A stretch of DNA of 64,000 nt. It comes from a virus. The notes below the pieces were generated by a model. The model did not search any database. It was not told where the DNA came from and worked only from the letters and a program-made list of their open reading frames with translations. Below, piece by piece: positions 1-64,000 of this stretch. The stretch is from the IMG/VR virus record IMGVR_UViG_3300045988_167582; one strand, written 5' to 3'. Positions within the stretch are counted from its first letter, which is position 1. Each line of letters opens with the position of its first letter. Made by a program: the position numbers and the translations under genes.

Positions 1-118
1 CGGTGTAGGGTGTAGGGCAAACGCCCGACAGCACCCCACCCTTTGCGGTGTAGGGTGTAGGGCAAACGCCCGACAGCACCCCACCCTTTGCGGTGTAGGG
101 TGTAGGGCAAACGCCCGA
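1..118. repeat. 45-bp direct tandem repeat, about 2.6 copies, truncated by the window edge
   Basis: cggtgtagggtgtagggcaaacgcccgacagcaccccaccctttg is identical at 1-45 and 46-90; a third copy matches up to 118; it contains an internal ggtgtagg sub-repeat. Confidence 0.95.
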
Positions 119-547
119 AAAGCCCGACTGAGGGGCATTAAAACACAGTATAGCTGATATATTCAGCCGTCGCTGGTGCGTGGGAATTAAGCCCACGGTT
201 TACGAGATAGTGAAAATCCCCAGAGGTTTGAGCCTATGAGCCTAAGTGCGGCTTGCATAACTGAGGGCTATACACCAAAGTGTTAGACCTTTGAGGGTAT
301 CAGCGAAACCTCCGCCCAAGGGCGTTATATTCCAAGGAATTGAGGAATTGCAACACGGTATCTGAAAAGCGAAAACGCAAGTAATGTGAATATGCAAAGA
401 AAACAATCCGTATCGGAATACTGATGCGGTTTGGTAAACCTATAAATCAAGCACATCTGCCGGTAGTTATGAGATGCCCGTAGGTGTGCTTTCTTATAGG
501 CTTATCCTTTGAGCCTATAAATATTAGCCGATTGAGAGGTAATCAGA

Positions 548-1387
548 ATGGCAACAGAAAATATCATTCGTGAAATCGAAGGAAAATCGACAAAGGATAC
601 CTTTAAGTTGACGGTATCAAGCAAGCCTGAGCTTCGCACTATGGCGGAGAGTCTGGCAGCGGTCTATAACGACGCTGTTCTTGACGGCAATTTTAACCCC
701 GTTATCGAGATTATTGCCGAGGACAACAAGGAAACCGCTGTGGCGGTTCGAGAGGCTATGGAGTTCGCTGTGAACAAGTATACTTCTATCGCCCGTACCG
801 AGTGCTTTGACGCTCTCAAAGCGACAGATAATCCTATGCTTGAAGCGGTCAAACAGCTTACCTATCCGACCATCCGTATCGTTGACAAGCCCGGCAAAAA
901 AGACGGTGAGGCACCCAAAACCTCTATTGAGGACAGCGAAAAGTCTATCGACCTGCTCAAACTTCATAAGTATGTCGGCGGCGACGGTATCGGAGCAGAC
1001 AAGAATTGGGCTTATAAGGTTGAAAAGCTTAACTTCCTTATGACCGCCCAAAAAGCGGTTGATTTGGGTATTGACCCGAAAGCGGTTCACGACAGTTACG
1101 CTATGTCGGAAATCAGTCGCGACATCAACCTCGGTAAGACACCGACTTCCAAGACCAATATCCTCAAAACCGTTCAGGCTATCGTAACGGCTATGGTCGG
1201 CGAGGAATATAAGGCGACATCGCACGATGTCAACTTCCTGATGTCGGTTTATTCCCGTAAGAACCGCAAGGCTTTGACGGTTACTTGTGCAAACCACAAG
1301 TATATGCGTCAGTATATGGCGGAAATCTGCCATCGTATCGTTCTTGGTAAGTCCTACGCCCTCGATTTCAAGGCAAAGAGACAGTAA
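548..1387 (+). CDS. hypothetical protein (279 aa)
   Basis: Long ORF with a gagagg RBS upstream of the ATG and a hairpin after the stop; I recognise no motif. Confidence 0.7.
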   Translation: MATENIIREIEGKSTKDTFKLTVSSKPELRTMAESLAAVYNDAVLDGNFNPVIEIIAEDNKETAVAVREAMEFAVNKYTSIARTECFDALKATDNPMLEAVKQLTYPTIRIVDKPGKKDGEAPKTSIEDSEKSIDLLKLHKYVGGDGIGADKNWAYKVEKLNFLMTAQKAVDLGIDPKAVHDSYAMSEISRDINLGKTPTSKTNILKTVQAIVTAMVGEEYKATSHDVNFLMSVYSRKNRKALTVTCANHKYMRQYMAEICHRIVLGKSYALDFKAKRQ

Positions 1388-1399
1388 TCCAGCTATCAA

Positions 1400-1424
1400 G
1401 GGGCGGTTTTCTATCGCCCCGACA
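1400..1424 (+). terminator. putative intrinsic terminator
   Basis: ggggcg / cgcccc hairpin right after the stop of 548..1387, followed by a T-containing tail. Confidence 0.4.
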
Positions 1425-1520
1425 CTTTTCACACTGATGAGTCGTTATGGAAATACACGACGAAACCGCCGCAAACGGCGGTCTGTGGGTTTTCCACTAC
1501 TAATAAGGGAGGTTTTTGGT

Positions 1521-1727
1521 ATGAGCTACGAAGTTTTTAAGACGCGGGTAAATGCTCTTATCAATCGTGCCGGCGGTGGCATTAAGGTTTGGTTTTCGAC
1601 CGACCCCGATGAGGGTAAGCATTACGCAAACTGTTCCGACGGCACCACGATTATCGGGAACAAGCTGTGCAAGCGGGTTGAGGTTCGCTGGAATGGCAGA
1701 AATCACCGCAGTATTGCCACGATTTGA
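1521..1727 (+). CDS. hypothetical protein (68 aa)
   Basis: In-frame ATG within ORF 1287..1727, preceded by aagggagg. Confidence 0.6.
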   Translation: MSYEVFKTRVNALINRAGGGIKVWFSTDPDEGKHYANCSDGTTIIGNKLCKRVEVRWNGRNHRSIATI

Positions 1728-1738
1728 GGGAGGGTTTT

Positions 1739-1990
1739 ATGTATCGAAAGTATTTCGTTTACCTCGATGACGGCAGAGATGTTTTCAAAATCGCCATAGC
1801 TACGGTAAGTGAAGAAGCGGCAAAGGCTTGGTGCGCGGGAAACGGCGAGGTTATCGCCGTTCGTGATGTCACCGAGGATTATCCAATCAGCGCGGATAAA
1901 GTGCGTGATGCACTCCGCAAGGCTTGTTTTGGCGAGTTTGAACAAGATTTCATTGTTCGGGCTTTGACGGAATTTGAAATCGTCGAGTAA
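1739..1990 (+). CDS. hypothetical protein (83 aa)
   Basis: ATG at 1739 preceded by gagggagg; packed tightly against its neighbours. Confidence 0.6.
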   Translation: MYRKYFVYLDDGRDVFKIAIATVSEEAAKAWCAGNGEVIAVRDVTEDYPISADKVRDALRKACFGEFEQDFIVRALTEFEIVE

Positions 1991-2000
1991 GGAGGTTTTT

Positions 2001-2411
2001 ATGGCAAGCAACAACATCACCTTATCCCCGAAGTATGGGGTAAATCCGACCATTCCGGTTTGCTTTTGGTGCGGCGAGTCAAAGAATGAAATCGCTTTAC
2101 TTGGGCATATCGGAGACGGCAGGAAACACGAGGATTTTGAAGCGCCGAAGTATTCGGTAATCAACTATGAACCGTGCGATAAATGCCGAGCGCAGATGGC
2201 GCAGGGTTTCACGGTTATGGAAGCCACCACAAAGCCCAATCGGGTTTCTTCGGCGGAAATCCAAAAGGGTGTTTATCCTACTGGCAGATATGTGGTTCTC
2301 AAGAATGAGGCAGCCGAGAGGATTTTCGGAGACCTTATCAAGGGCAATCGCAAGGCTTTCCTTCCTGTTGAGGCTTTTTCGGAAATGTTCTGCGGAGGTG
2401 CCAATACATGA
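2001..2411 (+). CDS. hypothetical protein with two Cys pairs (zinc-ribbon-like)
   Basis: aaggagg RBS; CFWCG ... CDKC motifs. Confidence 0.6.
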   Translation: MASNNITLSPKYGVNPTIPVCFWCGESKNEIALLGHIGDGRKHEDFEAPKYSVINYEPCDKCRAQMAQGFTVMEATTKPNRVSSAEIQKGVYPTGRYVVLKNEAAERIFGDLIKGNRKAFLPVEAFSEMFCGGANT

Positions 2412-2553
2412 GGCATTTCCTGTTTTTCGATTTTGACTCCGAGTATATGGCTTGGAAATTCGTAAACAAACTGAAACACGGCAGGCGTTGCAGGCTGGTT
2501 TCCTATCCACTCTTTAAGTAGAGTAATTTCAAATATAAAAGGGGAATTTTATT

Positions 2554-2754
2554 ATGAAAGCATTACTCATTATCATCGTGGTTATTTACACCGCATTCAA
2601 TCTTATTACCGCCAAGCTTTACAGCGCACGGGAAATGAAGCATGATTTCGTTGACGGTCAGTGCGTAGTCGGCAAGGTTTTCGCAAACATCTTTTATCTT
2701 CCGGCGTGGGTACTCAAGGGCTTGAGATTTATTGTTGTGGCGGTGATTAAATAA
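2554..2754 (+). CDS. small hydrophobic (membrane) protein
   Basis: 66 aa; hydrophobic N-terminal (LLIIIVVIYTAF) and C-terminal segments. Confidence 0.5.
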   Translation: MKALLIIIVVIYTAFNLITAKLYSAREMKHDFVDGQCVVGKVFANIFYLPAWVLKGLRFIVVAVIK

Positions 2755-3055
2755 TGAAAAGGGTGTGGAGGTGGTTACTAAATGAGAAACAGTAAGTTTT
2801 GCTGGTGTGAAACTGGGCTTAGACAATTTGTTAATGAAAACAACTTTGACAGAAGCGTGGTGGCAGAGTTTGAAACATACGAGGAAGCTAAGAAGTTTGG
2901 TAAGACAAGTGGAGATAGTAGATGCTCTTCGTGATTGGGAATTGATTTAAGTAGAACAAGGCGCCTTTTGGAGGTAGTTTGAGGTGTCCTTATATACGGA
3001 AAGATATGACTTCGTGTTAGCACGGGAATTTAAAAATTAAAGAGGAGGAAATCGA

Positions 3056-3349
3056 GTGATTACCAAGGAAAATCTGATTTCGATTGTATCGCGTGATACG
3101 GGATACAGTTTTGGTATGGTTCGCACCATTGTCGAAAGCACGGTGAAAAACATCACGAAGATGGTATCCAGAGGACATAAGGTACAGTTCTCTGGGTTTG
3201 GGACTTTCGAGCCTAAGCGCAGAGCCGCAAGAACGGGTAGAAACCCGCACACGAATGAGCCGGTGCATATTCCCGAAAGGGTTTTGCCGGTGTTTAAGCC
3301 GAGCAAGGATTTCAAAGAGTCCTTGTCTGGCTTATCTGACAAAAAGTAA
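3056..3349 (+). CDS. hup: HU/IHF-family histone-like DNA-binding protein
   Basis: GTG start after agaggagg; GFGTFEPKRRAARTGRNPHTNEPVHIPERVLPVFKPSK is the canonical HU arm. Confidence 0.9.
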   Translation: MITKENLISIVSRDTGYSFGMVRTIVESTVKNITKMVSRGHKVQFSGFGTFEPKRRAARTGRNPHTNEPVHIPERVLPVFKPSKDFKESLSGLSDKK

Positions 3350-3636
3350 AAAGTATATCGGTGCTACGAAGCCCAGTACATTCTAAGGAACGGAAATACA
3401 TTTAGGTCGAAGCTTTTTGATAACAGCATAGAGAATAAATGTTAGCAGCAGTAGTTAAATGGAGTTAGATGAACAGCCGAATACATAGGGAATCCTGCAA
3501 AATTGCAGGGCGCGGGGACTGCGAAAGTGTTCAAGCGGTAGGAAATGCTGCCACCGCGAGGCGGTTTTGATTTGAAGTGCATCCTCCGGAAGCAGGAGAT
3601 GGCTATTTGTAAATAGCCGGTAAAGCTTCCTCGCCT

Positions 3637-3710
3637 GCGGGTGTAGTTTAGTGGTAAAACACCAGATTTCCAATCTGGTTTTCGGGGTTCAATTCCCCGT
3701 GCCCGCTCCA
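3637..3710 (+). tRNA. tRNA-Gly (anticodon TCC), CCA encoded
   Basis: Hand-folded cloverleaf: acceptor gcgggtg/tgcccgc, D stem gttt/aaac, anticodon arm ccaga-tttccaa-tctgg, T arm cgggg-ttcaatt-ccccg. Confidence 0.9.
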
Positions 3711-3735
3711 AATTTTATACAAGGTGGTAGAGAGT

Positions 3736-4179
3736 ATGAGAGCAGTTGGTATTATTCGTAGAGTGGACGACCTCGGGCGCATTGTAATTCCAAAAGAAGT
3801 GCGGCGTTCTCTTCGCATCAGGGAGGGAGACCCGATGGAACTGTTTATCGAGGACGGCGGTGTGGTTTTTCGCAAATATAATGCTCTCGAAGAGGATATG
3901 TTCGACACCATACAAAAAGCAATGAAAGCCGGAGGTCGTAGCTACGCATTGTACGATAGGGATATTAAAAGAGAAAGTTCTCGTGGCTCTGGTTATCCGC
4001 GCAACGTTCCTGATGAGTGGTTCGATAAGCGCGGGGAGTTTACCTATTTAGGTAATGCTGTTTACACCATTTATCGCTATGATGATGTATGGGGCTATAT
4101 TTGCACCGATAGGACAAACGATGATTACATCAGAGGAGTCATATCGATGGCAATCAGTTCTCTTGTAGATGACGCATAA
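3736..4179 (+). CDS. AbrB/SpoVT-family transcriptional regulator
   Basis: N-terminus VGIIRRVDDLGRIVIPKEVRRSLRIREGDPMELF matches the swapped-hairpin AbrB domain. Confidence 0.8.
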   Translation: MRAVGIIRRVDDLGRIVIPKEVRRSLRIREGDPMELFIEDGGVVFRKYNALEEDMFDTIQKAMKAGGRSYALYDRDIKRESSRGSGYPRNVPDEWFDKRGEFTYLGNAVYTIYRYDDVWGYICTDRTNDDYIRGVISMAISSLVDDA

Positions 4180-4192
4180 GGAGGAAACCATA

Positions 4193-4789
4193 ATGGCACA
4201 GAAAATTATTTTACAGCCGGATGAGGTGTGGGATTACTTCGTGGAGCACGAAGAGGAATGCGATGGATGTATGTTTGAAATCGCATCATGCTCCGAATAC
4301 GGAACAGCGGTGTATCTGTCGAGAAGTTCCAAGGGCGTTGGATGTATCACCGTGGAAGCGGACGACCAAGAGGTTTATAACGAGGAAGTTATTGACGCTG
4401 AGGATACAAAAAAGACGGTGCAGAAGGTTTATGACGATTATCTCACGGATAAAGTTATAGAAATTCTGTCTGATTTTGAACCGCAGGAAGACGATACCCT
4501 CCAAGACCAAGAGGATGAAATCGATATGCGTGAGGAAGAACTGGATAGCCTTATCTGGGATTTTGTGATGGGTGTTTTTGGCGGAGACACCTATACGGAT
4601 TTCGATTGTACCGGAGAAGTTCTCGATGACCTGAAAGACCATTTTCTCGAATATATGTACCGTAAACACGGGTTCGATATTTATCGCCCGATGGTTCTCG
4701 AGGACGAGGACGGAACAGAATTTTTTGAGGAATATCCATACGAACATATGGTGTTCGATGACGAGGATAACCCGATGTATAAGGATTGA
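4193..4789 (+). CDS. highly acidic hypothetical protein
   Basis: aaggagg RBS; D/E-rich throughout (e.g. DDTLQDQEDEIDMREEELD, VLEDEDGTEFFEE). Confidence 0.7.
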   Translation: MAQKIILQPDEVWDYFVEHEEECDGCMFEIASCSEYGTAVYLSRSSKGVGCITVEADDQEVYNEEVIDAEDTKKTVQKVYDDYLTDKVIEILSDFEPQEDDTLQDQEDEIDMREEELDSLIWDFVMGVFGGDTYTDFDCTGEVLDDLKDHFLEYMYRKHGFDIYRPMVLEDEDGTEFFEEYPYEHMVFDDEDNPMYKD

Positions 4790-4952
4790 TTTCCCCGATA
4801 GCGGCTCAATGCTGCCTTAATTATAGAGACCAGCCGGTTCCTCCCCTCCGGCTGGTATGCTGCACGATTGGCTCTGCCTCCTCGTGGCGTGCGGCGGATG
4901 CGGGTTTATGCCCGTAACGAAAAGAGTACATTGAATGTAAGGAGTACATATC

Positions 4953-5345
4953 ATGGCAAAAATCACTATCGCAGGGAAGGCTGTCGTTGTCACTTCCACC
5001 CTTAAGCTGGAGGACATCAAGACTGTCGGTAAGTATCGCCCCAAGGCTCTCTCCGTTTACGGCGGTGAGGACGGAAAGGAGGAGGTCTTTGCTATCAAGG
5101 CAGGCTGTAACGAGAATTTCTCCAAGTATGGCATCTGCTTTGCGGATGAGACTCGCGACGAGAAGCTCGCGACCATCACGATGACCACCAACTACGACGG
5201 CGATGACATCGAGGGTTTCGTTGCCGACTATTTCGGTGCAGCTATCATCTACCTCAATAAGCTTGAGGAGACTCTTCCCGCCGTCATCGAGGAAATCGCC
5301 GCAGAGCGTGCCTCTGTGATGAGCAACATCACCGTTATCGCCTAA
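4953..5345 (+). CDS. hypothetical protein (130 aa)
   Basis: aaggag RBS, with a strong terminator directly downstream; no motif recognised. Confidence 0.7.
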   Translation: MAKITIAGKAVVVTSTLKLEDIKTVGKYRPKALSVYGGEDGKEEVFAIKAGCNENFSKYGICFADETRDEKLATITMTTNYDGDDIEGFVADYFGAAIIYLNKLEETLPAVIEEIAAERASVMSNITVIA

Positions 5346-5367
5346 GCGATTTCGGTAACGAACCGTG

Positions 5368-5394
5368 CCCGCCGCAGAAATGCGGCGGGTTTTC
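5368..5394 (+). terminator. intrinsic terminator
   Basis: cccgccgca-gaaa-tgcggcggg followed by tttt. Confidence 0.7.
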
Positions 5395-5440
5395 AAATCA
5401 ATATCAACCGAAAATTAAATGAATTAAAGGAGAATTGAAC

Positions 5441-5668
5441 ATGGTACAGGTTACTGTAGGTAATAACGTTAAGCGCGAAAAGGTTATCGTCGATACGCAC
5501 GCAACCCTTCGCTCCGTTCTTGAAGATGCGGGTGTGGATTACACTCGCGGTGTGATGCACCTCGATGGTTCTTCACTCAATCCGGGCGACCTTGATAAGA
5601 CCTTTGCCGATTTTGGCATCGGTGAAAAGTGCTTCCTTCTCAATGTCGTTAAGGCTGATAACGCCTAA
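5441..5668 (+). CDS. small beta-grasp / ubiquitin-like candidate (75 aa)
   Basis: aaaggag RBS. The strand-helix-strand pattern (VQVTVGN / KVIVDT / TLRSVLEDAG / VMHLDG / CFLLNVVK) has the size and periodicity of a beta-grasp fold. The C-terminus is ADNA, not GG. Confidence 0.5.
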   Translation: MVQVTVGNNVKREKVIVDTHATLRSVLEDAGVDYTRGVMHLDGSSLNPGDLDKTFADFGIGEKCFLLNVVKADNA

Positions 5669-5686
5669 TCAGTAGACACCCCGGAA

Positions 5687-5712
5687 CCCCGTCATGAAAA
5701 TGACGGGGTTTT
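5687..5712 (+). terminator. intrinsic terminator
   Basis: ccccgtca-tgaaaa-tgacgggg followed by tttt. Confidence 0.7.
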
Positions 5713-5716
5713 ATCT

Positions 5717-5802
5717 GGGGGATTGGCGGAACAGGCAGACGCAATGGACTTAAAATTCATCGCTTTGAAAGCGTACCGGTTCAAATCCGGTATCCCCCAC
5801 CA
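5717..5802 (+). tRNA. tRNA-Leu (anticodon TAA), class II, CCA encoded
   Basis: Acceptor gggggat/atccccc, anticodon arm atgga-cttaaaa-ttcat, long variable hairpin cgctttgaaagcg, T arm ccgg-ttcaaat-ccgg. Confidence 0.9.
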
Positions 5803-5830
5803 AATGAATTTATAAACAAGGAGAGGTTTT

Positions 5831-7306
5831 ATGTTTAGGCAGAAAGTTTGTCAAACGATGATGACTTCGGAGGCTGCTAATAACTTCTTCCAGCACATTA
5901 CGGGTGACAATTTGCACGGAGATGTGAGCTTTGTCTCTACTCTCCGAGCCTTGGTTGCTCCCAGAATGCAGGAAGGTGAGCGACTGAATGTTGTATTCAA
6001 TTCTACAAGATATTCGGCACAGGAAATTTCCAGCGTTCCTGCAAAGAATGCCGTCACAGCCATATTTAACGCCAGCGCTTGGGATGCAGGAACCATTATG
6101 GTTCATAGTTTTGCAAGCCAGTCCCAAGAGGACAACTACGCGTGTCTGGAACTATTGAAGAGCACATTTGAGTCTACCTATTCCGGATGGCATCGCCTCG
6201 AAAAGATTACGGACTTCTTCCGTAAAAGATTCTATGCCCTTTGCTTTATCCATCCGGAAACAAAGCGAGTGGCTCTCTTCATAGACAATCTGGATTTACC
6301 CAAATTGCATTATCTTCAGTGTGCAGTTTTTGCATTTCTCCCGTGGTATTTCGACCCCGAGAAGGGTGTTTCGGAAGAAGAGATGGCGCTTATCGAATCA
6401 CTCAGAGATAAATCTTCTTCAAAGTATGAAGCGTGTATCGCAAGAATTGCGGAAAAATATGATTTCAAAACAGCCCGTGTTCGCCAGCTGCTTGCAGGGT
6501 TTGAAACGAGATTCGAGCGCAGAAAATGCGAAGAACTCAGAGAAAGCATTTCTACAATTGACTTGGAAATCGATAGACTCAGCAATTCAATTTCCCATCA
6601 TCTTATGCAGCGTAGGGACAACGAGGCTAAGCTCCTTGGTTTGGAACTGAAAATCGAGCAGGATAATGGTGGTGAGTCGGAGATTATGGATTACTTCCTG
6701 AGCAACGACAGGTTAATCCTCGAAAGAGTGACGAACTCCGAGATGGTTTTTGTTGTAAAGGCAAATTGCGAGTATTTCGATGAGGATATGGCAAAATCCA
6801 TTATCGATAAGCCTGAGAGCTATGTGTACAGACCGGCTGGCAGAGCTTGTAATGCGTATATCCAGAGCGAGGATATGAAGCGGCTCATGTATGCCATCTT
6901 TATCGACCAAACTGTAAAGCTTCGTTTCTGTGCGGCTTATAGTTTTGACATTGGTTGTCAAAGTGTCGGAGGAATCAGAGGTTATGGCTACGGTGCGGAA
7001 TGTGCAGGGTATATGCCGAATACGCACATCGACAAATTTTCCTGCATGGGAAATTATCAGAATACTATCAACAGAATGCTGAAAGATAACAATTATATCA
7101 GTGCAATCGAACAGTGCATCGCTTCTTGCAAGAGTCTGAATTTTGCGGACAGCACGGTTATGAGCGAGTTTATGTGTTGTATGTACGGGCTTCAGGGGCA
7201 CACCAACGTGAACAACAGATGTCTGGAACTGCCTAACGAACAGATTGTTACACCGAAAGAAGCAGCTAATTGGCTGAGAGAACAGGAGTGTGGCAGCAAT
7301 GAGTAA
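5831..7306 (+). CDS. hypothetical protein (491 aa) with a central coiled coil and a Cys-rich C-terminus
   Basis: aaggagagg RBS; the central segment (ELRESISTIDLEIDRLSNSISHHLMQRRDNEAKLLGLELKIEQ) looks coiled-coil; the C-terminal third has many Cys. Confidence 0.75.
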   Translation: MFRQKVCQTMMTSEAANNFFQHITGDNLHGDVSFVSTLRALVAPRMQEGERLNVVFNSTRYSAQEISSVPAKNAVTAIFNASAWDAGTIMVHSFASQSQEDNYACLELLKSTFESTYSGWHRLEKITDFFRKRFYALCFIHPETKRVALFIDNLDLPKLHYLQCAVFAFLPWYFDPEKGVSEEEMALIESLRDKSSSKYEACIARIAEKYDFKTARVRQLLAGFETRFERRKCEELRESISTIDLEIDRLSNSISHHLMQRRDNEAKLLGLELKIEQDNGGESEIMDYFLSNDRLILERVTNSEMVFVVKANCEYFDEDMAKSIIDKPESYVYRPAGRACNAYIQSEDMKRLMYAIFIDQTVKLRFCAAYSFDIGCQSVGGIRGYGYGAECAGYMPNTHIDKFSCMGNYQNTINRMLKDNNYISAIEQCIASCKSLNFADSTVMSEFMCCMYGLQGHTNVNNRCLELPNEQIVTPKEAANWLREQECGSNE

Positions 7307-8240
7307 GAATATCAAAATCACAGATGAGAGTCTTAATGAAGTACGCAAGGCTTTTGAGGAAGCATTGTCCACGGGAAAGTTCTCCGACGGGAAAATCACT
7401 TTCACAAAAACTCTCGGCATCGTCAATCGAAAGGCTACCATTTTCTTCACTGAGCTTGCTTGGCTCAAGATGCAGACTCTTATACGAGAGTTCGATAAAG
7501 AGGTTGCTTGGCACGGTATCGCCAAGCGCGGAGAAGACGCTTCTAAGGATGAGTATTACATAACGGATATTCTGGTGTATCCGCAGGAAGTGACAGGAGC
7601 AACGGTGAGCACCGACCAAGAAAAATACCAGATGTGGCTTATGAGCCACGATGATGAGGTTTTCAATAACATTCGGATGCAGGGACATTCTCATGTAAAT
7701 ATGGATGTCACTCCGAGTAGTGTGGACACATCGCTCTATGACCGGATTCTTGAGCAACTTGACGACGATATGTTCTACATCTTCATGATTTGGAATAAGC
7801 GCAAAGAAAAGACCATCAAGATTTACGACCTTGCTAAGAATATTTTTTTCGATACTTCGGATGTCACAGTTGAAGTCCTTGAAGATGGAACCGGTATCGA
7901 AAAATTTCTCAATGACGCGAAGGACGCGGTAAAGGACAAGCCTACCACACCGACATCGACATATCAAAGCCCCTATCGTAGTTCTTATGGGTATGGCGGA
8001 TATTATGGCGGATACGGCAGTTCCTACGGAGGCTCTGCAGAAGAGAAAGAGCCAAAAAAGACCGAGTCGCCCAAAGAAACAGCGAGTTCTCAGAAAAAAC
8101 GAAAGGGAAAGCGCAAAGGGAAACGCAAAGGTAAACACGGCGGGGTCAACAATACCTGTGATGAGAGTAAGCAAGTGACTCTTTGGGATGGGTATGATTA
8201 TGACGATATGGATGACCCGTTCTATGCAAGAGGTTATTAA
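7299..8240 (+). CDS. JAB/JAMM (MPN+) metalloprotease-domain protein with a low-complexity tail
   Basis: GHSHVNMDVTPSSVD fits HxHx7Sx2D exactly, with an upstream E (EVAWHG). The C-terminal tail contains SSYGYGGYYGGYGSSYGGS and KKRKGKRKGKRKGK. Confidence 0.8.
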   Translation: MSKNIKITDESLNEVRKAFEEALSTGKFSDGKITFTKTLGIVNRKATIFFTELAWLKMQTLIREFDKEVAWHGIAKRGEDASKDEYYITDILVYPQEVTGATVSTDQEKYQMWLMSHDDEVFNNIRMQGHSHVNMDVTPSSVDTSLYDRILEQLDDDMFYIFMIWNKRKEKTIKIYDLAKNIFFDTSDVTVEVLEDGTGIEKFLNDAKDAVKDKPTTPTSTYQSPYRSSYGYGGYYGGYGSSYGGSAEEKEPKKTESPKETASSQKKRKGKRKGKRKGKHGGVNNTCDESKQVTLWDGYDYDDMDDPFYARGY

Positions 8241-8256
8241 CAGGAGGTGATTTTCA

Positions 8257-8817
8257 ATGACAAGGCAGGAGTTTCTTGACGATGTTTACGATTTCAGAGA
8301 GCTGATGGATTTTTGTTATGATAATGACTGTGGGATTTGCGACGACATCTACGATGATGAGTCGAAGGATGAATATATCAATGAACATCTTTCGGATATG
8401 GCAGATAACGCAGATGACTGGCAAAGTCTCTATCGTACTTTGGATTATATCCCGACCGGGTATGATTACTATCGTTTAGATGATTACGACGATTTCAACG
8501 GTTTGGACGATGACGACTTCGATGACTACAAAAACGATGTGCTCGAGTGGATGGATGATAATGAATACTGGGACGAGGACGAAGATGACGAGGAAGAGTA
8601 TTTCCCTCCGGAAGAAGAGTATAGCGAAGAGGAAGACGACGAAGAGTCATGTGAAGAAGATATGCAGCCTGTCGATGAGCTTTTCAGCTTATGCAGTGAG
8701 CAGCTCAGAGTAATCGATGCAAAAGAAAAAGCCGAAGAGCAGAGGTGCAATGAAGAATTTCTTGCTTTTACAGCGGAAATCGGCGTGGTAGTAAACGAGG
8801 GAGGCAAAGCAGTATGA
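8257..8817 (+). CDS. extremely acidic hypothetical protein
   Basis: caggagg RBS; long D/E runs (DDYDDFNGLDDDDFDDY, WDEDEDDEEEYFPPEEEYSEEEDDEE). Confidence 0.7.
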   Translation: MTRQEFLDDVYDFRELMDFCYDNDCGICDDIYDDESKDEYINEHLSDMADNADDWQSLYRTLDYIPTGYDYYRLDDYDDFNGLDDDDFDDYKNDVLEWMDDNEYWDEDEDDEEEYFPPEEEYSEEEDDEESCEEDMQPVDELFSLCSEQLRVIDAKEKAEEQRCNEEFLAFTAEIGVVVNEGGKAV

Positions 8818-9488
8818 TGGATTTAAGCAAATCTTATGATTTTTTTCAGCCTGAAAAGGACGACGCCCGTATCCATATTGTTGGGTGCGGCTCTGTTGGT
8901 TCCACCATTGCGGAAAACTTGGCTCGCTGTGGTGTAACAAAGATGACCCTGTGGGATTTTGATAAGGTTGAAGCCCACAATATTGTCAATCAGATGTTCC
9001 GACAGCAGGATGTCGGTAAGTTAAAGGTCGAAGCTCTTAAAGATATTCTGAGCGACATCAACCCCGACATCATCGATGATGTCGAACTCAAACCTGACGG
9101 CTGGAAAGGAAGGCTTATGTCCGGCTACATCTTCCTCTGTGTGGACAGTATTGAGCTACGCAGAGAAATTGTCGAGAAGCATATGGATAGTCCATATGTA
9201 AAAGCGGTATTTGATTTTCGTACACTTCTTGAAAGTGCGCAGCACTACGCCGCTGACTGGTCGGATTATAAAATGAAAAAGGACTTATTGAAGTCCATGC
9301 AGTTCTCGCACGAAGAAGCCGCCGTGGAAACTCCAGTATCGGCTTGCGGGGTCACGCTCGGAGTTGCGACGACAGTGCGTGCGGTTTGCGCTATTGGTGT
9401 TGCGAACTTTATCAGGTTCTCCAAGGGTCAGGGCATTAAGAAGTTTATGAACATTGACCTGAGTACATTCATGCTTGACGCTTTTTAA
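8814..9488 (+). CDS. E1-like ThiF/MoeB-fold (Rossmann) protein
   Basis: IHIVGCGSVGSTIAENLARCGV ... LWDFDKVEAHNIVNQMF resembles the GxGxxG plus DxDxV..N..RQ nucleotide-binding core of ThiF/E1 adenylyltransferases. Confidence 0.7.
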   Translation: MMDLSKSYDFFQPEKDDARIHIVGCGSVGSTIAENLARCGVTKMTLWDFDKVEAHNIVNQMFRQQDVGKLKVEALKDILSDINPDIIDDVELKPDGWKGRLMSGYIFLCVDSIELRREIVEKHMDSPYVKAVFDFRTLLESAQHYAADWSDYKMKKDLLKSMQFSHEEAAVETPVSACGVTLGVATTVRAVCAIGVANFIRFSKGQGIKKFMNIDLSTFMLDAF

Positions 9489-9504
9489 CAGATAAACGAA
9501 CTTA

Positions 9505-9758
9505 GACTGTAATGAAATGTGTTTCTTTGAAACAGCTTTTCGCTGTCAGCAAAAGTAACAACTTGAGAGGAAAATGGTAGCCCCAAGGAGGTGTCTTCTT
9601 CGAAGGTGGGGACTGTACACTCCGGAAATCACGAGGACATTAACCATCAGATGTAAGAATATTCCATTGTCCCGCAATAAGTCATCAAATAAGAAAGCCA
9701 TCAGTGCCGGTTCCCAGACTCGAATCGACGCCCGCTTCTATCTATAATGATTACAGTC
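9505..9758 (+). ncRNA. retron-like structured RNA element, copy A (directly upstream of the RT)
   Basis: Ends pair (gactgtaat 9505-9513 with attacagtc 9750-9758); G at 9514; conserved hairpin cttttcGCTGTCAGCaaaag at 9536-9555; G at 9749 precedes the 3' strand. Confidence 0.6.
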
Positions 9759-9779
9759 AAACATAAAGGAGGTATCCGC

Positions 9780-10922
9780 GTGGTTTATATCACAGTAAAG
9801 CAACCACCAATGTATAGACAAATGACATTGGAAGAGCTTCTTTTTGGAACGGAAATTAAACCTTCCATAGTAAACAACAACATAACAAACACGCATACAT
9901 ATGTTGTTGACAGAGTAAACGATAAATATCGCAAGCGAATCGATGTCGATAAGATGATTGAAAAGCTTGCACAATTCAATCAGCAAACAGAATCGCTCAG
10001 AGTGCATCAGCCACGCACAGATTTATATTATACATTCCATATTCCTAAGAAAAGCGGCGGGCTTCGGCGTATCGATGCTCCGAACGATGAGCTGAAGAAC
10101 GCACTTAGAAATTTGAAAGAGATATTCGAGAATGATTTCGGATGCCTGTATCACACAAGTGCGTTTGCATATATAAAAGGACGCGGAACAATTCCTTCGG
10201 TTAAACGACATCAGGCAAATGAGTCCAAGTGGTTTGGAAAATATGACCTTTCTAACTTCTTTGGAAGTACAACGCCTGACTTCATTATGAAGATGTTTTC
10301 AATGATTTTCCCTTTCTCGGAAATCGTTAAGACGAGTGATGGTAAGGCAGAACTCAGTAAAGCACTCGACCTTGCCTTTTTGAACGGAGGTCTTCCGCAG
10401 GGAACGCCGCTTTCGCCGACGCTGACAAACATTATGATGATTCCGATTGACCATAAGTTATCCAATGGACTGCGTAACTTCAATAATCAGTCCTTTGTTT
10501 ACACAAGGTACGCGGATGATTTTCTTGTATCCTCAAAATACGAGTTTAAGTTTATGGATGTAGAAAAATTCATCGTTGATGTGTTGGCAGAGTTTGGTGC
10601 CCCGTTCACAATCAAGACAGCCAAAACCAGATACGGCTCGTCTGCCGGTTCCAATTGGAACCTCGGAGTTATGCTGAATAAGGATAACAACATCACAATC
10701 GGTCATAAAAAGAAAAGACAGTTTCAAGCAATGCTCAGTTCATATGTCCTTGATAAACAGAACGGGCATCCGTGGGATAGAACCGATATCCAGACCTTAG
10801 AGGGTTATCGGAATTATTATCGCATGGTAGAGGGAGAGACTATCGATAAAATTGTCGAGCACATTGGAGAGAAGTATCATATTGATATAGTTGCTTCCCT
10901 TCATGACGATTTACGAACATAA
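9780..10922 (+). CDS. reverse transcriptase, retron/group-II-like RVT_1 type, stand-alone
   Basis: YYTFHIPKKSGGLRRIDAPNDELK, KYDLSNFFGS, GLPQGTPLSPTLTN, YTRYADDFLVSS. GTG at 9780 lies 7 nt after aggagg; alternative starts are ATG 9747 (inside the RNA stem) and ATG 9810. Confidence 0.9.
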   Translation: MVYITVKQPPMYRQMTLEELLFGTEIKPSIVNNNITNTHTYVVDRVNDKYRKRIDVDKMIEKLAQFNQQTESLRVHQPRTDLYYTFHIPKKSGGLRRIDAPNDELKNALRNLKEIFENDFGCLYHTSAFAYIKGRGTIPSVKRHQANESKWFGKYDLSNFFGSTTPDFIMKMFSMIFPFSEIVKTSDGKAELSKALDLAFLNGGLPQGTPLSPTLTNIMMIPIDHKLSNGLRNFNNQSFVYTRYADDFLVSSKYEFKFMDVEKFIVDVLAEFGAPFTIKTAKTRYGSSAGSNWNLGVMLNKDNNITIGHKKKRQFQAMLSSYVLDKQNGHPWDRTDIQTLEGYRNYYRMVEGETIDKIVEHIGEKYHIDIVASLHDDLRT

Positions 10923-10928
10923 CAAAGA

Positions 10929-11194
10929 TTTCTGTAATGAATATCCATTTTTATGGGGCTTTTTGCTGTAAGCGGAAGTGACGCGATGGTAAGGGAAAAG
11001 ACGCAGGGAACTGGCACGCAAATCAATCCCTCCTCGCAGAGATGACCAGCGAACAAATCAATACACAAGAAATGAGCTGTTGCTACACAACAGTCCAATC
11101 CGTCAGCAAGCAACAAATACACCTGCACCTCGCTTCCGAGGCGCCTGAGCCGCACCGGTATCCCGCCTGCTGCTGACATTGTAGATTACAGAAA
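10929..11194 (+). ncRNA. retron-like structured RNA element, copy B
   Basis: tttctgtaat 10929-10938 pairs with attacagaaa 11185-11194; G at 10939; hairpin ctttttGCTGTAAGCggaag at 10959-10978; G at 11184. Confidence 0.6.
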
Positions 11195-11204
11195 CAACTA
11201 AAAT

Positions 11205-11472
11205 GGATAAGCTGATAATGCAATTGCTTTGCCTATGCAAACGCGCTCTTTGCTGTCAGTGAGAGTAACAACTTGAGAAGAAAATAGAGGATGAAGAAGA
11301 CGACAGAATAAAATTAAAGAATATATCAAGTAATCCAAATAACTTGGTGTAGACCCTGAAGACATTGTCCCACAACAACACACTGAACTATCCTCTGGAT
11401 TTCCTCATCTGGAACACCGGTACCTGCATCCCAGTTTTGTGCAGCTGTTCCCTTGTAGATTATCACTTATCC
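11205..11472 (+). ncRNA. retron-like structured RNA element, copy C
   Basis: ggataag(c)tgataat 11205-11219 pairs with attatcacttatcc 11459-11472; G at 11220; hairpin ctctttGCTGTCAGTgagag at 11246-11265. About 40 nt after the hairpin is near-identical to copy A. Confidence 0.6.
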
Positions 11473-11914
11473 AACAAAAGAATTGTTCCTTTTAAGGAGC
11501 TCCCGAAAATCTATTGTAACACAATAGGTTTTCGAGAATTCTACAACCGCCGAGGTTGTAAAACGCTATATTGCTCTGATGCCAGAGCTTTATAAACCCT
11601 CCCGAAAGCGCACCGGCAAACTATGAATTGGCAATCGACTCATAGGTAAGAAACGACAGGTAATGAGCCGACCTATCTGGATTGCGTCCAGACAACGCAA
11701 GTTGGTCGAAATTCGGGAGATATATTTTTAATGCTTTAAGACGAGGTGAAAAATATTCGCACGGATATACTTGAAAGAAAGACGGAAATCCTCAAATCCT
11801 CAATTGGATAAATGAGAAAAAGACCAAAGCTTTTATAAGTCGTCAATTATTGTGTCCAAATTGTCACGCGGTACAAAATCTCATGATGATTCGAGGCGAA
11901 TTTATAATAAGAAT

Positions 11915-11987
11915 GTGGGCTAAACGAGAACATAGTTAATAATGTGCCCATTAGGGCGTGTAAGTTCAAGTCTCATTGCCCACACCA
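11915..11987 (+). other. degenerate tRNA-like sequence (possible tRNA pseudogene)
   Basis: 73 nt ending in acca; acceptor gtgggc/gcccac and a TTCAAGT T-loop are present, but I cannot fold a proper D arm or 7-nt anticodon loop. Confidence 0.3.
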
Positions 11988-11990
11988 CTT

Positions 11991-12065
11991 GGCGCTATCG
12001 TCTAATCGGTCAGGACATCGCTCCTTCAAGGCGGGAATATGGGTTCAACCCCGTTAGCGTCACCA
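11991..12065 (+). tRNA. tRNA-Glu (anticodon TTC), CCA encoded, non-canonical details
   Basis: Acceptor ggcgcta/tagcgtc, D loop with GG, anticodon loop ccttcaa. By my fold, position 33 is C and the T-loop has 6 nt. Confidence 0.6.
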
Positions 12066-12070
12066 TTTAT

Positions 12071-12147
12071 GTGGGTATAGCTCAACTGGTAGAGCACCTC
12101 TCTTTTAATGAGGGAGTCCGGCGTTCGAGGTCGCCGTACCCACACCA
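12071..12147 (+). tRNA. tRNA-Lys (anticodon TTT), CCA encoded
   Basis: Acceptor gtgggta/tacccac, D arm gctc-aactggta-gagc, anticodon loop cttttaa. T stem cggcg/cgccg has an 8-nt loop by my fold. Confidence 0.75.
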
Positions 12148-12238
12148 TGCGTGAGTTATGGTTTTCTCACGCATTCTCTCTGCTACCCTCCCGTCATGCA
12201 CGGGAGGGTTAACTAATAATTCAGGAGGTAGGTTTAGT

Positions 12239-12982
12239 ATGAGTTCACTCATTAAGTGTCCGCATTGCAATAAAGAATTCAACAACGAGCCTCTGGAGGA
12301 AGTGCTAAATCCTACTGTGAATATTATAAAGCATTCCACAGAGCGTAGTTCGTGGCATGATATTGCGGATATGATTCATGTAGGCGAGTATTATAGGATG
12401 TTCGATGTAGGAGATTCGATTTCCTGTACGCTGAAAGATGGGAAAAGAATTGATATCGATGTTGCCGCTGCCAATCCGTTTGGAGATAATCAGGTTGCTT
12501 TTTGTTTCCATGATTGCTTAAACGACGCTTCAATGAATCGCACAAATACAAATCGCGGTGGATTTTGCGAATCAAAAATGCAGGACTACCTCAATAACGA
12601 TATATTCAATTTACTTCCGGATGACCTTAAGGAAGTAATCACTGCAAGAAAAATTGTCCAAACCATTAGAAGTGCGGAATTCAGCGCAGAATGTAAGCTT
12701 TGGCTCCCGTCGCTTTACGAGGTTTATGGTGAAGTATATACCAGATATAATTGCGAGTCCAATGAAAAGCAGTTTGAATTATTCCAAAACCCGAGGAATC
12801 GTATCAAGTTTAGACGCGGTGCTTCTGGAGAAGATTATAGCCATAGCCTTTACTGGTGGCTACGCTCGCCCAGTGTCAGCAACTTTACCACCTTCTGGGG
12901 TGTCAACTACTATGGCAGCTGCGGCAGCGGCTTCGGAGACGCCAGCAATACGCTTGGCGTCTGCCCCTGCTTCTTAATCTGA
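12239..12982 (+). CDS. hypothetical protein, paralogous in its C-terminal half to 35196..35753
   Basis: caggagg RBS; N-terminal CPHC zinc knuckle; C-terminal YWWLRSPS ... GVCPCFLI resembles WTLTPWS ... GVAPVVLF in the paralog. Possibly a DUF6273-like family (from memory only). Confidence 0.65.
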   Translation: MSSLIKCPHCNKEFNNEPLEEVLNPTVNIIKHSTERSSWHDIADMIHVGEYYRMFDVGDSISCTLKDGKRIDIDVAAANPFGDNQVAFCFHDCLNDASMNRTNTNRGGFCESKMQDYLNNDIFNLLPDDLKEVITARKIVQTIRSAEFSAECKLWLPSLYEVYGEVYTRYNCESNEKQFELFQNPRNRIKFRRGASGEDYSHSLYWWLRSPSVSNFTTFWGVNYYGSCGSGFGDASNTLGVCPCFLI

Positions 12983-13045
12983 AAATTGGTATACATTTAT
13001 ATTTGGCGGCTTGCCCGCCAGCAACATGAAATATGAGGTGTAGTT

Positions 13046-15082
13046 ATGGGATTTGTTGATTTTAGAACAAAAATTCAGGAACAATTCAATTCGATGGCGG
13101 AGAATTCTGCGCGGTTATTTGTCGTCGATGTCAATAAGGACGAAATGTGGAATTTGTATTTAGACAGCTTTCCTGTCGGTACAAACAATATTTATCGTGA
13201 GCGAAGAGAACACGACTGCTCTTGTTGCAGACAGTTTATCAAGCAGATTGGCAACGTTGTTGCCATCAACAATGGTGAGGTTTCTTCCATTTGGGATATT
13301 GATATGTCGGATGCAACCTATCAGACAGTTGCAAAGGCAATGTCGGAGTATATTAAGTCTAAGACTGTCGTAAATGTCTTTTTCTGTAAAGAGAGCAGAG
13401 TCGGAACGATGCATAATTTCGAACTGTTACCTACCGGAGAAAGTAAGAAATGGGAGCATTTTTACGCTGAAATTCCTGCGATTGCGCTTGAAAGAAGACG
13501 CTCTATCGGAGATGTTCAGGGCGAGTTTAGGTCTACTAAGGATGTTTTTAAGCGCTCTCTCGAAGAAATTACTGAGGAAAGCGTGATAACCGTTCTTGAA
13601 CTGATTTCTCAGCGTTCTCTTTATAGAGGAGAAGAGTGGAAGAACCCGCTTAATATTTTCCTTGAGTATAAGCGAGCTTATTCAGCTCTGCCCGACACGC
13701 AAAAGGACTTATACGCATGGGAAAAATCTGTTAAGGCAGGCGGAGCGATTGGTCGCATCCGCAATCACAGTATCGGTACGCTCCTTGTAAATATCAGCGA
13801 GGGTATGGAACTTGATTTAGCCGTTCGTAAATACGAACAAATAGTTGCTCCTGTAAATTATAAACGTCCCAAGGCGATTTTCACAAAGAAGATGTTAGAA
13901 GAGGCGCAAAAGACAATCGAAGAACTGGGGTATATGTCTGCTCTCGGTCGTCGGTTTGCAACTCTTGACGATATTACCGCAAACAACATTCTGTTTTCAA
14001 ATAAAGACTCCGCAAGACGCATTACGGGAGTCTCTATTTTCGACGAGATGAAAAAAGACATTCCTGTGAACCCGAAAAAGTTTTCGAGAATCGAGGAAAT
14101 CGCTATTTCGGATTTTGTGTCCGATGTCCTGCCAAACGCACAGGAAGTCGAGCTGTTCCTCGAGAGCCGTCATTCCGGTAATCTGGTGTCTCTCATCTCT
14201 CCAAAGGATAAGACGAGCAAGAGTATGTTCAAGTGGAACAACGGGTTTAGCTGGACGTATACAGGAAACATTGCAGACAGCACGATGAAAGAAAATGTTA
14301 AGGCTGCCGGTGGTAAGGTTGATGGCGTGCTGCGTTTTTCAATTCAGTGGAATGACGAGGACTATAATCCTAATGACTTCGATGCTCACTGCACCCAACC
14401 TAATGGCAATCATATTTACTTCGGCTCCAAACATGACGCTCGCACGAGCGGCGAACTCGATGTTGATATTATCAATCCGACCCGTAATAAGGCAGCGGTT
14501 GAGAATATTACTTGGCTGAGTAAGGGACGAATGCCGAAGGGTACATATCGGTTCTTTGTTAATTGTTATAGTAACAGAGGTGGCAGAAGCGGATTCAAAG
14601 CGGAAATTGAGTTCGACGGTCAGATTTTTTCCTTTGATTACAACAAAGAGCTTCGCACAGGTGAAAATGTTTATGTTGCGGATGTTGAATTCGACGGTGA
14701 AAACTTCCGCCTTATCGAGAAACTTTCGTCCGGTGTGTCTACCCGTGACCTCTGGGGGCTTAAAACAAACCAGTTTATTCCGATTTCTGTGATTTGCTAT
14801 TCACCGAACTACTGGGACGAGCAGACTGGTGTGGGTAATCGCCACTACTTCTTTATGTTAAAGGATTGTGTTAATCCGGAGAGACCGAACGGTATGTTCA
14901 ATGAATATCTCAAGGAAGAACTGTTAAAACATAAGCGCGTTTTCGAGGCGCTTGGTAGCAAAATGGCTGTTGAAGACTCTGCCGACCAGTTATCCGGTGT
15001 GGGATTTTCATCTACACGCAGAAATGATGTTGTTGTCAGGGTAAAAGGTGCTACCGAAAGAGTACTCAAAATTAAATTTTAA
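13046..15082 (+). CDS. large hypothetical protein (678 aa)
   Basis: Uninterrupted ORF with a gaggtg RBS; no catalytic motif recognised. The C-terminal third (LRFSIQWND...DFDAHC...LDVDIINP...) looks like a beta-sandwich module. Confidence 0.8.
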   Translation: MGFVDFRTKIQEQFNSMAENSARLFVVDVNKDEMWNLYLDSFPVGTNNIYRERREHDCSCCRQFIKQIGNVVAINNGEVSSIWDIDMSDATYQTVAKAMSEYIKSKTVVNVFFCKESRVGTMHNFELLPTGESKKWEHFYAEIPAIALERRRSIGDVQGEFRSTKDVFKRSLEEITEESVITVLELISQRSLYRGEEWKNPLNIFLEYKRAYSALPDTQKDLYAWEKSVKAGGAIGRIRNHSIGTLLVNISEGMELDLAVRKYEQIVAPVNYKRPKAIFTKKMLEEAQKTIEELGYMSALGRRFATLDDITANNILFSNKDSARRITGVSIFDEMKKDIPVNPKKFSRIEEIAISDFVSDVLPNAQEVELFLESRHSGNLVSLISPKDKTSKSMFKWNNGFSWTYTGNIADSTMKENVKAAGGKVDGVLRFSIQWNDEDYNPNDFDAHCTQPNGNHIYFGSKHDARTSGELDVDIINPTRNKAAVENITWLSKGRMPKGTYRFFVNCYSNRGGRSGFKAEIEFDGQIFSFDYNKELRTGENVYVADVEFDGENFRLIEKLSSGVSTRDLWGLKTNQFIPISVICYSPNYWDEQTGVGNRHYFFMLKDCVNPERPNGMFNEYLKEELLKHKRVFEALGSKMAVEDSADQLSGVGFSSTRRNDVVVRVKGATERVLKIKF

Positions 15083-15097
15083 GAAGGAGTAATTGAT

Positions 15098-15484
15098 ATG
15101 AATACAGAAAAAATGTTTGAAACAGCTGTAAGAAATAAAATGAGATTTCCCTATAAAGGTCAGATTTCTGTCGAAGACCTGTGGGATTTAGATGTCAACG
15201 CACTCGACGGCATTTTTAAGACCTTAAACAGCAAAGTCAAGGTTAGTCAGGAAGAAAGCTTACTCAGAACTCGTTCTAAGGAGAGCGAGGAACTGATGGT
15301 GCAGATTGAAATCGTGAAATATATCGTATCTGTGAAGCTTGCCGAGATTGAGGCGCGAAAAAATGCGGAAGCGAATCGTGCAAAGAGACAGCAGATTCTC
15401 GGAATTCTTGCCGATAAGCAGGAAAGTGACCTCAAAAATAAGAGTCCTGAAGAGTTACAAGCAATGCTCGCGGCGTTGGAGTAA
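15098..15484 (+). CDS. hypothetical coiled-coil protein (128 aa)
   Basis: aaggag RBS; charged heptad-like C-terminal half. Confidence 0.7.
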   Translation: MNTEKMFETAVRNKMRFPYKGQISVEDLWDLDVNALDGIFKTLNSKVKVSQEESLLRTRSKESEELMVQIEIVKYIVSVKLAEIEARKNAEANRAKRQQILGILADKQESDLKNKSPEELQAMLAALE

Positions 15485-15496
15485 GGGAGGCTTTTC

Positions 15497-16030
15497 ATGA
15501 AAACTCTCATTGTGATTGATGTGCAAAATGATTTTATCACAGGAGCACTTGGCTCGAAAGAGGCTGTAAATATTTTGCCGAACATCAAGAAGAAAATCGA
15601 AGCGTATATTGACGCCGGTGATGAAGTAATTTTCACTCGTGATACGCATGGCGAAGCTTACCTTGACACCAATGAAGGAAAACATCTTCCGATTCCTCAC
15701 TGCATCAAAGGAACAGATGGCTGGCAGATTGTCAAGGAAATCGACCGTCCTGAATGTGAGCATATTGATAAGTTCACATTCGGATATCCCGATTGGGATA
15801 TCTCTGCTTCTGATGATGGAAGCTTTTCAGACCGTAATTTTAGTGAAATTGAAATAATCGGTGTCTGCACCGATATTTGCGTGATTTCTAATGCCCTGAT
15901 TCTCAAGGCGCTTTTTCCGGAAATTGATATTACCGTTGATGCGAGTTGCTGTGCAGGAGTCACTCCCGAGACTCACAAGGCGGCGCTCACCGCTATGAAA
16001 TCATGTCAAATCAATATTGTTGGAGAGTGA
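15497..16030 (+). CDS. pncA: isochorismatase-fold cysteine hydrolase, nicotinamidase (PncA)-like
   Basis: LIVIDVQNDF at the N-terminus and IIGVCTDICV (catalytic Cys context) are typical of nicotinamidases. Confidence 0.8.
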   Translation: MKTLIVIDVQNDFITGALGSKEAVNILPNIKKKIEAYIDAGDEVIFTRDTHGEAYLDTNEGKHLPIPHCIKGTDGWQIVKEIDRPECEHIDKFTFGYPDWDISASDDGSFSDRNFSEIEIIGVCTDICVISNALILKALFPEIDITVDASCCAGVTPETHKAALTAMKSCQINIVGE

Positions 16031-16034
16031 TTAA

Positions 16035-16838
16035 GTGTTAAAAGTTAATTGCAAACCGGTTGAATTAAACAAATTTCCGGACGGTACTTTTTTGATTAAG
16101 GAGAAACCGTCCGGCGATAGGGCTCTTATCTCGTGGAAGTTTGAAAATAATGAGGAGCTTGTTGCACTGATTTATATTACTCATCATCTGCGTGCCCACG
16201 GCGTTAAGACAATTCATTTGTTTATGCCGTATATCCCCAATGCACGGCAGGACAGGGTAAAAACAGATGAGGATGTATTTACACTCAAATATTTTGCTTG
16301 GGTTGTTAATTCTTTGGAGTTTGATAAGGTCATGGTGGTAGACCCCCATTCATCTGTATCTGAGGCTTTGATTGAGCGTATAAAGATTATATCTCCCGCC
16401 GATTTAATCAACATCGCTTACAATCGTGTCTGTGAGGAATGCTCGTGTGGAGATAATGATGTCTTGATGTTCTATCCTGACGAAGGCGCGATGAAACGAT
16501 ATTCCGGAATGATTTCGGCGCCCTATGCTTTCGGCATTAAAGAGCGCGACTGGGCTACTGGAAAGATTAAAGGATTATCTGTTTTTGAGGGTGAGAGCTC
16601 CGTCAAAGGCAAGAACATCCTGATTGTTGATGACATCAGTAGTCGAGGCGGAACCTTCTACCACAGCGCCAAAAAACTTAAAGAACTCGGCGCTGAGAAG
16701 GTATTTCTTTATGTAACGCACTGTGAAAACACAATCCTCGAAGGCGAGGTTTTATCCAGTGGGCTGATTGAGAAGGTTTATACCACGGACAGCCTGCTTA
16801 CGATAAAACACGAAAAGATTGAGGTGATGGAGCTGTGA
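16035..16838 (+). CDS. ribose-phosphate pyrophosphokinase (Prs)-family protein; possibly an Adps-type enzyme
   Basis: GTG start; NILIVDDISSRGGTFYHSAKKLKELGA is the PRPP-synthetase/PRTase ribose-phosphate loop. Confidence 0.8.
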   Translation: MLKVNCKPVELNKFPDGTFLIKEKPSGDRALISWKFENNEELVALIYITHHLRAHGVKTIHLFMPYIPNARQDRVKTDEDVFTLKYFAWVVNSLEFDKVMVVDPHSSVSEALIERIKIISPADLINIAYNRVCEECSCGDNDVLMFYPDEGAMKRYSGMISAPYAFGIKERDWATGKIKGLSVFEGESSVKGKNILIVDDISSRGGTFYHSAKKLKELGAEKVFLYVTHCENTILEGEVLSSGLIEKVYTTDSLLTIKHEKIEVMEL

Positions 16839-18310
16839 TTAAAATGAATCCAATGCTTTTGATTGACTTTTATAAAGCCGTTCACGCCGAAATGCTACCG
16901 AAGCACATGACAAAATCGGTATCCTATTATACCCCTCGTATGAGTCGAGTGAATCGCTGGGATAAGGTCGTCATGTTCGGTTTGCAGGGATTTATTAAGA
17001 CATATCTCATCGATTACTTCAATGAGGAGTTCTTTGCGAAACCTTTTAAGACGGTGATGGCTGATTATCAGCGAGTAATGGACGCGTCTCTTGGAAAGGG
17101 CATTTATGGTATGAAAAAAATCGAAAATCTCCATAAGCTTGGCTATCTTCCGATTGAGATTGTCGCCATTCCAGAGGGCACCCGTGTTCCGATGCATTGC
17201 CCAATGTTTGGAATCACAAATACACTCCCTGATTTTGCTTGGCTTCCCCAGTCTCTCGAAAGCCTCATCTCCGCTGAGAGCTGGCATCCTATGCTGGCTG
17301 CTACCGTAGGATACACCTACAGAGAAATCGTAAATCATTATTACGGTTTAACTTGTGATGACAACATTCCTCGAGCAAAGGCGCTTGGCGCGTTTGATTT
17401 TCGAGGCGAAGAAAGCTTGGAGTCTGCCATTAAAGCCGGAGCAGGGTGGTGTATGTCATTCCTGAATACAGCAACAGTCCCTGTTATTCCGTATTTGGAG
17501 AGTGTATATAATTGTGACTGCACTAAGGAGCTTGTGGCTTTTGGCAGCCCGAGTACAGAGCACTCTGTTATGTGCTCGAACTATGCGGTTGATGGTGATG
17601 AAATCACACTACTCAGACGGCTACTCACGGAGATTTATCCCAATACCAGTTTCTCCGCCGTGCTTGACTCATATGATTACTGGAATGTAATTGACAATAT
17701 TCTTCCGCAAATCAAGGATGAGATTCTTGCGCACAATGGATGTATGTTAATGCGCGGTGATTCCGGTGACTGCGTAGAGGTTGTGACAAAGACGGTTTTC
17801 AAGCTCTGGGGAGAATTCGGCGGTACAATTAACAGTAAGGGGTACAAGGTACTTGACCCCCATGTAAAGGCTATCTACGGAGACAGCATTACCGTTCAGC
17901 GCTGTGAGGAGATTTACAAGATTTTGATGGGGCACGGATTTGCCTGCTCCAATGTCGCTCTTGGCGTCGGTTCTTTCTCTTTTCAGTGTATTGAAGAAGA
18001 CGGAATATTAAAGCCATTTACGAGAGACACATTTAGTTCCTGTATTAAGGCAACCTACTGCGAAATTGACGGGAAGCCTCTCCCAATTTTCAAAAACCCC
18101 AAAGACGGTGGATTCAAAAAGAGTCAAAAGGGGTGCTGTGTGGTTTACAAAGACAACGATAACGGACTCTGTTATAAGGACGAGTTTACTTGGGACGAAG
18201 CATATAGTGATTCACGAAATATGCTTGTACCCGTGTTTAAGGACGGCGTAATGACAAAGGAGTTTACTCTTGAAGAGGTCAGAGCCAATCTGCATGGAGG
18301 TAATTTCTAA
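16835..18310 (+). CDS. nicotinamide phosphoribosyltransferase (NAMPT/NadV)-family protein; possibly Namat-type
   Basis: N-terminal LLIDFYKAVH and the overall length and pattern fit the NAMPT family; 4-nt overlap with the Prs-like gene. Confidence 0.8.
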   Translation: MIKMNPMLLIDFYKAVHAEMLPKHMTKSVSYYTPRMSRVNRWDKVVMFGLQGFIKTYLIDYFNEEFFAKPFKTVMADYQRVMDASLGKGIYGMKKIENLHKLGYLPIEIVAIPEGTRVPMHCPMFGITNTLPDFAWLPQSLESLISAESWHPMLAATVGYTYREIVNHYYGLTCDDNIPRAKALGAFDFRGEESLESAIKAGAGWCMSFLNTATVPVIPYLESVYNCDCTKELVAFGSPSTEHSVMCSNYAVDGDEITLLRRLLTEIYPNTSFSAVLDSYDYWNVIDNILPQIKDEILAHNGCMLMRGDSGDCVEVVTKTVFKLWGEFGGTINSKGYKVLDPHVKAIYGDSITVQRCEEIYKILMGHGFACSNVALGVGSFSFQCIEEDGILKPFTRDTFSSCIKATYCEIDGKPLPIFKNPKDGGFKKSQKGCCVVYKDNDNGLCYKDEFTWDEAYSDSRNMLVPVFKDGVMTKEFTLEEVRANLHGGNF

Positions 18311-19119
18311 TGGATTACGAAGAATATATGAGAAAATTTAACGCAAAAGCGGTAAAAGACGGAGTTGTCTCATGGATTCGCCAGTGGTTTAAAACAAACG
18401 GCAATGGGTGTAATGCCGTTGTCGGTATTTCCGGCGGGAAAGACAGCTCAGTCGTTGCTGCACTGTGCGTTGAAGCGCTTGGAAAAGAAAGAGTAGTTGG
18501 TGTGTTAATGCCGAATCACGAACAGGCAGATATCGGTTCAGCGTACAAGTTGGTTGACCACCTTGGCATTATGTATACCGTTGTCAATATCGGCGGTGCT
18601 GTTGACTATTTATCCAGTCACGTTGATTCAAGCATTTTAAGAACAGCGAAATTATTTAGTTCGCAGGTTAGCTTAAAAATGTCCGTCCAATCAAAAACAA
18701 ATCTGCCTTGCCGAATCCGCATGGCTACGCTTTACGCGGTTTCACAGAGTGTCAACGGCAGGGTTGCCAACACTTGCAATCTCAGCGAGGATTGGGTCGG
18801 GTACTCAACGCGATACGGAGATTCCGTTGGTGATTTCAGTCCTCTGTCAATGTTAACAACGGATGAGGTGATTGCAATCGGCAAGGAATGTGGCATTCCG
18901 AACGAGCTTATCGAAAAAGTACCATCGGATGGGCTTTGCGGTAAAACCGATGAAGAAAATCTTGGCTTCTCCTATAGAGTTCTTAACGAATATATCAGAA
19001 CAGGGCATTGTGACGACGAACGAATCCGAGTGCTAATCGACGAAAAGCACAGCAAAAGCTTATTTAAGCTCTTGCCGATGCCGGTTTTCTTATATGAACC
19101 CATAAGAATCACGTGTTGA
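18310..19119 (+). CDS. nadE: NH3-dependent NAD+ synthetase
   Basis: PP-loop GISGGKDSSVVAAL; NadE-sized (269 aa). Confidence 0.9.
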   Translation: MDYEEYMRKFNAKAVKDGVVSWIRQWFKTNGNGCNAVVGISGGKDSSVVAALCVEALGKERVVGVLMPNHEQADIGSAYKLVDHLGIMYTVVNIGGAVDYLSSHVDSSILRTAKLFSSQVSLKMSVQSKTNLPCRIRMATLYAVSQSVNGRVANTCNLSEDWVGYSTRYGDSVGDFSPLSMLTTDEVIAIGKECGIPNELIEKVPSDGLCGKTDEENLGFSYRVLNEYIRTGHCDDERIRVLIDEKHSKSLFKLLPMPVFLYEPIRITC

Positions 19120-19131
19120 GATTTTAATAAA

Positions 19132-19290
19132 ACCCACAATGTAGATTGATTGCAAATTGAGTATTTATACATATGTGCAGTCGCTCGTCGCTGTTAGTGC
19201 GAGTATGAAATTGAAAACGGTTCTCCGGAAAAGCACAACCCATAAGGCGTTCTGCGTCCGTGCACGCCTTCTGAGTTACGGATTGTGGGT
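19132..19290 (+). ncRNA. retron-like structured RNA element, copy D (shortest)
   Basis: acccacaat 19132-19140 pairs with attgtgggt 19282-19290; G at 19141; gtagattgattgc box; hairpin ctcgtcGCTGTTAGTgcgag at 19184-19203; G at 19281. Confidence 0.55.
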
Positions 19291-19301
19291 AATATTTATA
19301 T

Positions 19302-19416
19302 GCCGATGTAGTTTTAAGCTGCGATAAAGAGCTGAGCCTTTTCAGTGACTGCGTATGAGGGTAAAACTTGCTCAGGATGTGTGAGTAGAATGCAGGTTCA
19401 AGTCCTGCCGTCGGCA
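19302..19416 (+). other. 115-nt tRNA-like element without encoded CCA
   Basis: 7-bp acceptor gccgatg/cgtcggc and a perfect T arm gcagg-ttcaagt-cctgc. The middle holds a 6-bp stem ctgagc/gctcag enclosing 32 nt instead of a normal anticodon arm. Confidence 0.4.
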
Positions 19417-19421
19417 ACTAT

Positions 19422-19497
19422 GCTGGTGTAGCTCAGTTGGTAGAGCAGCTGATTTGTAATCAGCCGGTCGGGGGTTCGAGTCCGTCCACCAGCTCCA
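19422..19497 (+). tRNA. tRNA-Thr (anticodon TGT), CCA encoded
   Basis: Acceptor gctggtg/caccagc, D arm gctc-agttggta-gagc, anticodon arm gctga-tttgtaa-tcagc; one G-G mismatch in the T stem. Confidence 0.8.
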
Positions 19498-19715
19498 AAA
19501 TAGGAGAGCTATACTCCGAGGCACCCTTGGGGTCTGGAGCAACAAGGAAAAATAACGTCCCCAGAATGGTTTGCGGTAGTCAGAAGAAAACCGCCGAAAA
19601 CCGAAAGGTTTGGAGAGCAAAAGTGTTGGATAGGTCGGCACCCCACATGGCATTAGAGGCGTGGATAAGGACAAGGCGTGGAAATCTGCGGAAGCGCGAA
19701 AAACCACAGTTATTT

Positions 19716-19808
19716 GGAGAGTTAGCCTAATTGGTTAAGGCACCGGTCTTGAAAACCGGCGTTCCGTAGCAATGCGGATTCAGGGTTCGAGTCCCTGACT
19801 CTCCGCCA
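19716..19808 (+). tRNA. tRNA-Ser (anticodon TGA), class II, CCA encoded
   Basis: Acceptor ggagagt/actctcc, anticodon arm ccggt-cttgaaa-accgg, long variable arm, T arm caggg-ttcgagt-ccctg. Confidence 0.9.
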
Positions 19809-19834
19809 AAATAATAAATAGCGAGGTGATTTTA

Positions 19835-20011
19835 ATGGTTTTTGTTCCGTATGAAAAGCTCTCAAAGAAAAAGCAGAAAGAAATTGACGCGCAGAAGCGA
19901 GGAATATGGGGCGAAATTTGCCCGATTACGAGGAAAACCAAAAACCTCACAGTATATAATCGCCAAAACGAAAAGAAAAACGCGAGGAGGGATATAAATG
20001 ACTCTTACTGA
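19835..20011 (+). CDS. small basic hypothetical protein (58 aa)
   Basis: gaggtga RBS before the ATG at 19835; K/R-rich. Confidence 0.5.
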   Translation: MVFVPYEKLSKKKQKEIDAQKRGIWGEICPITRKTKNLTVYNRQNEKKNARRDINDSY

Positions 20012-21278
20012 AAAAGTGATTGCACTTCAGGAGTTAAATGGAGCGAATGAAAAACAGAGATTTCTGAAAGAGAATGCGGATGACGCCCGGTTCACAAAGT
20101 TTCTGTATTATGCGCTAAATCCACTTCTTACATACAATCTTTCGGAGAATACGCTTCGGGATAAGCCGGATAATTCTCCGTGCAAAGGGTTTATTACCTT
20201 TACAGATATCTTTGATTGCTGTGAGCAGTTGTCCCGCTTACGAGGACTTGATGATGCGACGGTTCGTCAGGTAAAAAACTTTTTGTACAATCAAATTGAT
20301 AAGGACGCGACCCGTGAGATTTTTATTAAGCTTCTGGCGAAAACTTTGAGACTTGGAGTAACCGCAAAGACTGTTAACAAAGTGATTCCCAACTTACTTC
20401 CGGAGTGGGAAGTTCAGCAGGCGTATCCGATAGATAAGTATCCGGTCTCAAGCGGTACAGAGTTTTGGTTGACCCAAAAACTGAACGGTGTGCGTGCAAC
20501 ATTATATAATGGTCAACTTATCGCACGAAGCGGCGTTCCGTTCAAGGGTCTTGACCACATACTCAAGGAACTTCGATGGGCTGATTGCGCTCATATTGCT
20601 TTGGACGGTGAGCTTACGCTTGTAGATACGCATGGGTTAAGAGACAATGAGGCTTTCCGTGAGGCAACCGGTATTCTGAACTCGGATGATGAGCATAAAA
20701 CAGGGATTTGCTTCACAATTTTTGACGCAATTCCTTATGCAGATTTTGATAGCGCCAACCCAAAGGTTTCTTATTCTCATCGGAGAACCATTCTTAACGA
20801 GGTAGAGGAGACGGTGAGTAACTCGGAATGTGTAAGAGTGCTACCGGTGCTTTACCACGGCAAAGACCTGCGGAAAATTGATGAACTTCTTGAGCAGATG
20901 ATTCGAGAGGATAAAGAGGGCTTAATGCTCAATACCGATGTGCCGTATAAGAGAACAAGACACAAAGGCATTCTGAAAATCAAGCGGTTTTACACAATGG
21001 ATTTACCGATTACCGGAGTTGAGGAAGGAAGCGGCAGACTCACCGGTAGGTTAGGGGCTTTTGTGCTTGACTACAAAGGAAATGAAGTAAAAGTCGGTTC
21101 CGGGTTTACGGATGAACAGCGCAGAGGTTATTGGGATATGCGTAACAGCCTTATAGGTCAACTGTGTGAAGTAAAGTACAAGGAAATCTCCTATGACAAA
21201 AACACAGGGCTTGAAAGTCTCCAATTCCCCGTATTTGTACAGTTGCGAGCCGATAAGACGGAGGTAAGCTATGGCTGA
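19998..21278 (+). CDS. ATP-dependent DNA (or nucleic-acid) ligase
   Basis: Motif I TQKLNGVR (KxxG), EGLMLN, and ILKIKRF (motif V-like). Confidence 0.85.
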   Translation: MTLTEKVIALQELNGANEKQRFLKENADDARFTKFLYYALNPLLTYNLSENTLRDKPDNSPCKGFITFTDIFDCCEQLSRLRGLDDATVRQVKNFLYNQIDKDATREIFIKLLAKTLRLGVTAKTVNKVIPNLLPEWEVQQAYPIDKYPVSSGTEFWLTQKLNGVRATLYNGQLIARSGVPFKGLDHILKELRWADCAHIALDGELTLVDTHGLRDNEAFREATGILNSDDEHKTGICFTIFDAIPYADFDSANPKVSYSHRRTILNEVEETVSNSECVRVLPVLYHGKDLRKIDELLEQMIREDKEGLMLNTDVPYKRTRHKGILKIKRFYTMDLPITGVEEGSGRLTGRLGAFVLDYKGNEVKVGSGFTDEQRRGYWDMRNSLIGQLCEVKYKEISYDKNTGLESLQFPVFVQLRADKTEVSYG

Positions 21279-21609
21279 TTTTGATAGAGAACAAGCGGAG
21301 CAAGAGCTGTATGAAAGAATGCTCGCAGAGCTCAGCACCTTTCGAGATTCGCTGTTGAGGCTTTCTCCCTCAGAGATAATCAGTAACTATAACCCATACG
21401 AACTCGTTTATAAAGAAGATATACTGATGTGCTTTGAGGATGACGAGTTATGCTTAAGCGATGAAAATGTTCTGGTTTTGCTTGAAAAGGAGAACCCGCT
21501 TGACTGGCTTTACCAGTCTTGGTGTGACTCCGGCATTTCTCACATGGATATGATGCGTGAATTCATTCACGATACAGTACAGGCACAGGAGGTGTCCAAT
21601 AATGATTAA
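21271..21609 (+). CDS. hypothetical acidic protein (112 aa)
   Basis: Start overlaps the ligase stop; no motif recognised. Confidence 0.6.
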   Translation: MADFDREQAEQELYERMLAELSTFRDSLLRLSPSEIISNYNPYELVYKEDILMCFEDDELCLSDENVLVLLEKENPLDWLYQSWCDSGISHMDMMREFIHDTVQAQEVSNND

Positions 21610-22105
21610 AATCGTAGACGGCGATATTTTTAACTGTGATGCAGATGCAATTCTACACCAAGTAAATTGTCAGGGTGTTATGGGGAGCGGAGTTGCTAAG
21701 CAAGTGCGAGAAAAGTTCCCTACGGTATTCAAGTATTATAAAGCTCGTTGTGATGAGGATAAGCGTTTCAAGGAGCAGTCCGGTATCACGAAATCGAGCC
21801 TGCTCGGTTTAGCACAGGTGTGTTATAAAGATGATTACCCCGTTGGTGATATTAAGGATAAACAGGTTATTATCAATCTGTTTGCACAGGACAGATATGG
21901 TTACGACGGTAACTGCTACACTGACTATGAGGCTCTTCGTAAATGCCTAAAGACGGTCAACAAGCAGTTTTCTGGCAAAAGAGTAGCCATTCCGTATCTT
22001 ATGGCTTGCCACAGAGGCGGTGGAGACTGGGATACGGTTTATCAGATGATAGTTGAGGAATTAGCTGATTGCGATGTAACCTTATATCGATATACCGCCG
22101 GGTAA
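21602..22105 (+). CDS. macro-domain protein (ADP-ribose binding/hydrolase family)
   Basis: IVDGDIFNCDADAILHQVNCQGVMGSGVAKQVREKFP is a typical macro-domain N-terminus; ggaggtg RBS. Confidence 0.85.
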   Translation: MIKIVDGDIFNCDADAILHQVNCQGVMGSGVAKQVREKFPTVFKYYKARCDEDKRFKEQSGITKSSLLGLAQVCYKDDYPVGDIKDKQVIINLFAQDRYGYDGNCYTDYEALRKCLKTVNKQFSGKRVAIPYLMACHRGGGDWDTVYQMIVEELADCDVTLYRYTAG

Positions 22106-22115
22106 GGAGGAGCCA

Positions 22116-22514
22116 ATGTGTAAAAATAAACAAGCGCCTCCGCAATTTTCTGCAAACATAAGCGGGTTTTGTGCTATGGCTGAGAATGCTAAGAGGGATT
22201 ACGAATGGAATCGAGAAGAGGTAAATCGCCTTGATAGACTGACGCAAGACTACTTGCATATGCTCGAACTTGACGGACTTGATTATAAAGAACGCGCCAA
22301 GGTCGCCACAAAACTGTCTCAGTGCAGACAACTTCGCAGGAACTCAAAAGACACAGTTGAAATTTTAGAACCATTCATTATGTTTTTGGATAGCGACAAA
22401 GGAAAGAACATGATGAACCTTGTTCGAGAGGCTCTCGGAAAGACCCGGAAAGTAGAGGAGCGAATGATGGGAAGAACCTACAGATTCAAGGTTTATGAGG
22501 GGAGATGTGAGTAA
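22116..22514 (+). CDS. hypothetical protein (132 aa)
   Basis: aaggagg RBS. Confidence 0.6.
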   Translation: MCKNKQAPPQFSANISGFCAMAENAKRDYEWNREEVNRLDRLTQDYLHMLELDGLDYKERAKVATKLSQCRQLRRNSKDTVEILEPFIMFLDSDKGKNMMNLVREALGKTRKVEERMMGRTYRFKVYEGRCE

Positions 22515-22804
22515 TGGATGAGGTTAATAACTTTTTAAAACGATTTCATCTGTCGAGCAATGTTGACGAGGTGTTCACCTGCGGTTGTTGCTATTGGTTC
22601 GCGGCAATCCTGTTTCGCAGATTTATCAGAAACGGTGCGGAAATCGTGTATTCAGTAGAAGATAATCACTTCGGCACAAAGATTAGAGGAAAGGTTTATG
22701 ACATAACCGGAGATGTTACGACTAAGTACAACTGGATTTCGTGGCTCAATTATAGTGATTCAGCTCATAAAGAAAGAATTGTTCGTGATTGCATTATGTT
22801 TTAG
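22514..22804 (+). CDS. hypothetical protein (96 aa)
   Basis: ATG overlaps the upstream stop (taATGg). Confidence 0.6.
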   Translation: MDEVNNFLKRFHLSSNVDEVFTCGCCYWFAAILFRRFIRNGAEIVYSVEDNHFGTKIRGKVYDITGDVTTKYNWISWLNYSDSAHKERIVRDCIMF

Positions 22805-22961
22805 GAGGTGAAATGTCAATGCGTGAAAGAAGTTGTGTGTCCAGTCCCGACATACTTCAGAATTGTTCATCAACTTATCAAGTACGATGATGCGATAGCG
22901 ACAAGATAAGTTCTTCACACTTTTTTCAAAATATTTTTATTGTTTCTGGGATTAAATATTA

Positions 22962-23255
22962 ACTTGTAATGTAGATTGCTATCTTGCATAGCGCTTCTCG
23001 CTGTAAGCAGAAGTATCGCATTGGTGGGAAATAGAACAGGGGATGACGACCCTGTAAGCCTCACTCAGGCGAGCTAATCGCCGTCAGTGAAGCTCAAAGA
23101 CAGACAACCAATCAAAAGAACATCCAAACGCATTGTGTAGCAACGCGAATCACCCAGCAAAACAGTCAACTAACCATATGAAACAGAGGTTCAGTTGGGC
23201 AGGTATCTATAGTGCAGCGATTCATGATGCGGCAATGTAATATAAGATTACAAGT
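22962..23255 (+). ncRNA. retron-like structured RNA element, copy E
   Basis: acttgtaat 22962-22970 pairs with attacaagt 23247-23255; G at 22971; gtagattgc box; hairpin cttctcGCTGTAAGCagaag at 22994-23013; G at 23246. Confidence 0.55.
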
Positions 23256-23449
23256 GAACGCGAAACGTTAGGGTGTGACAACAAAGCACCCAATGAAAGG
23301 TTGGGATTTTTAATGTGGTTATCTACCGCACCTAAAGAAGAAATTAAAAAGGTGGTTTATAACCGTAAATAACTTGAGTAATATACTGAATCACGGCTGC
23401 GGATGTGATGAGGTGTGTTATATTAAATAAACTTGAAGGAGTAAGATAA

Positions 23450-24406
23450 TTGACTATTTTTCTAAAAATCGTTTCTCTTTTACTTTTTGCGAGCGCATTC
23501 GCCGTCCCGGCAATTGTAAACTATGTACGACGTGAAAACTCTTATGATGACAACTATAAAAGAGTTCCCAAGAGATGGACTGTTGTTACTACATTAGTGG
23601 CAGCGGTTCTTTTTATTGTCTCTTGTGCTTTTGTCATCATTCCGACTGGGTACACAGGCGTTCGTACAACATTCGGGCAGATTGATAGCGTCACTATGCA
23701 GAACGGGTTTAATTGGAAAGTTCCGTTCGCACAGACTGTGCGAACGGTGAACAACAAGCAGCAGGATTTGCTTTTTGAAAAAGATAAGATTTGGTCTGAA
23801 ACGGAAAGCCGAACAGCAATTTATTATGAGGGCGTAACGGTTACATATCAGATTAGCGCCGAAAAATCCGCGTGGATTTATGCGAATGTTGCAAACTACA
23901 AAGAGGTGCTGGTTTCATCCAATCTGGTTGCATCTGCAATCAAGTCGAGCAGCAAGAGCCTGAGCGATACCGATGCGACAAATCGAGCCGTGGTTGAGCC
24001 TCTTACTATGCAGAACCTTCAGAAATCTCTTGATGAAAAATATGGGGAAAATGTTGTGTTCGTAAATAAAGTGACAATCAGCAACATTGATTTTGAAGAT
24101 TCTTACAATGCGGCAATCGCTGCAAAGCAGCAGGCGCAGCTCAATGCAGAGCAGCAGGCAATTGAAAATCAGCGTGCAATCGATAAAGCAGAAGCTGACG
24201 CGGAGGTAAAGTGCAGGACTGCGCAGGCAGAAGCCGATGCTAAACTCATTACAGCGCAGGCTGAGGCAGAAGCGAACACTCTTCTGGAAAAATCGCTGAC
24301 AAGTCAGATTTTACAGGAAAAGTATATTGAAAAATGGAATGGACAGATGCCCAATGTGATTGCCGGAGATGACGGTACATCCATTCTGGTTCAGCCCACT
24401 CCGTAA
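23450..24406 (+). CDS. SPFH/Band-7 (prohibitin-like) membrane protein
   Basis: TTG start after gaaggag; N-terminal TM segments, TGYTGVRTTFGQI ... NWKVPF SPFH core, and an A/E/Q-rich coiled-coil tail. Confidence 0.85.
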   Translation: MTIFLKIVSLLLFASAFAVPAIVNYVRRENSYDDNYKRVPKRWTVVTTLVAAVLFIVSCAFVIIPTGYTGVRTTFGQIDSVTMQNGFNWKVPFAQTVRTVNNKQQDLLFEKDKIWSETESRTAIYYEGVTVTYQISAEKSAWIYANVANYKEVLVSSNLVASAIKSSSKSLSDTDATNRAVVEPLTMQNLQKSLDEKYGENVVFVNKVTISNIDFEDSYNAAIAAKQQAQLNAEQQAIENQRAIDKAEADAEVKCRTAQAEADAKLITAQAEAEANTLLEKSLTSQILQEKYIEKWNGQMPNVIAGDDGTSILVQPTP

Positions 24407-24446
24407 GGTCAATAAAATAACGGCGCAGAACCGCAGACCTGCACCG

Positions 24447-24689
24447 TAATCACAATGTAGATTGATTGCTTTCAGGTTTAATACATATACAGGCAATCAC
24501 TCCTGCTGTCAGCAAGAGTATCAAGATGAGTCTTGCACTTCGGCTGGCGGACACACAATTTGCGAGCAAGCTCTAAGGAGCTTGCTCGTGTTCTTTGAAT
24601 CCCACGGATTCAAAGAACTGCCAGCCGAAGTGGCACTTATAGGTACAACAAATAAGTTCAAGGAACCTATTTGTTACAGATTGTGATTG
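24447..24689 (+). ncRNA. retron-like structured RNA element, copy F
   Basis: (t)aatcacaat 24447-24456 pairs with attgtgatt(g) 24680-24689; G at 24457; gtagattgattgc box; hairpin ctcctGCTGTCAGCaagag at 24500-24518; G at 24679. The interior has 11-13 bp helices. Confidence 0.55.
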
Positions 24690-24720
24690 AAAGATTTAAC
24701 TATGAAAGGCGGAATAAACG

Positions 24721-26946
24721 ATGAGAGTTCTCTTGTTATTAAGAGGCAGCGCTGGGTGCGGGAAATCCACATGGATTGAGCAAAACGGTCTCAAACCGTA
24801 TACCTTATCGGCAGATGACATTAGAATGATGTGTTCAAGTCCGGTCTTGAATGTTGACGGGAAAGAGGAAATCAATCAAAACAATGACACTGCTGTATGG
24901 AGTACACTCTTTAAGCTGCTCGAGCTGCGTATGCAGAATGGTGAATTTACGGTAATTGATGCTACCAATTCCAAAACGTCAGAAATGAACCGTTATAAAG
25001 AGCTTTGCTCTTCTTATAAGTACAGAATTTATTGCGTTGATTTCACTGACATTCCTATTGAAGTCACAAAGGAAAGAAATTTGCAGAGGGTCGAGATGAA
25101 ACAGGTGCCCGAGTCTGCAATTGACAAAATGTATGCTCGCTTTCAGACTCAAAAAATTCCGTCCGGTATTACAGTAATTAAGCCCGATGAACTCGAAAAA
25201 GTTTGGATGCGAAGAATCGACTTGTCCGAATACAATAAAGTCCACGTGATTGGAGATATTCACGGTTGTAACACTGCTCTCCAGACATATCTCGGTAGAG
25301 AAATTAAGGAAGATGAGTTTTACATCTTTACAGGGGACTATGTTGATAGAGGACTTGAAAATGCTGAGGTTGTGCAGTTCCTGCTCTCGATTTACGAGAA
25401 GAAAAATGTATGCCTTCTTGAAGGGAATCATGAAAGATGGCTGTGGATTTGGTCAAACGACGGAGTAAGCAAACCCAAGGAGTTTGAGTTTGTAACAAAG
25501 ACGCAGCTCGAAAATGCGCGGGTAAAGAAAAAGGATGTTCGTCGGTTATACCGTAGAATTGGGCAGTGCGCTTACTTTTCGTATGGAGAGAACGTTTATC
25601 TCGTAACTCATGCAGGCTTAAGCACTATTCCTGATAACCTGACCTTTGTTTCAACCGCGCAGATGGTTAAAGGAGTCGGAAGTTACAACGATTTTGAAGC
25701 CGTAGAAAAGGCTTTTGATAAAAACACTGCACAGAATTGCTATCAAATTCATGGGCACAGAAATACGAAACAGCTTCCAGTTAGAGCAAGCGAAAGATGT
25801 TTCAATCTCGAGGGACGAGTAGAGTTTGGCGGATGCCTTCGTTGTGTTGACTTACATCGGGACGGGACTATGGAAACTTCCGAAATTCAGAACACTGTAT
25901 TCAAGGCGCCTGATGAGATTCCGAAACCTGCAGCCGTATCTCATCAGACAGTTGGCGACGCTATTATCGCTCTCCGTCAGAACCGATATGTTCAGGAAAA
26001 GAAATACGGGAATATCTCTTCATTTAACTTCACCAAAACAGCGTTTTATGACAAGATTTGGGACGAGCAAACAACAAAAGCCCGTGGGTTATACATCAAT
26101 ATCCCCGAACAGCGCGTCGTTGCCCGTGCATACGACAAGTTTTTTAATATTAACGAACGCCCCGAAACGAAGCTCGATATGCTCCAGTACAAATTGAGTT
26201 TCCCCGCGACAGCCTATGTCAAAGAAAACGGATTTTTGGGTATCGTTTCCTATAACGATGAAGATGAATCGCTGTTCGTAACAACGAAATCTTCTCCGGA
26301 TGGGGATTTTGCCGGTTGGCTTAAAGATATGCTCTACGAGAAGTATTCCAAGGAAACACTTGAGGCGATTCGCTCTTTTTCCAGAGACAATAATGTCTCG
26401 TTTGTCTTTGAGTGCGTCGATATGAAAAACGACCCTCATATCATCGATTATGATGCAAGCAAACTGTTCTTGCTTGATATCGTATATAACGAAATGGCAT
26501 ATCGCAAGTTTAGCTTTGAGCAGCTTTGCGAATTTGCGGACAAGCATGGAATTACTCATAAGGAGAAAGCGTTCGTGCTTGAAACTTGGCAGGAATTCTT
26601 CGACTGGTACTACAAAGTTATCGATGAGGATTATAAGTACAACGGTCGAAATATCGAGGGCTTTGTTATCGAGGACTCCAACGGCTATATGGTCAAGCTG
26701 AAGCTTACCTATTATAACTTCTGGAAATTTATGCGCTCAATTTCTCACGAGGCAATTCGCAACGGGTACATTAGCGGTCGCCGCACATCGGCATTAACTA
26801 CACCGTTGGCGAATCAGTATTACAGTTGGGCTAAAACTCTCCATGATACAGAAGACCGAGATGCAGTTCCGAAGGATATTTGTACTTTAAGAAAAATGTT
26901 CTACCAGACGGATATTGGCAGACAATTTGCCGAGGAGGATACATAA
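24721..26946 (+). CDS. trifunctional Pnkp-type RNA repair enzyme (P-loop kinase, metallophosphatase, ligase/adenylyltransferase)
   Basis: LLLRGSAGCGKST (P-loop); VIGDIHGC ... TGDYVDRG ... LEGNHE (calcineurin-like); AYVKENGFLG (KxxG nucleotidyl-transfer motif I) in the C-terminal domain. Confidence 0.8.
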   Translation: MRVLLLLRGSAGCGKSTWIEQNGLKPYTLSADDIRMMCSSPVLNVDGKEEINQNNDTAVWSTLFKLLELRMQNGEFTVIDATNSKTSEMNRYKELCSSYKYRIYCVDFTDIPIEVTKERNLQRVEMKQVPESAIDKMYARFQTQKIPSGITVIKPDELEKVWMRRIDLSEYNKVHVIGDIHGCNTALQTYLGREIKEDEFYIFTGDYVDRGLENAEVVQFLLSIYEKKNVCLLEGNHERWLWIWSNDGVSKPKEFEFVTKTQLENARVKKKDVRRLYRRIGQCAYFSYGENVYLVTHAGLSTIPDNLTFVSTAQMVKGVGSYNDFEAVEKAFDKNTAQNCYQIHGHRNTKQLPVRASERCFNLEGRVEFGGCLRCVDLHRDGTMETSEIQNTVFKAPDEIPKPAAVSHQTVGDAIIALRQNRYVQEKKYGNISSFNFTKTAFYDKIWDEQTTKARGLYINIPEQRVVARAYDKFFNINERPETKLDMLQYKLSFPATAYVKENGFLGIVSYNDEDESLFVTTKSSPDGDFAGWLKDMLYEKYSKETLEAIRSFSRDNNVSFVFECVDMKNDPHIIDYDASKLFLLDIVYNEMAYRKFSFEQLCEFADKHGITHKEKAFVLETWQEFFDWYYKVIDEDYKYNGRNIEGFVIEDSNGYMVKLKLTYYNFWKFMRSISHEAIRNGYISGRRTSALTTPLANQYYSWAKTLHDTEDRDAVPKDICTLRKMFYQTDIGRQFAEEDT

Positions 26947-27162
26947 ATGAGACTGGTTTTCAGGTCGAACCTTGTTGGATGGGACGAAACTGCCACCAGA
27001 GCCTATCTTTATGAGCTTGAAGAGGGTGACTATGAAATGCTCAACGATATGACCCACGATGAATTGTGCGATTACTTCATGGGGCAGAAGTATCACATTT
27101 ATCACTTTGAGTTGAATGCACATTTTCTTGTAATGTATGAAGTTACAGCTCTAAATGTTTGA
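26947..27162 (+). CDS. hypothetical protein (71 aa)
   Basis: ATG abuts the upstream stop. Confidence 0.5.
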   Translation: MRLVFRSNLVGWDETATRAYLYELEEGDYEMLNDMTHDELCDYFMGQKYHIYHFELNAHFLVMYEVTALNV

Positions 27163-27176
27163 AGGGAGTCAGCAAT

Positions 27177-27669
27177 ATGGACATAGTTGGTAAACGATAT
27201 GGTCGTCTTGTGGTAATCGGGCTTTCCGAGAATCGCAATCGATATGTTATATGCAAGTGCGATTGCGGAAACACTTGCGAGGTAAATCAGTATAGCCTTG
27301 TTTCCGGGAATACACGCTCTTGCGGGTGCTTACGGAAAGAGATGAGTAGGGAAACGGGGAAAAGAACCCTGCTTAAAAAATTCAGAACAGCGTCTTGCTA
27401 CGAATCGGAAATATAATACAAACTTCCAGATTATCGAGAGTAAGCAGCCTAACAATCGAAATAAAAGCGGAACAAAGGGTGTTTGGTTTGACGCCTCACG
27501 CGGGGTTTACGAAACATACATCAGTCTGCACCGCAAGCGTATCTTGCTTGGACGATTTAAGACGCTTGCCGAAGCTGTAAAAGCTCGAAGCCGCGCCGAA
27601 GAGGAATTGTTCGCACCGTTAATCGCTGCGAAATATGCGGATTTACATAGCACAAAACACGAATCGTAA
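27177..27669 (+). pseudogene. frame-interrupted AP2-like DNA-binding / homing-endonuclease-associated gene
   Basis: N-terminal GKRYGRLVVIG...CKCDCG...SCGC is in one frame and stops at 27416. The AP2-like GVWFDASRGVYETYISLHRKRILLGRFKTLAEAVKAR continues in the +1 frame to 27669. The A6 run at about 27374-27379 is the likely switch point. Confidence 0.6.
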
Positions 27670-27685
27670 TTTGGAGGTATTATCT

Positions 27686-27991
27686 ATGAATTTGAAGGAA
27701 TCCTTTCGCTATCAGAATTTTCTCGATATGTTGATGCGCTCTGCAACCGTCAGTATCACATCCAAAGACCACTGCCTTGTGACCACAAAGACTCATCATT
27801 ACAATAAGGCGAACCCGGAGGCAGAAGATGTCGAAGAAACAATCTCTGTGGACGAGTTCTTCCCCAACGATACGGTAATCGCCTTTATGAAGTGGCTTGT
27901 TGAGGAGCGCGAAAAGCTGACTAAGGCAATCGGCACTGCTAAAGCATCCGTTGGTTTCGACATTGATGCAGCTGTCGCGACAAACAAATGA
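27686..27991 (+). CDS. hypothetical protein; probably continues in another frame to 28172
   Basis: ggaggt RBS. ORF 27951..28172 overlaps in the +1 frame and reads like a continuation. Confidence 0.55.
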   Translation: MNLKESFRYQNFLDMLMRSATVSITSKDHCLVTTKTHHYNKANPEAEDVEETISVDEFFPNDTVIAFMKWLVEEREKLTKAIGTAKASVGFDIDAAVATNK

Positions 27992-28171
27992 GGCTTATGA
28001 TAAAGAAGGAGCGAAACAGTATATGCGTTCCGTAATTACCGATGCCGATAAGGTCTCTGCGGATATTGATTCCGCAATGATTAACACGCAGGTGGATTAT
28101 GCACCGGTATTTGATGTGAACGACACATTTGAGGACGCTATGACGGAGTTTTCAAAGACCTACGGCTGCTA

Positions 28172-28205
28172 ACCCAAACGAGAGCTTCGGCTCTCCGATT
28201 TGGGT
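28172..28205 (+). terminator. stem-loop, putative terminator
   Basis: acccaaa-cgagagc-ttcg-gctctcc-g-atttgggt immediately after the stop at 28172. Confidence 0.5.
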
Positions 28206-28672
28206 AGTAATCATCAGGAAGTATTTCGATTTGACGCCCGACGGTGCGAAACCGTTAACCATTAGCGATAATGGTTTTCGACCTGAAAGTATTAAAGCAC
28301 AACAAGATTCGGCTTAGAGTGTTGGAAATATTTTTTAGGAAAAGGCTCCACCTTTGGGCTCCTTAAGGGGTTTAATGCCCTTACTTATTGACAGTCGATA
28401 AACGCAGCACAAAGCGTTAATACACGATTCGTCGTTTTGCAATTCGTTATACATGATAACGTGTGGTCTTGCGGCTCGCATCTCACTAAACAAAACATAG
28501 ACCACTTTGGAAGAAATTTCTTAACAGTAAATTGGATTGCAGATTATTCAAATTGTTATAAAACAATTTTTACTTAATGTTCGGTTGCTTTGCGACCATT
28601 TTTCAAACCGAATTATGGAATTTTGATTACTATCCAAATCAGAGAGGCGAAACAAAAAGGAGGTATACATCG

Positions 28673-29122
28673 ATGAAATATGTCGGGGTCAGACACGCGC
28701 CCAGTCAGATTGGTTTGTATTGGTTTAGTGTACCGGAAGAACTTCTTGACTACGTTACAGTAGGCACTAAGGTGATTTGTGACACACGAAAAGGAAAGAC
28801 GGAAGGAACCGTTGAGAGGGTTCTGGATGGTTTCTTCGAAGACGAGGTAAAACAGATTTCCGGTAATCGCTACCCATTCAAAAGCATTGTTGGAGTTATG
28901 GTTGATTACGTGGTTGCCAACATTCATATTCCGTGGGAGATGGAGGCGTCTACGCCGCCACCGGATAAGATTTGCTGTAGAATGGGAGAATTTTATAGCA
29001 CGGGGACTTTTAAGACAAAAATCGTTATTGCAGCAGACGGTACGCTGCTCGATGGATATACCGCATATCTTGTTGCAAAAATGTTTGGGCATGATTCGTT
29101 GCGTGTCCTGATGAAGATTTAG
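28673..29122 (+). CDS. hypothetical protein (149 aa), weak ParB-N-like C-terminal motif
   Basis: aaaggagg RBS. IVIAADGTLLDGYTAYLVAK loosely resembles the ParB/Srx-fold DGxxR segment; low certainty. Confidence 0.55.
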   Translation: MKYVGVRHAPSQIGLYWFSVPEELLDYVTVGTKVICDTRKGKTEGTVERVLDGFFEDEVKQISGNRYPFKSIVGVMVDYVVANIHIPWEMEASTPPPDKICCRMGEFYSTGTFKTKIVIAADGTLLDGYTAYLVAKMFGHDSLRVLMKI

Positions 29123-29311
29123 ATAAGGATGGCGTTTTGTATGGAGACAATTGCAAACGTCGTCCTTTTTGTTTTAACAATTGTCATGGGCGCGGTTTTT
29201 ATATATGGAGTGTGCAGCACGAACGGTCAAAAACCTCATTGCGATGATGATTGCGACAATTGACCATTTCTAAGATGTGAACGATGCTTCAAGAAAGGAT
29301 GTGGATAAGCA

Positions 29312-30073
29312 GTGATTTTTATTACAGGTGATTGCCATGCTGACTACTCGAAGTTTTCAACAAACAGTTTCCCGGAGCAAAAAGAAATGACACGGGACGA
29401 TTATGTAATCGTGTGTGGGGATTTTGGCGTATGGCACCCGGATAATACCGAAAAATGGTGGTTCAGATGGTTTTCGGAAAAGAACTTCACGCTACTGTTT
29501 GTTGACGGTAATCACGAGAACTTCGACAGACTTTATAGCGACGAATTTGAAATCGTGGATTTCCACGGAGGTAAGGCGCACAAAATCTGCGAAAATGTTT
29601 ACCACCTTATGCGAGGATATGTTTTTGAGCTGTGCGGTAAGAAATTCTTTGCGTTTGGCGGCGCAAGCAGCCACGACATTCAGGACGGAATCCTTGAGCC
29701 AAGCGATTATAAATCGACTAAAGAACTGGCAAATGATTATAATAAGCGGACGCAGCGTGGAGAAATGTTGAGAATCAATCATATTTCGTGGTGGAAACAG
29801 GAAATGCCGTCGGAAGATGAAATGAAATTCGGGCTTGAAACACTCAGAAACAATGGAAATAAAGTGGATTATATTGTAAGCCACTGTTGCCCGCAAGAGG
29901 TTGCTTCGCTCTTTTCACACGGTTTTTACAAGCCGGATAAACTTACAGATTATTTTAATACTGTTGCGAGAACCACCGAGTTTTCCAAATGGTTTTTCGG
30001 TCACTACCATAATAACAAGCAAATTTTAGATAAGTTCATTATGCTCTACGAGCAGATTGTGAGGGTGGTATAA
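29312..30073 (+). CDS. calcineurin-like metallophosphoesterase
   Basis: GTG start; FITGDCHAD, VCGDFG, VDGNHENF. Confidence 0.8.
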   Translation: MIFITGDCHADYSKFSTNSFPEQKEMTRDDYVIVCGDFGVWHPDNTEKWWFRWFSEKNFTLLFVDGNHENFDRLYSDEFEIVDFHGGKAHKICENVYHLMRGYVFELCGKKFFAFGGASSHDIQDGILEPSDYKSTKELANDYNKRTQRGEMLRINHISWWKQEMPSEDEMKFGLETLRNNGNKVDYIVSHCCPQEVASLFSHGFYKPDKLTDYFNTVARTTEFSKWFFGHYHNNKQILDKFIMLYEQIVRVV

Positions 30074-30675
30074 TGAATGTAAAGATAAGTAGCGGAAATT
30101 CAAAAATGGGAGCAATCCCAAGTGTCTCATTACCAGCCGGTGTTACTTGCCGCCAAGATTGCGAGTGCAGTAAGAAGTGCTACGCCAAGCGGTTAGAACG
30201 GATGAGACCTTCGGTGCATCAGGCATATCAGCATAATTACGATTTGCTAACCCATGATTCGGATACATATTGGAGAGAAGTCGAGGCATCAATTATGATG
30301 TCTCGATTTTTTAGATATCATGTTTCCGGGGACATTCCGGATAATGTATACCTCGCACACATGATTGAAATTGCAGAACGTAATCCGCATTGCGAAATGC
30401 TGTGTTTCACAAAAAAGTATAATCTCGTTAATGACCATCTTGATTTTGGCGGCACCATTCCCAAAAACCTACACATCATTTTCAGCGGCTGGCGCGGCAT
30501 GAAAATGGTTAATCCATATAACCTACCGGAAGCTCATGTCCGTTACAGGGACGGTACGACTACAGCCCGTGAAAATGCGAAACCGTGCGGCGGGAACTGC
30601 GCGGAGTGCGCAATCACAGATGGAGGGTGTTGGGCGGCAAAGCACGGAGAACAAGTGGTTTTCAACGAACACTAA
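30073..30675 (+). CDS. Cys-rich hypothetical protein (possibly Gp88-like family)
   Basis: SLPAGVTCRQDCECSKKCYA near the N-terminus and CGGNCAECAITDGGCW near the C-terminus. The family name is from memory only. Confidence 0.6.
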   Translation: MNVKISSGNSKMGAIPSVSLPAGVTCRQDCECSKKCYAKRLERMRPSVHQAYQHNYDLLTHDSDTYWREVEASIMMSRFFRYHVSGDIPDNVYLAHMIEIAERNPHCEMLCFTKKYNLVNDHLDFGGTIPKNLHIIFSGWRGMKMVNPYNLPEAHVRYRDGTTTARENAKPCGGNCAECAITDGGCWAAKHGEQVVFNEH

Positions 30676-30691
30676 CCAAGGAGGCATTCTT

Positions 30692-31543
30692 ATGAGTAAC
30701 ATAAAAGACAGTCTCGGAGACCGCATGAAAGGGTACGAGAATGTATCTCGGAATTATTTAACTCGCAGAATTCCGGCGATTATTCGTATTGACGGAAAGG
30801 CTTTTCACACATTTACGAGAGGTATGAAAAAGCCGTTTGACCGTATCTTAATGTCTACAATGCAGGATGTTATGAAATACCTTTGTGAGAATATCCAAGG
30901 ATGTGTGTTCGGGTATACTCAGTCGGACGAAATTACGCTTGTTCTTACCGACTATGAGAAAATTACGACCGATGCGTGGTTCGGATACAATATTCAGAAA
31001 ATGTCAAGCATCGCCGCCAGTATGGCTTCGGTTGCGTTTAATAAGTTTTTCTACAAGGCGATTGACGATTACGCCAATACTGATGAAGCCCTTTCATATT
31101 TAATCTCCGAAGACGAAGAAAAGAAGAAAGAGATAAAATGTTATCTTTCAACTCTACACGGTGCTTTAAGCAAAGGTGCGGTATTTGACGCGAGAGCTTT
31201 TTCAATTCCTAAAGATGAAGTTTGCAACTGCTTAATTTGGCGGCAGCAGGATGCTACACGAAATAGTATTGAAGCAGTGGGGCAGGCATATTTCAGCCAC
31301 AGTGTTTTACATAAGAAATCCTGCAACATGATTCAGGAAATGCTCTGGAGCCAAAAGAATATCAACTGGAACGATTTCCCGACGGACTGTAAGCGCGGCA
31401 CTTGTTGCTACAGACAGCCGTCAACTGAATACATCGAAACAAAAACGGGCGAGTTCATTGAGGTTTCTCGCAATCGATGGACAATTGATAAGGACATCCC
31501 GATTTTTACACAGAACAGAGCTTTCATTGAAAAATGGATTTAG
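30692..31543 (+). CDS. Thg1-like 3'-5' nucleotidyltransferase (tRNA-His guanylyltransferase family / TLP)
   Basis: aaggagg RBS; LGDRMKGYE ... IIRIDGKAFHTFTRG ... GYTQSDEITLVL are characteristic Thg1/TLP motifs. Confidence 0.8.
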   Translation: MSNIKDSLGDRMKGYENVSRNYLTRRIPAIIRIDGKAFHTFTRGMKKPFDRILMSTMQDVMKYLCENIQGCVFGYTQSDEITLVLTDYEKITTDAWFGYNIQKMSSIAASMASVAFNKFFYKAIDDYANTDEALSYLISEDEEKKKEIKCYLSTLHGALSKGAVFDARAFSIPKDEVCNCLIWRQQDATRNSIEAVGQAYFSHSVLHKKSCNMIQEMLWSQKNINWNDFPTDCKRGTCCYRQPSTEYIETKTGEFIEVSRNRWTIDKDIPIFTQNRAFIEKWI

Positions 31544-31614
31544 CGTAGAGATAATGTTATGGGGTGTTTGCGGAATGGTAAATAAGCTAACGGAAGGCGA
31601 AAGGTGTAGCGTAA

Positions 31615-31905
31615 ATGATAACATATGAAAGTATACCAGATGGATATGAGTTTTCTACAGAATTTCCAACATATATTTTAGGGTTTTGTCCTGATACGGA
31701 TAGTTGGTTTGCCACTAATCAAAGATTTTTCTTTTACGAATATCCTATGGGTTTTCCAAACGAGGAGACTGCAATTGAATATTTCAAGAGAAACCCAGAA
31801 GTGTTTTACAATTTGGAAAAAGAAATGAGCATATATCGCCCTTCATTTTATAATGATGGCGTTTGGTTGGAAAATACAAAGGAACTTATAATGATAAAAG
31901 ATTAG
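31615..31905 (+). CDS. hypothetical protein (96 aa)
   Basis: ORF only. Confidence 0.5.
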   Translation: MITYESIPDGYEFSTEFPTYILGFCPDTDSWFATNQRFFFYEYPMGFPNEETAIEYFKRNPEVFYNLEKEMSIYRPSFYNDGVWLENTKELIMIKD

Positions 31906-31925
31906 TTTTATAAGGAGTGAATCTT

Positions 31926-32489
31926 ATGTCAAGTACAGCAGACAATGTTTTAATAAATACAGATGCAAGATTATTTTACATATCGGATGATGTAGATAGC
32001 GCATCCATCGGAAAGATGTGTTTTAATCTTTTGTACTTGCTGAAACAAGATGATGATAACGAATCAAAAGAAAGGGATTTCAAAAGAGAACCAATCAAAA
32101 TATATGTAAACTCATATGGTGGAGAAGTGTATGATATGTGGGCTTTGATAGACATTATTGAGAAATCTAAAACACCAATTTATACATACTGTACTGGATA
32201 CGCAATGAGTGCAGCATTTAAGATATTTTTAGCAGGGCATAAAAGATTTGGAACGAAACATTCAACATTTATGTATCATCAGATGAATTGTTATAGATAT
32301 GGGAAATATCAGGATTTAGTAGAAGACAGAAAAGAAATGGATTTCCTTAATACTGCTAACGAACAATATGTCATTGAAAGAACCAAAATTCCGCAGGAAT
32401 ACATAAATGAAATCAGAGAGAAAAAGAGAGATACATATTTTCACGCAGACGAAGCGTTAATGTTCGGAATCATTGACGAAATAATTTAA
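31926..32489 (+). CDS. ClpP/S14-family serine protease-like protein, paralog 1
   Basis: taaggag RBS; YVNSYGGEVYDMWALIDII ... GYAMSAAF (Ser) ... MYHQM (His). Confidence 0.75.
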   Translation: MSSTADNVLINTDARLFYISDDVDSASIGKMCFNLLYLLKQDDDNESKERDFKREPIKIYVNSYGGEVYDMWALIDIIEKSKTPIYTYCTGYAMSAAFKIFLAGHKRFGTKHSTFMYHQMNCYRYGKYQDLVEDRKEMDFLNTANEQYVIERTKIPQEYINEIREKKRDTYFHADEALMFGIIDEII

Positions 32490-32494
32490 GGTCA

Positions 32495-32881
32495 TTAAAG
32501 AGAGTCGCTACTATTTCCTTCGCGCCTGTTCCATAACTTTGCTACAAAATCGGCAGCAGATTCTTTGCCATCATAGTTACAATCTTGGGGATTGATTGAA
32601 CCGTTATTACCAAAAGTCATCTGAGTGGTTCTGGCGCGGCAATTTTTGCACTCAATCCAGATAGCCCATTGAAAGTAGGCGCTTGTGTTTAGTTTTATTA
32701 TGGCTGTGCCGTTACAGAATGGGCACGGCAATAGTTGTTTGACTTGGAGTTCCACGTAATACTTTCTTTCACAATAACATTTAAAAATATAATCTGCAGT
32801 TAGTTGTGTAATATACGTAATAGTTAGGAGAAATACTTTTATGCTTGATATTATTTTGAAAAGCGGGAAGGATGATGACAA
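32495..32881 (-). CDS. Lar-family restriction-alleviation-like zinc-ribbon protein
   Basis: LLPCPFCNG ... ECKNCRA ... FVAKLWNRR matches the Lar-type pattern. The N-terminal 50 aa of the ORF may not be translated (internal GTG possible). Confidence 0.6.
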   Translation of the reverse strand: MSSSFPLFKIISSIKVFLLTITYITQLTADYIFKCYCERKYYVELQVKQLLPCPFCNGTAIIKLNTSAYFQWAIWIECKNCRARTTQMTFGNNGSINPQDCNYDGKESAADFVAKLWNRREGNSSDSL

Positions 32882-32919
32882 TTGAAGAGGCTGATAAGTC
32901 TTTATTTGGAGAAATTATT

Positions 32920-33732
32920 ATGAGCCACAAAATGAATTACATACCGTTTATAAGTTCTTATGACGATATACGAGCAGAGATGAATGACGACCTACAATAT
33001 AGACTGAAAAGCCGAACGTCAAAAACATCCCTTGGACGACCTCTGTATTATCGTATCAATATTCAGTTAATTACGACACAAGAATGCCCATTTCATTGCC
33101 CGTTTTGCTTAGAAAGACAACATCCGATGACAGGGGATAATAATTTTCCAGCTCAAATCGAAGCGCTCAAAAAGGTCTTAGGCGAACATCCGAACGCGCG
33201 ACTAACAATTACCGGCGGCGAGCCCGGGCTGTATCCGAAACATATTGAGGATGTGGTCACGGCGTATAAAGAAAGCGGCAACAACGTATTTTGCTCAATC
33301 AATACCGCAGGATATAGCACAGCCATAAACGATTTAGCTCACATAAATCTTTCACATAACGATTTTGTACATCAAAATCCCAATAAATTTCCGGGGTGTA
33401 CCGTTCAAACAGTCGCGGACAATCTGTCGGTTCGGTTTATTAAGGACTTTATGCGGATGAACGCTTATAGCTTTTCATTTCGATTTATGAGCGGCATGGA
33501 GAAAAAAGACTATCCAATAGACGTATGGAATGAATTGCAAAATGACGTAGAGATAGATGTAGGCACTTTTAGAATAGGAGATTTTTTCGTTTATTCGACG
33601 TTCAGCTATGCAGGCAAACGCGCTCGCATAACACTCGGTGATATGTGGCAGCAACAGCACAACGATTACCGTGACGGTTATTCTAATATCATCATTCATC
33701 CGAACGGTCATATTGCAACGAATTGGAGGTAA
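32920..33732 (+). CDS. radical SAM enzyme of unknown specificity
   Basis: ECPFHCPFCLE is CX3CX2C; LTITGGEPGLYP (SAM-binding GGE motif); ggaga RBS before ATG 32920 (the ORF opens at 32872). Confidence 0.8.
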   Translation: MSHKMNYIPFISSYDDIRAEMNDDLQYRLKSRTSKTSLGRPLYYRINIQLITTQECPFHCPFCLERQHPMTGDNNFPAQIEALKKVLGEHPNARLTITGGEPGLYPKHIEDVVTAYKESGNNVFCSINTAGYSTAINDLAHINLSHNDFVHQNPNKFPGCTVQTVADNLSVRFIKDFMRMNAYSFSFRFMSGMEKKDYPIDVWNELQNDVEIDVGTFRIGDFFVYSTFSYAGKRARITLGDMWQQQHNDYRDGYSNIIIHPNGHIATNWR

Positions 33733-33737
33733 AAATC

Positions 33738-34016
33738 ATGAATAGCGAAAAGGGGTTTATAGTTTATGAAGATAGCGGAACAAGTTTTAAAAATTGCAAA
33801 ACATCCGAAAAATGGTTCTCGACATATGATGACGCGATGGAATATGCGATAAAGATTGTACAAAGAAGAACAAGCGAGTTCAAAATTGGTATTGGTATTA
33901 ACAGCTCATTGACGGTATATGAAGGAGTAGAAGCAATTCTGCATAAACCGCATTTAGTTCCATGCGGTAAGGTCGCTTTTAGTTGGCATACCTACGCTCA
34001 GATATTCAGAGAATGA
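33738..34016 (+). CDS. hypothetical protein (92 aa)
   Basis: ggaggt RBS. Confidence 0.55.
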   Translation: MNSEKGFIVYEDSGTSFKNCKTSEKWFSTYDDAMEYAIKIVQRRTSEFKIGIGINSSLTVYEGVEAILHKPHLVPCGKVAFSWHTYAQIFRE

Positions 34017-34076
34017 GGCGAAAAGCTTGCATATTAGCTGAAAAATTATAGAGTACTACGAGGAGGTTAGATTTGT

Positions 34077-34361
34077 ATGGAGAAAGATAACAAAAGGATT
34101 GTCATAAACTTATCCAATGGCTTTAGGTTGGTAGCGGAGCAGAGCCAAGACCCAGAGTTTCGGAATGAGATTTATGTCGGGATTGAAACTGATGACGGCG
34201 TATATTATCAAGATTTGGCTGTAATAAGAAATGCGTATTCAATCAACGAAAATCTCCGGGTTGTCTGGAACCCAGATATATTGGAAGTCCTCGTTTATGC
34301 AGATAAAAACGATGAGGATTACACAAATAAGTATTCCGTTGGTATCAGGGAAGACACTTAA
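34077..34361 (+). CDS. hypothetical protein (94 aa)
   Basis: gaggaggt RBS. Confidence 0.55.
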   Translation: MEKDNKRIVINLSNGFRLVAEQSQDPEFRNEIYVGIETDDGVYYQDLAVIRNAYSINENLRVVWNPDILEVLVYADKNDEDYTNKYSVGIREDT

Positions 34362-34424
34362 ATAATTATGAGAGGTATTAAGGCGAGAAACCCAAGAGTG
34401 TATTGAAGAAACGAGGTATTGAAG

Positions 34425-34841
34425 ATGAGTGTATCTTATTGGATGTGTCAGGGTGTAGGTATCCGCACAAATAAATTATTACCATTTTTAAGCACATATA
34501 AATGTGTTCAGTTTATGAAAACACAGTTACCGGATGAAGATATTCAGGAAGACAAGTTTGATATTGATGACTATCTTTATGGCGAGCCTTTTGATAATCT
34601 TGCCGAGATGTTTACTGTTTGCGATAATACAGACTCATTAACATATGGCGATAATGGTGACGGCGAGTACTACTTTTATTATATGCCTACCTATCCGTGG
34701 GAGCGAACAGATAACGAACCGACAAGTATTGAGGAAGTACATAAACGTATTATTGATGCCGTTCTCTGTTTATGCGATATAACTGAAGAACAGGTTAACG
34801 CATTGATTGATGACGATATTTATGATTTGGGGTGTGGCTAA
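34425..34841 (+). CDS. hypothetical acidic protein (138 aa)
   Basis: ATG at 34425 inside ORF 34419..34841. Confidence 0.55.
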   Translation: MSVSYWMCQGVGIRTNKLLPFLSTYKCVQFMKTQLPDEDIQEDKFDIDDYLYGEPFDNLAEMFTVCDNTDSLTYGDNGDGEYYFYYMPTYPWERTDNEPTSIEEVHKRIIDAVLCLCDITEEQVNALIDDDIYDLGCG

Positions 34842-34845
34842 CAAT

Positions 34846-35130
34846 ATGATTACAAATGTAGCTGACGCGTTAGCTCCCTTTTTCTCCGGCGACAAACAGT
34901 TGGACGAGGCAATTGCAGATGTTTGCAAATTGTTTCTCAAAACGTTTGAGGACGAAACCTTTATGTGTAAAGGATGTGGGAAAATCATATTTCCGAAAGT
35001 TACAGTGAATGAGCACGGAATTTTTATTGAAAGCGGTCGTGCTGAGATTAGAGGCGGCAAAGAAAATTACTGCATCGAAAGAGATATATGTGAAGAATGT
35101 GTCAAGAGAGTAAGTGTAATTAGGTGGTGA
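34846..35130 (+). CDS. hypothetical zinc-ribbon protein (94 aa)
   Basis: CKGCG ... CEEC pairs; ATG at 34846. Confidence 0.5.
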   Translation: MITNVADALAPFFSGDKQLDEAIADVCKLFLKTFEDETFMCKGCGKIIFPKVTVNEHGIFIESGRAEIRGGKENYCIERDICEECVKRVSVIRW

Positions 35131-35195
35131 CATATATGGTCAGTGAAAAGGACTTTATGATTTTTGTAGTTATGGGAACATAAAAGGAGAAAGAA

Positions 35196-35753
35196 ATGAG
35201 ACGAATTAAAACTATAAAAGTAAAGATAGCTACGAAGCCAAATATACATATTGGAGACCACTTTGTTTATAAAGATATTGAATGGATATGTTTAGACATC
35301 ATTAACGGCAACTGCCTTGCAATCACTGCAAAAGTATGGAAGGAACTTCCGTTTAATGTTGGTAACCACAACAACTGGGAGAAGTCATCCTTACGTACAA
35401 TGTTGAATTATATGTTTCTTGACAATCTTTATAAAGGACACCTTGTAATGCAGACATCTGACATGATAGCAGATAACGGAGACAAACAGTACGGCTCTTG
35501 TGAAGATTATGTAACGATACTGTCTTGCGACCAGTATCGTAAATATAGAGACCTTGTGCCGAACTACCCTGAATGTATGTGGACATTAACTCCGTGGAGC
35601 TGTTTCAGCGGCACCGGTTATGTTCGCTTTGTCCGTCCGACGGGTAACATTGATGACGGCAGTGCTTGCCTCTGTTACGGAGTCGCCCCTGTGGTTTTGT
35701 TTTCGTTTGAAATACTTAAGTCACTTAGGTGTTTAAAAAACCAAATCAATTAG
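35196..35753 (+). CDS. hypothetical protein, paralog of the C-terminal half of 12239..12982
   Basis: aaaggag RBS; WEKSSLRTMLN ... WTLTPWS ... GVAPVVLF. Confidence 0.65.
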   Translation: MRRIKTIKVKIATKPNIHIGDHFVYKDIEWICLDIINGNCLAITAKVWKELPFNVGNHNNWEKSSLRTMLNYMFLDNLYKGHLVMQTSDMIADNGDKQYGSCEDYVTILSCDQYRKYRDLVPNYPECMWTLTPWSCFSGTGYVRFVRPTGNIDDGSACLCYGVAPVVLFSFEILKSLRCLKNQIN

Positions 35754-35912
35754 GAAAGTAGTTGCAGATGAAACATAAAGTAGAGTTAGTGCATAACTTA
35801 ATGTATAAAGGTTGTGAGCCACATTGGCATTGTACACAGTGTGATATTTACATACCAATTCATTGCTATAGTAAAAAAGAAATAGAAAATATGAATTGTG
35901 AGGGGAATAGGA

Positions 35913-36203
35913 ATGACAAATGAGAAGCTTACAGATGAAGAAGTGCTAAAAGGCTTGAATGAATTAAGTCAATGTGCAGGCTTAAAGATACACGTAATAC
36001 AAATACTTAAGGGAGCAATTGACCTTCTCAATTGTCAAAAGGCAAAGATTATAAAATTAGAATATTACAATGAAGATTTGCTTGCTGAAGTCAGAAAATT
36101 GAAGGGTTCTACAATAGTTAGTAACATTGTAGAACATCAGAGAATTAAAAGCGAAACAGAAGCTGAAGCATACAAAGAACTTATAGACATATTGTTGAAG
36201 TAG
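35913..36203 (+). CDS. hypothetical coiled-coil protein, paralog of 36603..36908
   Basis: KLTDEEVLKGLNELSQCAGLKIHVIQILKGAIDLL compared with KLTDEKVIKGLNELSQYTGLKIQIAQTLKEAIDLI. Confidence 0.55.
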   Translation: MTNEKLTDEEVLKGLNELSQCAGLKIHVIQILKGAIDLLNCQKAKIIKLEYYNEDLLAEVRKLKGSTIVSNIVEHQRIKSETEAEAYKELIDILLK

Positions 36204-36433
36204 CATAAAAGGAGAATAAACAAAATGGAAGAGTATATTAGAGAAATTAAACAAATTGCAACTAAATACACAGAAAATCGATATGATGGATATTCACAGA
36301 TTATGAGAGTCTGTGATGCTATGAGAGAACAACAGAAATACTGTTTAGGGTATATGTCTAAAGATGAAATAACATCACCTCAGTTTGATTAGACTTAAAA
36401 TAAATTTCTTGATAAAACTGGAGGTAATTAAGA

Positions 36434-36625
36434 ATGACAAACTATGAACAAATTAAGAATATGAGTATTGAAGAAATGTCAGACTATTTTAACGAAATAT
36501 TTGATTGTCGTAATTGTCCAAATGATAGGTTTTTATGTGAAGGTAACGGCTATGTATGCACAAAGTATATTAAGCAATGGCTTGAAAGTGAGGCTAAACA
36601 AAATGCCGAAAGTAATAAAAAATAA
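36434..36625 (+). CDS. hypothetical small Cys-containing protein (63 aa)
   Basis: ggaggt RBS; CRNC ... C ... C. Confidence 0.5.
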   Translation: MTNYEQIKNMSIEEMSDYFNEIFDCRNCPNDRFLCEGNGYVCTKYIKQWLESEAKQNAESNKK

Positions 36626-36908
36626 AAAGCTTACAGATGAAAAAGTAATAAAAGGCTTGAATGAATTAAGTCAATACACAGGTTTGAAAATACAAATAGC
36701 ACAAACGCTTAAAGAAGCTATCGACCTTATCAAACGCCAAAAGTCGGAAATTGAGAGGTTGAAATCAGCTAACGATGAAAAATTTCGCCAATGGGATATG
36801 CTTGCAGAAAAGACAAAACAGCATTATGCTGATTTATACAACGAAGCAAAGGATATACTTAAAGCCGAAGCATACAAAGAGTTTGCAGAGGAGTTAAAAA
36901 CATATTAA
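36603..36908 (+). CDS. hypothetical coiled-coil protein, paralog of 35913..36203
   Basis: In-frame ATG 36603 within ORF 36468..36908; similar to its paralog at both protein and DNA level. Confidence 0.55.
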   Translation: MPKVIKNKKLTDEKVIKGLNELSQYTGLKIQIAQTLKEAIDLIKRQKSEIERLKSANDEKFRQWDMLAEKTKQHYADLYNEAKDILKAEAYKEFAEELKTY

Positions 36909-37231
36909 GAAACATTCCAAAATGGAATGTTAAAAAATTAAACTTTAATAATGTCGGCTTTTCCTATGATGATGTGTTTTTTAGTATCGACAATCTCTTA
37001 AAAGAAATGTTAGGTGAAGAGTGATGAATGAAGGAAAATTAAAGTTTGGTATTGATATTACAAAAAATGATAGAGGAATTTGGTCTTTTGGTGTTTGTTT
37101 ATCACACTACGAAGATGAAACTTATATCTTTGTTAATTTTCATAGATATTCAATAACAATTGGTAAGTTTTATAAGTAAAGAAGTGACAACAATACGGAA
37201 TGAGAATTGAGGAATAAAGGAGAAAAATCTA

Positions 37232-37462
37232 ATGAAAAAGACAATGCTGAAAACAATCAGTAAGGGGGTCGCACAATGGTGTTCATATTATCGAGCCAAT
37301 CCTCATCGTTTCGCAAAGGACTATCTACATCTTAACTTACACTTGTTCCAAAAAATTCTTATTGTAATGATGAACTGGTCTACGACTACTGCATTCAGAG
37401 GTATGACAATGTTCATTTGGCTCACATGTCCGACTATCGGACAGGTACTTGTATGGCTTTAA
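37232..37462 (+). pseudogene. N-terminal fragment of a terminase large subunit-like gene
   Basis: WCSYYRANPHRFAKDYLHLNLHLFQKILIVMM resembles the conserved N-terminus of TerL proteins. The ORF ends after 76 aa, before any Walker A motif. Confidence 0.45.
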
Positions 37463-37475
37463 CAGAGGTGCCCTT

Positions 37476-38498
37476 ATGACAATCGAAGAAATTAAGAACA
37501 TGGTTGAAAAAGAGAAATATGATTTTCTACGAACCAACCCGCATTTATCAGGAAGGTTGGTCTTCCTGACACTTGGCGGAAGTTACGCATACGGAACGAA
37601 CGTAGAAACCTCCGATGTAGATATTCGTGGCTGTGCTCTGAATCGCAAGAGCGATTTGCTTGGGTTATCTAATTTTGAACAGGTGGTTAATACCGAAACG
37701 GATACCACCGTTTATAGTTTTAATAAGTTGGTAAACTTACTGATTAACTGCAACCCGAATACAATTGAGCTCCTTGGATGTAAACCTGAACACTATTTCC
37801 TGCTTACCGATGTTGGCAGACAGATGATTGAAAATAGGGGGCTTTTCTTATCACAGAAGGCAGTTGCGTCTTTTGGCGGTTATGCTACGCAGCAGTTGCG
37901 TAGGCTCCAAAATACTCTCGCCAGAGATAGGGTTTCTCAAGCCCAGACGGAAGAACATATCAAAGGGGCGTTGGAACGTTCCATTAAATCCTTTGAGAAC
38001 AAGTTTACCTCGTTTGAAAATGGTGGAATTAAACTCTTGACCGACAAAAGCCAGCGTGACGACCTTGATTTGGAGGTTTACTGCAACATTCATATTGATA
38101 AATACCCGGCGAGGGAGTTTCAAACATTGCTTAACACACTTTCCTCTGTTATCGGGAACTACGAAAAGTTGAATCATAGAAATCATAAGAAAGACGATGC
38201 ACACCTTAATAAACACGCTATGCATCTTATCAGGTTGTACCTCATGTGCTTAGATATTCTCGAGAAACAAGAAATCTGTACCTATCGTGAAAATGATAGA
38301 GACTTTTTGCTGAGTATCAGAAATGGTGCGTTTCAGAATGAGGATGGAACATACAAACAGGAATTCTTTGAATTGGTTTCTGATTATGAAGCCCGTCTTC
38401 GGTATGCGAAAGAGAATACCAGTCTCCCAGAAAAGCCCAACATGAAACGAATCGAGGAATTTGTGGTGAGTGTAAATGAGAAATCAGTCAATCTCTAA
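37476..38498 (+). CDS. Pol-beta-fold nucleotidyltransferase (RlaP-like RNA-repair-associated family)
   Basis: TLGGSYAYGTNVETSDVDIRG is the GS...DxD minimal nucleotidyltransferase signature. Confidence 0.7.
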   Translation: MTIEEIKNMVEKEKYDFLRTNPHLSGRLVFLTLGGSYAYGTNVETSDVDIRGCALNRKSDLLGLSNFEQVVNTETDTTVYSFNKLVNLLINCNPNTIELLGCKPEHYFLLTDVGRQMIENRGLFLSQKAVASFGGYATQQLRRLQNTLARDRVSQAQTEEHIKGALERSIKSFENKFTSFENGGIKLLTDKSQRDDLDLEVYCNIHIDKYPAREFQTLLNTLSSVIGNYEKLNHRNHKKDDAHLNKHAMHLIRLYLMCLDILEKQEICTYRENDRDFLLSIRNGAFQNEDGTYKQEFFELVSDYEARLRYAKENTSLPEKPNMKRIEEFVVSVNEKSVNL

Positions 38499-39840
38499 AA
38501 TCAATATGCCGGTCGGCGCCAAGAGAATCATTGAGAACCTGACAAAACATGGTTTTGAAGCGTATGTGGTCGGAGGGTGTGTTAGAGATAGTTTGCTCGG
38601 CTATTCTCCAAAGGACTGGGATATTTGCACCTCTGCAACTCCTGAAGTTATCAAAGAACTGCATAACCGCACGATTGATACTGGACTAAAGCATGGGACA
38701 GTAAGTGTAGTCGAAAGCGACGGGATTTACGAGGTTACAACATTCAGAGTGGATGGGGTGTACAGCGATAATCGAAGACCGGATACGGTTGAATTTGTGA
38801 CAGACCTGAAAATGGATTTATCCAGACGGGATTTCACCATCAATGCGATGGCATATAACGATGAAGCTGGAATAATCGACTATTACGGCGGGCTTTCGGA
38901 TTTGGCAGAGCACAAAATAAAGTGTGTCGGCAGCGCCGGTGACAGATTTGATGAGGACGCGCTGCGAATTTTACGGGCAATTCGTTTTTCGTCTGTATAT
39001 GGTTTCTCAGTCGAGCACGATACATCAAAAGCCATTCACGATAAGGCGGCGCTTCTCCAGAACATTGCGAGTGAACGAATCCGGAGTGAGCTGTGTAAAA
39101 CAATTGTATTCGGGCAGAGAACAGCGGATGTTCTCTTGGAATATTCCGATGTGGTGTCAATAATAATCCCGGAGATTGAACCCTGTATCGGATTTGTTCA
39201 GAACAACAGATTCCACAAGTACGATGTGTATGAACACATGGTACGAGCGATGGAGGCATACGCAGGTCATGACTTGTCGGTAAAATTTGCTCTGCTTATC
39301 CATGACATCGGAAAGCCGCTGTGCTATACCGAGGATGAAAACGGAGGTCATTTTTATGGTCACTCCGTCCCGTCGCACGATATTGCAGAACAAGTGGTAG
39401 ACAGGTTGAAATTCGATAACAAAACTAAAGATGAGGTTCTTGAACTGGTTTTATATCATGATTCCGCGATAGAGCCTACTGCCAAGACCGTGAAGCGGTG
39501 GCTCAACAGAATTGGAGCAGAAAGACTCTCTCAGCTCTTGGATGTCAAAATGGCTGATATCGCAGCCCACGCAGATAATACACAGACGGAAAGAATCAAT
39601 CAATATCTATCTGTGAGGGAAATTGCTAAAGAGGTTATTGCATCAGAACAATGTTTCCAGCTCAAGGATTTGGAGATTAACGGGCGAGATGTCATGTCTC
39701 TCGGTGTGGAGGAAGGCAGACAGGTCGGCAGAATTCTGAATTATTTGCTCGAAGGCGTAATTGCCGGTGATATTGATAACACATACGGAGCGCTGCTTAA
39801 ATATGCTCGTGAGATAATTGAAAAGGAAGTGACGAAATGA
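38476..39840 (+). CDS. cca: CCA-adding tRNA nucleotidyltransferase with an HD domain
   Basis: AYVVGGCVRDSLLG..KDWDI, RRDFTINAMA, LLIHDIGKP. Confidence 0.85.
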   Translation: MRNQSISKINMPVGAKRIIENLTKHGFEAYVVGGCVRDSLLGYSPKDWDICTSATPEVIKELHNRTIDTGLKHGTVSVVESDGIYEVTTFRVDGVYSDNRRPDTVEFVTDLKMDLSRRDFTINAMAYNDEAGIIDYYGGLSDLAEHKIKCVGSAGDRFDEDALRILRAIRFSSVYGFSVEHDTSKAIHDKAALLQNIASERIRSELCKTIVFGQRTADVLLEYSDVVSIIIPEIEPCIGFVQNNRFHKYDVYEHMVRAMEAYAGHDLSVKFALLIHDIGKPLCYTEDENGGHFYGHSVPSHDIAEQVVDRLKFDNKTKDEVLELVLYHDSAIEPTAKTVKRWLNRIGAERLSQLLDVKMADIAAHADNTQTERINQYLSVREIAKEVIASEQCFQLKDLEINGRDVMSLGVEEGRQVGRILNYLLEGVIAGDIDNTYGALLKYAREIIEKEVTK

Positions 39841-40400
39841 AATTTTACATTTCAGATACCCATTTTGGTCATCAGAACATCATTCGATATGATAATCGCC
39901 CGTTTAGTACGGCAGATGAAATGGACGAGGTTCTCATTGACCGATGGAATGATGTAGTGTCTGACGAGGATACGGTGTATGTGCTTGGTGATTTTAGCTG
40001 GCATAGAGAAGAGAAAACACTCAAAATCCTCGATAGTCTTTCAGGACACAAGGTTCTGATTAAGGGAAATCACGATAGGGTTTCGCCCAAAATTGCGAGG
40101 AGATTTGATAAGGTTTGCGACTACCTTGAGATTACGGACGGGAAAGAAAGAGTTGTGATGAGCCATTACCCGATGCCGTTTTGGAACGGGCAGTTTAGGA
40201 ACACGGTTCATCTATATGGTCATGTGCATAACTCACATCAGTGGAATGTTTGCGAGAGTTTGCGAAAAGAACTCAAGGCACTGCAGGATATTCCAATGAG
40301 AATGGTTAATGTCGGTTGCATGATGGAATGGATGGACTATACACCTCAGCCTCTCCATGTTTTAACCGATTCTTTAGGGCAGGAGGGTGAGGCGCTATGA
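39837..40400 (+). CDS. metallophosphoesterase
   Basis: ISDTHFGH, VLGDFSW, KGNHD, YGHVH; 4-nt overlap with cca. Confidence 0.8.
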   Translation: MKFYISDTHFGHQNIIRYDNRPFSTADEMDEVLIDRWNDVVSDEDTVYVLGDFSWHREEKTLKILDSLSGHKVLIKGNHDRVSPKIARRFDKVCDYLEITDGKERVVMSHYPMPFWNGQFRNTVHLYGHVHNSHQWNVCESLRKELKALQDIPMRMVNVGCMMEWMDYTPQPLHVLTDSLGQEGEAL

Positions 40401-40588
40401 GCAAAATCAACACGAACAAGGAAGTTGAAAAAGCAATTCTAAACGCTGCGGATATCCTGAAAAATAATGCCCTTGCATTAACACATGATATCGATTTGCA
40501 GAAGGTGTCTGGAATCAGTATTTGGATTCGGTTTGACGCCGATAGTATTCCTACGCTTGAAATTGAAAAGGATTACTTTTTGTATTGA
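40397..40588 (+). CDS. hypothetical protein (63 aa)
   Basis: Start overlaps the upstream stop. Confidence 0.5.
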   Translation: MSKINTNKEVEKAILNAADILKNNALALTHDIDLQKVSGISIWIRFDADSIPTLEIEKDYFLY

Positions 40589-40690
40589 TGTTGAAAAACC
40601 AGAAGCATTGTATTTGGTTGAGAGGCAATCAGATACAGTGCAATTGATGAGGCACTATAGTGTTACATCCTATAAGGGGGTTAGAATACT

Positions 40691-41899
40691 GTGATTTATC
40701 TTGATAATGCTGCAACAACTCAGATTACTCCTGCTGTGGTGGCAGCGATGTTGCCATACTTAACGGATAGCTACGGGAACGCAGGGTCTTTATACAAACT
40801 TGGACGAGATTCTGCTCTCGCTATAGAAAAAGCACGAGCGCAGGTTGCCGGTCTGATGGGTGCAAAGCCGGAACAGATTATTTTCACCTCCGGCGGAAGT
40901 GAGTCAAACAGCTTGGTATTTCATGGACTACGGGATTATCTGCCAAGAATCGGGAAGAAAACGGTGGTGGTTTCTGCTACCGAACATGACTCAGTTCTGA
41001 AGGCAGCAAATGCTCTTCGTATTCCGTTGTGTCGCAACACGGAAATGAATATAAAAGACGACTTTGATATTCGTTTTTTACGTGTTGACCCGTATGGCGA
41101 AGTCGTGCTTGACGACCTTGAAGAAATGCTTGTTTCCTCAGATGTCGGGCTGGTTTCTGTGATGTATGTGAACAATGAAACGGGCGCAATCAATAATGTA
41201 AGAGAAATCGGACGCCTTTGCAAAGAACATGGCGTGCTTTTTCATACCGACTGCGTTCAAGCTGCTGGATGCCATAAAATCGATGTGCGAGAAATGAAGT
41301 GTGATTTCGCCTCAATCTCGTCTCACAAAATTCATGGTTGCAAGGGCGTGGGCGCCTTGTTTGTCAAAGACAAGAATATCCTGTCTCCGATTATCTATGG
41401 AGGCACCGAACAAGAATATGGGTTGCGCGGAGGGACAGAAAATGTTGCAGGAATAGTCGGTTTTGGCGTGGCTGCGGAGATTGCTGCCACGCGGCAAGCG
41501 GAGACCTTAAGCACCGTTACATACTATAAAAAACGATTCTTCCAAAAGGTTTCCGATACACTCCGGAATAATCAAATGCGAGATATTCTAAAAGTCAACG
41601 GGCATTTGTCAAATGCCGGGAAGACACTGAATATCCGGTTTGACGATGTTGACGGTGAGACATTGGTTCTTATGTTGGATTCAAAGGGAATCTGCATTTC
41701 ATCCGGTTCTGCTTGCAGGAGCCACGAATCAGAACCAAGTCATGTCCTAAGAGCAATGGGATTAGAACCGGATGAGGCGAGAGACTCTGTACGAATCTCG
41801 TTTTCAGATTTTAACAGCATCTCTGAAATCGATAACGCTGCAGAAACCATAGCAGAGGTAGTAGTTTTCCTGCGGAAAGGCTTACAAAATGGAAATTAA
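40691..41899 (+). CDS. cysteine desulfurase (NifS/IscS class V aminotransferase)
   Basis: GTG start; IYLDNAATT, SISSHKIHG (PLP lysine), SSGSACRS (catalytic Cys loop). Confidence 0.9.
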   Translation: MIYLDNAATTQITPAVVAAMLPYLTDSYGNAGSLYKLGRDSALAIEKARAQVAGLMGAKPEQIIFTSGGSESNSLVFHGLRDYLPRIGKKTVVVSATEHDSVLKAANALRIPLCRNTEMNIKDDFDIRFLRVDPYGEVVLDDLEEMLVSSDVGLVSVMYVNNETGAINNVREIGRLCKEHGVLFHTDCVQAAGCHKIDVREMKCDFASISSHKIHGCKGVGALFVKDKNILSPIIYGGTEQEYGLRGGTENVAGIVGFGVAAEIAATRQAETLSTVTYYKKRFFQKVSDTLRNNQMRDILKVNGHLSNAGKTLNIRFDDVDGETLVLMLDSKGICISSGSACRSHESEPSHVLRAMGLEPDEARDSVRISFSDFNSISEIDNAAETIAEVVVFLRKGLQNGN

Positions 41900-42101
41900 G
41901 TATCCAAAAGGCGAAATGGTATGGGTATCGTACTTCAATTCGCAAAAAGAAACGGTTTGCATATTGACAAGCAAACCGTCACGAGATTTCTACTACTTAT
42001 ATGAGGTTCTTTCGTCAGGAGAAGCGAAAAGGCTTGGAAAAGCTCGTTCTCCTACAGAACTTGAGGAAAAGTTTGATGTAAAGGCGCGGATGAGCCACTA
42101 A
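41889..42101 (+). CDS. hypothetical protein (70 aa)
   Basis: Start overlaps the desulfurase stop. Confidence 0.5.
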   Translation: MEIKYPKGEMVWVSYFNSQKETVCILTSKPSRDFYYLYEVLSSGEAKRLGKARSPTELEEKFDVKARMSH

Positions 42102-42106
42102 TCATC

Positions 42107-42135
42107 TTGAAAATTTCGTAAAAATATGATATAAT
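42107..42135 (+). promoter_or_regulatory. sigma-A/sigma-70 type promoter
   Basis: TTGAAA, 17 nt spacer, TATAAT, with TGa at the extended -10 position; about 30 nt upstream of the 42164 start. Confidence 0.7.
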
Positions 42136-42163
42136 AAAATGTCAAGAAGGGTGTATGTGAAGC

Positions 42164-42568
42164 ATGAGTAAAAACGAAGATTACGGTTTTGATACAGAAT
42201 TTATGACCGATGAAGAGGTTGAACAGATGCTCGACTCTATCGTCACATCCGTTGGCGATGTGGCTTCTGACGATAATAGCAGGACTTCGGTTGTGAATGT
42301 ATATAAAATGCAGCAAGTGTTGTATGTATATAAAGTCATGAAATATCTGGCAAAAGGGCAAAAAGGCGTAAAGGTTGACTGCAAGCTTCATACTCCGTAT
42401 AACAGCATGGGGTATGTGAGTGTGGTTGGGAAGAAACTTGTTTTTCGCAAACCGGAATGGTTTATGAAAGCGGTCGAATTATCGAATAATTTCGAGGTGT
42501 ATCCTAAAACAAACGGAACCGTCCAGATGAATTTCACGTTTCATGGGCTTACGACACCGATTGAATAA
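42164..42568 (+). CDS. hypothetical protein (134 aa)
   Basis: ORF downstream of the consensus promoter. Confidence 0.6.
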   Translation: MSKNEDYGFDTEFMTDEEVEQMLDSIVTSVGDVASDDNSRTSVVNVYKMQQVLYVYKVMKYLAKGQKGVKVDCKLHTPYNSMGYVSVVGKKLVFRKPEWFMKAVELSNNFEVYPKTNGTVQMNFTFHGLTTPIE

Positions 42569-42582
42569 AGGAGGATAATGCT

Positions 42583-42939
42583 ATGGGTAGTTTTGTAAAA
42601 TGTTTTGACACGGTTTCAATGGTCGTAGATGAGGCAACATCTCAGTTCGCACCGATTTGGAAAGAAAATAAAGAAAGCAAAAGAATTTTAGCTCAGTATT
42701 GTGGGGTTATTGATTCTTTGTCAAATGAGTTCGGCGGAGAATCGTTCGAGGTTGATGTAGATGATGTTAAGATGACTATCACTATCAGATTAGAGTGTCA
42801 GGATATGACGCTGGAATCTCAAAAGCATAAGTACTATGACATTGCACAGAGAGCGTTGTCTTTTGGATTTTCGGTATCAGAGTCAGGGAATTTAGTCGTC
42901 GAATTTGTGTTCCCGAGTATTTGGGAAAGAGCTGTTTGA
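42583..42939 (+). CDS. hypothetical protein (118 aa)
   Basis: aaggagg RBS. Confidence 0.6.
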   Translation: MGSFVKCFDTVSMVVDEATSQFAPIWKENKESKRILAQYCGVIDSLSNEFGGESFEVDVDDVKMTITIRLECQDMTLESQKHKYYDIAQRALSFGFSVSESGNLVVEFVFPSIWERAV

Positions 42940-42952
42940 TTGGAGGAATCCA

Positions 42953-43183
42953 ATGAACAATAAACGACGCGATGTTCTTAAACGTGCTTTGAATTTACTC
43001 GAAAATGCGTCAGAACTCGTCAATCGGGTTCTTGATGAAGAACAGGACAGTCTTGATAACACACCGGAAAATTTGATGGAAAGCGACCAGTATCAAAAAA
43101 GAGAGACTGCCGTCGATAGACTTGAAGAGGCTATTGAACAGATAGAGGAAGCGAAGAATAGCGTAGAGGCAGCGGCAGAATAG
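42953..43183 (+). CDS. hypothetical helical protein (76 aa)
   Basis: ggagga RBS before ATG 42953. Confidence 0.55.
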   Translation: MNNKRRDVLKRALNLLENASELVNRVLDEEQDSLDNTPENLMESDQYQKRETAVDRLEEAIEQIEEAKNSVEAAAE

Positions 43184-43195
43184 GGGGAGGTTATT

Positions 43196-43912
43196 ATGTT
43201 TGAGTTTTTTATTGCTCTGTTTGGAGGCTCTTTTTTGGGAGCTAAACTTCATTCAGAGAAGAAGCAACTGAAAGAATTCGATAAGAAACAAGCTGTCATA
43301 AAAGATGCTTACGACTCCGGCGTACAAGCTTGGGAAGCATCTGTAGTTGACAGAAATCTCGAGGACGAATTAACAGAGCGTCTGAATAGCGATATAGAAT
43401 TCAAACAGGCTGCGATTCAGGAAATGCAAGAAGAGCTTGGTGATGACATCCCAGAAACATTGGGTTATCCTACTCCTCGTTCGGCTGTGCTTAGATATTT
43501 GCTTGCAAAGAAAGGAAAATTACTTTCCGCCGATGCTTCGCAATTTGGGATTCGAGTTGTTGCGCCTCAGCCTCACGACAGCAAAGACAAGGCGCGATGG
43601 AAGCAGGAAGTAAAATTTGTTCGTTGGATGGGCTCTAAAATTAAAGATTTTGTTCCTGATGCAACTTTAATGTTTAAGAGCGCTGGGGGTTTTGACAGCA
43701 AACCTCTTTCGGCTAACGCCATCTCTGACTATGACGGCGGAGATTTCTTCTGGGACGTATCTTCTTATGTAACCTACGGCAGTAAGTTTGAACCGACGCA
43801 GGAACAGAAAGAAAAAGAAGCAAGTCTGTCTAACGCCTGTGGGATTTTTGCAGGAATTCTTATTTTGATTTTTGCCTTTGTTATCGCCGTTCTTGCTATT
43901 AAAAGCATTTAA
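43196..43912 (+). CDS. hypothetical protein with N- and C-terminal hydrophobic segments
   Basis: gggggagg RBS; FEFFIALFGGSFLGA and GIFAGILILIFAFVIAVLAI. Confidence 0.6.
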   Translation: MFEFFIALFGGSFLGAKLHSEKKQLKEFDKKQAVIKDAYDSGVQAWEASVVDRNLEDELTERLNSDIEFKQAAIQEMQEELGDDIPETLGYPTPRSAVLRYLLAKKGKLLSADASQFGIRVVAPQPHDSKDKARWKQEVKFVRWMGSKIKDFVPDATLMFKSAGGFDSKPLSANAISDYDGGDFFWDVSSYVTYGSKFEPTQEQKEKEASLSNACGIFAGILILIFAFVIAVLAIKSI

Positions 43913-44712
43913 TCAAATAAATAATCCGGCAAATCCACTTTGTACCCCAGTAGCACTCTGCCATAGCAGCGGACTTCCGATACGCTATCAGCGCTAACGA
44001 AAACATTCGTGTTTTTTAGCCTCGGGTTTGCAGAAACAAGAGTCAGATTCCTCTTATCATCAACATAGTATTGCTTGCAATATATTGCACCATCAACACA
44101 AAAAATACCAACATCTCCGACAGATAAGTCGCAGTCCTTTTTGACGTAGACAGTGTCGCCATCGTGAATATAGGGTGACATACTGTTGCCTTGAATTCCA
44201 ACAGCAAAGTCTGCGTCGGCAGGGACTGTATCGTCCACGAGAATCATTTCAAAATCATCACCGTCCAAAGGCACGGAATAACCAGCAGCTGACGGCGTTG
44301 AGTATCTCGGGATATATCTGCTCGGGGATTTTCCCTTTTCAAGTGAGACAATCGGCTCGGTGATATTGGAAACTTTAGTTTCGGATTCAACACGGGATTT
44401 TTCCAAGAGGCAGAGGGTTTCTACAGCCTTACGACCATGACGGTCAAGCATTCTATAATTAGACAACAGTATGGATTCTTGCTTGTTAAGCAAAATCGGT
44501 TCCTTTTTAGGTTCGCCACTTATGCCGAGAAGGTAGTCTGTCGAAACACCAAATAACGAAGCCAGAGCAATAATAGCTTTCATGGAAGGGGCTTTAGTAC
44601 CGCTTTCCCAACATCTTACACTTACTTCGGACACACCAAGCCTTTGACTTACATATTTTTGAGTAAGATTTTTTTCAAATCGCAATGAACGAATTCTACT
44701 GCTGAGTTCCAT
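43909..44712 (-). CDS. LexA/CI-type repressor (XRE HTH plus S24 peptidase domain)
   Basis: N-terminal LTQKYVSQRLGVSEVSVRCWESG HTH; C-terminal GNSMSPYIHDGDTVYV ... S24 Ser/Lys-type domain; ggagg RBS on the - strand. Confidence 0.85.
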   Translation of the reverse strand: MELSSRIRSLRFEKNLTQKYVSQRLGVSEVSVRCWESGTKAPSMKAIIALASLFGVSTDYLLGISGEPKKEPILLNKQESILLSNYRMLDRHGRKAVETLCLLEKSRVESETKVSNITEPIVSLEKGKSPSRYIPRYSTPSAAGYSVPLDGDDFEMILVDDTVPADADFAVGIQGNSMSPYIHDGDTVYVKKDCDLSVGDVGIFCVDGAIYCKQYYVDDKRNLTLVSANPRLKNTNVFVSADSVSEVRCYGRVLLGYKVDLPDYLFD

Positions 44713-44750
44713 GATTTATCCTCCAGAGACGATTTTCTTTTAATGGGTGG

Positions 44751-44779
44751 TTGACACCCGGGAAGTTTCGTGGTATTAT
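44751..44779 (+). promoter_or_regulatory. sigma-A type promoter (rightward)
   Basis: TTGACA, 17 nt spacer, TATTAT, with TGg at the extended -10. Confidence 0.7.
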
Positions 44780-44808
44780 TAAGACCGAAACAAAAGTTTA
44801 GCATAGAC

Positions 44809-44837
44809 ATGATAACACGAACAAAAGTTTTTGTCAA
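44809..44837 (-). promoter_or_regulatory. candidate leftward promoter for the repressor
   Basis: On the - strand: TTGACA (44837-44832), 17 nt spacer, TATCAT (44814-44809). It overlaps an imperfect palindrome ataacac...gtgttat. Confidence 0.4.
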
Positions 44838-45020
44838 GTGTTATTGCCAAAGTACACAGCGGTAAAAAGAAAACACCCCATTCGAAGATGGGGTGCCGGA
44901 ACGCACCACAAAGCGACCAAACAATGTGATGCAACCACAACAGAGTCGTAGTGTTATCTACAACCCGGATAGGTTGAATAACCACAAACCACCTATCCTA
45001 TTGTAGTATACCACAAAGAT

Positions 45021-45365
45021 TTGAAAAAATCAATGGAGGAGTATCTACAAATGCAGAAAATATCTCTTAGCGAGTTCAGCAAGTGCTGTTCCGCACAATC
45101 ATACACAAGATTCATTTTATCTACGGATAATCAAGCTTGGGATAAAATTGATAACACGATGCGTATGGAATTTGAATTTAACTCTATTAGTGTCAGTTAT
45201 AATCCAAATATAATTAGGTTGAGTCTCGGCAGTAATTATATGAGTTTTGAAAGAGTAAAATACATAAAAATCGAGGAATCTTCGATTCTCGGTATGGTAT
45301 ATACTATCGTTTGCGGTAATCCAATAGTCAAAAGCGATGATTTTTATACCATCATAGCCCGCTGA
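45021..45365 (+). CDS. hypothetical protein; start uncertain (TTG 45021, ATG 45033 or ATG 45051)
   Basis: ORF; ggaggag lies 9 nt before ATG 45051. Confidence 0.5.
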   Translation: MKKSMEEYLQMQKISLSEFSKCCSAQSYTRFILSTDNQAWDKIDNTMRMEFEFNSISVSYNPNIIRLSLGSNYMSFERVKYIKIEESSILGMVYTIVCGNPIVKSDDFYTIIAR

Positions 45366-45395
45366 ATAATTTTTGAAGTAAATTTTATAATTATC

Positions 45396-45424
45396 TTGAC
45401 AAAGAAGATTTTTTGTGCTATACT
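45396..45424 (+). promoter_or_regulatory. sigma-A type promoter
   Basis: TTGACA, 17 nt spacer, TATACT, with TGc at the extended -10. Confidence 0.7.
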
Positions 45425-45442
45425 GTTGCCGTAAGATGAACT

Positions 45443-45895
45443 ATGGCGAAAGGATGTGGCACCTTGAGTCTCCCTACTATCAGCGGCAGACAGCCCCAAA
45501 TCGGGGATATTTACTTAATGCACTTCGGAGGAAGCGGAAATGAACAAAAAGGCTGGAGACCCGGATTGGTATTTCAAAACAATCTGGGAAATCGGTATAG
45601 CCCTAATATAATAGCATTACCCTTAACGAGTGCAATTAAAAAATCAAACCAACCAACCCATGTATTTATTCCGTCAAGAGACACTGGGCTTGTAAAAGAC
45701 AGTATGGTTCTTTGCGAAAATCCTGAATGTATGTCAAAGGAGAGAATCGGAAACTACCTTACGACTTTACCGAAAGAATACATGAGCAAAATTGCGATTG
45801 CTAATTTATTGGCTTCATCAGCGTTGTCTTATATCGACCCAGATATACTCCTTGCAGTTTGGCAGAAGGCGTTAGCATTAAATGCGATAGCCTAA
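45443..45895 (+). CDS. PemK/MazF-family toxin (mRNA interferase fold)
   Basis: GDIYLMHFGG...GWRPGLVFQNNLGNRYSPNIIALPLTS ... SMVLCENPECMSKERI follows the MazF/PemK pattern. Confidence 0.8.
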   Translation: MAKGCGTLSLPTISGRQPQIGDIYLMHFGGSGNEQKGWRPGLVFQNNLGNRYSPNIIALPLTSAIKKSNQPTHVFIPSRDTGLVKDSMVLCENPECMSKERIGNYLTTLPKEYMSKIAIANLLASSALSYIDPDILLAVWQKALALNAIA

Positions 45896-45917
45896 TACAT
45901 AGAAGGAGGTTAAGGCT

Positions 45918-46868
45918 ATGTATAACGAAGAATTAAAAGCACGATTTGTTCATGGATATACAAAAAGTATTTCGACTGCAAAGTTGTGCGAAACAATTTT
46001 TAACGCCATTGAACCATATGAAGTCCAGTGGGGCGCAGATATGTGTACCAGAAGCGCAGAGGAACTGCAGCCGGTAATTGAAAATATCACAGGGTTTCGT
46101 CTGAAAAGCAAGTGGAGTCGAATTATTATCCTAAAAGATTACGTGAAGTGGTGTATGACCGTTGCAAATGTCCCGAATGCTTGTGACGGAATGCTTCAAG
46201 TCAATTCTGCTGGGCTTGACAAAATCAGGCGGCAAATGGTAGCGAGTCCACTACATCTTCAAAAATATCTTGACCAATTATACGACAATGAATCCATGCA
46301 TACAACTGATAACATTTATCGTTGTTATTATTGGCTTGCGTATGGCGGTGTAGCAGAAGAGGATATCATCAAGATTAAATGCAAAGATATCGATTTCTCA
46401 AATATGGTTGTTCATTACAACGGGACGGAAGTGCCGATATATCGGGAAGCAATACAGGCTTTTAAAAATTGCGTAGAATTAACGCAGTTTGTTTATAACC
46501 ATCCCAACTATAACAAGACTGTTTGGAAAGATAGGGCAGAAGGAGATACCGTTGTCCGAGGTATTCGTTCAACGGCGTCTGTAAAATATCTTCGTGTTGA
46601 GCTATCCAGAAAGGCAAAATCGAAGGAAGAGCAGACTGGAATTCGCTTAAGTTACTACAGGGCATGGCTTTCAGGGATTTTTTATCGAGCTTACGAGCGA
46701 GAGGCTGTTGGAGAGACGCCGAATTTCAGGGCGGTTGCTTCAGCTCATATGGATGGTAGGGTTTATAAACTCGACAGCGGCAGAAATACTGAGGAAGCAA
46801 AAAAAAGACAGCTTGCAAAAGACTATATGAGCGACTATCAAAGATGGAAACTTGCATTTAAGATTTAG
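45918..46868 (+). CDS. hypothetical protein (316 aa), possibly a regulator with an integrase-N-terminal-like domain
   Basis: aaggagg RBS. I find no tyrosine-recombinase R-H-R-Y catalytic signature. Confidence 0.5.
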   Translation: MYNEELKARFVHGYTKSISTAKLCETIFNAIEPYEVQWGADMCTRSAEELQPVIENITGFRLKSKWSRIIILKDYVKWCMTVANVPNACDGMLQVNSAGLDKIRRQMVASPLHLQKYLDQLYDNESMHTTDNIYRCYYWLAYGGVAEEDIIKIKCKDIDFSNMVVHYNGTEVPIYREAIQAFKNCVELTQFVYNHPNYNKTVWKDRAEGDTVVRGIRSTASVKYLRVELSRKAKSKEEQTGIRLSYYRAWLSGIFYRAYEREAVGETPNFRAVASAHMDGRVYKLDSGRNTEEAKKRQLAKDYMSDYQRWKLAFKI

Positions 46869-46941
46869 TTTCAAAAATGAGAACACCCGTGTTACGGGTT
46901 TCTCTTTACATATATCAACCTAATTAGAAAAACTGCAATAT

Positions 46942-47016
46942 TGAGGTGTAGCCAAGCGGTAAGGCACAGGACTTTGACTCCTGCATTCGTCAGTTCAAAT
47001 CTGACCATCTCAGCCA
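46942..47016 (+). tRNA. tRNA-Gln (anticodon TTG), CCA encoded
   Basis: U1-A72 acceptor tgaggtg/catctca (as in bacterial tRNA-Gln), anticodon arm cagga-ctttgac-tcctg, T arm with ttcaaat. Confidence 0.9.
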
Positions 47017-47056
47017 AGGCGAAAGCCTAAAAATCTTTAGTGAAAGGAGAATTCGG

Positions 47057-47617
47057 ATGGATAACAAAGAACGGTTTGTTTCTTTGTGCAGTACAGTTAA
47101 CCGAGAGGGTATGGCAGAGTTAATGAAGTGGCTTGATGATAATGACTTCTACACTTGCCCTGCAAGCAGCAGATTTCATGGCGCGTATCCCGGCGGGTTA
47201 TTAGAACACTCGCTGAATGTTTATGATGAGTTAAAACGACTTTTGAGTGTGTATCCGGAAATCAAGGTTTCCGAAGATAGTGTAGTCGTCGCAGCTCTGT
47301 TTCACGACCTCTGTAAGGTGAATATGTATGCTACGGAGAAAAGAAATCGAAAAAATGAAAACGGTCAATGGGAAAGCTATGACGCATACACGATTAAGGA
47401 GAAGTTTTGCTATGGCGGACATGGCAGCAAGTCGATTTTTCTCGTCCAGCACTTTATTAAGCTTACTCCAGAAGAAGCTGTGGCAATCAATGCTCATATG
47501 AGTTGCTGGGATGGTAACACAAGTGTCGGAAACGCATACGAGCAATTCCCGTTTGCATGGTTACTTCATGTAGCTGACGAGTCAGCGACCTATATCAAGG
47601 AGGGAAAGGTAAACTAA
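47057..47617 (+). CDS. HD-domain phosphohydrolase
   Basis: FHGAYPGGLLEHSLNV ... AALFHDLCK. Confidence 0.75.
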   Translation: MDNKERFVSLCSTVNREGMAELMKWLDDNDFYTCPASSRFHGAYPGGLLEHSLNVYDELKRLLSVYPEIKVSEDSVVVAALFHDLCKVNMYATEKRNRKNENGQWESYDAYTIKEKFCYGGHGSKSIFLVQHFIKLTPEEAVAINAHMSCWDGNTSVGNAYEQFPFAWLLHVADESATYIKEGKVN

Positions 47618-48312
47618 TGGCAGGACAGTTAAATCTGGTTCAGAAACTTGCGAAAATTCGAGCAATTTCTGATGTGGTATCCAAAGAAAAGCGTGGCTAC
47701 AACTACACATATGCGGATATTACGACCATTCTGGCGAATATTACAGCCGGAATGAAGAAGTATGGCGTGTCGTTAATCCCGTCGGTTGTACCGGGAACGG
47801 CAGAGGTTTCTCAGAATGTGGTTACAAACACGAAGTTTGATAAGACCGGCAAGGCTTATGATAATACCGCGACAGAGATGTTGGTAAAGGCAGAAATGGT
47901 TTTCAAATGGGTAAACGATGAGAACCCAGAGGAATTTATTGAGGTTCCGTGGTTTGTAACTGGTTCACAGACAGACCCCTCGCAAGCATTTGGTTCCGGA
48001 CTGACCTATTGTACGAGATATTTTCTCTGCAATTATTTTCAGATTGCGCAGTCGGATTCAGATGTTGATACATATCGCAGCAAACAGAAAGCTGCAGAAG
48101 AGTCTGAGGAAAAGGCTATCGCCGAAGAAATCATCAATGGTTTTGATATGCTTGTAAAACAGTTTCTTGCGGACAACTCCGATAAGGTCGATGAGGTTAA
48201 AAAGTTTATTTCCAAATACGCTAAGAACGCTAATTACCTTGCTATCAAAGAGCCGATGCTTGCGTCTAAGCTACTTGCTGATTTCAAGGCAAAATACAAA
48301 GTGGAGGGTTGA
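47617..48312 (+). CDS. ERF-family single-strand annealing protein
   Basis: LAKIRAISDVVSKEKRGYNYTYADITTILANITAGMKKYGVSLIP fits the ERF N-terminal core; it lies next to ssb. Confidence 0.7.
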   Translation: MAGQLNLVQKLAKIRAISDVVSKEKRGYNYTYADITTILANITAGMKKYGVSLIPSVVPGTAEVSQNVVTNTKFDKTGKAYDNTATEMLVKAEMVFKWVNDENPEEFIEVPWFVTGSQTDPSQAFGSGLTYCTRYFLCNYFQIAQSDSDVDTYRSKQKAAEESEEKAIAEEIINGFDMLVKQFLADNSDKVDEVKKFISKYAKNANYLAIKEPMLASKLLADFKAKYKVEG

Positions 48313-48314
48313 TT

Positions 48315-48698
48315 ATGGGTTTTCGTAAAGAGGCATTTGCAACAATTTGGTCAGTAGAGTCCACATCGGATACGCTTACTAAGGCAAGGATTTCTATCAG
48401 TCGTAAGAACAAGCAGACCGGTGAATACGATACCGACTTCAGTGGTTTTGTAAGTTTCGTTGGTACTGCAGCGGCAATAAAGGCTGCTGGTCTTAAAGAA
48501 AAAGACCGTATTCGTCTCGGAGATGTGGATGTTACTAACAAGTATGTCAAAGAGAAGAACATCACCTATACAAACTACAAGATTTTCAGTTTTGCAACGC
48601 AGAATGAGATTGATGGAACGTCGAGAAATACTGAATCTCCTGAGCCGAAGAAACCGGTTGACGACGGTGAGATTGACGACGACCGCCTGCCATTTTAG
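48315..48698 (+). CDS. ssb: single-stranded DNA-binding protein
   Basis: OB-fold-sized N-terminus and an acidic tail ending in DDDRLPF. Confidence 0.85.
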   Translation: MGFRKEAFATIWSVESTSDTLTKARISISRKNKQTGEYDTDFSGFVSFVGTAAAIKAAGLKEKDRIRLGDVDVTNKYVKEKNITYTNYKIFSFATQNEIDGTSRNTESPEPKKPVDDGEIDDDRLPF

Positions 48699-48707
48699 GG
48701 GTGCTGT

Positions 48708-49508
48708 ATGGGAGAAGTAAGCTATAGACCACTCATCGAAGAAATGGTTTGGAGCTATAGCCGAATCGAATCGTTTGAAGACTGCCCATATCGATGGTTT
48801 TTGAAGTATATTAGCAAGTGTTCGGAAGAACCTAAGTTTTATGCTTCGTTTGGGTCTTTTATGCACAAGCTGATTGAAATGTACTACAGAGGGCAACTTA
48901 CAAAAGAGGATATGCTTACAAAGTATCTTACGGATTTTTCTAAGGAAGTACAAGGCGTGAGACCCTCTGAAAGTATAACAAAAAACTACATCAAATGCGG
49001 GGCAGAATATCTGAGAAGTTTCAAACCATTCAATTTTGAGATGGTTGATGTTGAGAAAAGAGTCCGGTTCGACATAGACGGTATCCCGTTTATCGGGTAT
49101 ATTGATTATCTTGGCTTAAAAGACGGGAAATACTACATCGTTGATAATAAGTCACGGAATCTGCAACCCAAAAGTAAAAGGGCAAAGCCAACAGTCAAAG
49201 ACAGAGAGCTTGATTCAATGCTTAGACAGCTATACATATACTCTGCGGCGATTAAACAAGAATATGGGGTGTTCCCAGAAGCGCTGTGCTTTAACTGCTT
49301 TAGAACAGGAACATTTATCGAAGAGCCTTTTAATGAAGAGGCATATCATTCGGCTATAGATTGGGTTAAGAACATGGTTGAGGATATCAAAAATACGGAT
49401 GAGTTCTATCCCAATAGAGAATTTTTCTCGTGCTACTATATTTGCGGTGTAAGCGGTGATTGCTGTTATGACCAACAAGCACGGAAGGAAAGGAGGCTTA
49501 AGGTATGA
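48708..49508 (+). CDS. PD-(D/E)XK nuclease, Cas4/RecB-like with Cys cluster
   Basis: N-terminal CPYRWF, IDYLG...YYIVDNKS core, C-terminal CYYICGVSGDCC. Confidence 0.75.
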   Translation: MGEVSYRPLIEEMVWSYSRIESFEDCPYRWFLKYISKCSEEPKFYASFGSFMHKLIEMYYRGQLTKEDMLTKYLTDFSKEVQGVRPSESITKNYIKCGAEYLRSFKPFNFEMVDVEKRVRFDIDGIPFIGYIDYLGLKDGKYYIVDNKSRNLQPKSKRAKPTVKDRELDSMLRQLYIYSAAIKQEYGVFPEALCFNCFRTGTFIEEPFNEEAYHSAIDWVKNMVEDIKNTDEFYPNREFFSCYYICGVSGDCCYDQQARKERRLKV

Positions 49509-50836
49509 TGAGAGCAGAAGATATAAACAGTATTGAAAGTGAATCCGGCATTATTGCTTCGCTGATTCATAATCCAGAGCTTTCATTCTATTCCGAATAC
49601 TTACTTCCGAACCATTTCACAAACAAGGAGAATCGGTGTATATACACGGCGATTTGTGACCTCGCCAGAAAGGGTATCACAACGATTGACCCGTACAATA
49701 TTATCGAAGACCTGAATTCCTCGGAAGCTACAAGGAAATATGCCGATGAACTTTCTGTGGATAAACTGCAGGAGCTCGTAGAGATGAGTGATGTTCTCGC
49801 GAGAAGTTCAGTAGAAGAATATAAAATGCTTGTCTCGAATGTTATGGATGCGGCATTTCGCAGAGATACATTCCAACGTCTCAAAGAATGTCAGGCACTA
49901 TGCTATGACCGTTCCGAAGAAAATGTAGAACAGAAAATTTATGCAGTCATAGACGATGTTATGACGGAATTCTCAACGGCTAATGAAGTTCCTCCATACA
50001 AGGATGTCATTGATGACTGTTGGGAAGAAATCAAGACGCGACAAGGAAACGGGTTTGCCGGTATTCCGTTTAAGTTTGCAGCTCTTAATGAGTATGCAAC
50101 AATTGAACCCGGTGAACTGTTCATTTTTGCAGCAGAGGCAAAGCAGGGGAAATCAATGATGCTTCTGAATTGCGCTATCGATTTATTAAAGAAAGACCTC
50201 GCCGTTTTATACTTGGATAGCGAGCTCAACACGCGACTGTTTACTGCGAGAGTTCTCGCTCATCTTTCAGGTGTAGAATATAAGCGACTTACATCCGGAA
50301 ATTATACCGAGGAAGAAGCAAACAAGATTGACAAGGCGAGAGAGTGGATGAAAACAAGAAAATTCACGCATATCTACATTCCTATGTTTGACCAGCAAAG
50401 CATTTATACTGCGGTAAAGAAGGTTAAACATACACAGGGACTTGATGTGTTGATTGTTGATTATTTCAAAGGGTCGGGCGACGGTGACGCTTTTGATTCC
50501 TATCAGGAACTCGGCAGGTTTGTTGATATGGTAAAGAATCAGATTTGTGGCGAGATGGGAATTTGCGGAATCGGAGCTGCACAGGCAACTATAAATGGAA
50601 GGGTAGCGGATTCAGCCAAAATCGGACGCAACGCCAGTACAATTGCCCTTATACAGGATAAGTCTCCGGAGGAAGTAGAAGCGGACGGCGCAGAATGCGG
50701 AAATAAAAAGTTGCGCGTAATTCTAAATCGAAACGGTATGCAGATGGCGCCCGGAGAATACATAGATTTGCTGTTTGACGGAAATCATATTCTTTACAAG
50801 GAAGCCAAGCAGCACATCCCACAGAGTCCTTTTTAA
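49505..50836 (+). CDS. dnaB: DnaB-like replicative helicase
   Basis: DnaB N-terminal domain pattern (ESGIIASLIHNPE...) and a RecA-like C-terminus (FAAEAKQGKSMMLLN, VLIVDYF). Confidence 0.85.
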   Translation: MMRAEDINSIESESGIIASLIHNPELSFYSEYLLPNHFTNKENRCIYTAICDLARKGITTIDPYNIIEDLNSSEATRKYADELSVDKLQELVEMSDVLARSSVEEYKMLVSNVMDAAFRRDTFQRLKECQALCYDRSEENVEQKIYAVIDDVMTEFSTANEVPPYKDVIDDCWEEIKTRQGNGFAGIPFKFAALNEYATIEPGELFIFAAEAKQGKSMMLLNCAIDLLKKDLAVLYLDSELNTRLFTARVLAHLSGVEYKRLTSGNYTEEEANKIDKAREWMKTRKFTHIYIPMFDQQSIYTAVKKVKHTQGLDVLIVDYFKGSGDGDAFDSYQELGRFVDMVKNQICGEMGICGIGAAQATINGRVADSAKIGRNASTIALIQDKSPEEVEADGAECGNKKLRVILNRNGMQMAPGEYIDLLFDGNHILYKEAKQHIPQSPF

Positions 50837-50878
50837 CAAATCAGCCTAATTAAAAAAATTGCTATCGGAGGTGATGGT

Positions 50879-51862
50879 GTGGAGCTGGAAGATTTGATTG
50901 AATCAATCGATATTGTGGACTACATATCTCAATTTGTTGACCTCGAAGAGAAAAACGGAGAATATTGGGGATTAAGTCCATTTAAGGATGAAAAAACACC
51001 ATCATTCTCCGTTAGGAGAGAAACAAATAGTTTCTATGATTTTTCAAGTGGTATTGGTGGCAATGTTTTCACATTTGTGAGGTTTTACAATCATTGCACA
51101 AACGCCGAAGCGGTAAGCATTCTCAAAACGTTTGCTGGTTACGACGGTGAAACTGTTGTTCCAAGGAAGAAGATGGCGGCAACATTGATTTGCAAACGTT
51201 TCAAACCGCAAAAGACACGTAAGAAAACCAGTGGGGGAACAATTTACCCCGATAACTGTATGGAGAAGTATGAAAAGCGCGAAGATAAGCTCGCTGTATG
51301 GGAGAACGAAGGCATTTCAAAAGAATCTTTGGATAAATATCAAGTGTATTATGATAGCTTCTCAGATAGACTTGTTTACCCTATACGAAATATCTCCGGA
51401 AGGATTGTAAACATCGGTGGAAGAACGCTTGACCCGAAATGGAAAGAAAAGAAATTGCGGAAATATACCTACTTTTCGGGCTGGGGAGAGATGGATGTAA
51501 TCTATGGTCTTTTTGAAAACATGGATGCCATTCTTTCTGCACACGAAGTTATCCTTTTTGAAGGCTGCAAATCCGTGCTCTTAGCGAATACTTGGGGTAT
51601 TCACAATACAGGAGCTCTTCTGACCTCTCACCTCAATCCGCAGCAGTTGAAAATACTTGTGCGACTTGGTGTCAGAGTTGTATTTGCTCTTGATAAAGAT
51701 GTTAGGGTAAGAGATGACCATAATATCAGCAAGTTAAAGCAGTATGTAAACACCTTTTATCTCTGGGATAAAGAAGATTTGCTTGACGAGAAAGACGCGC
51801 CTGTAGATAAAGGGCAAGAGGTTTTCCAGATACTGTATGAGCAGCGTTTGAGATATAGGTAG
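50879..51862 (+). CDS. dnaG: DnaG-type primase (TOPRIM) with a degenerate zinc-binding motif
   Basis: GTG start after ggaggtga; SPFKDEKTPSFSV ... GIGGNVFTFV, VILFEGCKSV, FALDKD. Confidence 0.8.
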   Translation: MELEDLIESIDIVDYISQFVDLEEKNGEYWGLSPFKDEKTPSFSVRRETNSFYDFSSGIGGNVFTFVRFYNHCTNAEAVSILKTFAGYDGETVVPRKKMAATLICKRFKPQKTRKKTSGGTIYPDNCMEKYEKREDKLAVWENEGISKESLDKYQVYYDSFSDRLVYPIRNISGRIVNIGGRTLDPKWKEKKLRKYTYFSGWGEMDVIYGLFENMDAILSAHEVILFEGCKSVLLANTWGIHNTGALLTSHLNPQQLKILVRLGVRVVFALDKDVRVRDDHNISKLKQYVNTFYLWDKEDLLDEKDAPVDKGQEVFQILYEQRLRYR

Positions 51863-51872
51863 GAGAGTGTTT

Positions 51873-52462
51873 ATGGCAAGATTTATTGACTTAACCAATA
51901 ATAAGTTCGGAAGATTAGTCGCTATACGCCCAACCGATAAGAGAGGTGCCGACGGAAGCGTTGTATGGGAATGTATGTGTGAATGCGGAATACTTCTTTA
52001 CGGTCTGTAAACACACTCAGTTGCGGATGCTATGAAATAGATTTGATAAAAATGTGGATAAAGACAAACGAAATCATCAAATCAATAGACGGATATTACA
52101 TAGGAATTACATCTAATACAGGTAATCATTTCCTGTTTGATGAGCAAGATTACAGCATCGTATCAGAACATACTTGGAGAGAGGACGCATATGGGTACAT
52201 CGTTACAGACATTGGCAGTAAGCGTTCGGTTAGGCTTCATAGATTACCGCTAAACAACCCAGACAATATTATAGACCACAAGAACGGAAATCTGAAAGAC
52301 AACAGGCGGTGTAATCTGCAGCTTGCGGATGCACACACGAACCAAATGAATAGGAAATGCAACTCAAATAGTTTAACTGGTATCAAGGGAGTTACGTTCA
52401 GAAAAGAGCGTAACAACTATTTATATCAGTTTAGCAGGGAGGTGAAAAACAATGGGCAATAA
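51873..52462 (+). pseudogene. frame-interrupted HNH homing endonuclease with an AP2-like domain
   Basis: N-terminal NKFGRLVAIRP...WECMCECG stops at 52010. The -1 frame continues NTSLRSVNTLSCGC ... IIDHKNGNLKDNRRCNLQ ... GIKGVTF. One missing A in tgcggaatact would fuse the two frames. Confidence 0.7.
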
Positions 52463-55400
52463 AAGCTATATACCATATCATATGCACACGGAGTATAGTC
52501 TGATAGATAGTTGCTCTAAGTATCCAGAATACATCGAACTTGCCGTCAGAGATGGAGCTAAGGCAATATCTTTCAGCGAACATTCAAAGCCATTAAATTG
52601 GTGCGAAAAATGGAACGCCTGCAAACAAGCGGGAATACGATATATTCATTCAGTTGAGATATATCTGACGGAATCGCTCAAGGAGAAAGTTCGTGACAAT
52701 TACCATACCGTCCTTATGGCACGGAATATGGAAGGGCTTCGTGAGCTGAACGCACTCGTAAGTTTGTCGTGTGACAAAGACCACTTTTACTATACCAATA
52801 GGCTCTCATTCGATGAGTTCCTCGGTATTTCAAAGAATATTATTACCACAAGCGCTTGCTTGGCTTCCCCGCTTAATAAGTTAGACGAGAGCCACCCACG
52901 GTATATGGAGTTAGCGAGAAAGTATGACTTTCTCGAAGTACAGGCGCACAATCATCCAGAACAGATTGAGTTCAACAAAAGGCTTGTGAAACTCGCAAAG
53001 CAGCTTGGGAAACCGCTTATTGCCGGAACAGACACGCATAGTTCCAGCAAATACAAAGCGGAGTGCAGAGCGGTTCTTTTGGCGGCAAAGCATAAGTCAT
53101 ACGGCGACGAAGACGCCTTTGATTTGACATATAAAACATACGATGAACTCGTAGAAATGTTCCGGACGCAGGGAGCCCTGACAGAGAATGAGTACTTAGA
53201 AGCGATTGAAAACACGAATCGGCTTTACGACATGACAGAAGATATCGAGTTGGACACATCTATTAAGTACCCCATCCTATATGGTACAAGAGAGGCGGAC
53301 TCGGAGAAGTTCACAGAAACGGTCGAAAGAAAATTCAAAGAGAAGCTCGAAACCGGCATAATTCCGGCAAGTCAAGAGGCTGCGTTCCGTACCGCAATCG
53401 AGGAGGAAATGCGAGTTTTCCGAAAACTTAAAATGGATGGATTTATGCTCTCGATGTCTGAACTGATTAGTTGGTGCAAAGAGCAGGGAATGGCAATTGG
53501 TACGGCGAGAGGTTCGGTCGGCGGTTCCAGAGTGGCGTATATCACTGATATCATCGACTTGAATCCGGAAACTTGGCAAACTGTTTTCTCGAGATTCTGT
53601 AATGAAGACCGTGTTGAAATCGGAGACATCGATATAGACTGCGTTGAATCTGACAGACCCGCAATTTTCAAACACATTACAGACCGATTCGGGAAGGACA
53701 AAACGGCGCGAGTTGCATCCTTTGGCACAATGCAATCAAAAGGAGTGATTGATGACGTTGGGCGAAGTCTCGCTATCAAATGGGAGAAATCGAACCCCGG
53801 CAGACCAAACGGGGATAACCCTTGGTCATTATCCAATGTTGCTCGTATCAAAACCGAGTTCGAGGCGAATGAAGATAAGACGAAGAAGAAATACCCTGAG
53901 CTGTTCTACTATTATGATGGCTTAATTGATACGAAAATTTCGCAGTCGGTACATCCGGCTGGTATGGTCATCAGCCCAATTACACTCGTCGATAATTTCG
54001 GTGTCTTTGATAAAGACGACGAGAACTGCTTAATGTTGGATATGGAAAACATTCACGACTTCACAGGGCTCGCAAAATACGACTTCCTTATCCTAAAGAC
54101 CGTGCAAGTGATTCGCGATACCTGTCGATATCTGAATAAACCATATCCTAAGACGCACGAAATCGACTGGAATGATAAAGAAGTATGGGCAGATATGATT
54201 CGCAACCCATCAGGCATATTCCAGTTTGAAGGAGCATTTGCTTTCGAGAGCTTAAAGAAATTTGTGCCTCAAAGCATTTTCGATATGTCAATCGTTACAG
54301 CTTGTATTAGACCATCCGGTTCTTCATATAGAGATGTCCTCCTTGCAAGGCAAGTACATAAGAACCCGTCGGAAATGATTGATGATTTGCTCCGAGATAA
54401 TCTCGGGTATCTGATTTACCAAGAAGATACAATTAAGTTTCTTCAGCAGATTTGCGGTTTGTCTGGAAGTGAAGCTGACAACATCAGACGAGCAATCGGA
54501 CGAAAGCAAAAGGAAAGACTGGACAAGGCTATGCCGTCCATTCTTGAAGGGTACTGCAATAAATCTCCAAAACCAAGGGCTGAAGCAGAGCAAGAGGCAA
54601 AAGAGTTTCTTCAGATTATTGAGGACAGTGCCAGTTATCAGTTCGGCTACAATCACTCCGTAGCTTATTGCCTTCTCGGTTATTTGTGTGCTTACTACCG
54701 GTATTACCACCCGATTGAGTTTATCACTTCATTTCTTAACAACGCTGCTAACGAAGACGACATTCGCAATGGTACGGCATATGCAAATCGGGTCGGCATT
54801 AAAATCACGATGCCAAAGTGGGGTCTATCTAAGAGTGAATACTTCTTTGATAAAGATAAAAACATTATTGCCAAAGGGCTTTCCTCTATCAAATATATGA
54901 GTTCAGGGATTGCCGAAGAATTGTATGGTCTTGCACACGAAAAATCACATTGCAGATTTGTTGATGTTCTTCGAGACCTTGACCAAAAGACATCGCTTAA
55001 CACAAGACAGCTTGATATTTTGATTAAGATAGATTTCTTCTCCGATTTTGGAAATCAGAGAGAACTACTGCGAATTACGGATTTGTATTACGAGACATTT
55101 AAGAGAGGTCAGGCAAAGAAAATTAGTAAGGATAAGGTTGACGGTACGCCTCTTGAAGCAATCGTAAGTAAATATGCTGTCGGTGTTACAAAGTCAGGGG
55201 GAGTAGCTAAGAGCTATACATTGCTGGATATCGACTCTATTTTGAACGAGGCAGAAGACGCAGTAATGGCATTACATATGGACGACCTGAGCGACCTACT
55301 TAAAGTAAGAAACTTCGCTGATGTTATGGGCTATGTGGGATATGTTTCAGGTAAGGAAGAAGACCGCAGAAAACTTTATATTCTTGATGTGTATCCCTTG

Positions 55401-55598
55401 GTTCGTCGGAAAGACAATAAGCAATTCGGGTACTCCGTCATTACTAAATCTATAGGAAGCGGGAAAGAAGGAAGATTCACTGTGGTGAATAAGCTATATG
55501 ACGAAACACCGATTAGTAAAGGAGATATTGTCTACTGTAAAAGCTTTGAGCGAAACGGGCAGTATTTCAGACTTACCGGTTATGACAAAGTCTATTAA
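52452..55598 (+). CDS. dnaE: DNA polymerase III alpha subunit (DnaE-type, N-terminal PHP domain)
   Basis: YHMHTEYSLIDS (PHP), GTARGSVGGSRVAYITDIIDLNP, IGDIDIDC; 1048 aa. Confidence 0.9.
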   Translation: MGNKSYIPYHMHTEYSLIDSCSKYPEYIELAVRDGAKAISFSEHSKPLNWCEKWNACKQAGIRYIHSVEIYLTESLKEKVRDNYHTVLMARNMEGLRELNALVSLSCDKDHFYYTNRLSFDEFLGISKNIITTSACLASPLNKLDESHPRYMELARKYDFLEVQAHNHPEQIEFNKRLVKLAKQLGKPLIAGTDTHSSSKYKAECRAVLLAAKHKSYGDEDAFDLTYKTYDELVEMFRTQGALTENEYLEAIENTNRLYDMTEDIELDTSIKYPILYGTREADSEKFTETVERKFKEKLETGIIPASQEAAFRTAIEEEMRVFRKLKMDGFMLSMSELISWCKEQGMAIGTARGSVGGSRVAYITDIIDLNPETWQTVFSRFCNEDRVEIGDIDIDCVESDRPAIFKHITDRFGKDKTARVASFGTMQSKGVIDDVGRSLAIKWEKSNPGRPNGDNPWSLSNVARIKTEFEANEDKTKKKYPELFYYYDGLIDTKISQSVHPAGMVISPITLVDNFGVFDKDDENCLMLDMENIHDFTGLAKYDFLILKTVQVIRDTCRYLNKPYPKTHEIDWNDKEVWADMIRNPSGIFQFEGAFAFESLKKFVPQSIFDMSIVTACIRPSGSSYRDVLLARQVHKNPSEMIDDLLRDNLGYLIYQEDTIKFLQQICGLSGSEADNIRRAIGRKQKERLDKAMPSILEGYCNKSPKPRAEAEQEAKEFLQIIEDSASYQFGYNHSVAYCLLGYLCAYYRYYHPIEFITSFLNNAANEDDIRNGTAYANRVGIKITMPKWGLSKSEYFFDKDKNIIAKGLSSIKYMSSGIAEELYGLAHEKSHCRFVDVLRDLDQKTSLNTRQLDILIKIDFFSDFGNQRELLRITDLYYETFKRGQAKKISKDKVDGTPLEAIVSKYAVGVTKSGGVAKSYTLLDIDSILNEAEDAVMALHMDDLSDLLKVRNFADVMGYVGYVSGKEEDRRKLYILDVYPLVRRKDNKQFGYSVITKSIGSGKEGRFTVVNKLYDETPISKGDIVYCKSFERNGQYFRLTGYDKVY

Positions 55599-55610
55599 AA
55601 GGAGTTAGCG

Positions 55611-56033
55611 ATGGACAAATTAACATATGATTCACTTGCTGAGGTTTTCAAGCAATGCCACAGTAAACCGAATTATGCAGCCGGAATTTTCATTCCGGAT
55701 TATAGACGCCAAAAAGAGTTTGCAGATGAAATGATGCAACTGATACGTTCAGATGCACTTCGCGGAGCGAGGATTTGCAACAACCCATACGTTCAGATGC
55801 ACTTCCCAATTGATTTTACATCAAAGATTCTTTTTGAAAATGGTAGCTACATTACAACCAATGTATACGACAGCGACGTTAAATTTAATTCTCTGCTTTA
55901 CGATGGCTTGTGTGTATCCGATGAGACATTAAAGAATCTCGACGCAACCGTGGTGCCATATGGTTGGTTTGCAAGTGACACCGAAGATGAGAGCTCATTA
56001 AACGATTTCCTTAGTAGTTTCAAAATCACATAA
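55611..56033 (+). CDS. hypothetical protein (140 aa)
   Basis: aaggag RBS. Confidence 0.6.
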   Translation: MDKLTYDSLAEVFKQCHSKPNYAAGIFIPDYRRQKEFADEMMQLIRSDALRGARICNNPYVQMHFPIDFTSKILFENGSYITTNVYDSDVKFNSLLYDGLCVSDETLKNLDATVVPYGWFASDTEDESSLNDFLSSFKIT

Positions 56034-56084
56034 AAGTGTTTATAAAACTACGCTTTTATATTCGTATAGAAAGGAGGACGGTTA

Positions 56085-56282
56085 ATGGCTAAAGAAATCA
56101 TTTGCAATAAATGCGGAAAGAAATTTGATTTCTGGGACACTCAGGAGGACTTCTCGATTGAGAGAAGCTTGGGTTACGGAACGAAATATGATGGTTCAAC
56201 CCTTGAACTCGACCTGTGTTGCGAATGCATGGAGAAGCTCATTGAAGAGTGCGTTATTTCTCCAATATCAGATAATACATAA
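56085..56282 (+). CDS. small zinc-ribbon protein
   Basis: aaggagg RBS; CNKCGKKF ... CCEC. Confidence 0.55.
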   Translation: MAKEIICNKCGKKFDFWDTQEDFSIERSLGYGTKYDGSTLELDLCCECMEKLIEECVISPISDNT

Positions 56283-56294
56283 AACAAATCAAAA

Positions 56295-56969
56295 ATGGAA
56301 GGAGGCGATTTTATCAAGTCAAGTACTCGATATAATATTGCTGCATTGGGCGTGGTAATTCTTCTTGTCTTACTTGCTTCGAGAGTTTTAGCAGATAAAA
56401 GGCGGCTTGCTGCGGATACATCCACATTTGAAACATATTCCGAAACAACAATTATTTCTGATTGCTCTTCGGAGCCGGGAACCGAGACGGAAGAAATCCA
56501 GCCCACCACAGAAACAACGAGCGCTACCAATGCGAACGCCACCACAACTAACTCGGAGAGCGATAAGCACACCGTTATTTACTATACAGACAATGACGCA
56601 GTTGACATAGCGAAAGTTTTATACAGGGAATGCCGAGGTGTCCCGAGCGTTACCGAGCAGGCGTGTGTAGCGTGGACAATTCTAAATAGAGTTGATAACA
56701 ATAATGCATCCATCCACGATGTTGTTTCGTCACCGCATCAGTTTGCGTTTTCTGAAAACACACCAGTTGATGAAACGCTCCTGAACCTTGCTTATGATGT
56801 TCTTGAACGTTGGAATAGTGAGAAAAACGGTGAAACTAATGTTGGCAGAGTCTTGCCGGAGTCTTATCTCTGGTTTGAAGGACACAGCGGTCACAACTAT
56901 TTTAGGAACCGATATGACGGCGATTTTACCGTATGGAGCTATTCTTTAGAAAGCCCATATGAAAGTTAA
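56295..56969 (+). CDS. membrane-anchored SleB/CwlJ-type cell-wall hydrolase domain protein
   Basis: N-terminal TM segment (IAALGVVILLVLLA), a T/E-rich linker, and VLYRECRGVPSVTEQACVAWTILNRV...PHQFAF. Confidence 0.75.
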   Translation: MEGGDFIKSSTRYNIAALGVVILLVLLASRVLADKRRLAADTSTFETYSETTIISDCSSEPGTETEEIQPTTETTSATNANATTTNSESDKHTVIYYTDNDAVDIAKVLYRECRGVPSVTEQACVAWTILNRVDNNNASIHDVVSSPHQFAFSENTPVDETLLNLAYDVLERWNSEKNGETNVGRVLPESYLWFEGHSGHNYFRNRYDGDFTVWSYSLESPYES

Positions 56970-57014
56970 CCTGCCGTATCAAGATAATTAAAAAATATGC
57001 AAAGGAGCTAATAT

Positions 57015-57734
57015 ATGAATCCAAGAGACGCTTGCGAAGTCGCGTATCAGAATGGTTATGCTCAGGGGCTGCTTGATAGCGGTGTCCACCGCGTTGAAAA
57101 TTGCGAATGCGTTTCCAATGCGAAAGTCTTCGGGTTAGAAGACAGTATTCGCGGAGCTAAATTCCCTATGTCAACGGATGTAAGCAAACTTAACACAGAG
57201 ATGACCGATGGAATTAAGGCTTTAGCGCAAAGTAAAAAGGGAGAAGGGCATGACCAATGGCTCACGGGAGTGATTGTCCAGTTTGACCTAACGTTTTCAA
57301 ATAAAGCGTGGGTTGAAGCAGAACGTTATAGCTTTCTCGATTTCGTAAGTTCACAAAGTACAATGCACAGGATTTCAAGATTTAACTTTGAAAAGGTATA
57401 TAACGAGTTTGTTGATGATAGGATTATCGAGATTATCAAAGAAAAGGTTGAGCGGTACAACGATTATTGCGCCTCGATTACCACCGGGCTTACGCCACAG
57501 AGCGTAGAATGCCAGCAAGCCATTGAAGCCAAGAAAAAAGAATTATACCTTGATATCTTATATAACAACCCGGCTGGTTGCCAAATCACTGCGAGAATGT
57601 CAACAAACTATCGTCAGCTGAAAACAATTTATTCTCAGCGGAAAAATCATAGGCTGCCTGAGTGGCGGACATTCTGTAAATGGATTGAGACATTACCCAT
57701 GAGTGAGTTGATTACGGGCAACGATAAGGGGTGA
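57015..57734 (+). CDS. hypothetical protein (239 aa)
   Basis: aaaggag RBS; only a vague ThyX-like flavour (see noticed_but_rejected). Confidence 0.6.
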   Translation: MNPRDACEVAYQNGYAQGLLDSGVHRVENCECVSNAKVFGLEDSIRGAKFPMSTDVSKLNTEMTDGIKALAQSKKGEGHDQWLTGVIVQFDLTFSNKAWVEAERYSFLDFVSSQSTMHRISRFNFEKVYNEFVDDRIIEIIKEKVERYNDYCASITTGLTPQSVECQQAIEAKKKELYLDILYNNPAGCQITARMSTNYRQLKTIYSQRKNHRLPEWRTFCKWIETLPMSELITGNDKG

Positions 57735-58171
57735 GCACTACGAAGAGCAGGATACAGAACCCATATCGCATGAAACAGCTAATCGATTTTCAGGGGCTTG
57801 ATATAGATGGTTATATCTATCCAACTGATATCGATGGGTTAATTGAGTATAAAGACTCAGAATACATAATCTTTGAAATTAAATATGGCGGCGCAGAAGT
57901 GCCTGTCGGTCAAAAGCTTGCGCTTCAAAGAATGGTAGATGACTTTACTAAGGTCGGTAAGCAGGCGGTAGCACTTGTCTGTGAGCACACAGTACACGAT
58001 GCAGAAAAACCTGTTATAGCCGCTTGGTGCAAGGTGCGTGAAATCTATTACGGTAAGGAGAAACAGTGGCGAGCGCCTGATTCGGAGATAACCGTGAGAG
58101 AAGCCGTCGATAACTTTCAAAGATATTCAAGGCTTGTAGCCGACACAACGAGAGGAGATGATGCGGTTTGA
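57731..58171 (+). CDS. hypothetical protein, possible PD-(D/E)XK fold
   Basis: GTG start overlapping the upstream stop. DIDGLIEYKDSEYIIFEIKYG has a D...E.K spacing; weak. Confidence 0.5.
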   Translation: MSTTKSRIQNPYRMKQLIDFQGLDIDGYIYPTDIDGLIEYKDSEYIIFEIKYGGAEVPVGQKLALQRMVDDFTKVGKQAVALVCEHTVHDAEKPVIAAWCKVREIYYGKEKQWRAPDSEITVREAVDNFQRYSRLVADTTRGDDAV

Positions 58172-58710
58172 AGGTAATCTTAATTTCTGGCAAAGCACAA
58201 AACGGCAAAGACACGGTAGCAGCATATATGAGAGAAAAACTGACAGAAGATAAACACCGTGTTTTGATTACACATTATGCGGACTTGCTCAAATATATCT
58301 GTCGCAGTTATTTTGGCTGGGACGGAGTGAAGGACGAGAAGGGACGCAAAATGTTACAGTACGTTGGTACTGATGTTATTAGGAAAGAAAACCCGAGCCT
58401 ATGGGTGGATTTCGTGGCACTTATGCTGAAATACTTCCACGAAAACTGGGACTATGTTATTATCCCTGACTGCCGGTTTCCTAATGAGGTATCCACAATG
58501 CGAGATAGTGGGTTTGACACCTTATATCTGCGCATTATCAGAAGCAATTTTGCCAGCCCTCTTACAGAAGAACAGCAGAAACATCCGTCAGAGACAGCCC
58601 TTGACGGGTACGACGCTGACTACTGTATTGATAACAACGGAACGCTTTCGGAGTTAAAAACGAAAGTCGATAATTGGATTAAGGAGAGTTTATATGAGCA
58701 CGAATCATAA
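58168..58710 (+). CDS. P-loop deoxynucleoside monophosphate kinase-like protein
   Basis: TTG start; ILISGKAQNGKDT P-loop, as in phage dNMP kinases. Confidence 0.7.
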   Translation: MKVILISGKAQNGKDTVAAYMREKLTEDKHRVLITHYADLLKYICRSYFGWDGVKDEKGRKMLQYVGTDVIRKENPSLWVDFVALMLKYFHENWDYVIIPDCRFPNEVSTMRDSGFDTLYLRIIRSNFASPLTEEQQKHPSETALDGYDADYCIDNNGTLSELKTKVDNWIKESLYEHES

Positions 58711-59335
58711 GGGTTATTACGACATTGACATCGATATCGAAAAAGCACTGATTGATAGTGGAATGATTGATGAAATCTTCTACTTGAAAGACCTTAAACA
58801 GCGAAAGCTTTTCCTGAATACCGATGTCGAACAACTCTCCGTTGGAGAAATCGTAAAACACATCATGCAGTATAACAAAGAGGACATCGGCATTGAACCC
58901 GACAAGAGAACTCCCATCATTCTGTATGTATCTTCTAATGGAGGCGAAGTCGATTCCGGATTTGAACTTATTGATGTGATTATGGCAAGTAAGACACCTG
59001 TTTTTACTGTCAATCTCGGATATCAGTACAGCATGGGCTTTTTAATCGGTCTTGCCGGAACCAAAAGATTTGCTATGCGCAACGCAAAGTTCCTTATGCA
59101 TGACGGTTCAAATTTTGTATATAACTCGGGAGCGAAAGCACAAGACCAGATGGAATTTCAGCGTCGCGTAGAAGACATGATTAAGCAGTACATCCTCTCC
59201 CGAAGCAAAATTACAAGCAAGGAATACGACAGTAAACTTAGAGTTGAGTGGTACCTTTTTGCGGATGAAGCTAAGGACAAGGGGTTCTGTGATTACATTA
59301 TCGGAGACGACTGCGACATCGATGAGGTGATTTAA
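58694..59335 (+). CDS. ClpP/S14-family serine protease-like protein, paralog 2
   Basis: ILYVSSNGGEVDSGFELIDVI ... GYQYSMGF ... LMHDG. Confidence 0.7.
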   Translation: MSTNHKGYYDIDIDIEKALIDSGMIDEIFYLKDLKQRKLFLNTDVEQLSVGEIVKHIMQYNKEDIGIEPDKRTPIILYVSSNGGEVDSGFELIDVIMASKTPVFTVNLGYQYSMGFLIGLAGTKRFAMRNAKFLMHDGSNFVYNSGAKAQDQMEFQRRVEDMIKQYILSRSKITSKEYDSKLRVEWYLFADEAKDKGFCDYIIGDDCDIDEVI

Positions 59336-59346
59336 GGGAGGTTCCT

Positions 59347-60174
59347 ATGGACGAATATCTTGGCTTTAAGGAAGTTGTTTTATCCGATAATGAAATTAAC
59401 TCAATTTTCCAAAATAATATGGCAAACACCTTTGGTTGCCTTCCTAATCAGTACCTGATTGCAAAGGATGGTTGCGACAATAACCTCGAGTTAATGAGGT
59501 GTACGGGAGATAAGATGGTCAAAGTACCGTACAAAACTATTAACAGTAGGTTTTTAGGAAAGGTTAAACCACGAAATACTCAGCAGCAGCTTGCAATCGA
59601 TATGCTTTACAACAACGATATTACCGTCAAGGTAATTGCAGGCAAGTTCGGAACGGGCAAAGACTTCTTGATGTGCTCTGCGGCAATCGACCTTCTTGAA
59701 CACAACAAATTTGAAAAAATCGTTTATATTCGGAACAATATTGAGGTTAAAAACTCAAAACCCATCGGATATCTCCCCGGTTCATACAATGAAAAGCTCC
59801 TTCCGTTCGCAATGCCGCTGGCAGACCATTTAGGAGGAACTGACGGTTTGAGTTTAATGGTCGGACACGGTCAGATTGAGATTGTCCACCTCGGCTTTAT
59901 CAGAGGTCGTGACATTAAGAACTCAATTATCCTTTGCTCCGAGGCAGAAAACATGACAAAGGAACATATCCAGCTACTTCTCGGGCGAGTCGGAGAAGGG
60001 TCTGCGCTCTGGATTAACGGTGATTTTAAGCAGTGTGATGCAGAGGTTTTCAGACAGAATAGTGGGCTTATGGCTGCTGTTGATAAGCTTAAGGGACATC
60101 CGAGATTTGGGTATGTGAAACTATTAAAGACAGAGAGGAGCGAGACGGCAGCCATGGCTGACCTGTTGGATTAA
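59347..60174 (+). CDS. phoH: PhoH-family ATPase
   Basis: IAGKFGTGKDF (Walker A), GYLPGSYNEKLLPF, GFIRGRD, CSEAENMT, INGDFKQCD. Confidence 0.85.
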   Translation: MDEYLGFKEVVLSDNEINSIFQNNMANTFGCLPNQYLIAKDGCDNNLELMRCTGDKMVKVPYKTINSRFLGKVKPRNTQQQLAIDMLYNNDITVKVIAGKFGTGKDFLMCSAAIDLLEHNKFEKIVYIRNNIEVKNSKPIGYLPGSYNEKLLPFAMPLADHLGGTDGLSLMVGHGQIEIVHLGFIRGRDIKNSIILCSEAENMTKEHIQLLLGRVGEGSALWINGDFKQCDAEVFRQNSGLMAAVDKLKGHPRFGYVKLLKTERSETAAMADLLD

Positions 60175-60177
60175 AAA

Positions 60178-60738
60178 ATGAACAAACTCACAGTTCTTGT
60201 GGATATGGACGACACGCTCGAAAATCTTTGTGAAACGTGGGTTGAATATCTGAACGAGAGGCACGGTACCAATGTACATATCAATGATGTGAAAGAATGG
60301 GATATGACAAAAGCATTCCCAACGCTTTCAAAATCCGAGCTTTTTGCACCATTGTACGAAGAAGAGTTATGGAAGAGGGTAAAACCTCTTCCGGATTCGG
60401 TCAAATATGTTAAAAGACTGCTTGATGACGGACACAAGGTTATCATTGTGACGGCATCGCACCAAGATACTGTTGCGTATAAGCTCAACGATGTTTTGTT
60501 CAGATATTTTCCGTTTCTCACCACAAACGACGTGGTTATCGCATATCAAAAACAACTTATCAGAGGAGACGTTCTAATTGATGACGCCCCTCACAATCTC
60601 ATCGGAGGGGAATACAAAGGAATTCTGATGAACGCTCCTCATAACAAACAGTTTGACGAAAAAGCTACTGGCTTTGTAAGGGTTGCTAATTGGGAAGAGG
60701 CTTACAACGCAGTACGCAATATTGCAGAAGAGAGGTGA
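60178..60738 (+). CDS. HAD-family 5'(3')-deoxyribonucleotidase
   Basis: LVDMDDTLENL (DxDxT) with NT5C-like length and pattern. Confidence 0.8.
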   Translation: MNKLTVLVDMDDTLENLCETWVEYLNERHGTNVHINDVKEWDMTKAFPTLSKSELFAPLYEEELWKRVKPLPDSVKYVKRLLDDGHKVIIVTASHQDTVAYKLNDVLFRYFPFLTTNDVVIAYQKQLIRGDVLIDDAPHNLIGGEYKGILMNAPHNKQFDEKATGFVRVANWEEAYNAVRNIAEER

Positions 60739-60941
60739 ACGATATTTACATCTTATACTCAACAGGATGCCCCAAATGCGAAGTCTTAAAGAAAAAACTC
60801 GCCGAAAAAGGCGTCCAGTACACAGAAAATAACTCAGTGGACGAGATGTTAACGCTCGGCATTGAAGCAGTCCCGGTCTTAAAGGTGAACGACCGACTCC
60901 TTGATTTTAAGGGAGCGGTTGACTGGGTAAATAAACAGTAA
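60735..60941 (+). CDS. glutaredoxin/NrdH-like redoxin
   Basis: GTG 60735; YSTGCPKCEVLKKKL ... VPVL thioredoxin-fold CxxC; directly upstream of nrdD. Confidence 0.65.
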   Translation: MNDIYILYSTGCPKCEVLKKKLAEKGVQYTENNSVDEMLTLGIEAVPVLKVNDRLLDFKGAVDWVNKQ

Positions 60942-60952
60942 GGAGATGGCAA

Positions 60953-62869
60953 ATGAACATTCCATTAAAGATGAATAGAGATTTTGAAAAGGTTATGCAG
61001 TCGATGCTTGAGAAATACGGGGAGGATTTCGAGTATCTTAACGGATTCCACGAAACACAGTTAAATTTCTCGGACTTTATCGACAGCTTTGTTGACAAAA
61101 AGGTTGCAGACGTAACGATTGACGCAAACGCCAATGCGTCAAACAAGGATATTCGCAGTCTTATCAATGAAAAAGGGAAATCTCTCGACAAGCTCTTCGC
61201 TTTCAATAAGATTTTTTACGAACTCAAGAAGAAATACAACCTCAAAACAGCAAAAGAGTGGCTCGAATGCGAATATAATGGTGCTTTTTATCTGCACGAC
61301 GCATCATCGGCAACATATTTACCGTATTGTTATGCATACGACCTCACCAGACTTGCAACAGAGGGCTTATTCTTCCTTAAAAACTATAATAATCAGCCCC
61401 CGAAACACCTTACAACATTTATTGACGACGTAATCGAGTACATTAGCTACATGAGTAACCGGAGTTCCGGCGCTGTGGGTATCCCCAATGTGCTTATTTG
61501 GACTTATTACTTCTGGAAACACGATTGTGAGACCGGTTTTTATATCAAGGACAAGGACTATTACATCAGACAGTCTTTCCAGAAGCTGATTTACCGTCTG
61601 AACCAACCGTTTATGCGCATCGACCAGACTGCATTCGTCAACGTATCGATTTTTGACCGTAACTATATCGAGTCTTTGTTCGGCGGTGTTCAATACCCCG
61701 ACGGAACCTATGTAATCGACTGCGTGGACGAGCTTATTGAACATCAGAAACTGTTTATGGAAGTGGTTTCGCAGATTCGCAGTGAAAATATGTTTACATT
61801 CCCTGTCCTGACATACTCGCTGCTTTATAAAGACGGCAAATTTGTTGACGAGGATTTTGCACGCTGGTGTTCAGACCACAACACAAAATGGAATGACAGC
61901 AATTTCTTCGTAAGCGGAGATGTTACGACTCTTAGTAACTGTTGCCGACTGCTTTCTGATACAACCAAACTCAGCGCTTTCATCAATTCAATCGGCGGCA
62001 CAGCACTCTCCATTGGTTCCGTTAAGGTCAACACGATTAACCTTATGAGAATTGCGCTTGAAACAGAGTGTGACGAGAAAAAGTACCTCGCATTGCTCAA
62101 AAAGCGAGCAACGCTGTGCTGCAAGACACTGGATATCGTAAGACATATTATGCGTCGCAATATTGAAAAGGGTCTTCTCCCGAACTATCAGGACGGTGCG
62201 GTTGAAATGGATAAACAGTATTGCACTATGGGTATTCTCGGTCTCTTCGAGGTCATCGAAGCATTCGGGTATACCAAAGTTGACGAACTGGGCTATACCT
62301 ACTACACGGATGAAGGAATTGAACTTGCCTGCAAAATCTTTGATGTGTTAAACGAGGTCAAGGACGGTTTTACAACGGAGTATTCGTTCAACATCGAGTC
62401 TGTTCCTGCAGAGCGTGCAGCGTGTATTCTCTGCCAGAAAGACAACGCACTGTTCGACCTAAATAATAAGTTCATTTACTCAAATCAGTGGATTCCGCTT
62501 TCAACAAAATGCACCATCAAAGAAAAACTGCGTCTCAGCGCCATTCTTGATGAAAAATGCAGCGGCGGCAGTATCGCACATATCAATCTCGAAGCCAATT
62601 TCCCGAACAATGATATGGCGTGGGAAATGCTCAATAAGATTGCTCAAGCTGGAGTAATTTACTTTGCGTTTAATACAAGAATCAACGAGTGTAAGAACCA
62701 CCACGGTTTTGTTGGAACGGATATCTGCCCGAATTGCGGTGAGCCCGTTTTTGATACATATGTAAGAATTGTAGGGTATTTAGTTCCAACTCGAAGTTTC
62801 TCTAATGATAGGTTTAGAGAGTTTACAACTCGACAGTGGTACGAACTTTCGGAGACTATGCGTGAGTAA
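60953..62869 (+). CDS. nrdD: anaerobic (class III) ribonucleoside-triphosphate reductase
   Basis: 638 aa; C-terminal CPNCGEPVFDTYVRIVGYLVP (zinc ribbon plus glycyl-radical RxxGY). Confidence 0.9.
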   Translation: MNIPLKMNRDFEKVMQSMLEKYGEDFEYLNGFHETQLNFSDFIDSFVDKKVADVTIDANANASNKDIRSLINEKGKSLDKLFAFNKIFYELKKKYNLKTAKEWLECEYNGAFYLHDASSATYLPYCYAYDLTRLATEGLFFLKNYNNQPPKHLTTFIDDVIEYISYMSNRSSGAVGIPNVLIWTYYFWKHDCETGFYIKDKDYYIRQSFQKLIYRLNQPFMRIDQTAFVNVSIFDRNYIESLFGGVQYPDGTYVIDCVDELIEHQKLFMEVVSQIRSENMFTFPVLTYSLLYKDGKFVDEDFARWCSDHNTKWNDSNFFVSGDVTTLSNCCRLLSDTTKLSAFINSIGGTALSIGSVKVNTINLMRIALETECDEKKYLALLKKRATLCCKTLDIVRHIMRRNIEKGLLPNYQDGAVEMDKQYCTMGILGLFEVIEAFGYTKVDELGYTYYTDEGIELACKIFDVLNEVKDGFTTEYSFNIESVPAERAACILCQKDNALFDLNNKFIYSNQWIPLSTKCTIKEKLRLSAILDEKCSGGSIAHINLEANFPNNDMAWEMLNKIAQAGVIYFAFNTRINECKNHHGFVGTDICPNCGEPVFDTYVRIVGYLVPTRSFSNDRFREFTTRQWYELSETMRE

Positions 62870-63017
62870 ACTAATCGATTTGACTTCACAACGCTTCGGT
62901 AGACTGATGGTGCTTTTCTAAGCACCATCTACTGGAGGGCAAGCAGAACGGATTTGTATGTGCAACTAAGGAGATAATTTTAAAGACGAGAACTGTCGAT
63001 TTAACAGGACAATAGAT

Positions 63018-63398
63018 GTGTTCTCTTCATATCTGACAACAGGAGATATAAAGTCCTGTGGATGTATTATGTCTTATAGAGAAACTTTAATTGAACGGTA
63101 TTTGATAAATCATAATATCCAATTTCAAAGACAGTTTACTTTTCAAGACCTCAGAGGAAAGAAATATCCATTAAGATTTGATTTTGCTGTGTTTGAAGAC
63201 GACGGAACCTTACAGTGTTTGATTGAGTATCAAGGCGAGCAGCATTATACTAATATATTCAAAATACCAGAAGATGATTATTTACAATCTATTGCAAGGG
63301 ATGAATTAAAACGAAAATACTGTAATGAGCATAAGATACCGTTATACGAGTTGAATAACGAAGAAACGATAGAAACGGAGCTGAAAAGGATTTTATGA
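63018..63398 (+). CDS. free-standing endonuclease-like ORF (PD-(D/E)XK/Vsr-like core) with a decayed N-terminal region upstream
   Basis: SCGC ... FDFAVFEDDG...LIEYQGEQHY. Upstream, 62862-63015 carries out-of-frame remnants (LIDLTSQRFGRLMVL, then EGKQNGFVCATKEIILKTRTVDLTGQ). Confidence 0.55.
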   Translation: MFSSYLTTGDIKSCGCIMSYRETLIERYLINHNIQFQRQFTFQDLRGKKYPLRFDFAVFEDDGTLQCLIEYQGEQHYTNIFKIPEDDYLQSIARDELKRKYCNEHKIPLYELNNEETIETELKRIL

Positions 63399-63880
63399 AG
63401 ATAAAAACAATTGTGGACGAGGATTTCGTGAATTACAAGGTTCCATCCATGTATATTGGTGCGGCGTATTGCAACGGAAAATGTTGCCGAGAAGCCGGAA
63501 TTCCGTTATCTGTCTGCCAGAACGATGCGTGGCGCGGTAGCGCCACCATCGCAATGGATGACGATGATATTATCCAGAGATATCTATCAAACGATATTAC
63601 AAAGGCTCTTTGCTTCGCGGGTCTGGAACCGTTTGAGCAGTTTGACGAGCTGTTGCGCCTCGTGTCTAAGCTCCGCACAGAGTATCACTGTAATGATACA
63701 GTGGTCATTTACACGGGATACAATATGACTGAAATTGTGTCCGAGGTCGCTACGCTGAGAAAATTTGATAATATTGTTATTAAGTTCGGGCGATATGTCC
63801 CCAACCAGTCAAAACATTTTGATGAGGTTTTGGGTGTATATCTGGCTTCCGATAACCAGTATGCAGAAAGAATCAGTTAA
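63395..63880 (+). CDS. nrdG: NrdG-like activase candidate (non-canonical Cys motif)
   Basis: Position next to nrdD, its size, and CFAGLEPF (GGEP-like). The Cys motif reads CNGKCC rather than CX3CX2C. Confidence 0.55.
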   Translation: MKIKTIVDEDFVNYKVPSMYIGAAYCNGKCCREAGIPLSVCQNDAWRGSATIAMDDDDIIQRYLSNDITKALCFAGLEPFEQFDELLRLVSKLRTEYHCNDTVVIYTGYNMTEIVSEVATLRKFDNIVIKFGRYVPNQSKHFDEVLGVYLASDNQYAERIS

Positions 63881-63891
63881 GGAGAATACAT

Positions 63892-64000
63892 ATGGGCAAC
63901 AAACTTACAATTTCATTTGGGCTCGTTGATGAGTTCGGAAACGAGTATTCGGCAACATCGAAAACAGAAACCTTTGAAGACCTTGGCGTTGGCAATATTG
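63892..64000 (+). CDS. 5' end of a hypothetical gene running off the window
   Basis: aaggaga RBS, ATG at 63892, open to the window end. Confidence 0.4.
   Translation, partial: MGNKLTISFGLVDEFGNEYSATSKTETFEDLGVGNI

Follow-up and report, generated by a model that had tools for sequence, protein, structure and literature searches.

A family of structured RNA elements, two of which flank an SPFH gene, is linked to a retron-like reverse transcriptase in a large phage

What occupies the gene-free DNA on either side of a single SPFH gene in this phage, and does it form a unit with that gene? The window, the whole 64,000-nt stretch of viral DNA analysed here (IMG/VR record IMGVR_UViG_3300045988_167582), carries a 318-aa SPFH/Band-7 gene with a TTG start at 23450..24406 on the + strand, which matched Pfam Band_7 (E = 1e-16) and PHROG 200 and had no PADLOC match. 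The initial annotation had placed one copy of a structured RNA element on each side of this gene (copies E and F) and had described the spacers that hold them as the largest gene-free blocks in this part of the genome. The blocks measure 645 nt (22805-23449) and 314 nt (24407-24720) and are the largest locally, although the block at 10923-11990, at 1068 nt, is larger. A micro-ORF of 25 codons, served by a good ribosome-binding site, possibly begins at 22813. On the other side, a kinase-phosphatase-RNA ligase fusion gene (24721..26946, + strand; Pfam AAA_33, Metallophos and RNA_lig_T4_1) starts 31 nt after copy F.

Copies E and F and their element family

A covariance model of the shared hairpin gave exactly six matches in the 64 kb, with E-values of 1e-11 to 2e-6 and a next-best value of 1.8. 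All six copies (A to F) are on the + strand, and E and F are further copies of the structured RNA element found at the reverse transcriptase (RT) locus. The phage thus has a family of six or more structured non-coding RNA genes, to which both belong. Copy A (9505..9758) ends 21 nt 5' of the RT gene and copy B (10929..11194) begins just 3' of it, both identified by closing helix and model match; copy C (11204..11473) is closed by a helix of 15 bp with one bulge (11204-11219/11459-11473). Copy D (19132..19290), upstream of tRNA-Thr, has a short payload, belongs to the same subfamily as E and F, and has a 19-nt identity in common with F. The RT gene is 8-14 kb away from copies D, E and F. The window elements are 159-294 nt long and have one layout: a closing helix (P1) whose sequence differs between copies yet remains complementary, with a G flanking its inner end on each side, then one or two 5' hairpins, one of them conserved and strongly covarying, and then a variable payload. 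No Rfam model matched at E <= 10 in the E/F region (22800-24750) or the RT-locus region (9400-12000), and at gathering score the whole window returned tRNAs and RAGATH-16 only; Rfam presumably contains the retron msr family and large phage-associated RNAs.

Copy E spans 294 nt (22962..23255), with a covariance-model match at 22988-23032 (48.4 bits, E = 2e-11), a closing helix and a moderate fold relative to shuffled sequences (z ~ -2.7 to -3.0). Its 5' arm, ACUUGUAAU (22962..22970), pairs with the 3' arm AUUACAAGU (23247..23255) and is followed by G 22971, a candidate priming or branch G at a position that is invariant in 15 of 15 aligned copies. A variable hairpin, P2 (GCUAU-CUUGC-AUAGC, 22978..22992), comes next, and RNAalifold predicts a P2 in the corresponding position of the copies upstream of the RT. 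The conserved hairpin P3 (GCUUCUc GCU-GUA-AGC AGAAGU, 22993..23014), likely the hairpin recognised by the RT, has 99% of alignment cells paired and compensatory changes at 7-8 of 9 pairs. The payload (23015..23246) is U-poor, weakly structured and fast-evolving, and ends in the conserved opposing G 23246; it is 74.5% identical to its counterpart in the related phage L001, in which the flanking genes are 96% identical. A promoter-like site (TTCACA-18-TATTGT, 22914..22943), a consensus match only, lies about 19 nt 5' of E, and no consistent sigma-70-like site was found upstream of the copies, E alone having one. Terminator-like hairpins occur 3' of E and within F; the former, with a T run, lies 34 nt beyond E (23289..23312) and is not evident in a second relative, L012.

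Copy F spans 243 nt (24447..24689; model match at 24494-24537, 31.2 bits, E = 2e-6) and folds much more stably than shuffled sequences (z = -9.7 and -11.7). Its closing arms are UAAUCACAAU (24447..24456), followed by the conserved G 24457, and AUUGUGAUUG (24680..24689), preceded by the conserved G 24679. Hairpin P2 (UGAUUGCUU ... AGGCAAUC, 24463..24498) is predicted from the fold, and an A-to-G change in L001 retains a U-G pair. P3 (ACUCCU GCU-GUC-AGC AAGAGU, 24499..24519) is without a bulge and has one C-A mismatch. Set side by side, the core P3 stems read CUUCU-c-GCU GUA AGC AGAAG in E and CUCCU-GCU GUC AGC AAGAG in F. The three-way junction reported for the F payload (24536..24632) is present as described, with three perfect helices of 11-13 bp (24536-24548/24620-24632, 24562-24573/24578-24588 and 24590-24602/24606-24618), but it is not conserved: in the F orthologue of L012 the payload is short and unrelated. 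The junction is lineage-specific.

The proposed boundaries of both copies are exact, with complementary closing arms at the positions given above. The near-identical start box was also recovered: AATGTAGATTG occurs exactly at 22968 in E, at 24454 in F and at 19138 in copy D. Taken alone this 11-mer is not above chance, as at least three matches were found in 28 of 100 shuffles.

The bracketing itself fared differently. In L012, whose SPFH protein is 76% identical, both copies are retained with the same closing arms, so these spacers are kept as elements and not just as promoters. The idea that the SPFH gene and its two flanking copies form a unit did not hold, since SPFH homologues at 73, 69, 68 and 60% identity are tightly packed among genes with no element alongside. 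Conversely, a phage with a 76% identical RT (L025) has two tandem copies upstream of a kinase-phosphatase-RNA ligase homologue with no SPFH gene between them. Because there are both element-less SPFH loci and SPFH-less tandem copies, the elements move or persist independently of SPFH, which answers the question of independent movement that had been raised for them. The bracket survives only in close relatives and is probably positional; the SPFH gene is most likely a passenger where elements accumulate, and probably not part of the system.

Covariation of the scaffold and drift of the payload

The structures of P1 and P3 are backed by covariation. Among 105 distinct copies from related phages, P3 was 99.5% paired, compared with 36-46% when the partner strand was slid, and 7 of its 9 pairs had changes on both sides; compensatory stem changes had first been noted around GCTGT(A/C)AGC in E and F. 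For P1 and P3 together, 15 copies gave 93% pairing versus 35-45% when slid, with both-side changes at 14 of 19 pairs. P1 alone was 91% paired in the same number of copies, with both-side changes at 9 of 10 pairs, figures to be read with the fact that the P1 3' arms were located by complementarity. G-U pairs predominate at two P3 positions, an indication that the folded molecule is RNA of the + strand. RNAalifold independently recovered P1, P2 and P3.

Complementarity alone proved a poor test of the closing helix, as an 8-bp G-flanked helix was also found at 61% of random anchors. It was therefore replaced by motif-anchored and flank-blind tests. The motif-anchored search found the closing helix at p <= 0.05 in 18 of 27 copies. 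When the longest end-to-end helix was sought with its flanks unconstrained, it was G/G-flanked in 88 of 141 distinct copies, and in this set the innermost P1 pairs covaried (AAU|AUU in 63, AAC|GUU in 13 and GAU|AUC in 6). The opposing Gs, alignment positions G15 and G64, were invariant in 15 copies, and the pair is a family-wide feature. The suggestion that E and F are closed by their own complementary ends is upheld by covariation across copies, and the covariance-model check that had been called for supports closing helix and conserved hairpin alike. The helices of the F payload are not conserved, and RNAalifold recovered those of the scaffold only.

The payloads behave differently from this scaffold. 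Whole-element folds of A to E gave z-scores of -0.9 to -3.0 relative to shuffles, with A and B at or near shuffle level. The payloads are U-poor, which excludes a fully self-complementary payload hairpin. Relative to a sister phage, scaffold identity is 96-100% and payload identity 67-91%. Insertions or deletions adjoin copy E in this sister phage. Payload divergence of 9-33%, set against 6-17% at four-fold degenerate sites of neighbouring genes, amounts to ~1-2.5 times the latter. Payload drift is thus at about the neutral rate or somewhat above it, and hypermutation was rejected as the divergence is not clearly accelerated. A drift that is about neutral or faster argues that any payload role is not sequence-specific over long times.

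Several explanations for the payloads were set aside. As in diversity-generating retroelements (DGRs), a phage-borne RT is present and a fast-diverging block adjoins invariant flanks. In contrast to DGRs, no template/variable repeat pair was found here, the RT is not of the DGR type, and payload substitutions are spread evenly over the four bases with no adenine bias (A, C, G and T sites mismatched at 12-15% each), so DGR-like mutagenesis was rejected. DRT2 and DRT9 likewise have a structured non-coding RNA directly upstream of the RT, used as template in those systems and proposed for that use here. The present system differs in being phage-encoded and multi-copy, in an RT that matches Drt2 weakly (E = 1.5e-10) and in payloads in which no stop-free frame stands out in either sense; the longest stop-free payload frames equal those of same-composition shuffles, which argues against a hidden reading frame as in DRT2. 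A frame of 59 codons is open in copy A but not in its orthologue. An antisense or guide function within the phage was also rejected, as no payload had a match longer than 12-13 nt elsewhere in the window.

Linkage to a retron-like reverse transcriptase

The RT gene (9780..10922, + strand) encodes 380 aa from a GTG at 9780 preceded by the ribosome-binding site AAAGGAGG, and its product has a YADD active site. By profile and structure matches it is retron-like. All 25 top PADLOC matches were retron RT models, the best being RT_II-A (E = 1.9e-47) over nearly the full model. The NCBIfam model retron_St85_RT matched at E = 5e-52 with 177 bits, below its 235-bit cut-off, so the protein is not assigned to that subfamily. 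The strongest solved-structure matches were all retron RTs, with Ec83 and Ec78 the best. The alignment with relatives begins near residue 11 of the longer open reading frame. In an alignment with the Ec83 RT, SVKRH stands in place of NAXXH (region X) and NLG in place of VTG (region Y); relatives keep the YADD, the region X H and the region Y G unchanged, and other motif positions differ. An AlphaFold2 model of the RT was poor (pLDDT 53).

We surveyed 79 IMG/VR loci of 7 kb that carry relatives of this RT at 48-76% identity. The element was present in 72 of the 79, with 2-3 copies each and 172 copies overall, every one on the RT strand. A copy lies just upstream of the RT in 61 loci, its conserved hairpin starting 150-420 nt before the gene, and just downstream in 47. 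In the opposite direction, a scan by element alone found ten contigs, nine of which also encode the RT. In both position and strand, the linkage of element to RT gene is tight. In the relatives they have a median length of 303 nt (range about 160-560 nt) and are interleaved with genes. The RT occurs widely among large phages of Clostridia from gut and rumen, with more than 564 IMG/VR matches. No cultured relative was found; the best match is an unannotated faecal phage with 41% RT identity, and there was no useful nucleotide match. Searches found no conserved effector-like domain adjoining the RT, and a partner-protein search found no domain common to the genes that separate copies in the relatives. 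Synteny with the RT extends to a ThiF-family gene and to two genes without recognised domains (5831-7306 and 7290-8240).

Known retrons are bacterial anti-phage systems comprising one RT, one template RNA and one effector, and the textbook msd is a long stable stem-loop. A retron RNA is defined by terminal inverted repeats, two opposing G residues, one to three msr hairpins and a variable msd (PMC7736814). The elements resemble those of type I-A and II-A retrons (Ec78, Ec83, St85, Ec86) in that copy A directly precedes, on the same strand, an RT of the retron group, as does a copy in 61 of the 79 related loci. The RNA is closed by terminal inverted repeats (P1 for a1/a2) with two opposing Gs at the inner end of the helix, and one or two 5' hairpins (variable P2, conserved P3) precede a variable 3' region. 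There are also differences, which weigh against the retron reading. The setting is a large phage rather than a bacterial defence island; instead of a single RNA gene, each genome has six or more, some of them 8-14 kb away from the RT; no effector gene was recognised; and most payloads are U-poor rather than long hairpins, F with its long perfect helices (z = -11.7) being different. In addition, the NAXXH and VTG motifs are cut to their most conserved residue and the elements have no match to Rfam models. The sub-threshold NCBIfam score and the payload drift weigh in the same direction.

The family of E and F has a retron msr-msd architecture, and we consider it probable that its members serve the phage's own retron-type RT (9780-10922) as templates. 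Each element would be transcribed from the + strand, and its ends would pair into P1, the counterpart of the retron a2/a1 repeats, setting the G after the 5' arm opposite the G before the 3' arm. The RT would recognise P3, and the payload upstream of the 3' arm would be its template, with priming from the 5' G in the manner of retrons. In this way one RT would produce several distinct single-stranded cDNAs, each from its own element. RT binding, cDNA synthesis, any branched linkage and any biological role are inferred.

Alternative readings and a possible role

The alternative that survives best, an unlikely one in our judgement, is that the elements are functional structured RNAs that are not reverse transcribed (stable non-coding RNAs, sponges or decoys, or processing or insulator modules), the RT linkage reflecting shared regulation or binding without templating. 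Payloads A to E, weakly structured, U-poor and drifting at a nearly neutral rate, would suit a spacer between protein-binding modules. The same reading gains from the distance of D, E and F to the RT, and from the promoter-like site found just upstream of E alone, since other copies would need processing from read-through transcripts. Against it, the retron-template layout is matched point for point, a copy lies directly upstream of the RT in most related loci, and all 172 copies in those loci share its strand.

A second known design invites comparison. UG27 systems with variable non-coding RNA arrays have been described in gut phages and prophages (Mestre et al. 2022, PMC9226505; Minerva preprint, bioRxiv 10.64898/2026.09.22.753630, September 2026). 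They require two domain-less accessory proteins, sORF and bORF, and their units have an AUC-N7-UANAG cDNA start motif and a UUYA stop motif (bioRxiv 10.64898/2026.09.22.753630). The present locus could then be a divergent member of this system, in which an array of ~150-nt RNA units templates short cDNA hairpins alongside a phage RT and two accessory proteins; we regard this as very improbable. The concept is the same, a phage RT accompanied by multiple units that are conserved in structure and diverse in sequence, part of them in nearby intergenic regions, and the preprint mentions clades whose units escape its own model (bioRxiv 10.64898/2026.09.22.753630). Both systems are phage-borne, and both combine one RT with multiple units gained or lost between close relatives. 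The domain-less genes at 5831-7306 and 7290-8240 that are syntenic with the RT would also fit. However, the RT here has a retron-type YADD, invariant in its relatives, whereas UG27 is a class 2 UG/Abi enzyme with YSDD in the five tested systems. With UG27 itself compared by description, the retron model scored 5e-52 versus 1.5e-10 for Drt2, a class 2 UG model, and the solved structures matched at E <= 1e-5 include no DRT. In the window the start motif is at chance frequency, with 8 and 5 occurrences on the two strands versus 6.2 expected on each, and it is absent from the + strand of all six elements. Units here (~160-560 nt, median 303 nt) have a closing helix with opposing Gs and are interleaved with genes, whereas those of UG27 are 135-167-nt hairpin units with a pseudoknot in tandem arrays. 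The conserved neighbour gene here is ThiF-like. Membership was rejected as active site, start motif and unit size all disagree.

It is more improbable still that the elements act as DNA, as miniature inverted-repeat mobile elements or attC-like sites bracketing cassettes such as SPFH. Such a reading could draw on the terminal inverted repeats with a semi-conserved core (..YAAT / ATTR..) and on the frequent bracketing of single genes (the RT, SPFH, and ORFs of 180-194 aa in loci L005 to L007). It could also draw on the presence of SPFH between copies in one lineage and its absence in another, and on the insertions or deletions beside E. But the outer arms differ in every copy, no target-site duplications were seen, and no transposase or integron-type integrase is nearby. 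Moreover, the frequent G-U pairs of P3 would be C-A mismatches on the opposite strand, every copy is on the transcribed strand, and orthologous copies have kept their positions in phages that share just 76% protein identity.

Equally improbable is cis-regulation of SPFH and the RNA-repair gene by E and F as gene-specific leaders or trailers, for example as a riboswitch-like 5' UTR or a terminator, a role to which the position of E upstream of SPFH, the 31 nt between F and the ligase-fusion start and the terminator-like hairpins after E and inside F would be suited, but against which stand the same scaffold before unrelated genes (RT, tRNA-Thr, SPFH, the RNA ligase fusion and, in L030, a DNA ligase counterpart), the SPFH homologues elsewhere that have no element, and the conserved promoter and ribosome-binding region that SPFH appears to retain between E and its start codon.

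Returning to the retron-like reading, the genes around the elements (NAD salvage, Macro, ligases, tRNAs) suggest a counter-defence role. Tentatively, we propose that the RT services a dispersed family of msr-msd-like RNAs and so makes a fast-evolving repertoire of single-stranded DNAs against host immunity during infection. Host retron effectors could be the target, with these DNAs as decoys or surrogate antitoxins; alternatively, the DNAs could be sponges that take up sensor proteins for single-stranded DNA. The system might then be a second, independent origin, beside UG27, of the design in which a phage RT is combined with many templates, and the first retron to serve a virus and not a cell; we found no report in the literature of a phage-encoded retron-type RT with several non-coding RNAs.

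For annotation, the elements explain many of the large gene-free blocks in this phage group. The retron type of the RT and the architecture of the RNA are found here in a phage, in a region rich in counter-defence-like genes. If the RT copies the elements, phages would have adopted retron chemistry for their own ends, separately from the UG27 arrays, which would raise the question of what use a virus has for a set of short DNAs. The system would then also be a natural multi-template retron, of interest for engineering retron arrays for genome editing.

Copies E and F and the element family

The SPFH/Band-7 gene (23450-24406; Pfam Band_7, 1e-16) lies between two copies of the structured RNA element, both on the + strand. 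Copy E (22962-23255) is bounded by the complementary arms ACUUGUAAU / AUUACAAGU and copy F (24447-24689) by UAAUCACAAU / AUUGUGAUUG. These extents and complementary ends agree with the initial annotation, as does the shared box, since AAUGUAGAUUG is common to both copies directly 3' of the 5' arm. Both also contain the hairpin previously described as GCTGT(A/C)AGC with compensatory stems; it is built on GCUGUnAGC, and its outer stems differ yet remain complementary. The three long perfect helices proposed for F were all found. Measured against shuffles, the fold of F is much more stable (z = -9.7 and -11.7), that of E only moderately so (z about -2.7 to -3.0). The gene-free stretches beside the SPFH gene, 645 and 314 nt, had been called the largest in this part of the genome; this holds locally but not across the window, where the gene-free stretch at 10923-11990 is longer than both. 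A conserved GC-rich hairpin lacking a T run on the + strand occupies 24420-24447, between the SPFH stop codon and the F 5' arm, and is also present in L012, a phage whose SPFH protein is 76% identical. A possible 25-codon micro-ORF with an AGGAGG ribosome-binding site (22813-22890) follows a YunG-like gene and precedes E. The sister phage L001 has 328 extra nt before E (about 3100-3430) and 81 after it (about 3725-3806), the element itself being collinear.

Repeat searches, alignments and motif scanning placed the hairpin of E and F also at the reverse transcriptase (RT) locus and near tRNA-Thr, bearing out that E and F are further copies of the RT-locus element. A covariance model of 45 positions, spanning the hairpin and its 3' flank, returned exactly six copies in the 64 kb, all on the + strand (next-best match, E = 1.8); the others are A (9505-9758), B (10929-11194), C (11204-11473) and D (19132-19290). 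No Rfam family matched 22800-24750, around E and F, or 9400-12000, the RT locus, even at E <= 10. The B linker (10942-10951, UAUCCAUUUU) is perfectly complementary to AAAAUGGAUA at 11200-11209, overlapping the C 5' arm, and could form an alternative pairing between neighbouring copies. After copy C, 517 nt (11474-11990) are gene-free, with z = -4.5 versus shuffles and no Rfam match; the last ~75 nt resemble a degenerate tRNA with a CCA end, without an ARAGORN call.

All copies share a common plan: the 5' arm of a closing helix (P1), a G directly 3' of that arm in every copy, an optional and variable hairpin (P2), a conserved hairpin (P3), a variable payload, an end motif and the 3' arm. An AGUAAC-like and purine-rich sequence follows P3 throughout, and the payload leads into a short motif, approximately (U)GUAG/UACAG, whose last base, G, directly precedes the 3' arm. 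Covariation supported P1 and P3. Across 15 copies from four phage lineages, their pairing was 93% compared with 35-45% when the partner was slid, and 14 of 19 pairs had changed on both sides. Among 105 distinct copies P3 was 99.5% paired, its core alternating G-C/C-G and A-U/U-A. Because chance complementary 8-mers are easily found, P1 was tested in two other ways. Anchored on the conserved ..AU/G and G/AU.. motifs, it reached p <= 0.05 versus shuffles in 18 of 27 copies. When the longest end-to-end helix was taken with flanks unconstrained, G/G flanked it in 88 of 141 distinct copies, and the innermost pairs covaried (AAU/AUU, AAC/GUU, GAU/AUC). RNAalifold on nine RT-upstream copies predicted P1, P2 and P3 and no payload structure.

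Linkage to the reverse transcriptase

Sequence comparison identifies the gene that follows copy A as a retron-type RT. Retron RT models made up all 25 top PADLOC matches (best 1.9e-47), NCBIfam retron_St85_RT matched at 4.8e-52, under the family cut-off, and Drt2 at 1.5e-10; among solved structures, the RTs of retrons Ec83 and Ec78 matched best. The active site reads YADD, and the H of NAXXH and G of VTG, the most conserved residues of these retron signatures (Mestre et al. 2020), are kept. The gene starts at GTG 9780, preceded by AAAGGAGG, so that copy A ends 21 nt upstream.

Linkage was surveyed in 79 IMG/VR loci, each encoding an RT 48-76% identical to this one. The covariance model found 172 copies, every one on the RT strand, with at least one in 72 loci, one just upstream of the RT in 61 and one just downstream in 47; typical density was 2-3 copies per 7 kb. 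The RT was present on 9 of 10 contigs retrieved by element scan alone. Copies distant from the RT recur, as in the L005/L024/L025 phage, where two tandem copies upstream of a kinase-phosphatase-RNA ligase gene occupy the same place as F. RT-independent structured RNAs are, in our judgement, an unlikely reading of the elements. In L025, the tandem pair is separated from the RNA-repair gene by ~430 nt (3210-3640, minus strand) that are gene-free and possibly structured, with a terminator-like hairpin at the end and no Rfam match. The stretch 5831-9488 holds two genes without recognised domains (491 and 316 aa) and one of the ThiF family; all three keep their synteny with the RT in L005, L007-L009 and L023 and may have a functional link to it.

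Taken together, our analyses point to each element as a probable msr-msd-like template: P3 would be recognised by the single retron-type RT and the G that follows the 5' arm would prime synthesis, separate elements giving several different single-stranded DNAs. The retron msr-msd transcript is defined by hybridising terminal inverted repeats, two opposing Gs, 1-3 msr hairpins and a variable msd (PMC7736814), and the terminal repeats, opposing Gs, 5' hairpins and variable region of the element fit this definition. Unlike in retrons, one RT is accompanied by several putative templates, the copies spread over 15 kb, the genome is that of a phage and not a bacterial host, no effector was recognised in the system's gene neighbourhoods, and the payloads, F excepted, are weakly structured and U-poor.

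The idea of one phage RT with several ncRNA units is shared with UG27, which was described in 2022 (PMC9226505). According to a preprint of 24 September 2026, UG27 RTs of gut (pro)phages accompany arrays of ~150-nt ncRNA units, each the template for a short cDNA hairpin (bioRxiv 10.64898/2026.09.22.753630). However, the active site here is YADD rather than YSDD, the RT profile similarity is to retrons and not to class 2 UG/Abi, the UG27 start motif AUC-N7-UANAG is absent from the six elements on the + strand, and the units exceed those of UG27 in size and alternate with genes. UG27 membership was therefore rejected on described features, namely active site, profile, start motif and unit size, and a divergent UG27 system seems quite improbable.

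Payload evolution and the SPFH bracket

Gene identity to the sister phage is 95-96%; in this comparison the scaffold outside the payload is 96-100% identical in A, B, C, E and F, and the payloads are 77% (A), 82% (B), 67% (C), 75% (E) and 91% (F) identical. Divergence at four-fold degenerate sites of the genes nearby is 6-17%, so the payloads drift at about the neutral rate or somewhat faster. The few changes in the F payload fall mostly in loops and junctions. Payload substitutions are spread evenly over the four bases, and DGR-like mutagenesis was rejected on this ground. L012 keeps the P1 arms and scaffold in both copies with unrelated payloads, that of F being only about 70 nt. The payloads contain no stop-free frame longer than expected by chance and show no complementarity to other parts of the window. 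Payload U is 10-25% in most copies (30% in L005c) versus 26.5% genome-wide, with A + C correspondingly high; examples are 23026-23224 in the window and L007 5220-5480.

The position of the SPFH gene between two copies is retained in the sister phage and L012, but not more widely: homologues at 73%, 69%, 68% and 60% identity are packed closely among other genes without an adjoining element, and in the L025 phage the equivalent position holds two neighbouring copies and no SPFH gene. A single gene flanked by copies is a frequent arrangement in these phages (examples are the RT and 180-194 aa ORFs in L005 to L007) because the elements occupy successive intergenic gaps. The SPFH gene seems, from its sequence, to be served by a conserved promoter and ribosome-binding region of its own, had no match in a defence-system library, and is regarded as a passenger; that the elements are gene-specific leaders is very improbable. 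G-U pairs are common in P3, indicating + strand RNA as the folded form, and DNA-level mobile or recombination sites are just as hard to credit.

Gene neighbourhood and possible role

We found no publication describing several ncRNA genes alongside a retron-type RT encoded by a phage, and sequence database searches found no cultured relative of this phage. The window opens with a set of three 45-nt tandem repeats (1-135), immediately followed by a RAGATH-16 RNA (153-225; Rfam, 81 bits). Seven tRNA genes are present in the window, and one with anticodon UUA (12071-12147, ochre-suppressor-like) adjoins tRNA-Glu. The segments 15497-19119 and 19998-22105 hold an NAD salvage-like block, encoding an isochorismatase-family protein (possibly a nicotinamidase), PRPP-synthetase-like and NAMPT/NAPRT-like proteins and NAD synthase, and after it genes for a DNA ligase and a Macro-domain protein; judged by its gene content, this region around the dispersed copies looks like one for counter-defence. 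With its NAD salvage genes, Macro-domain gene, DNA and RNA ligases and tRNAs, including the suppressor-like one, the neighbourhood suggests, speculatively, a counter-defence role for the system.
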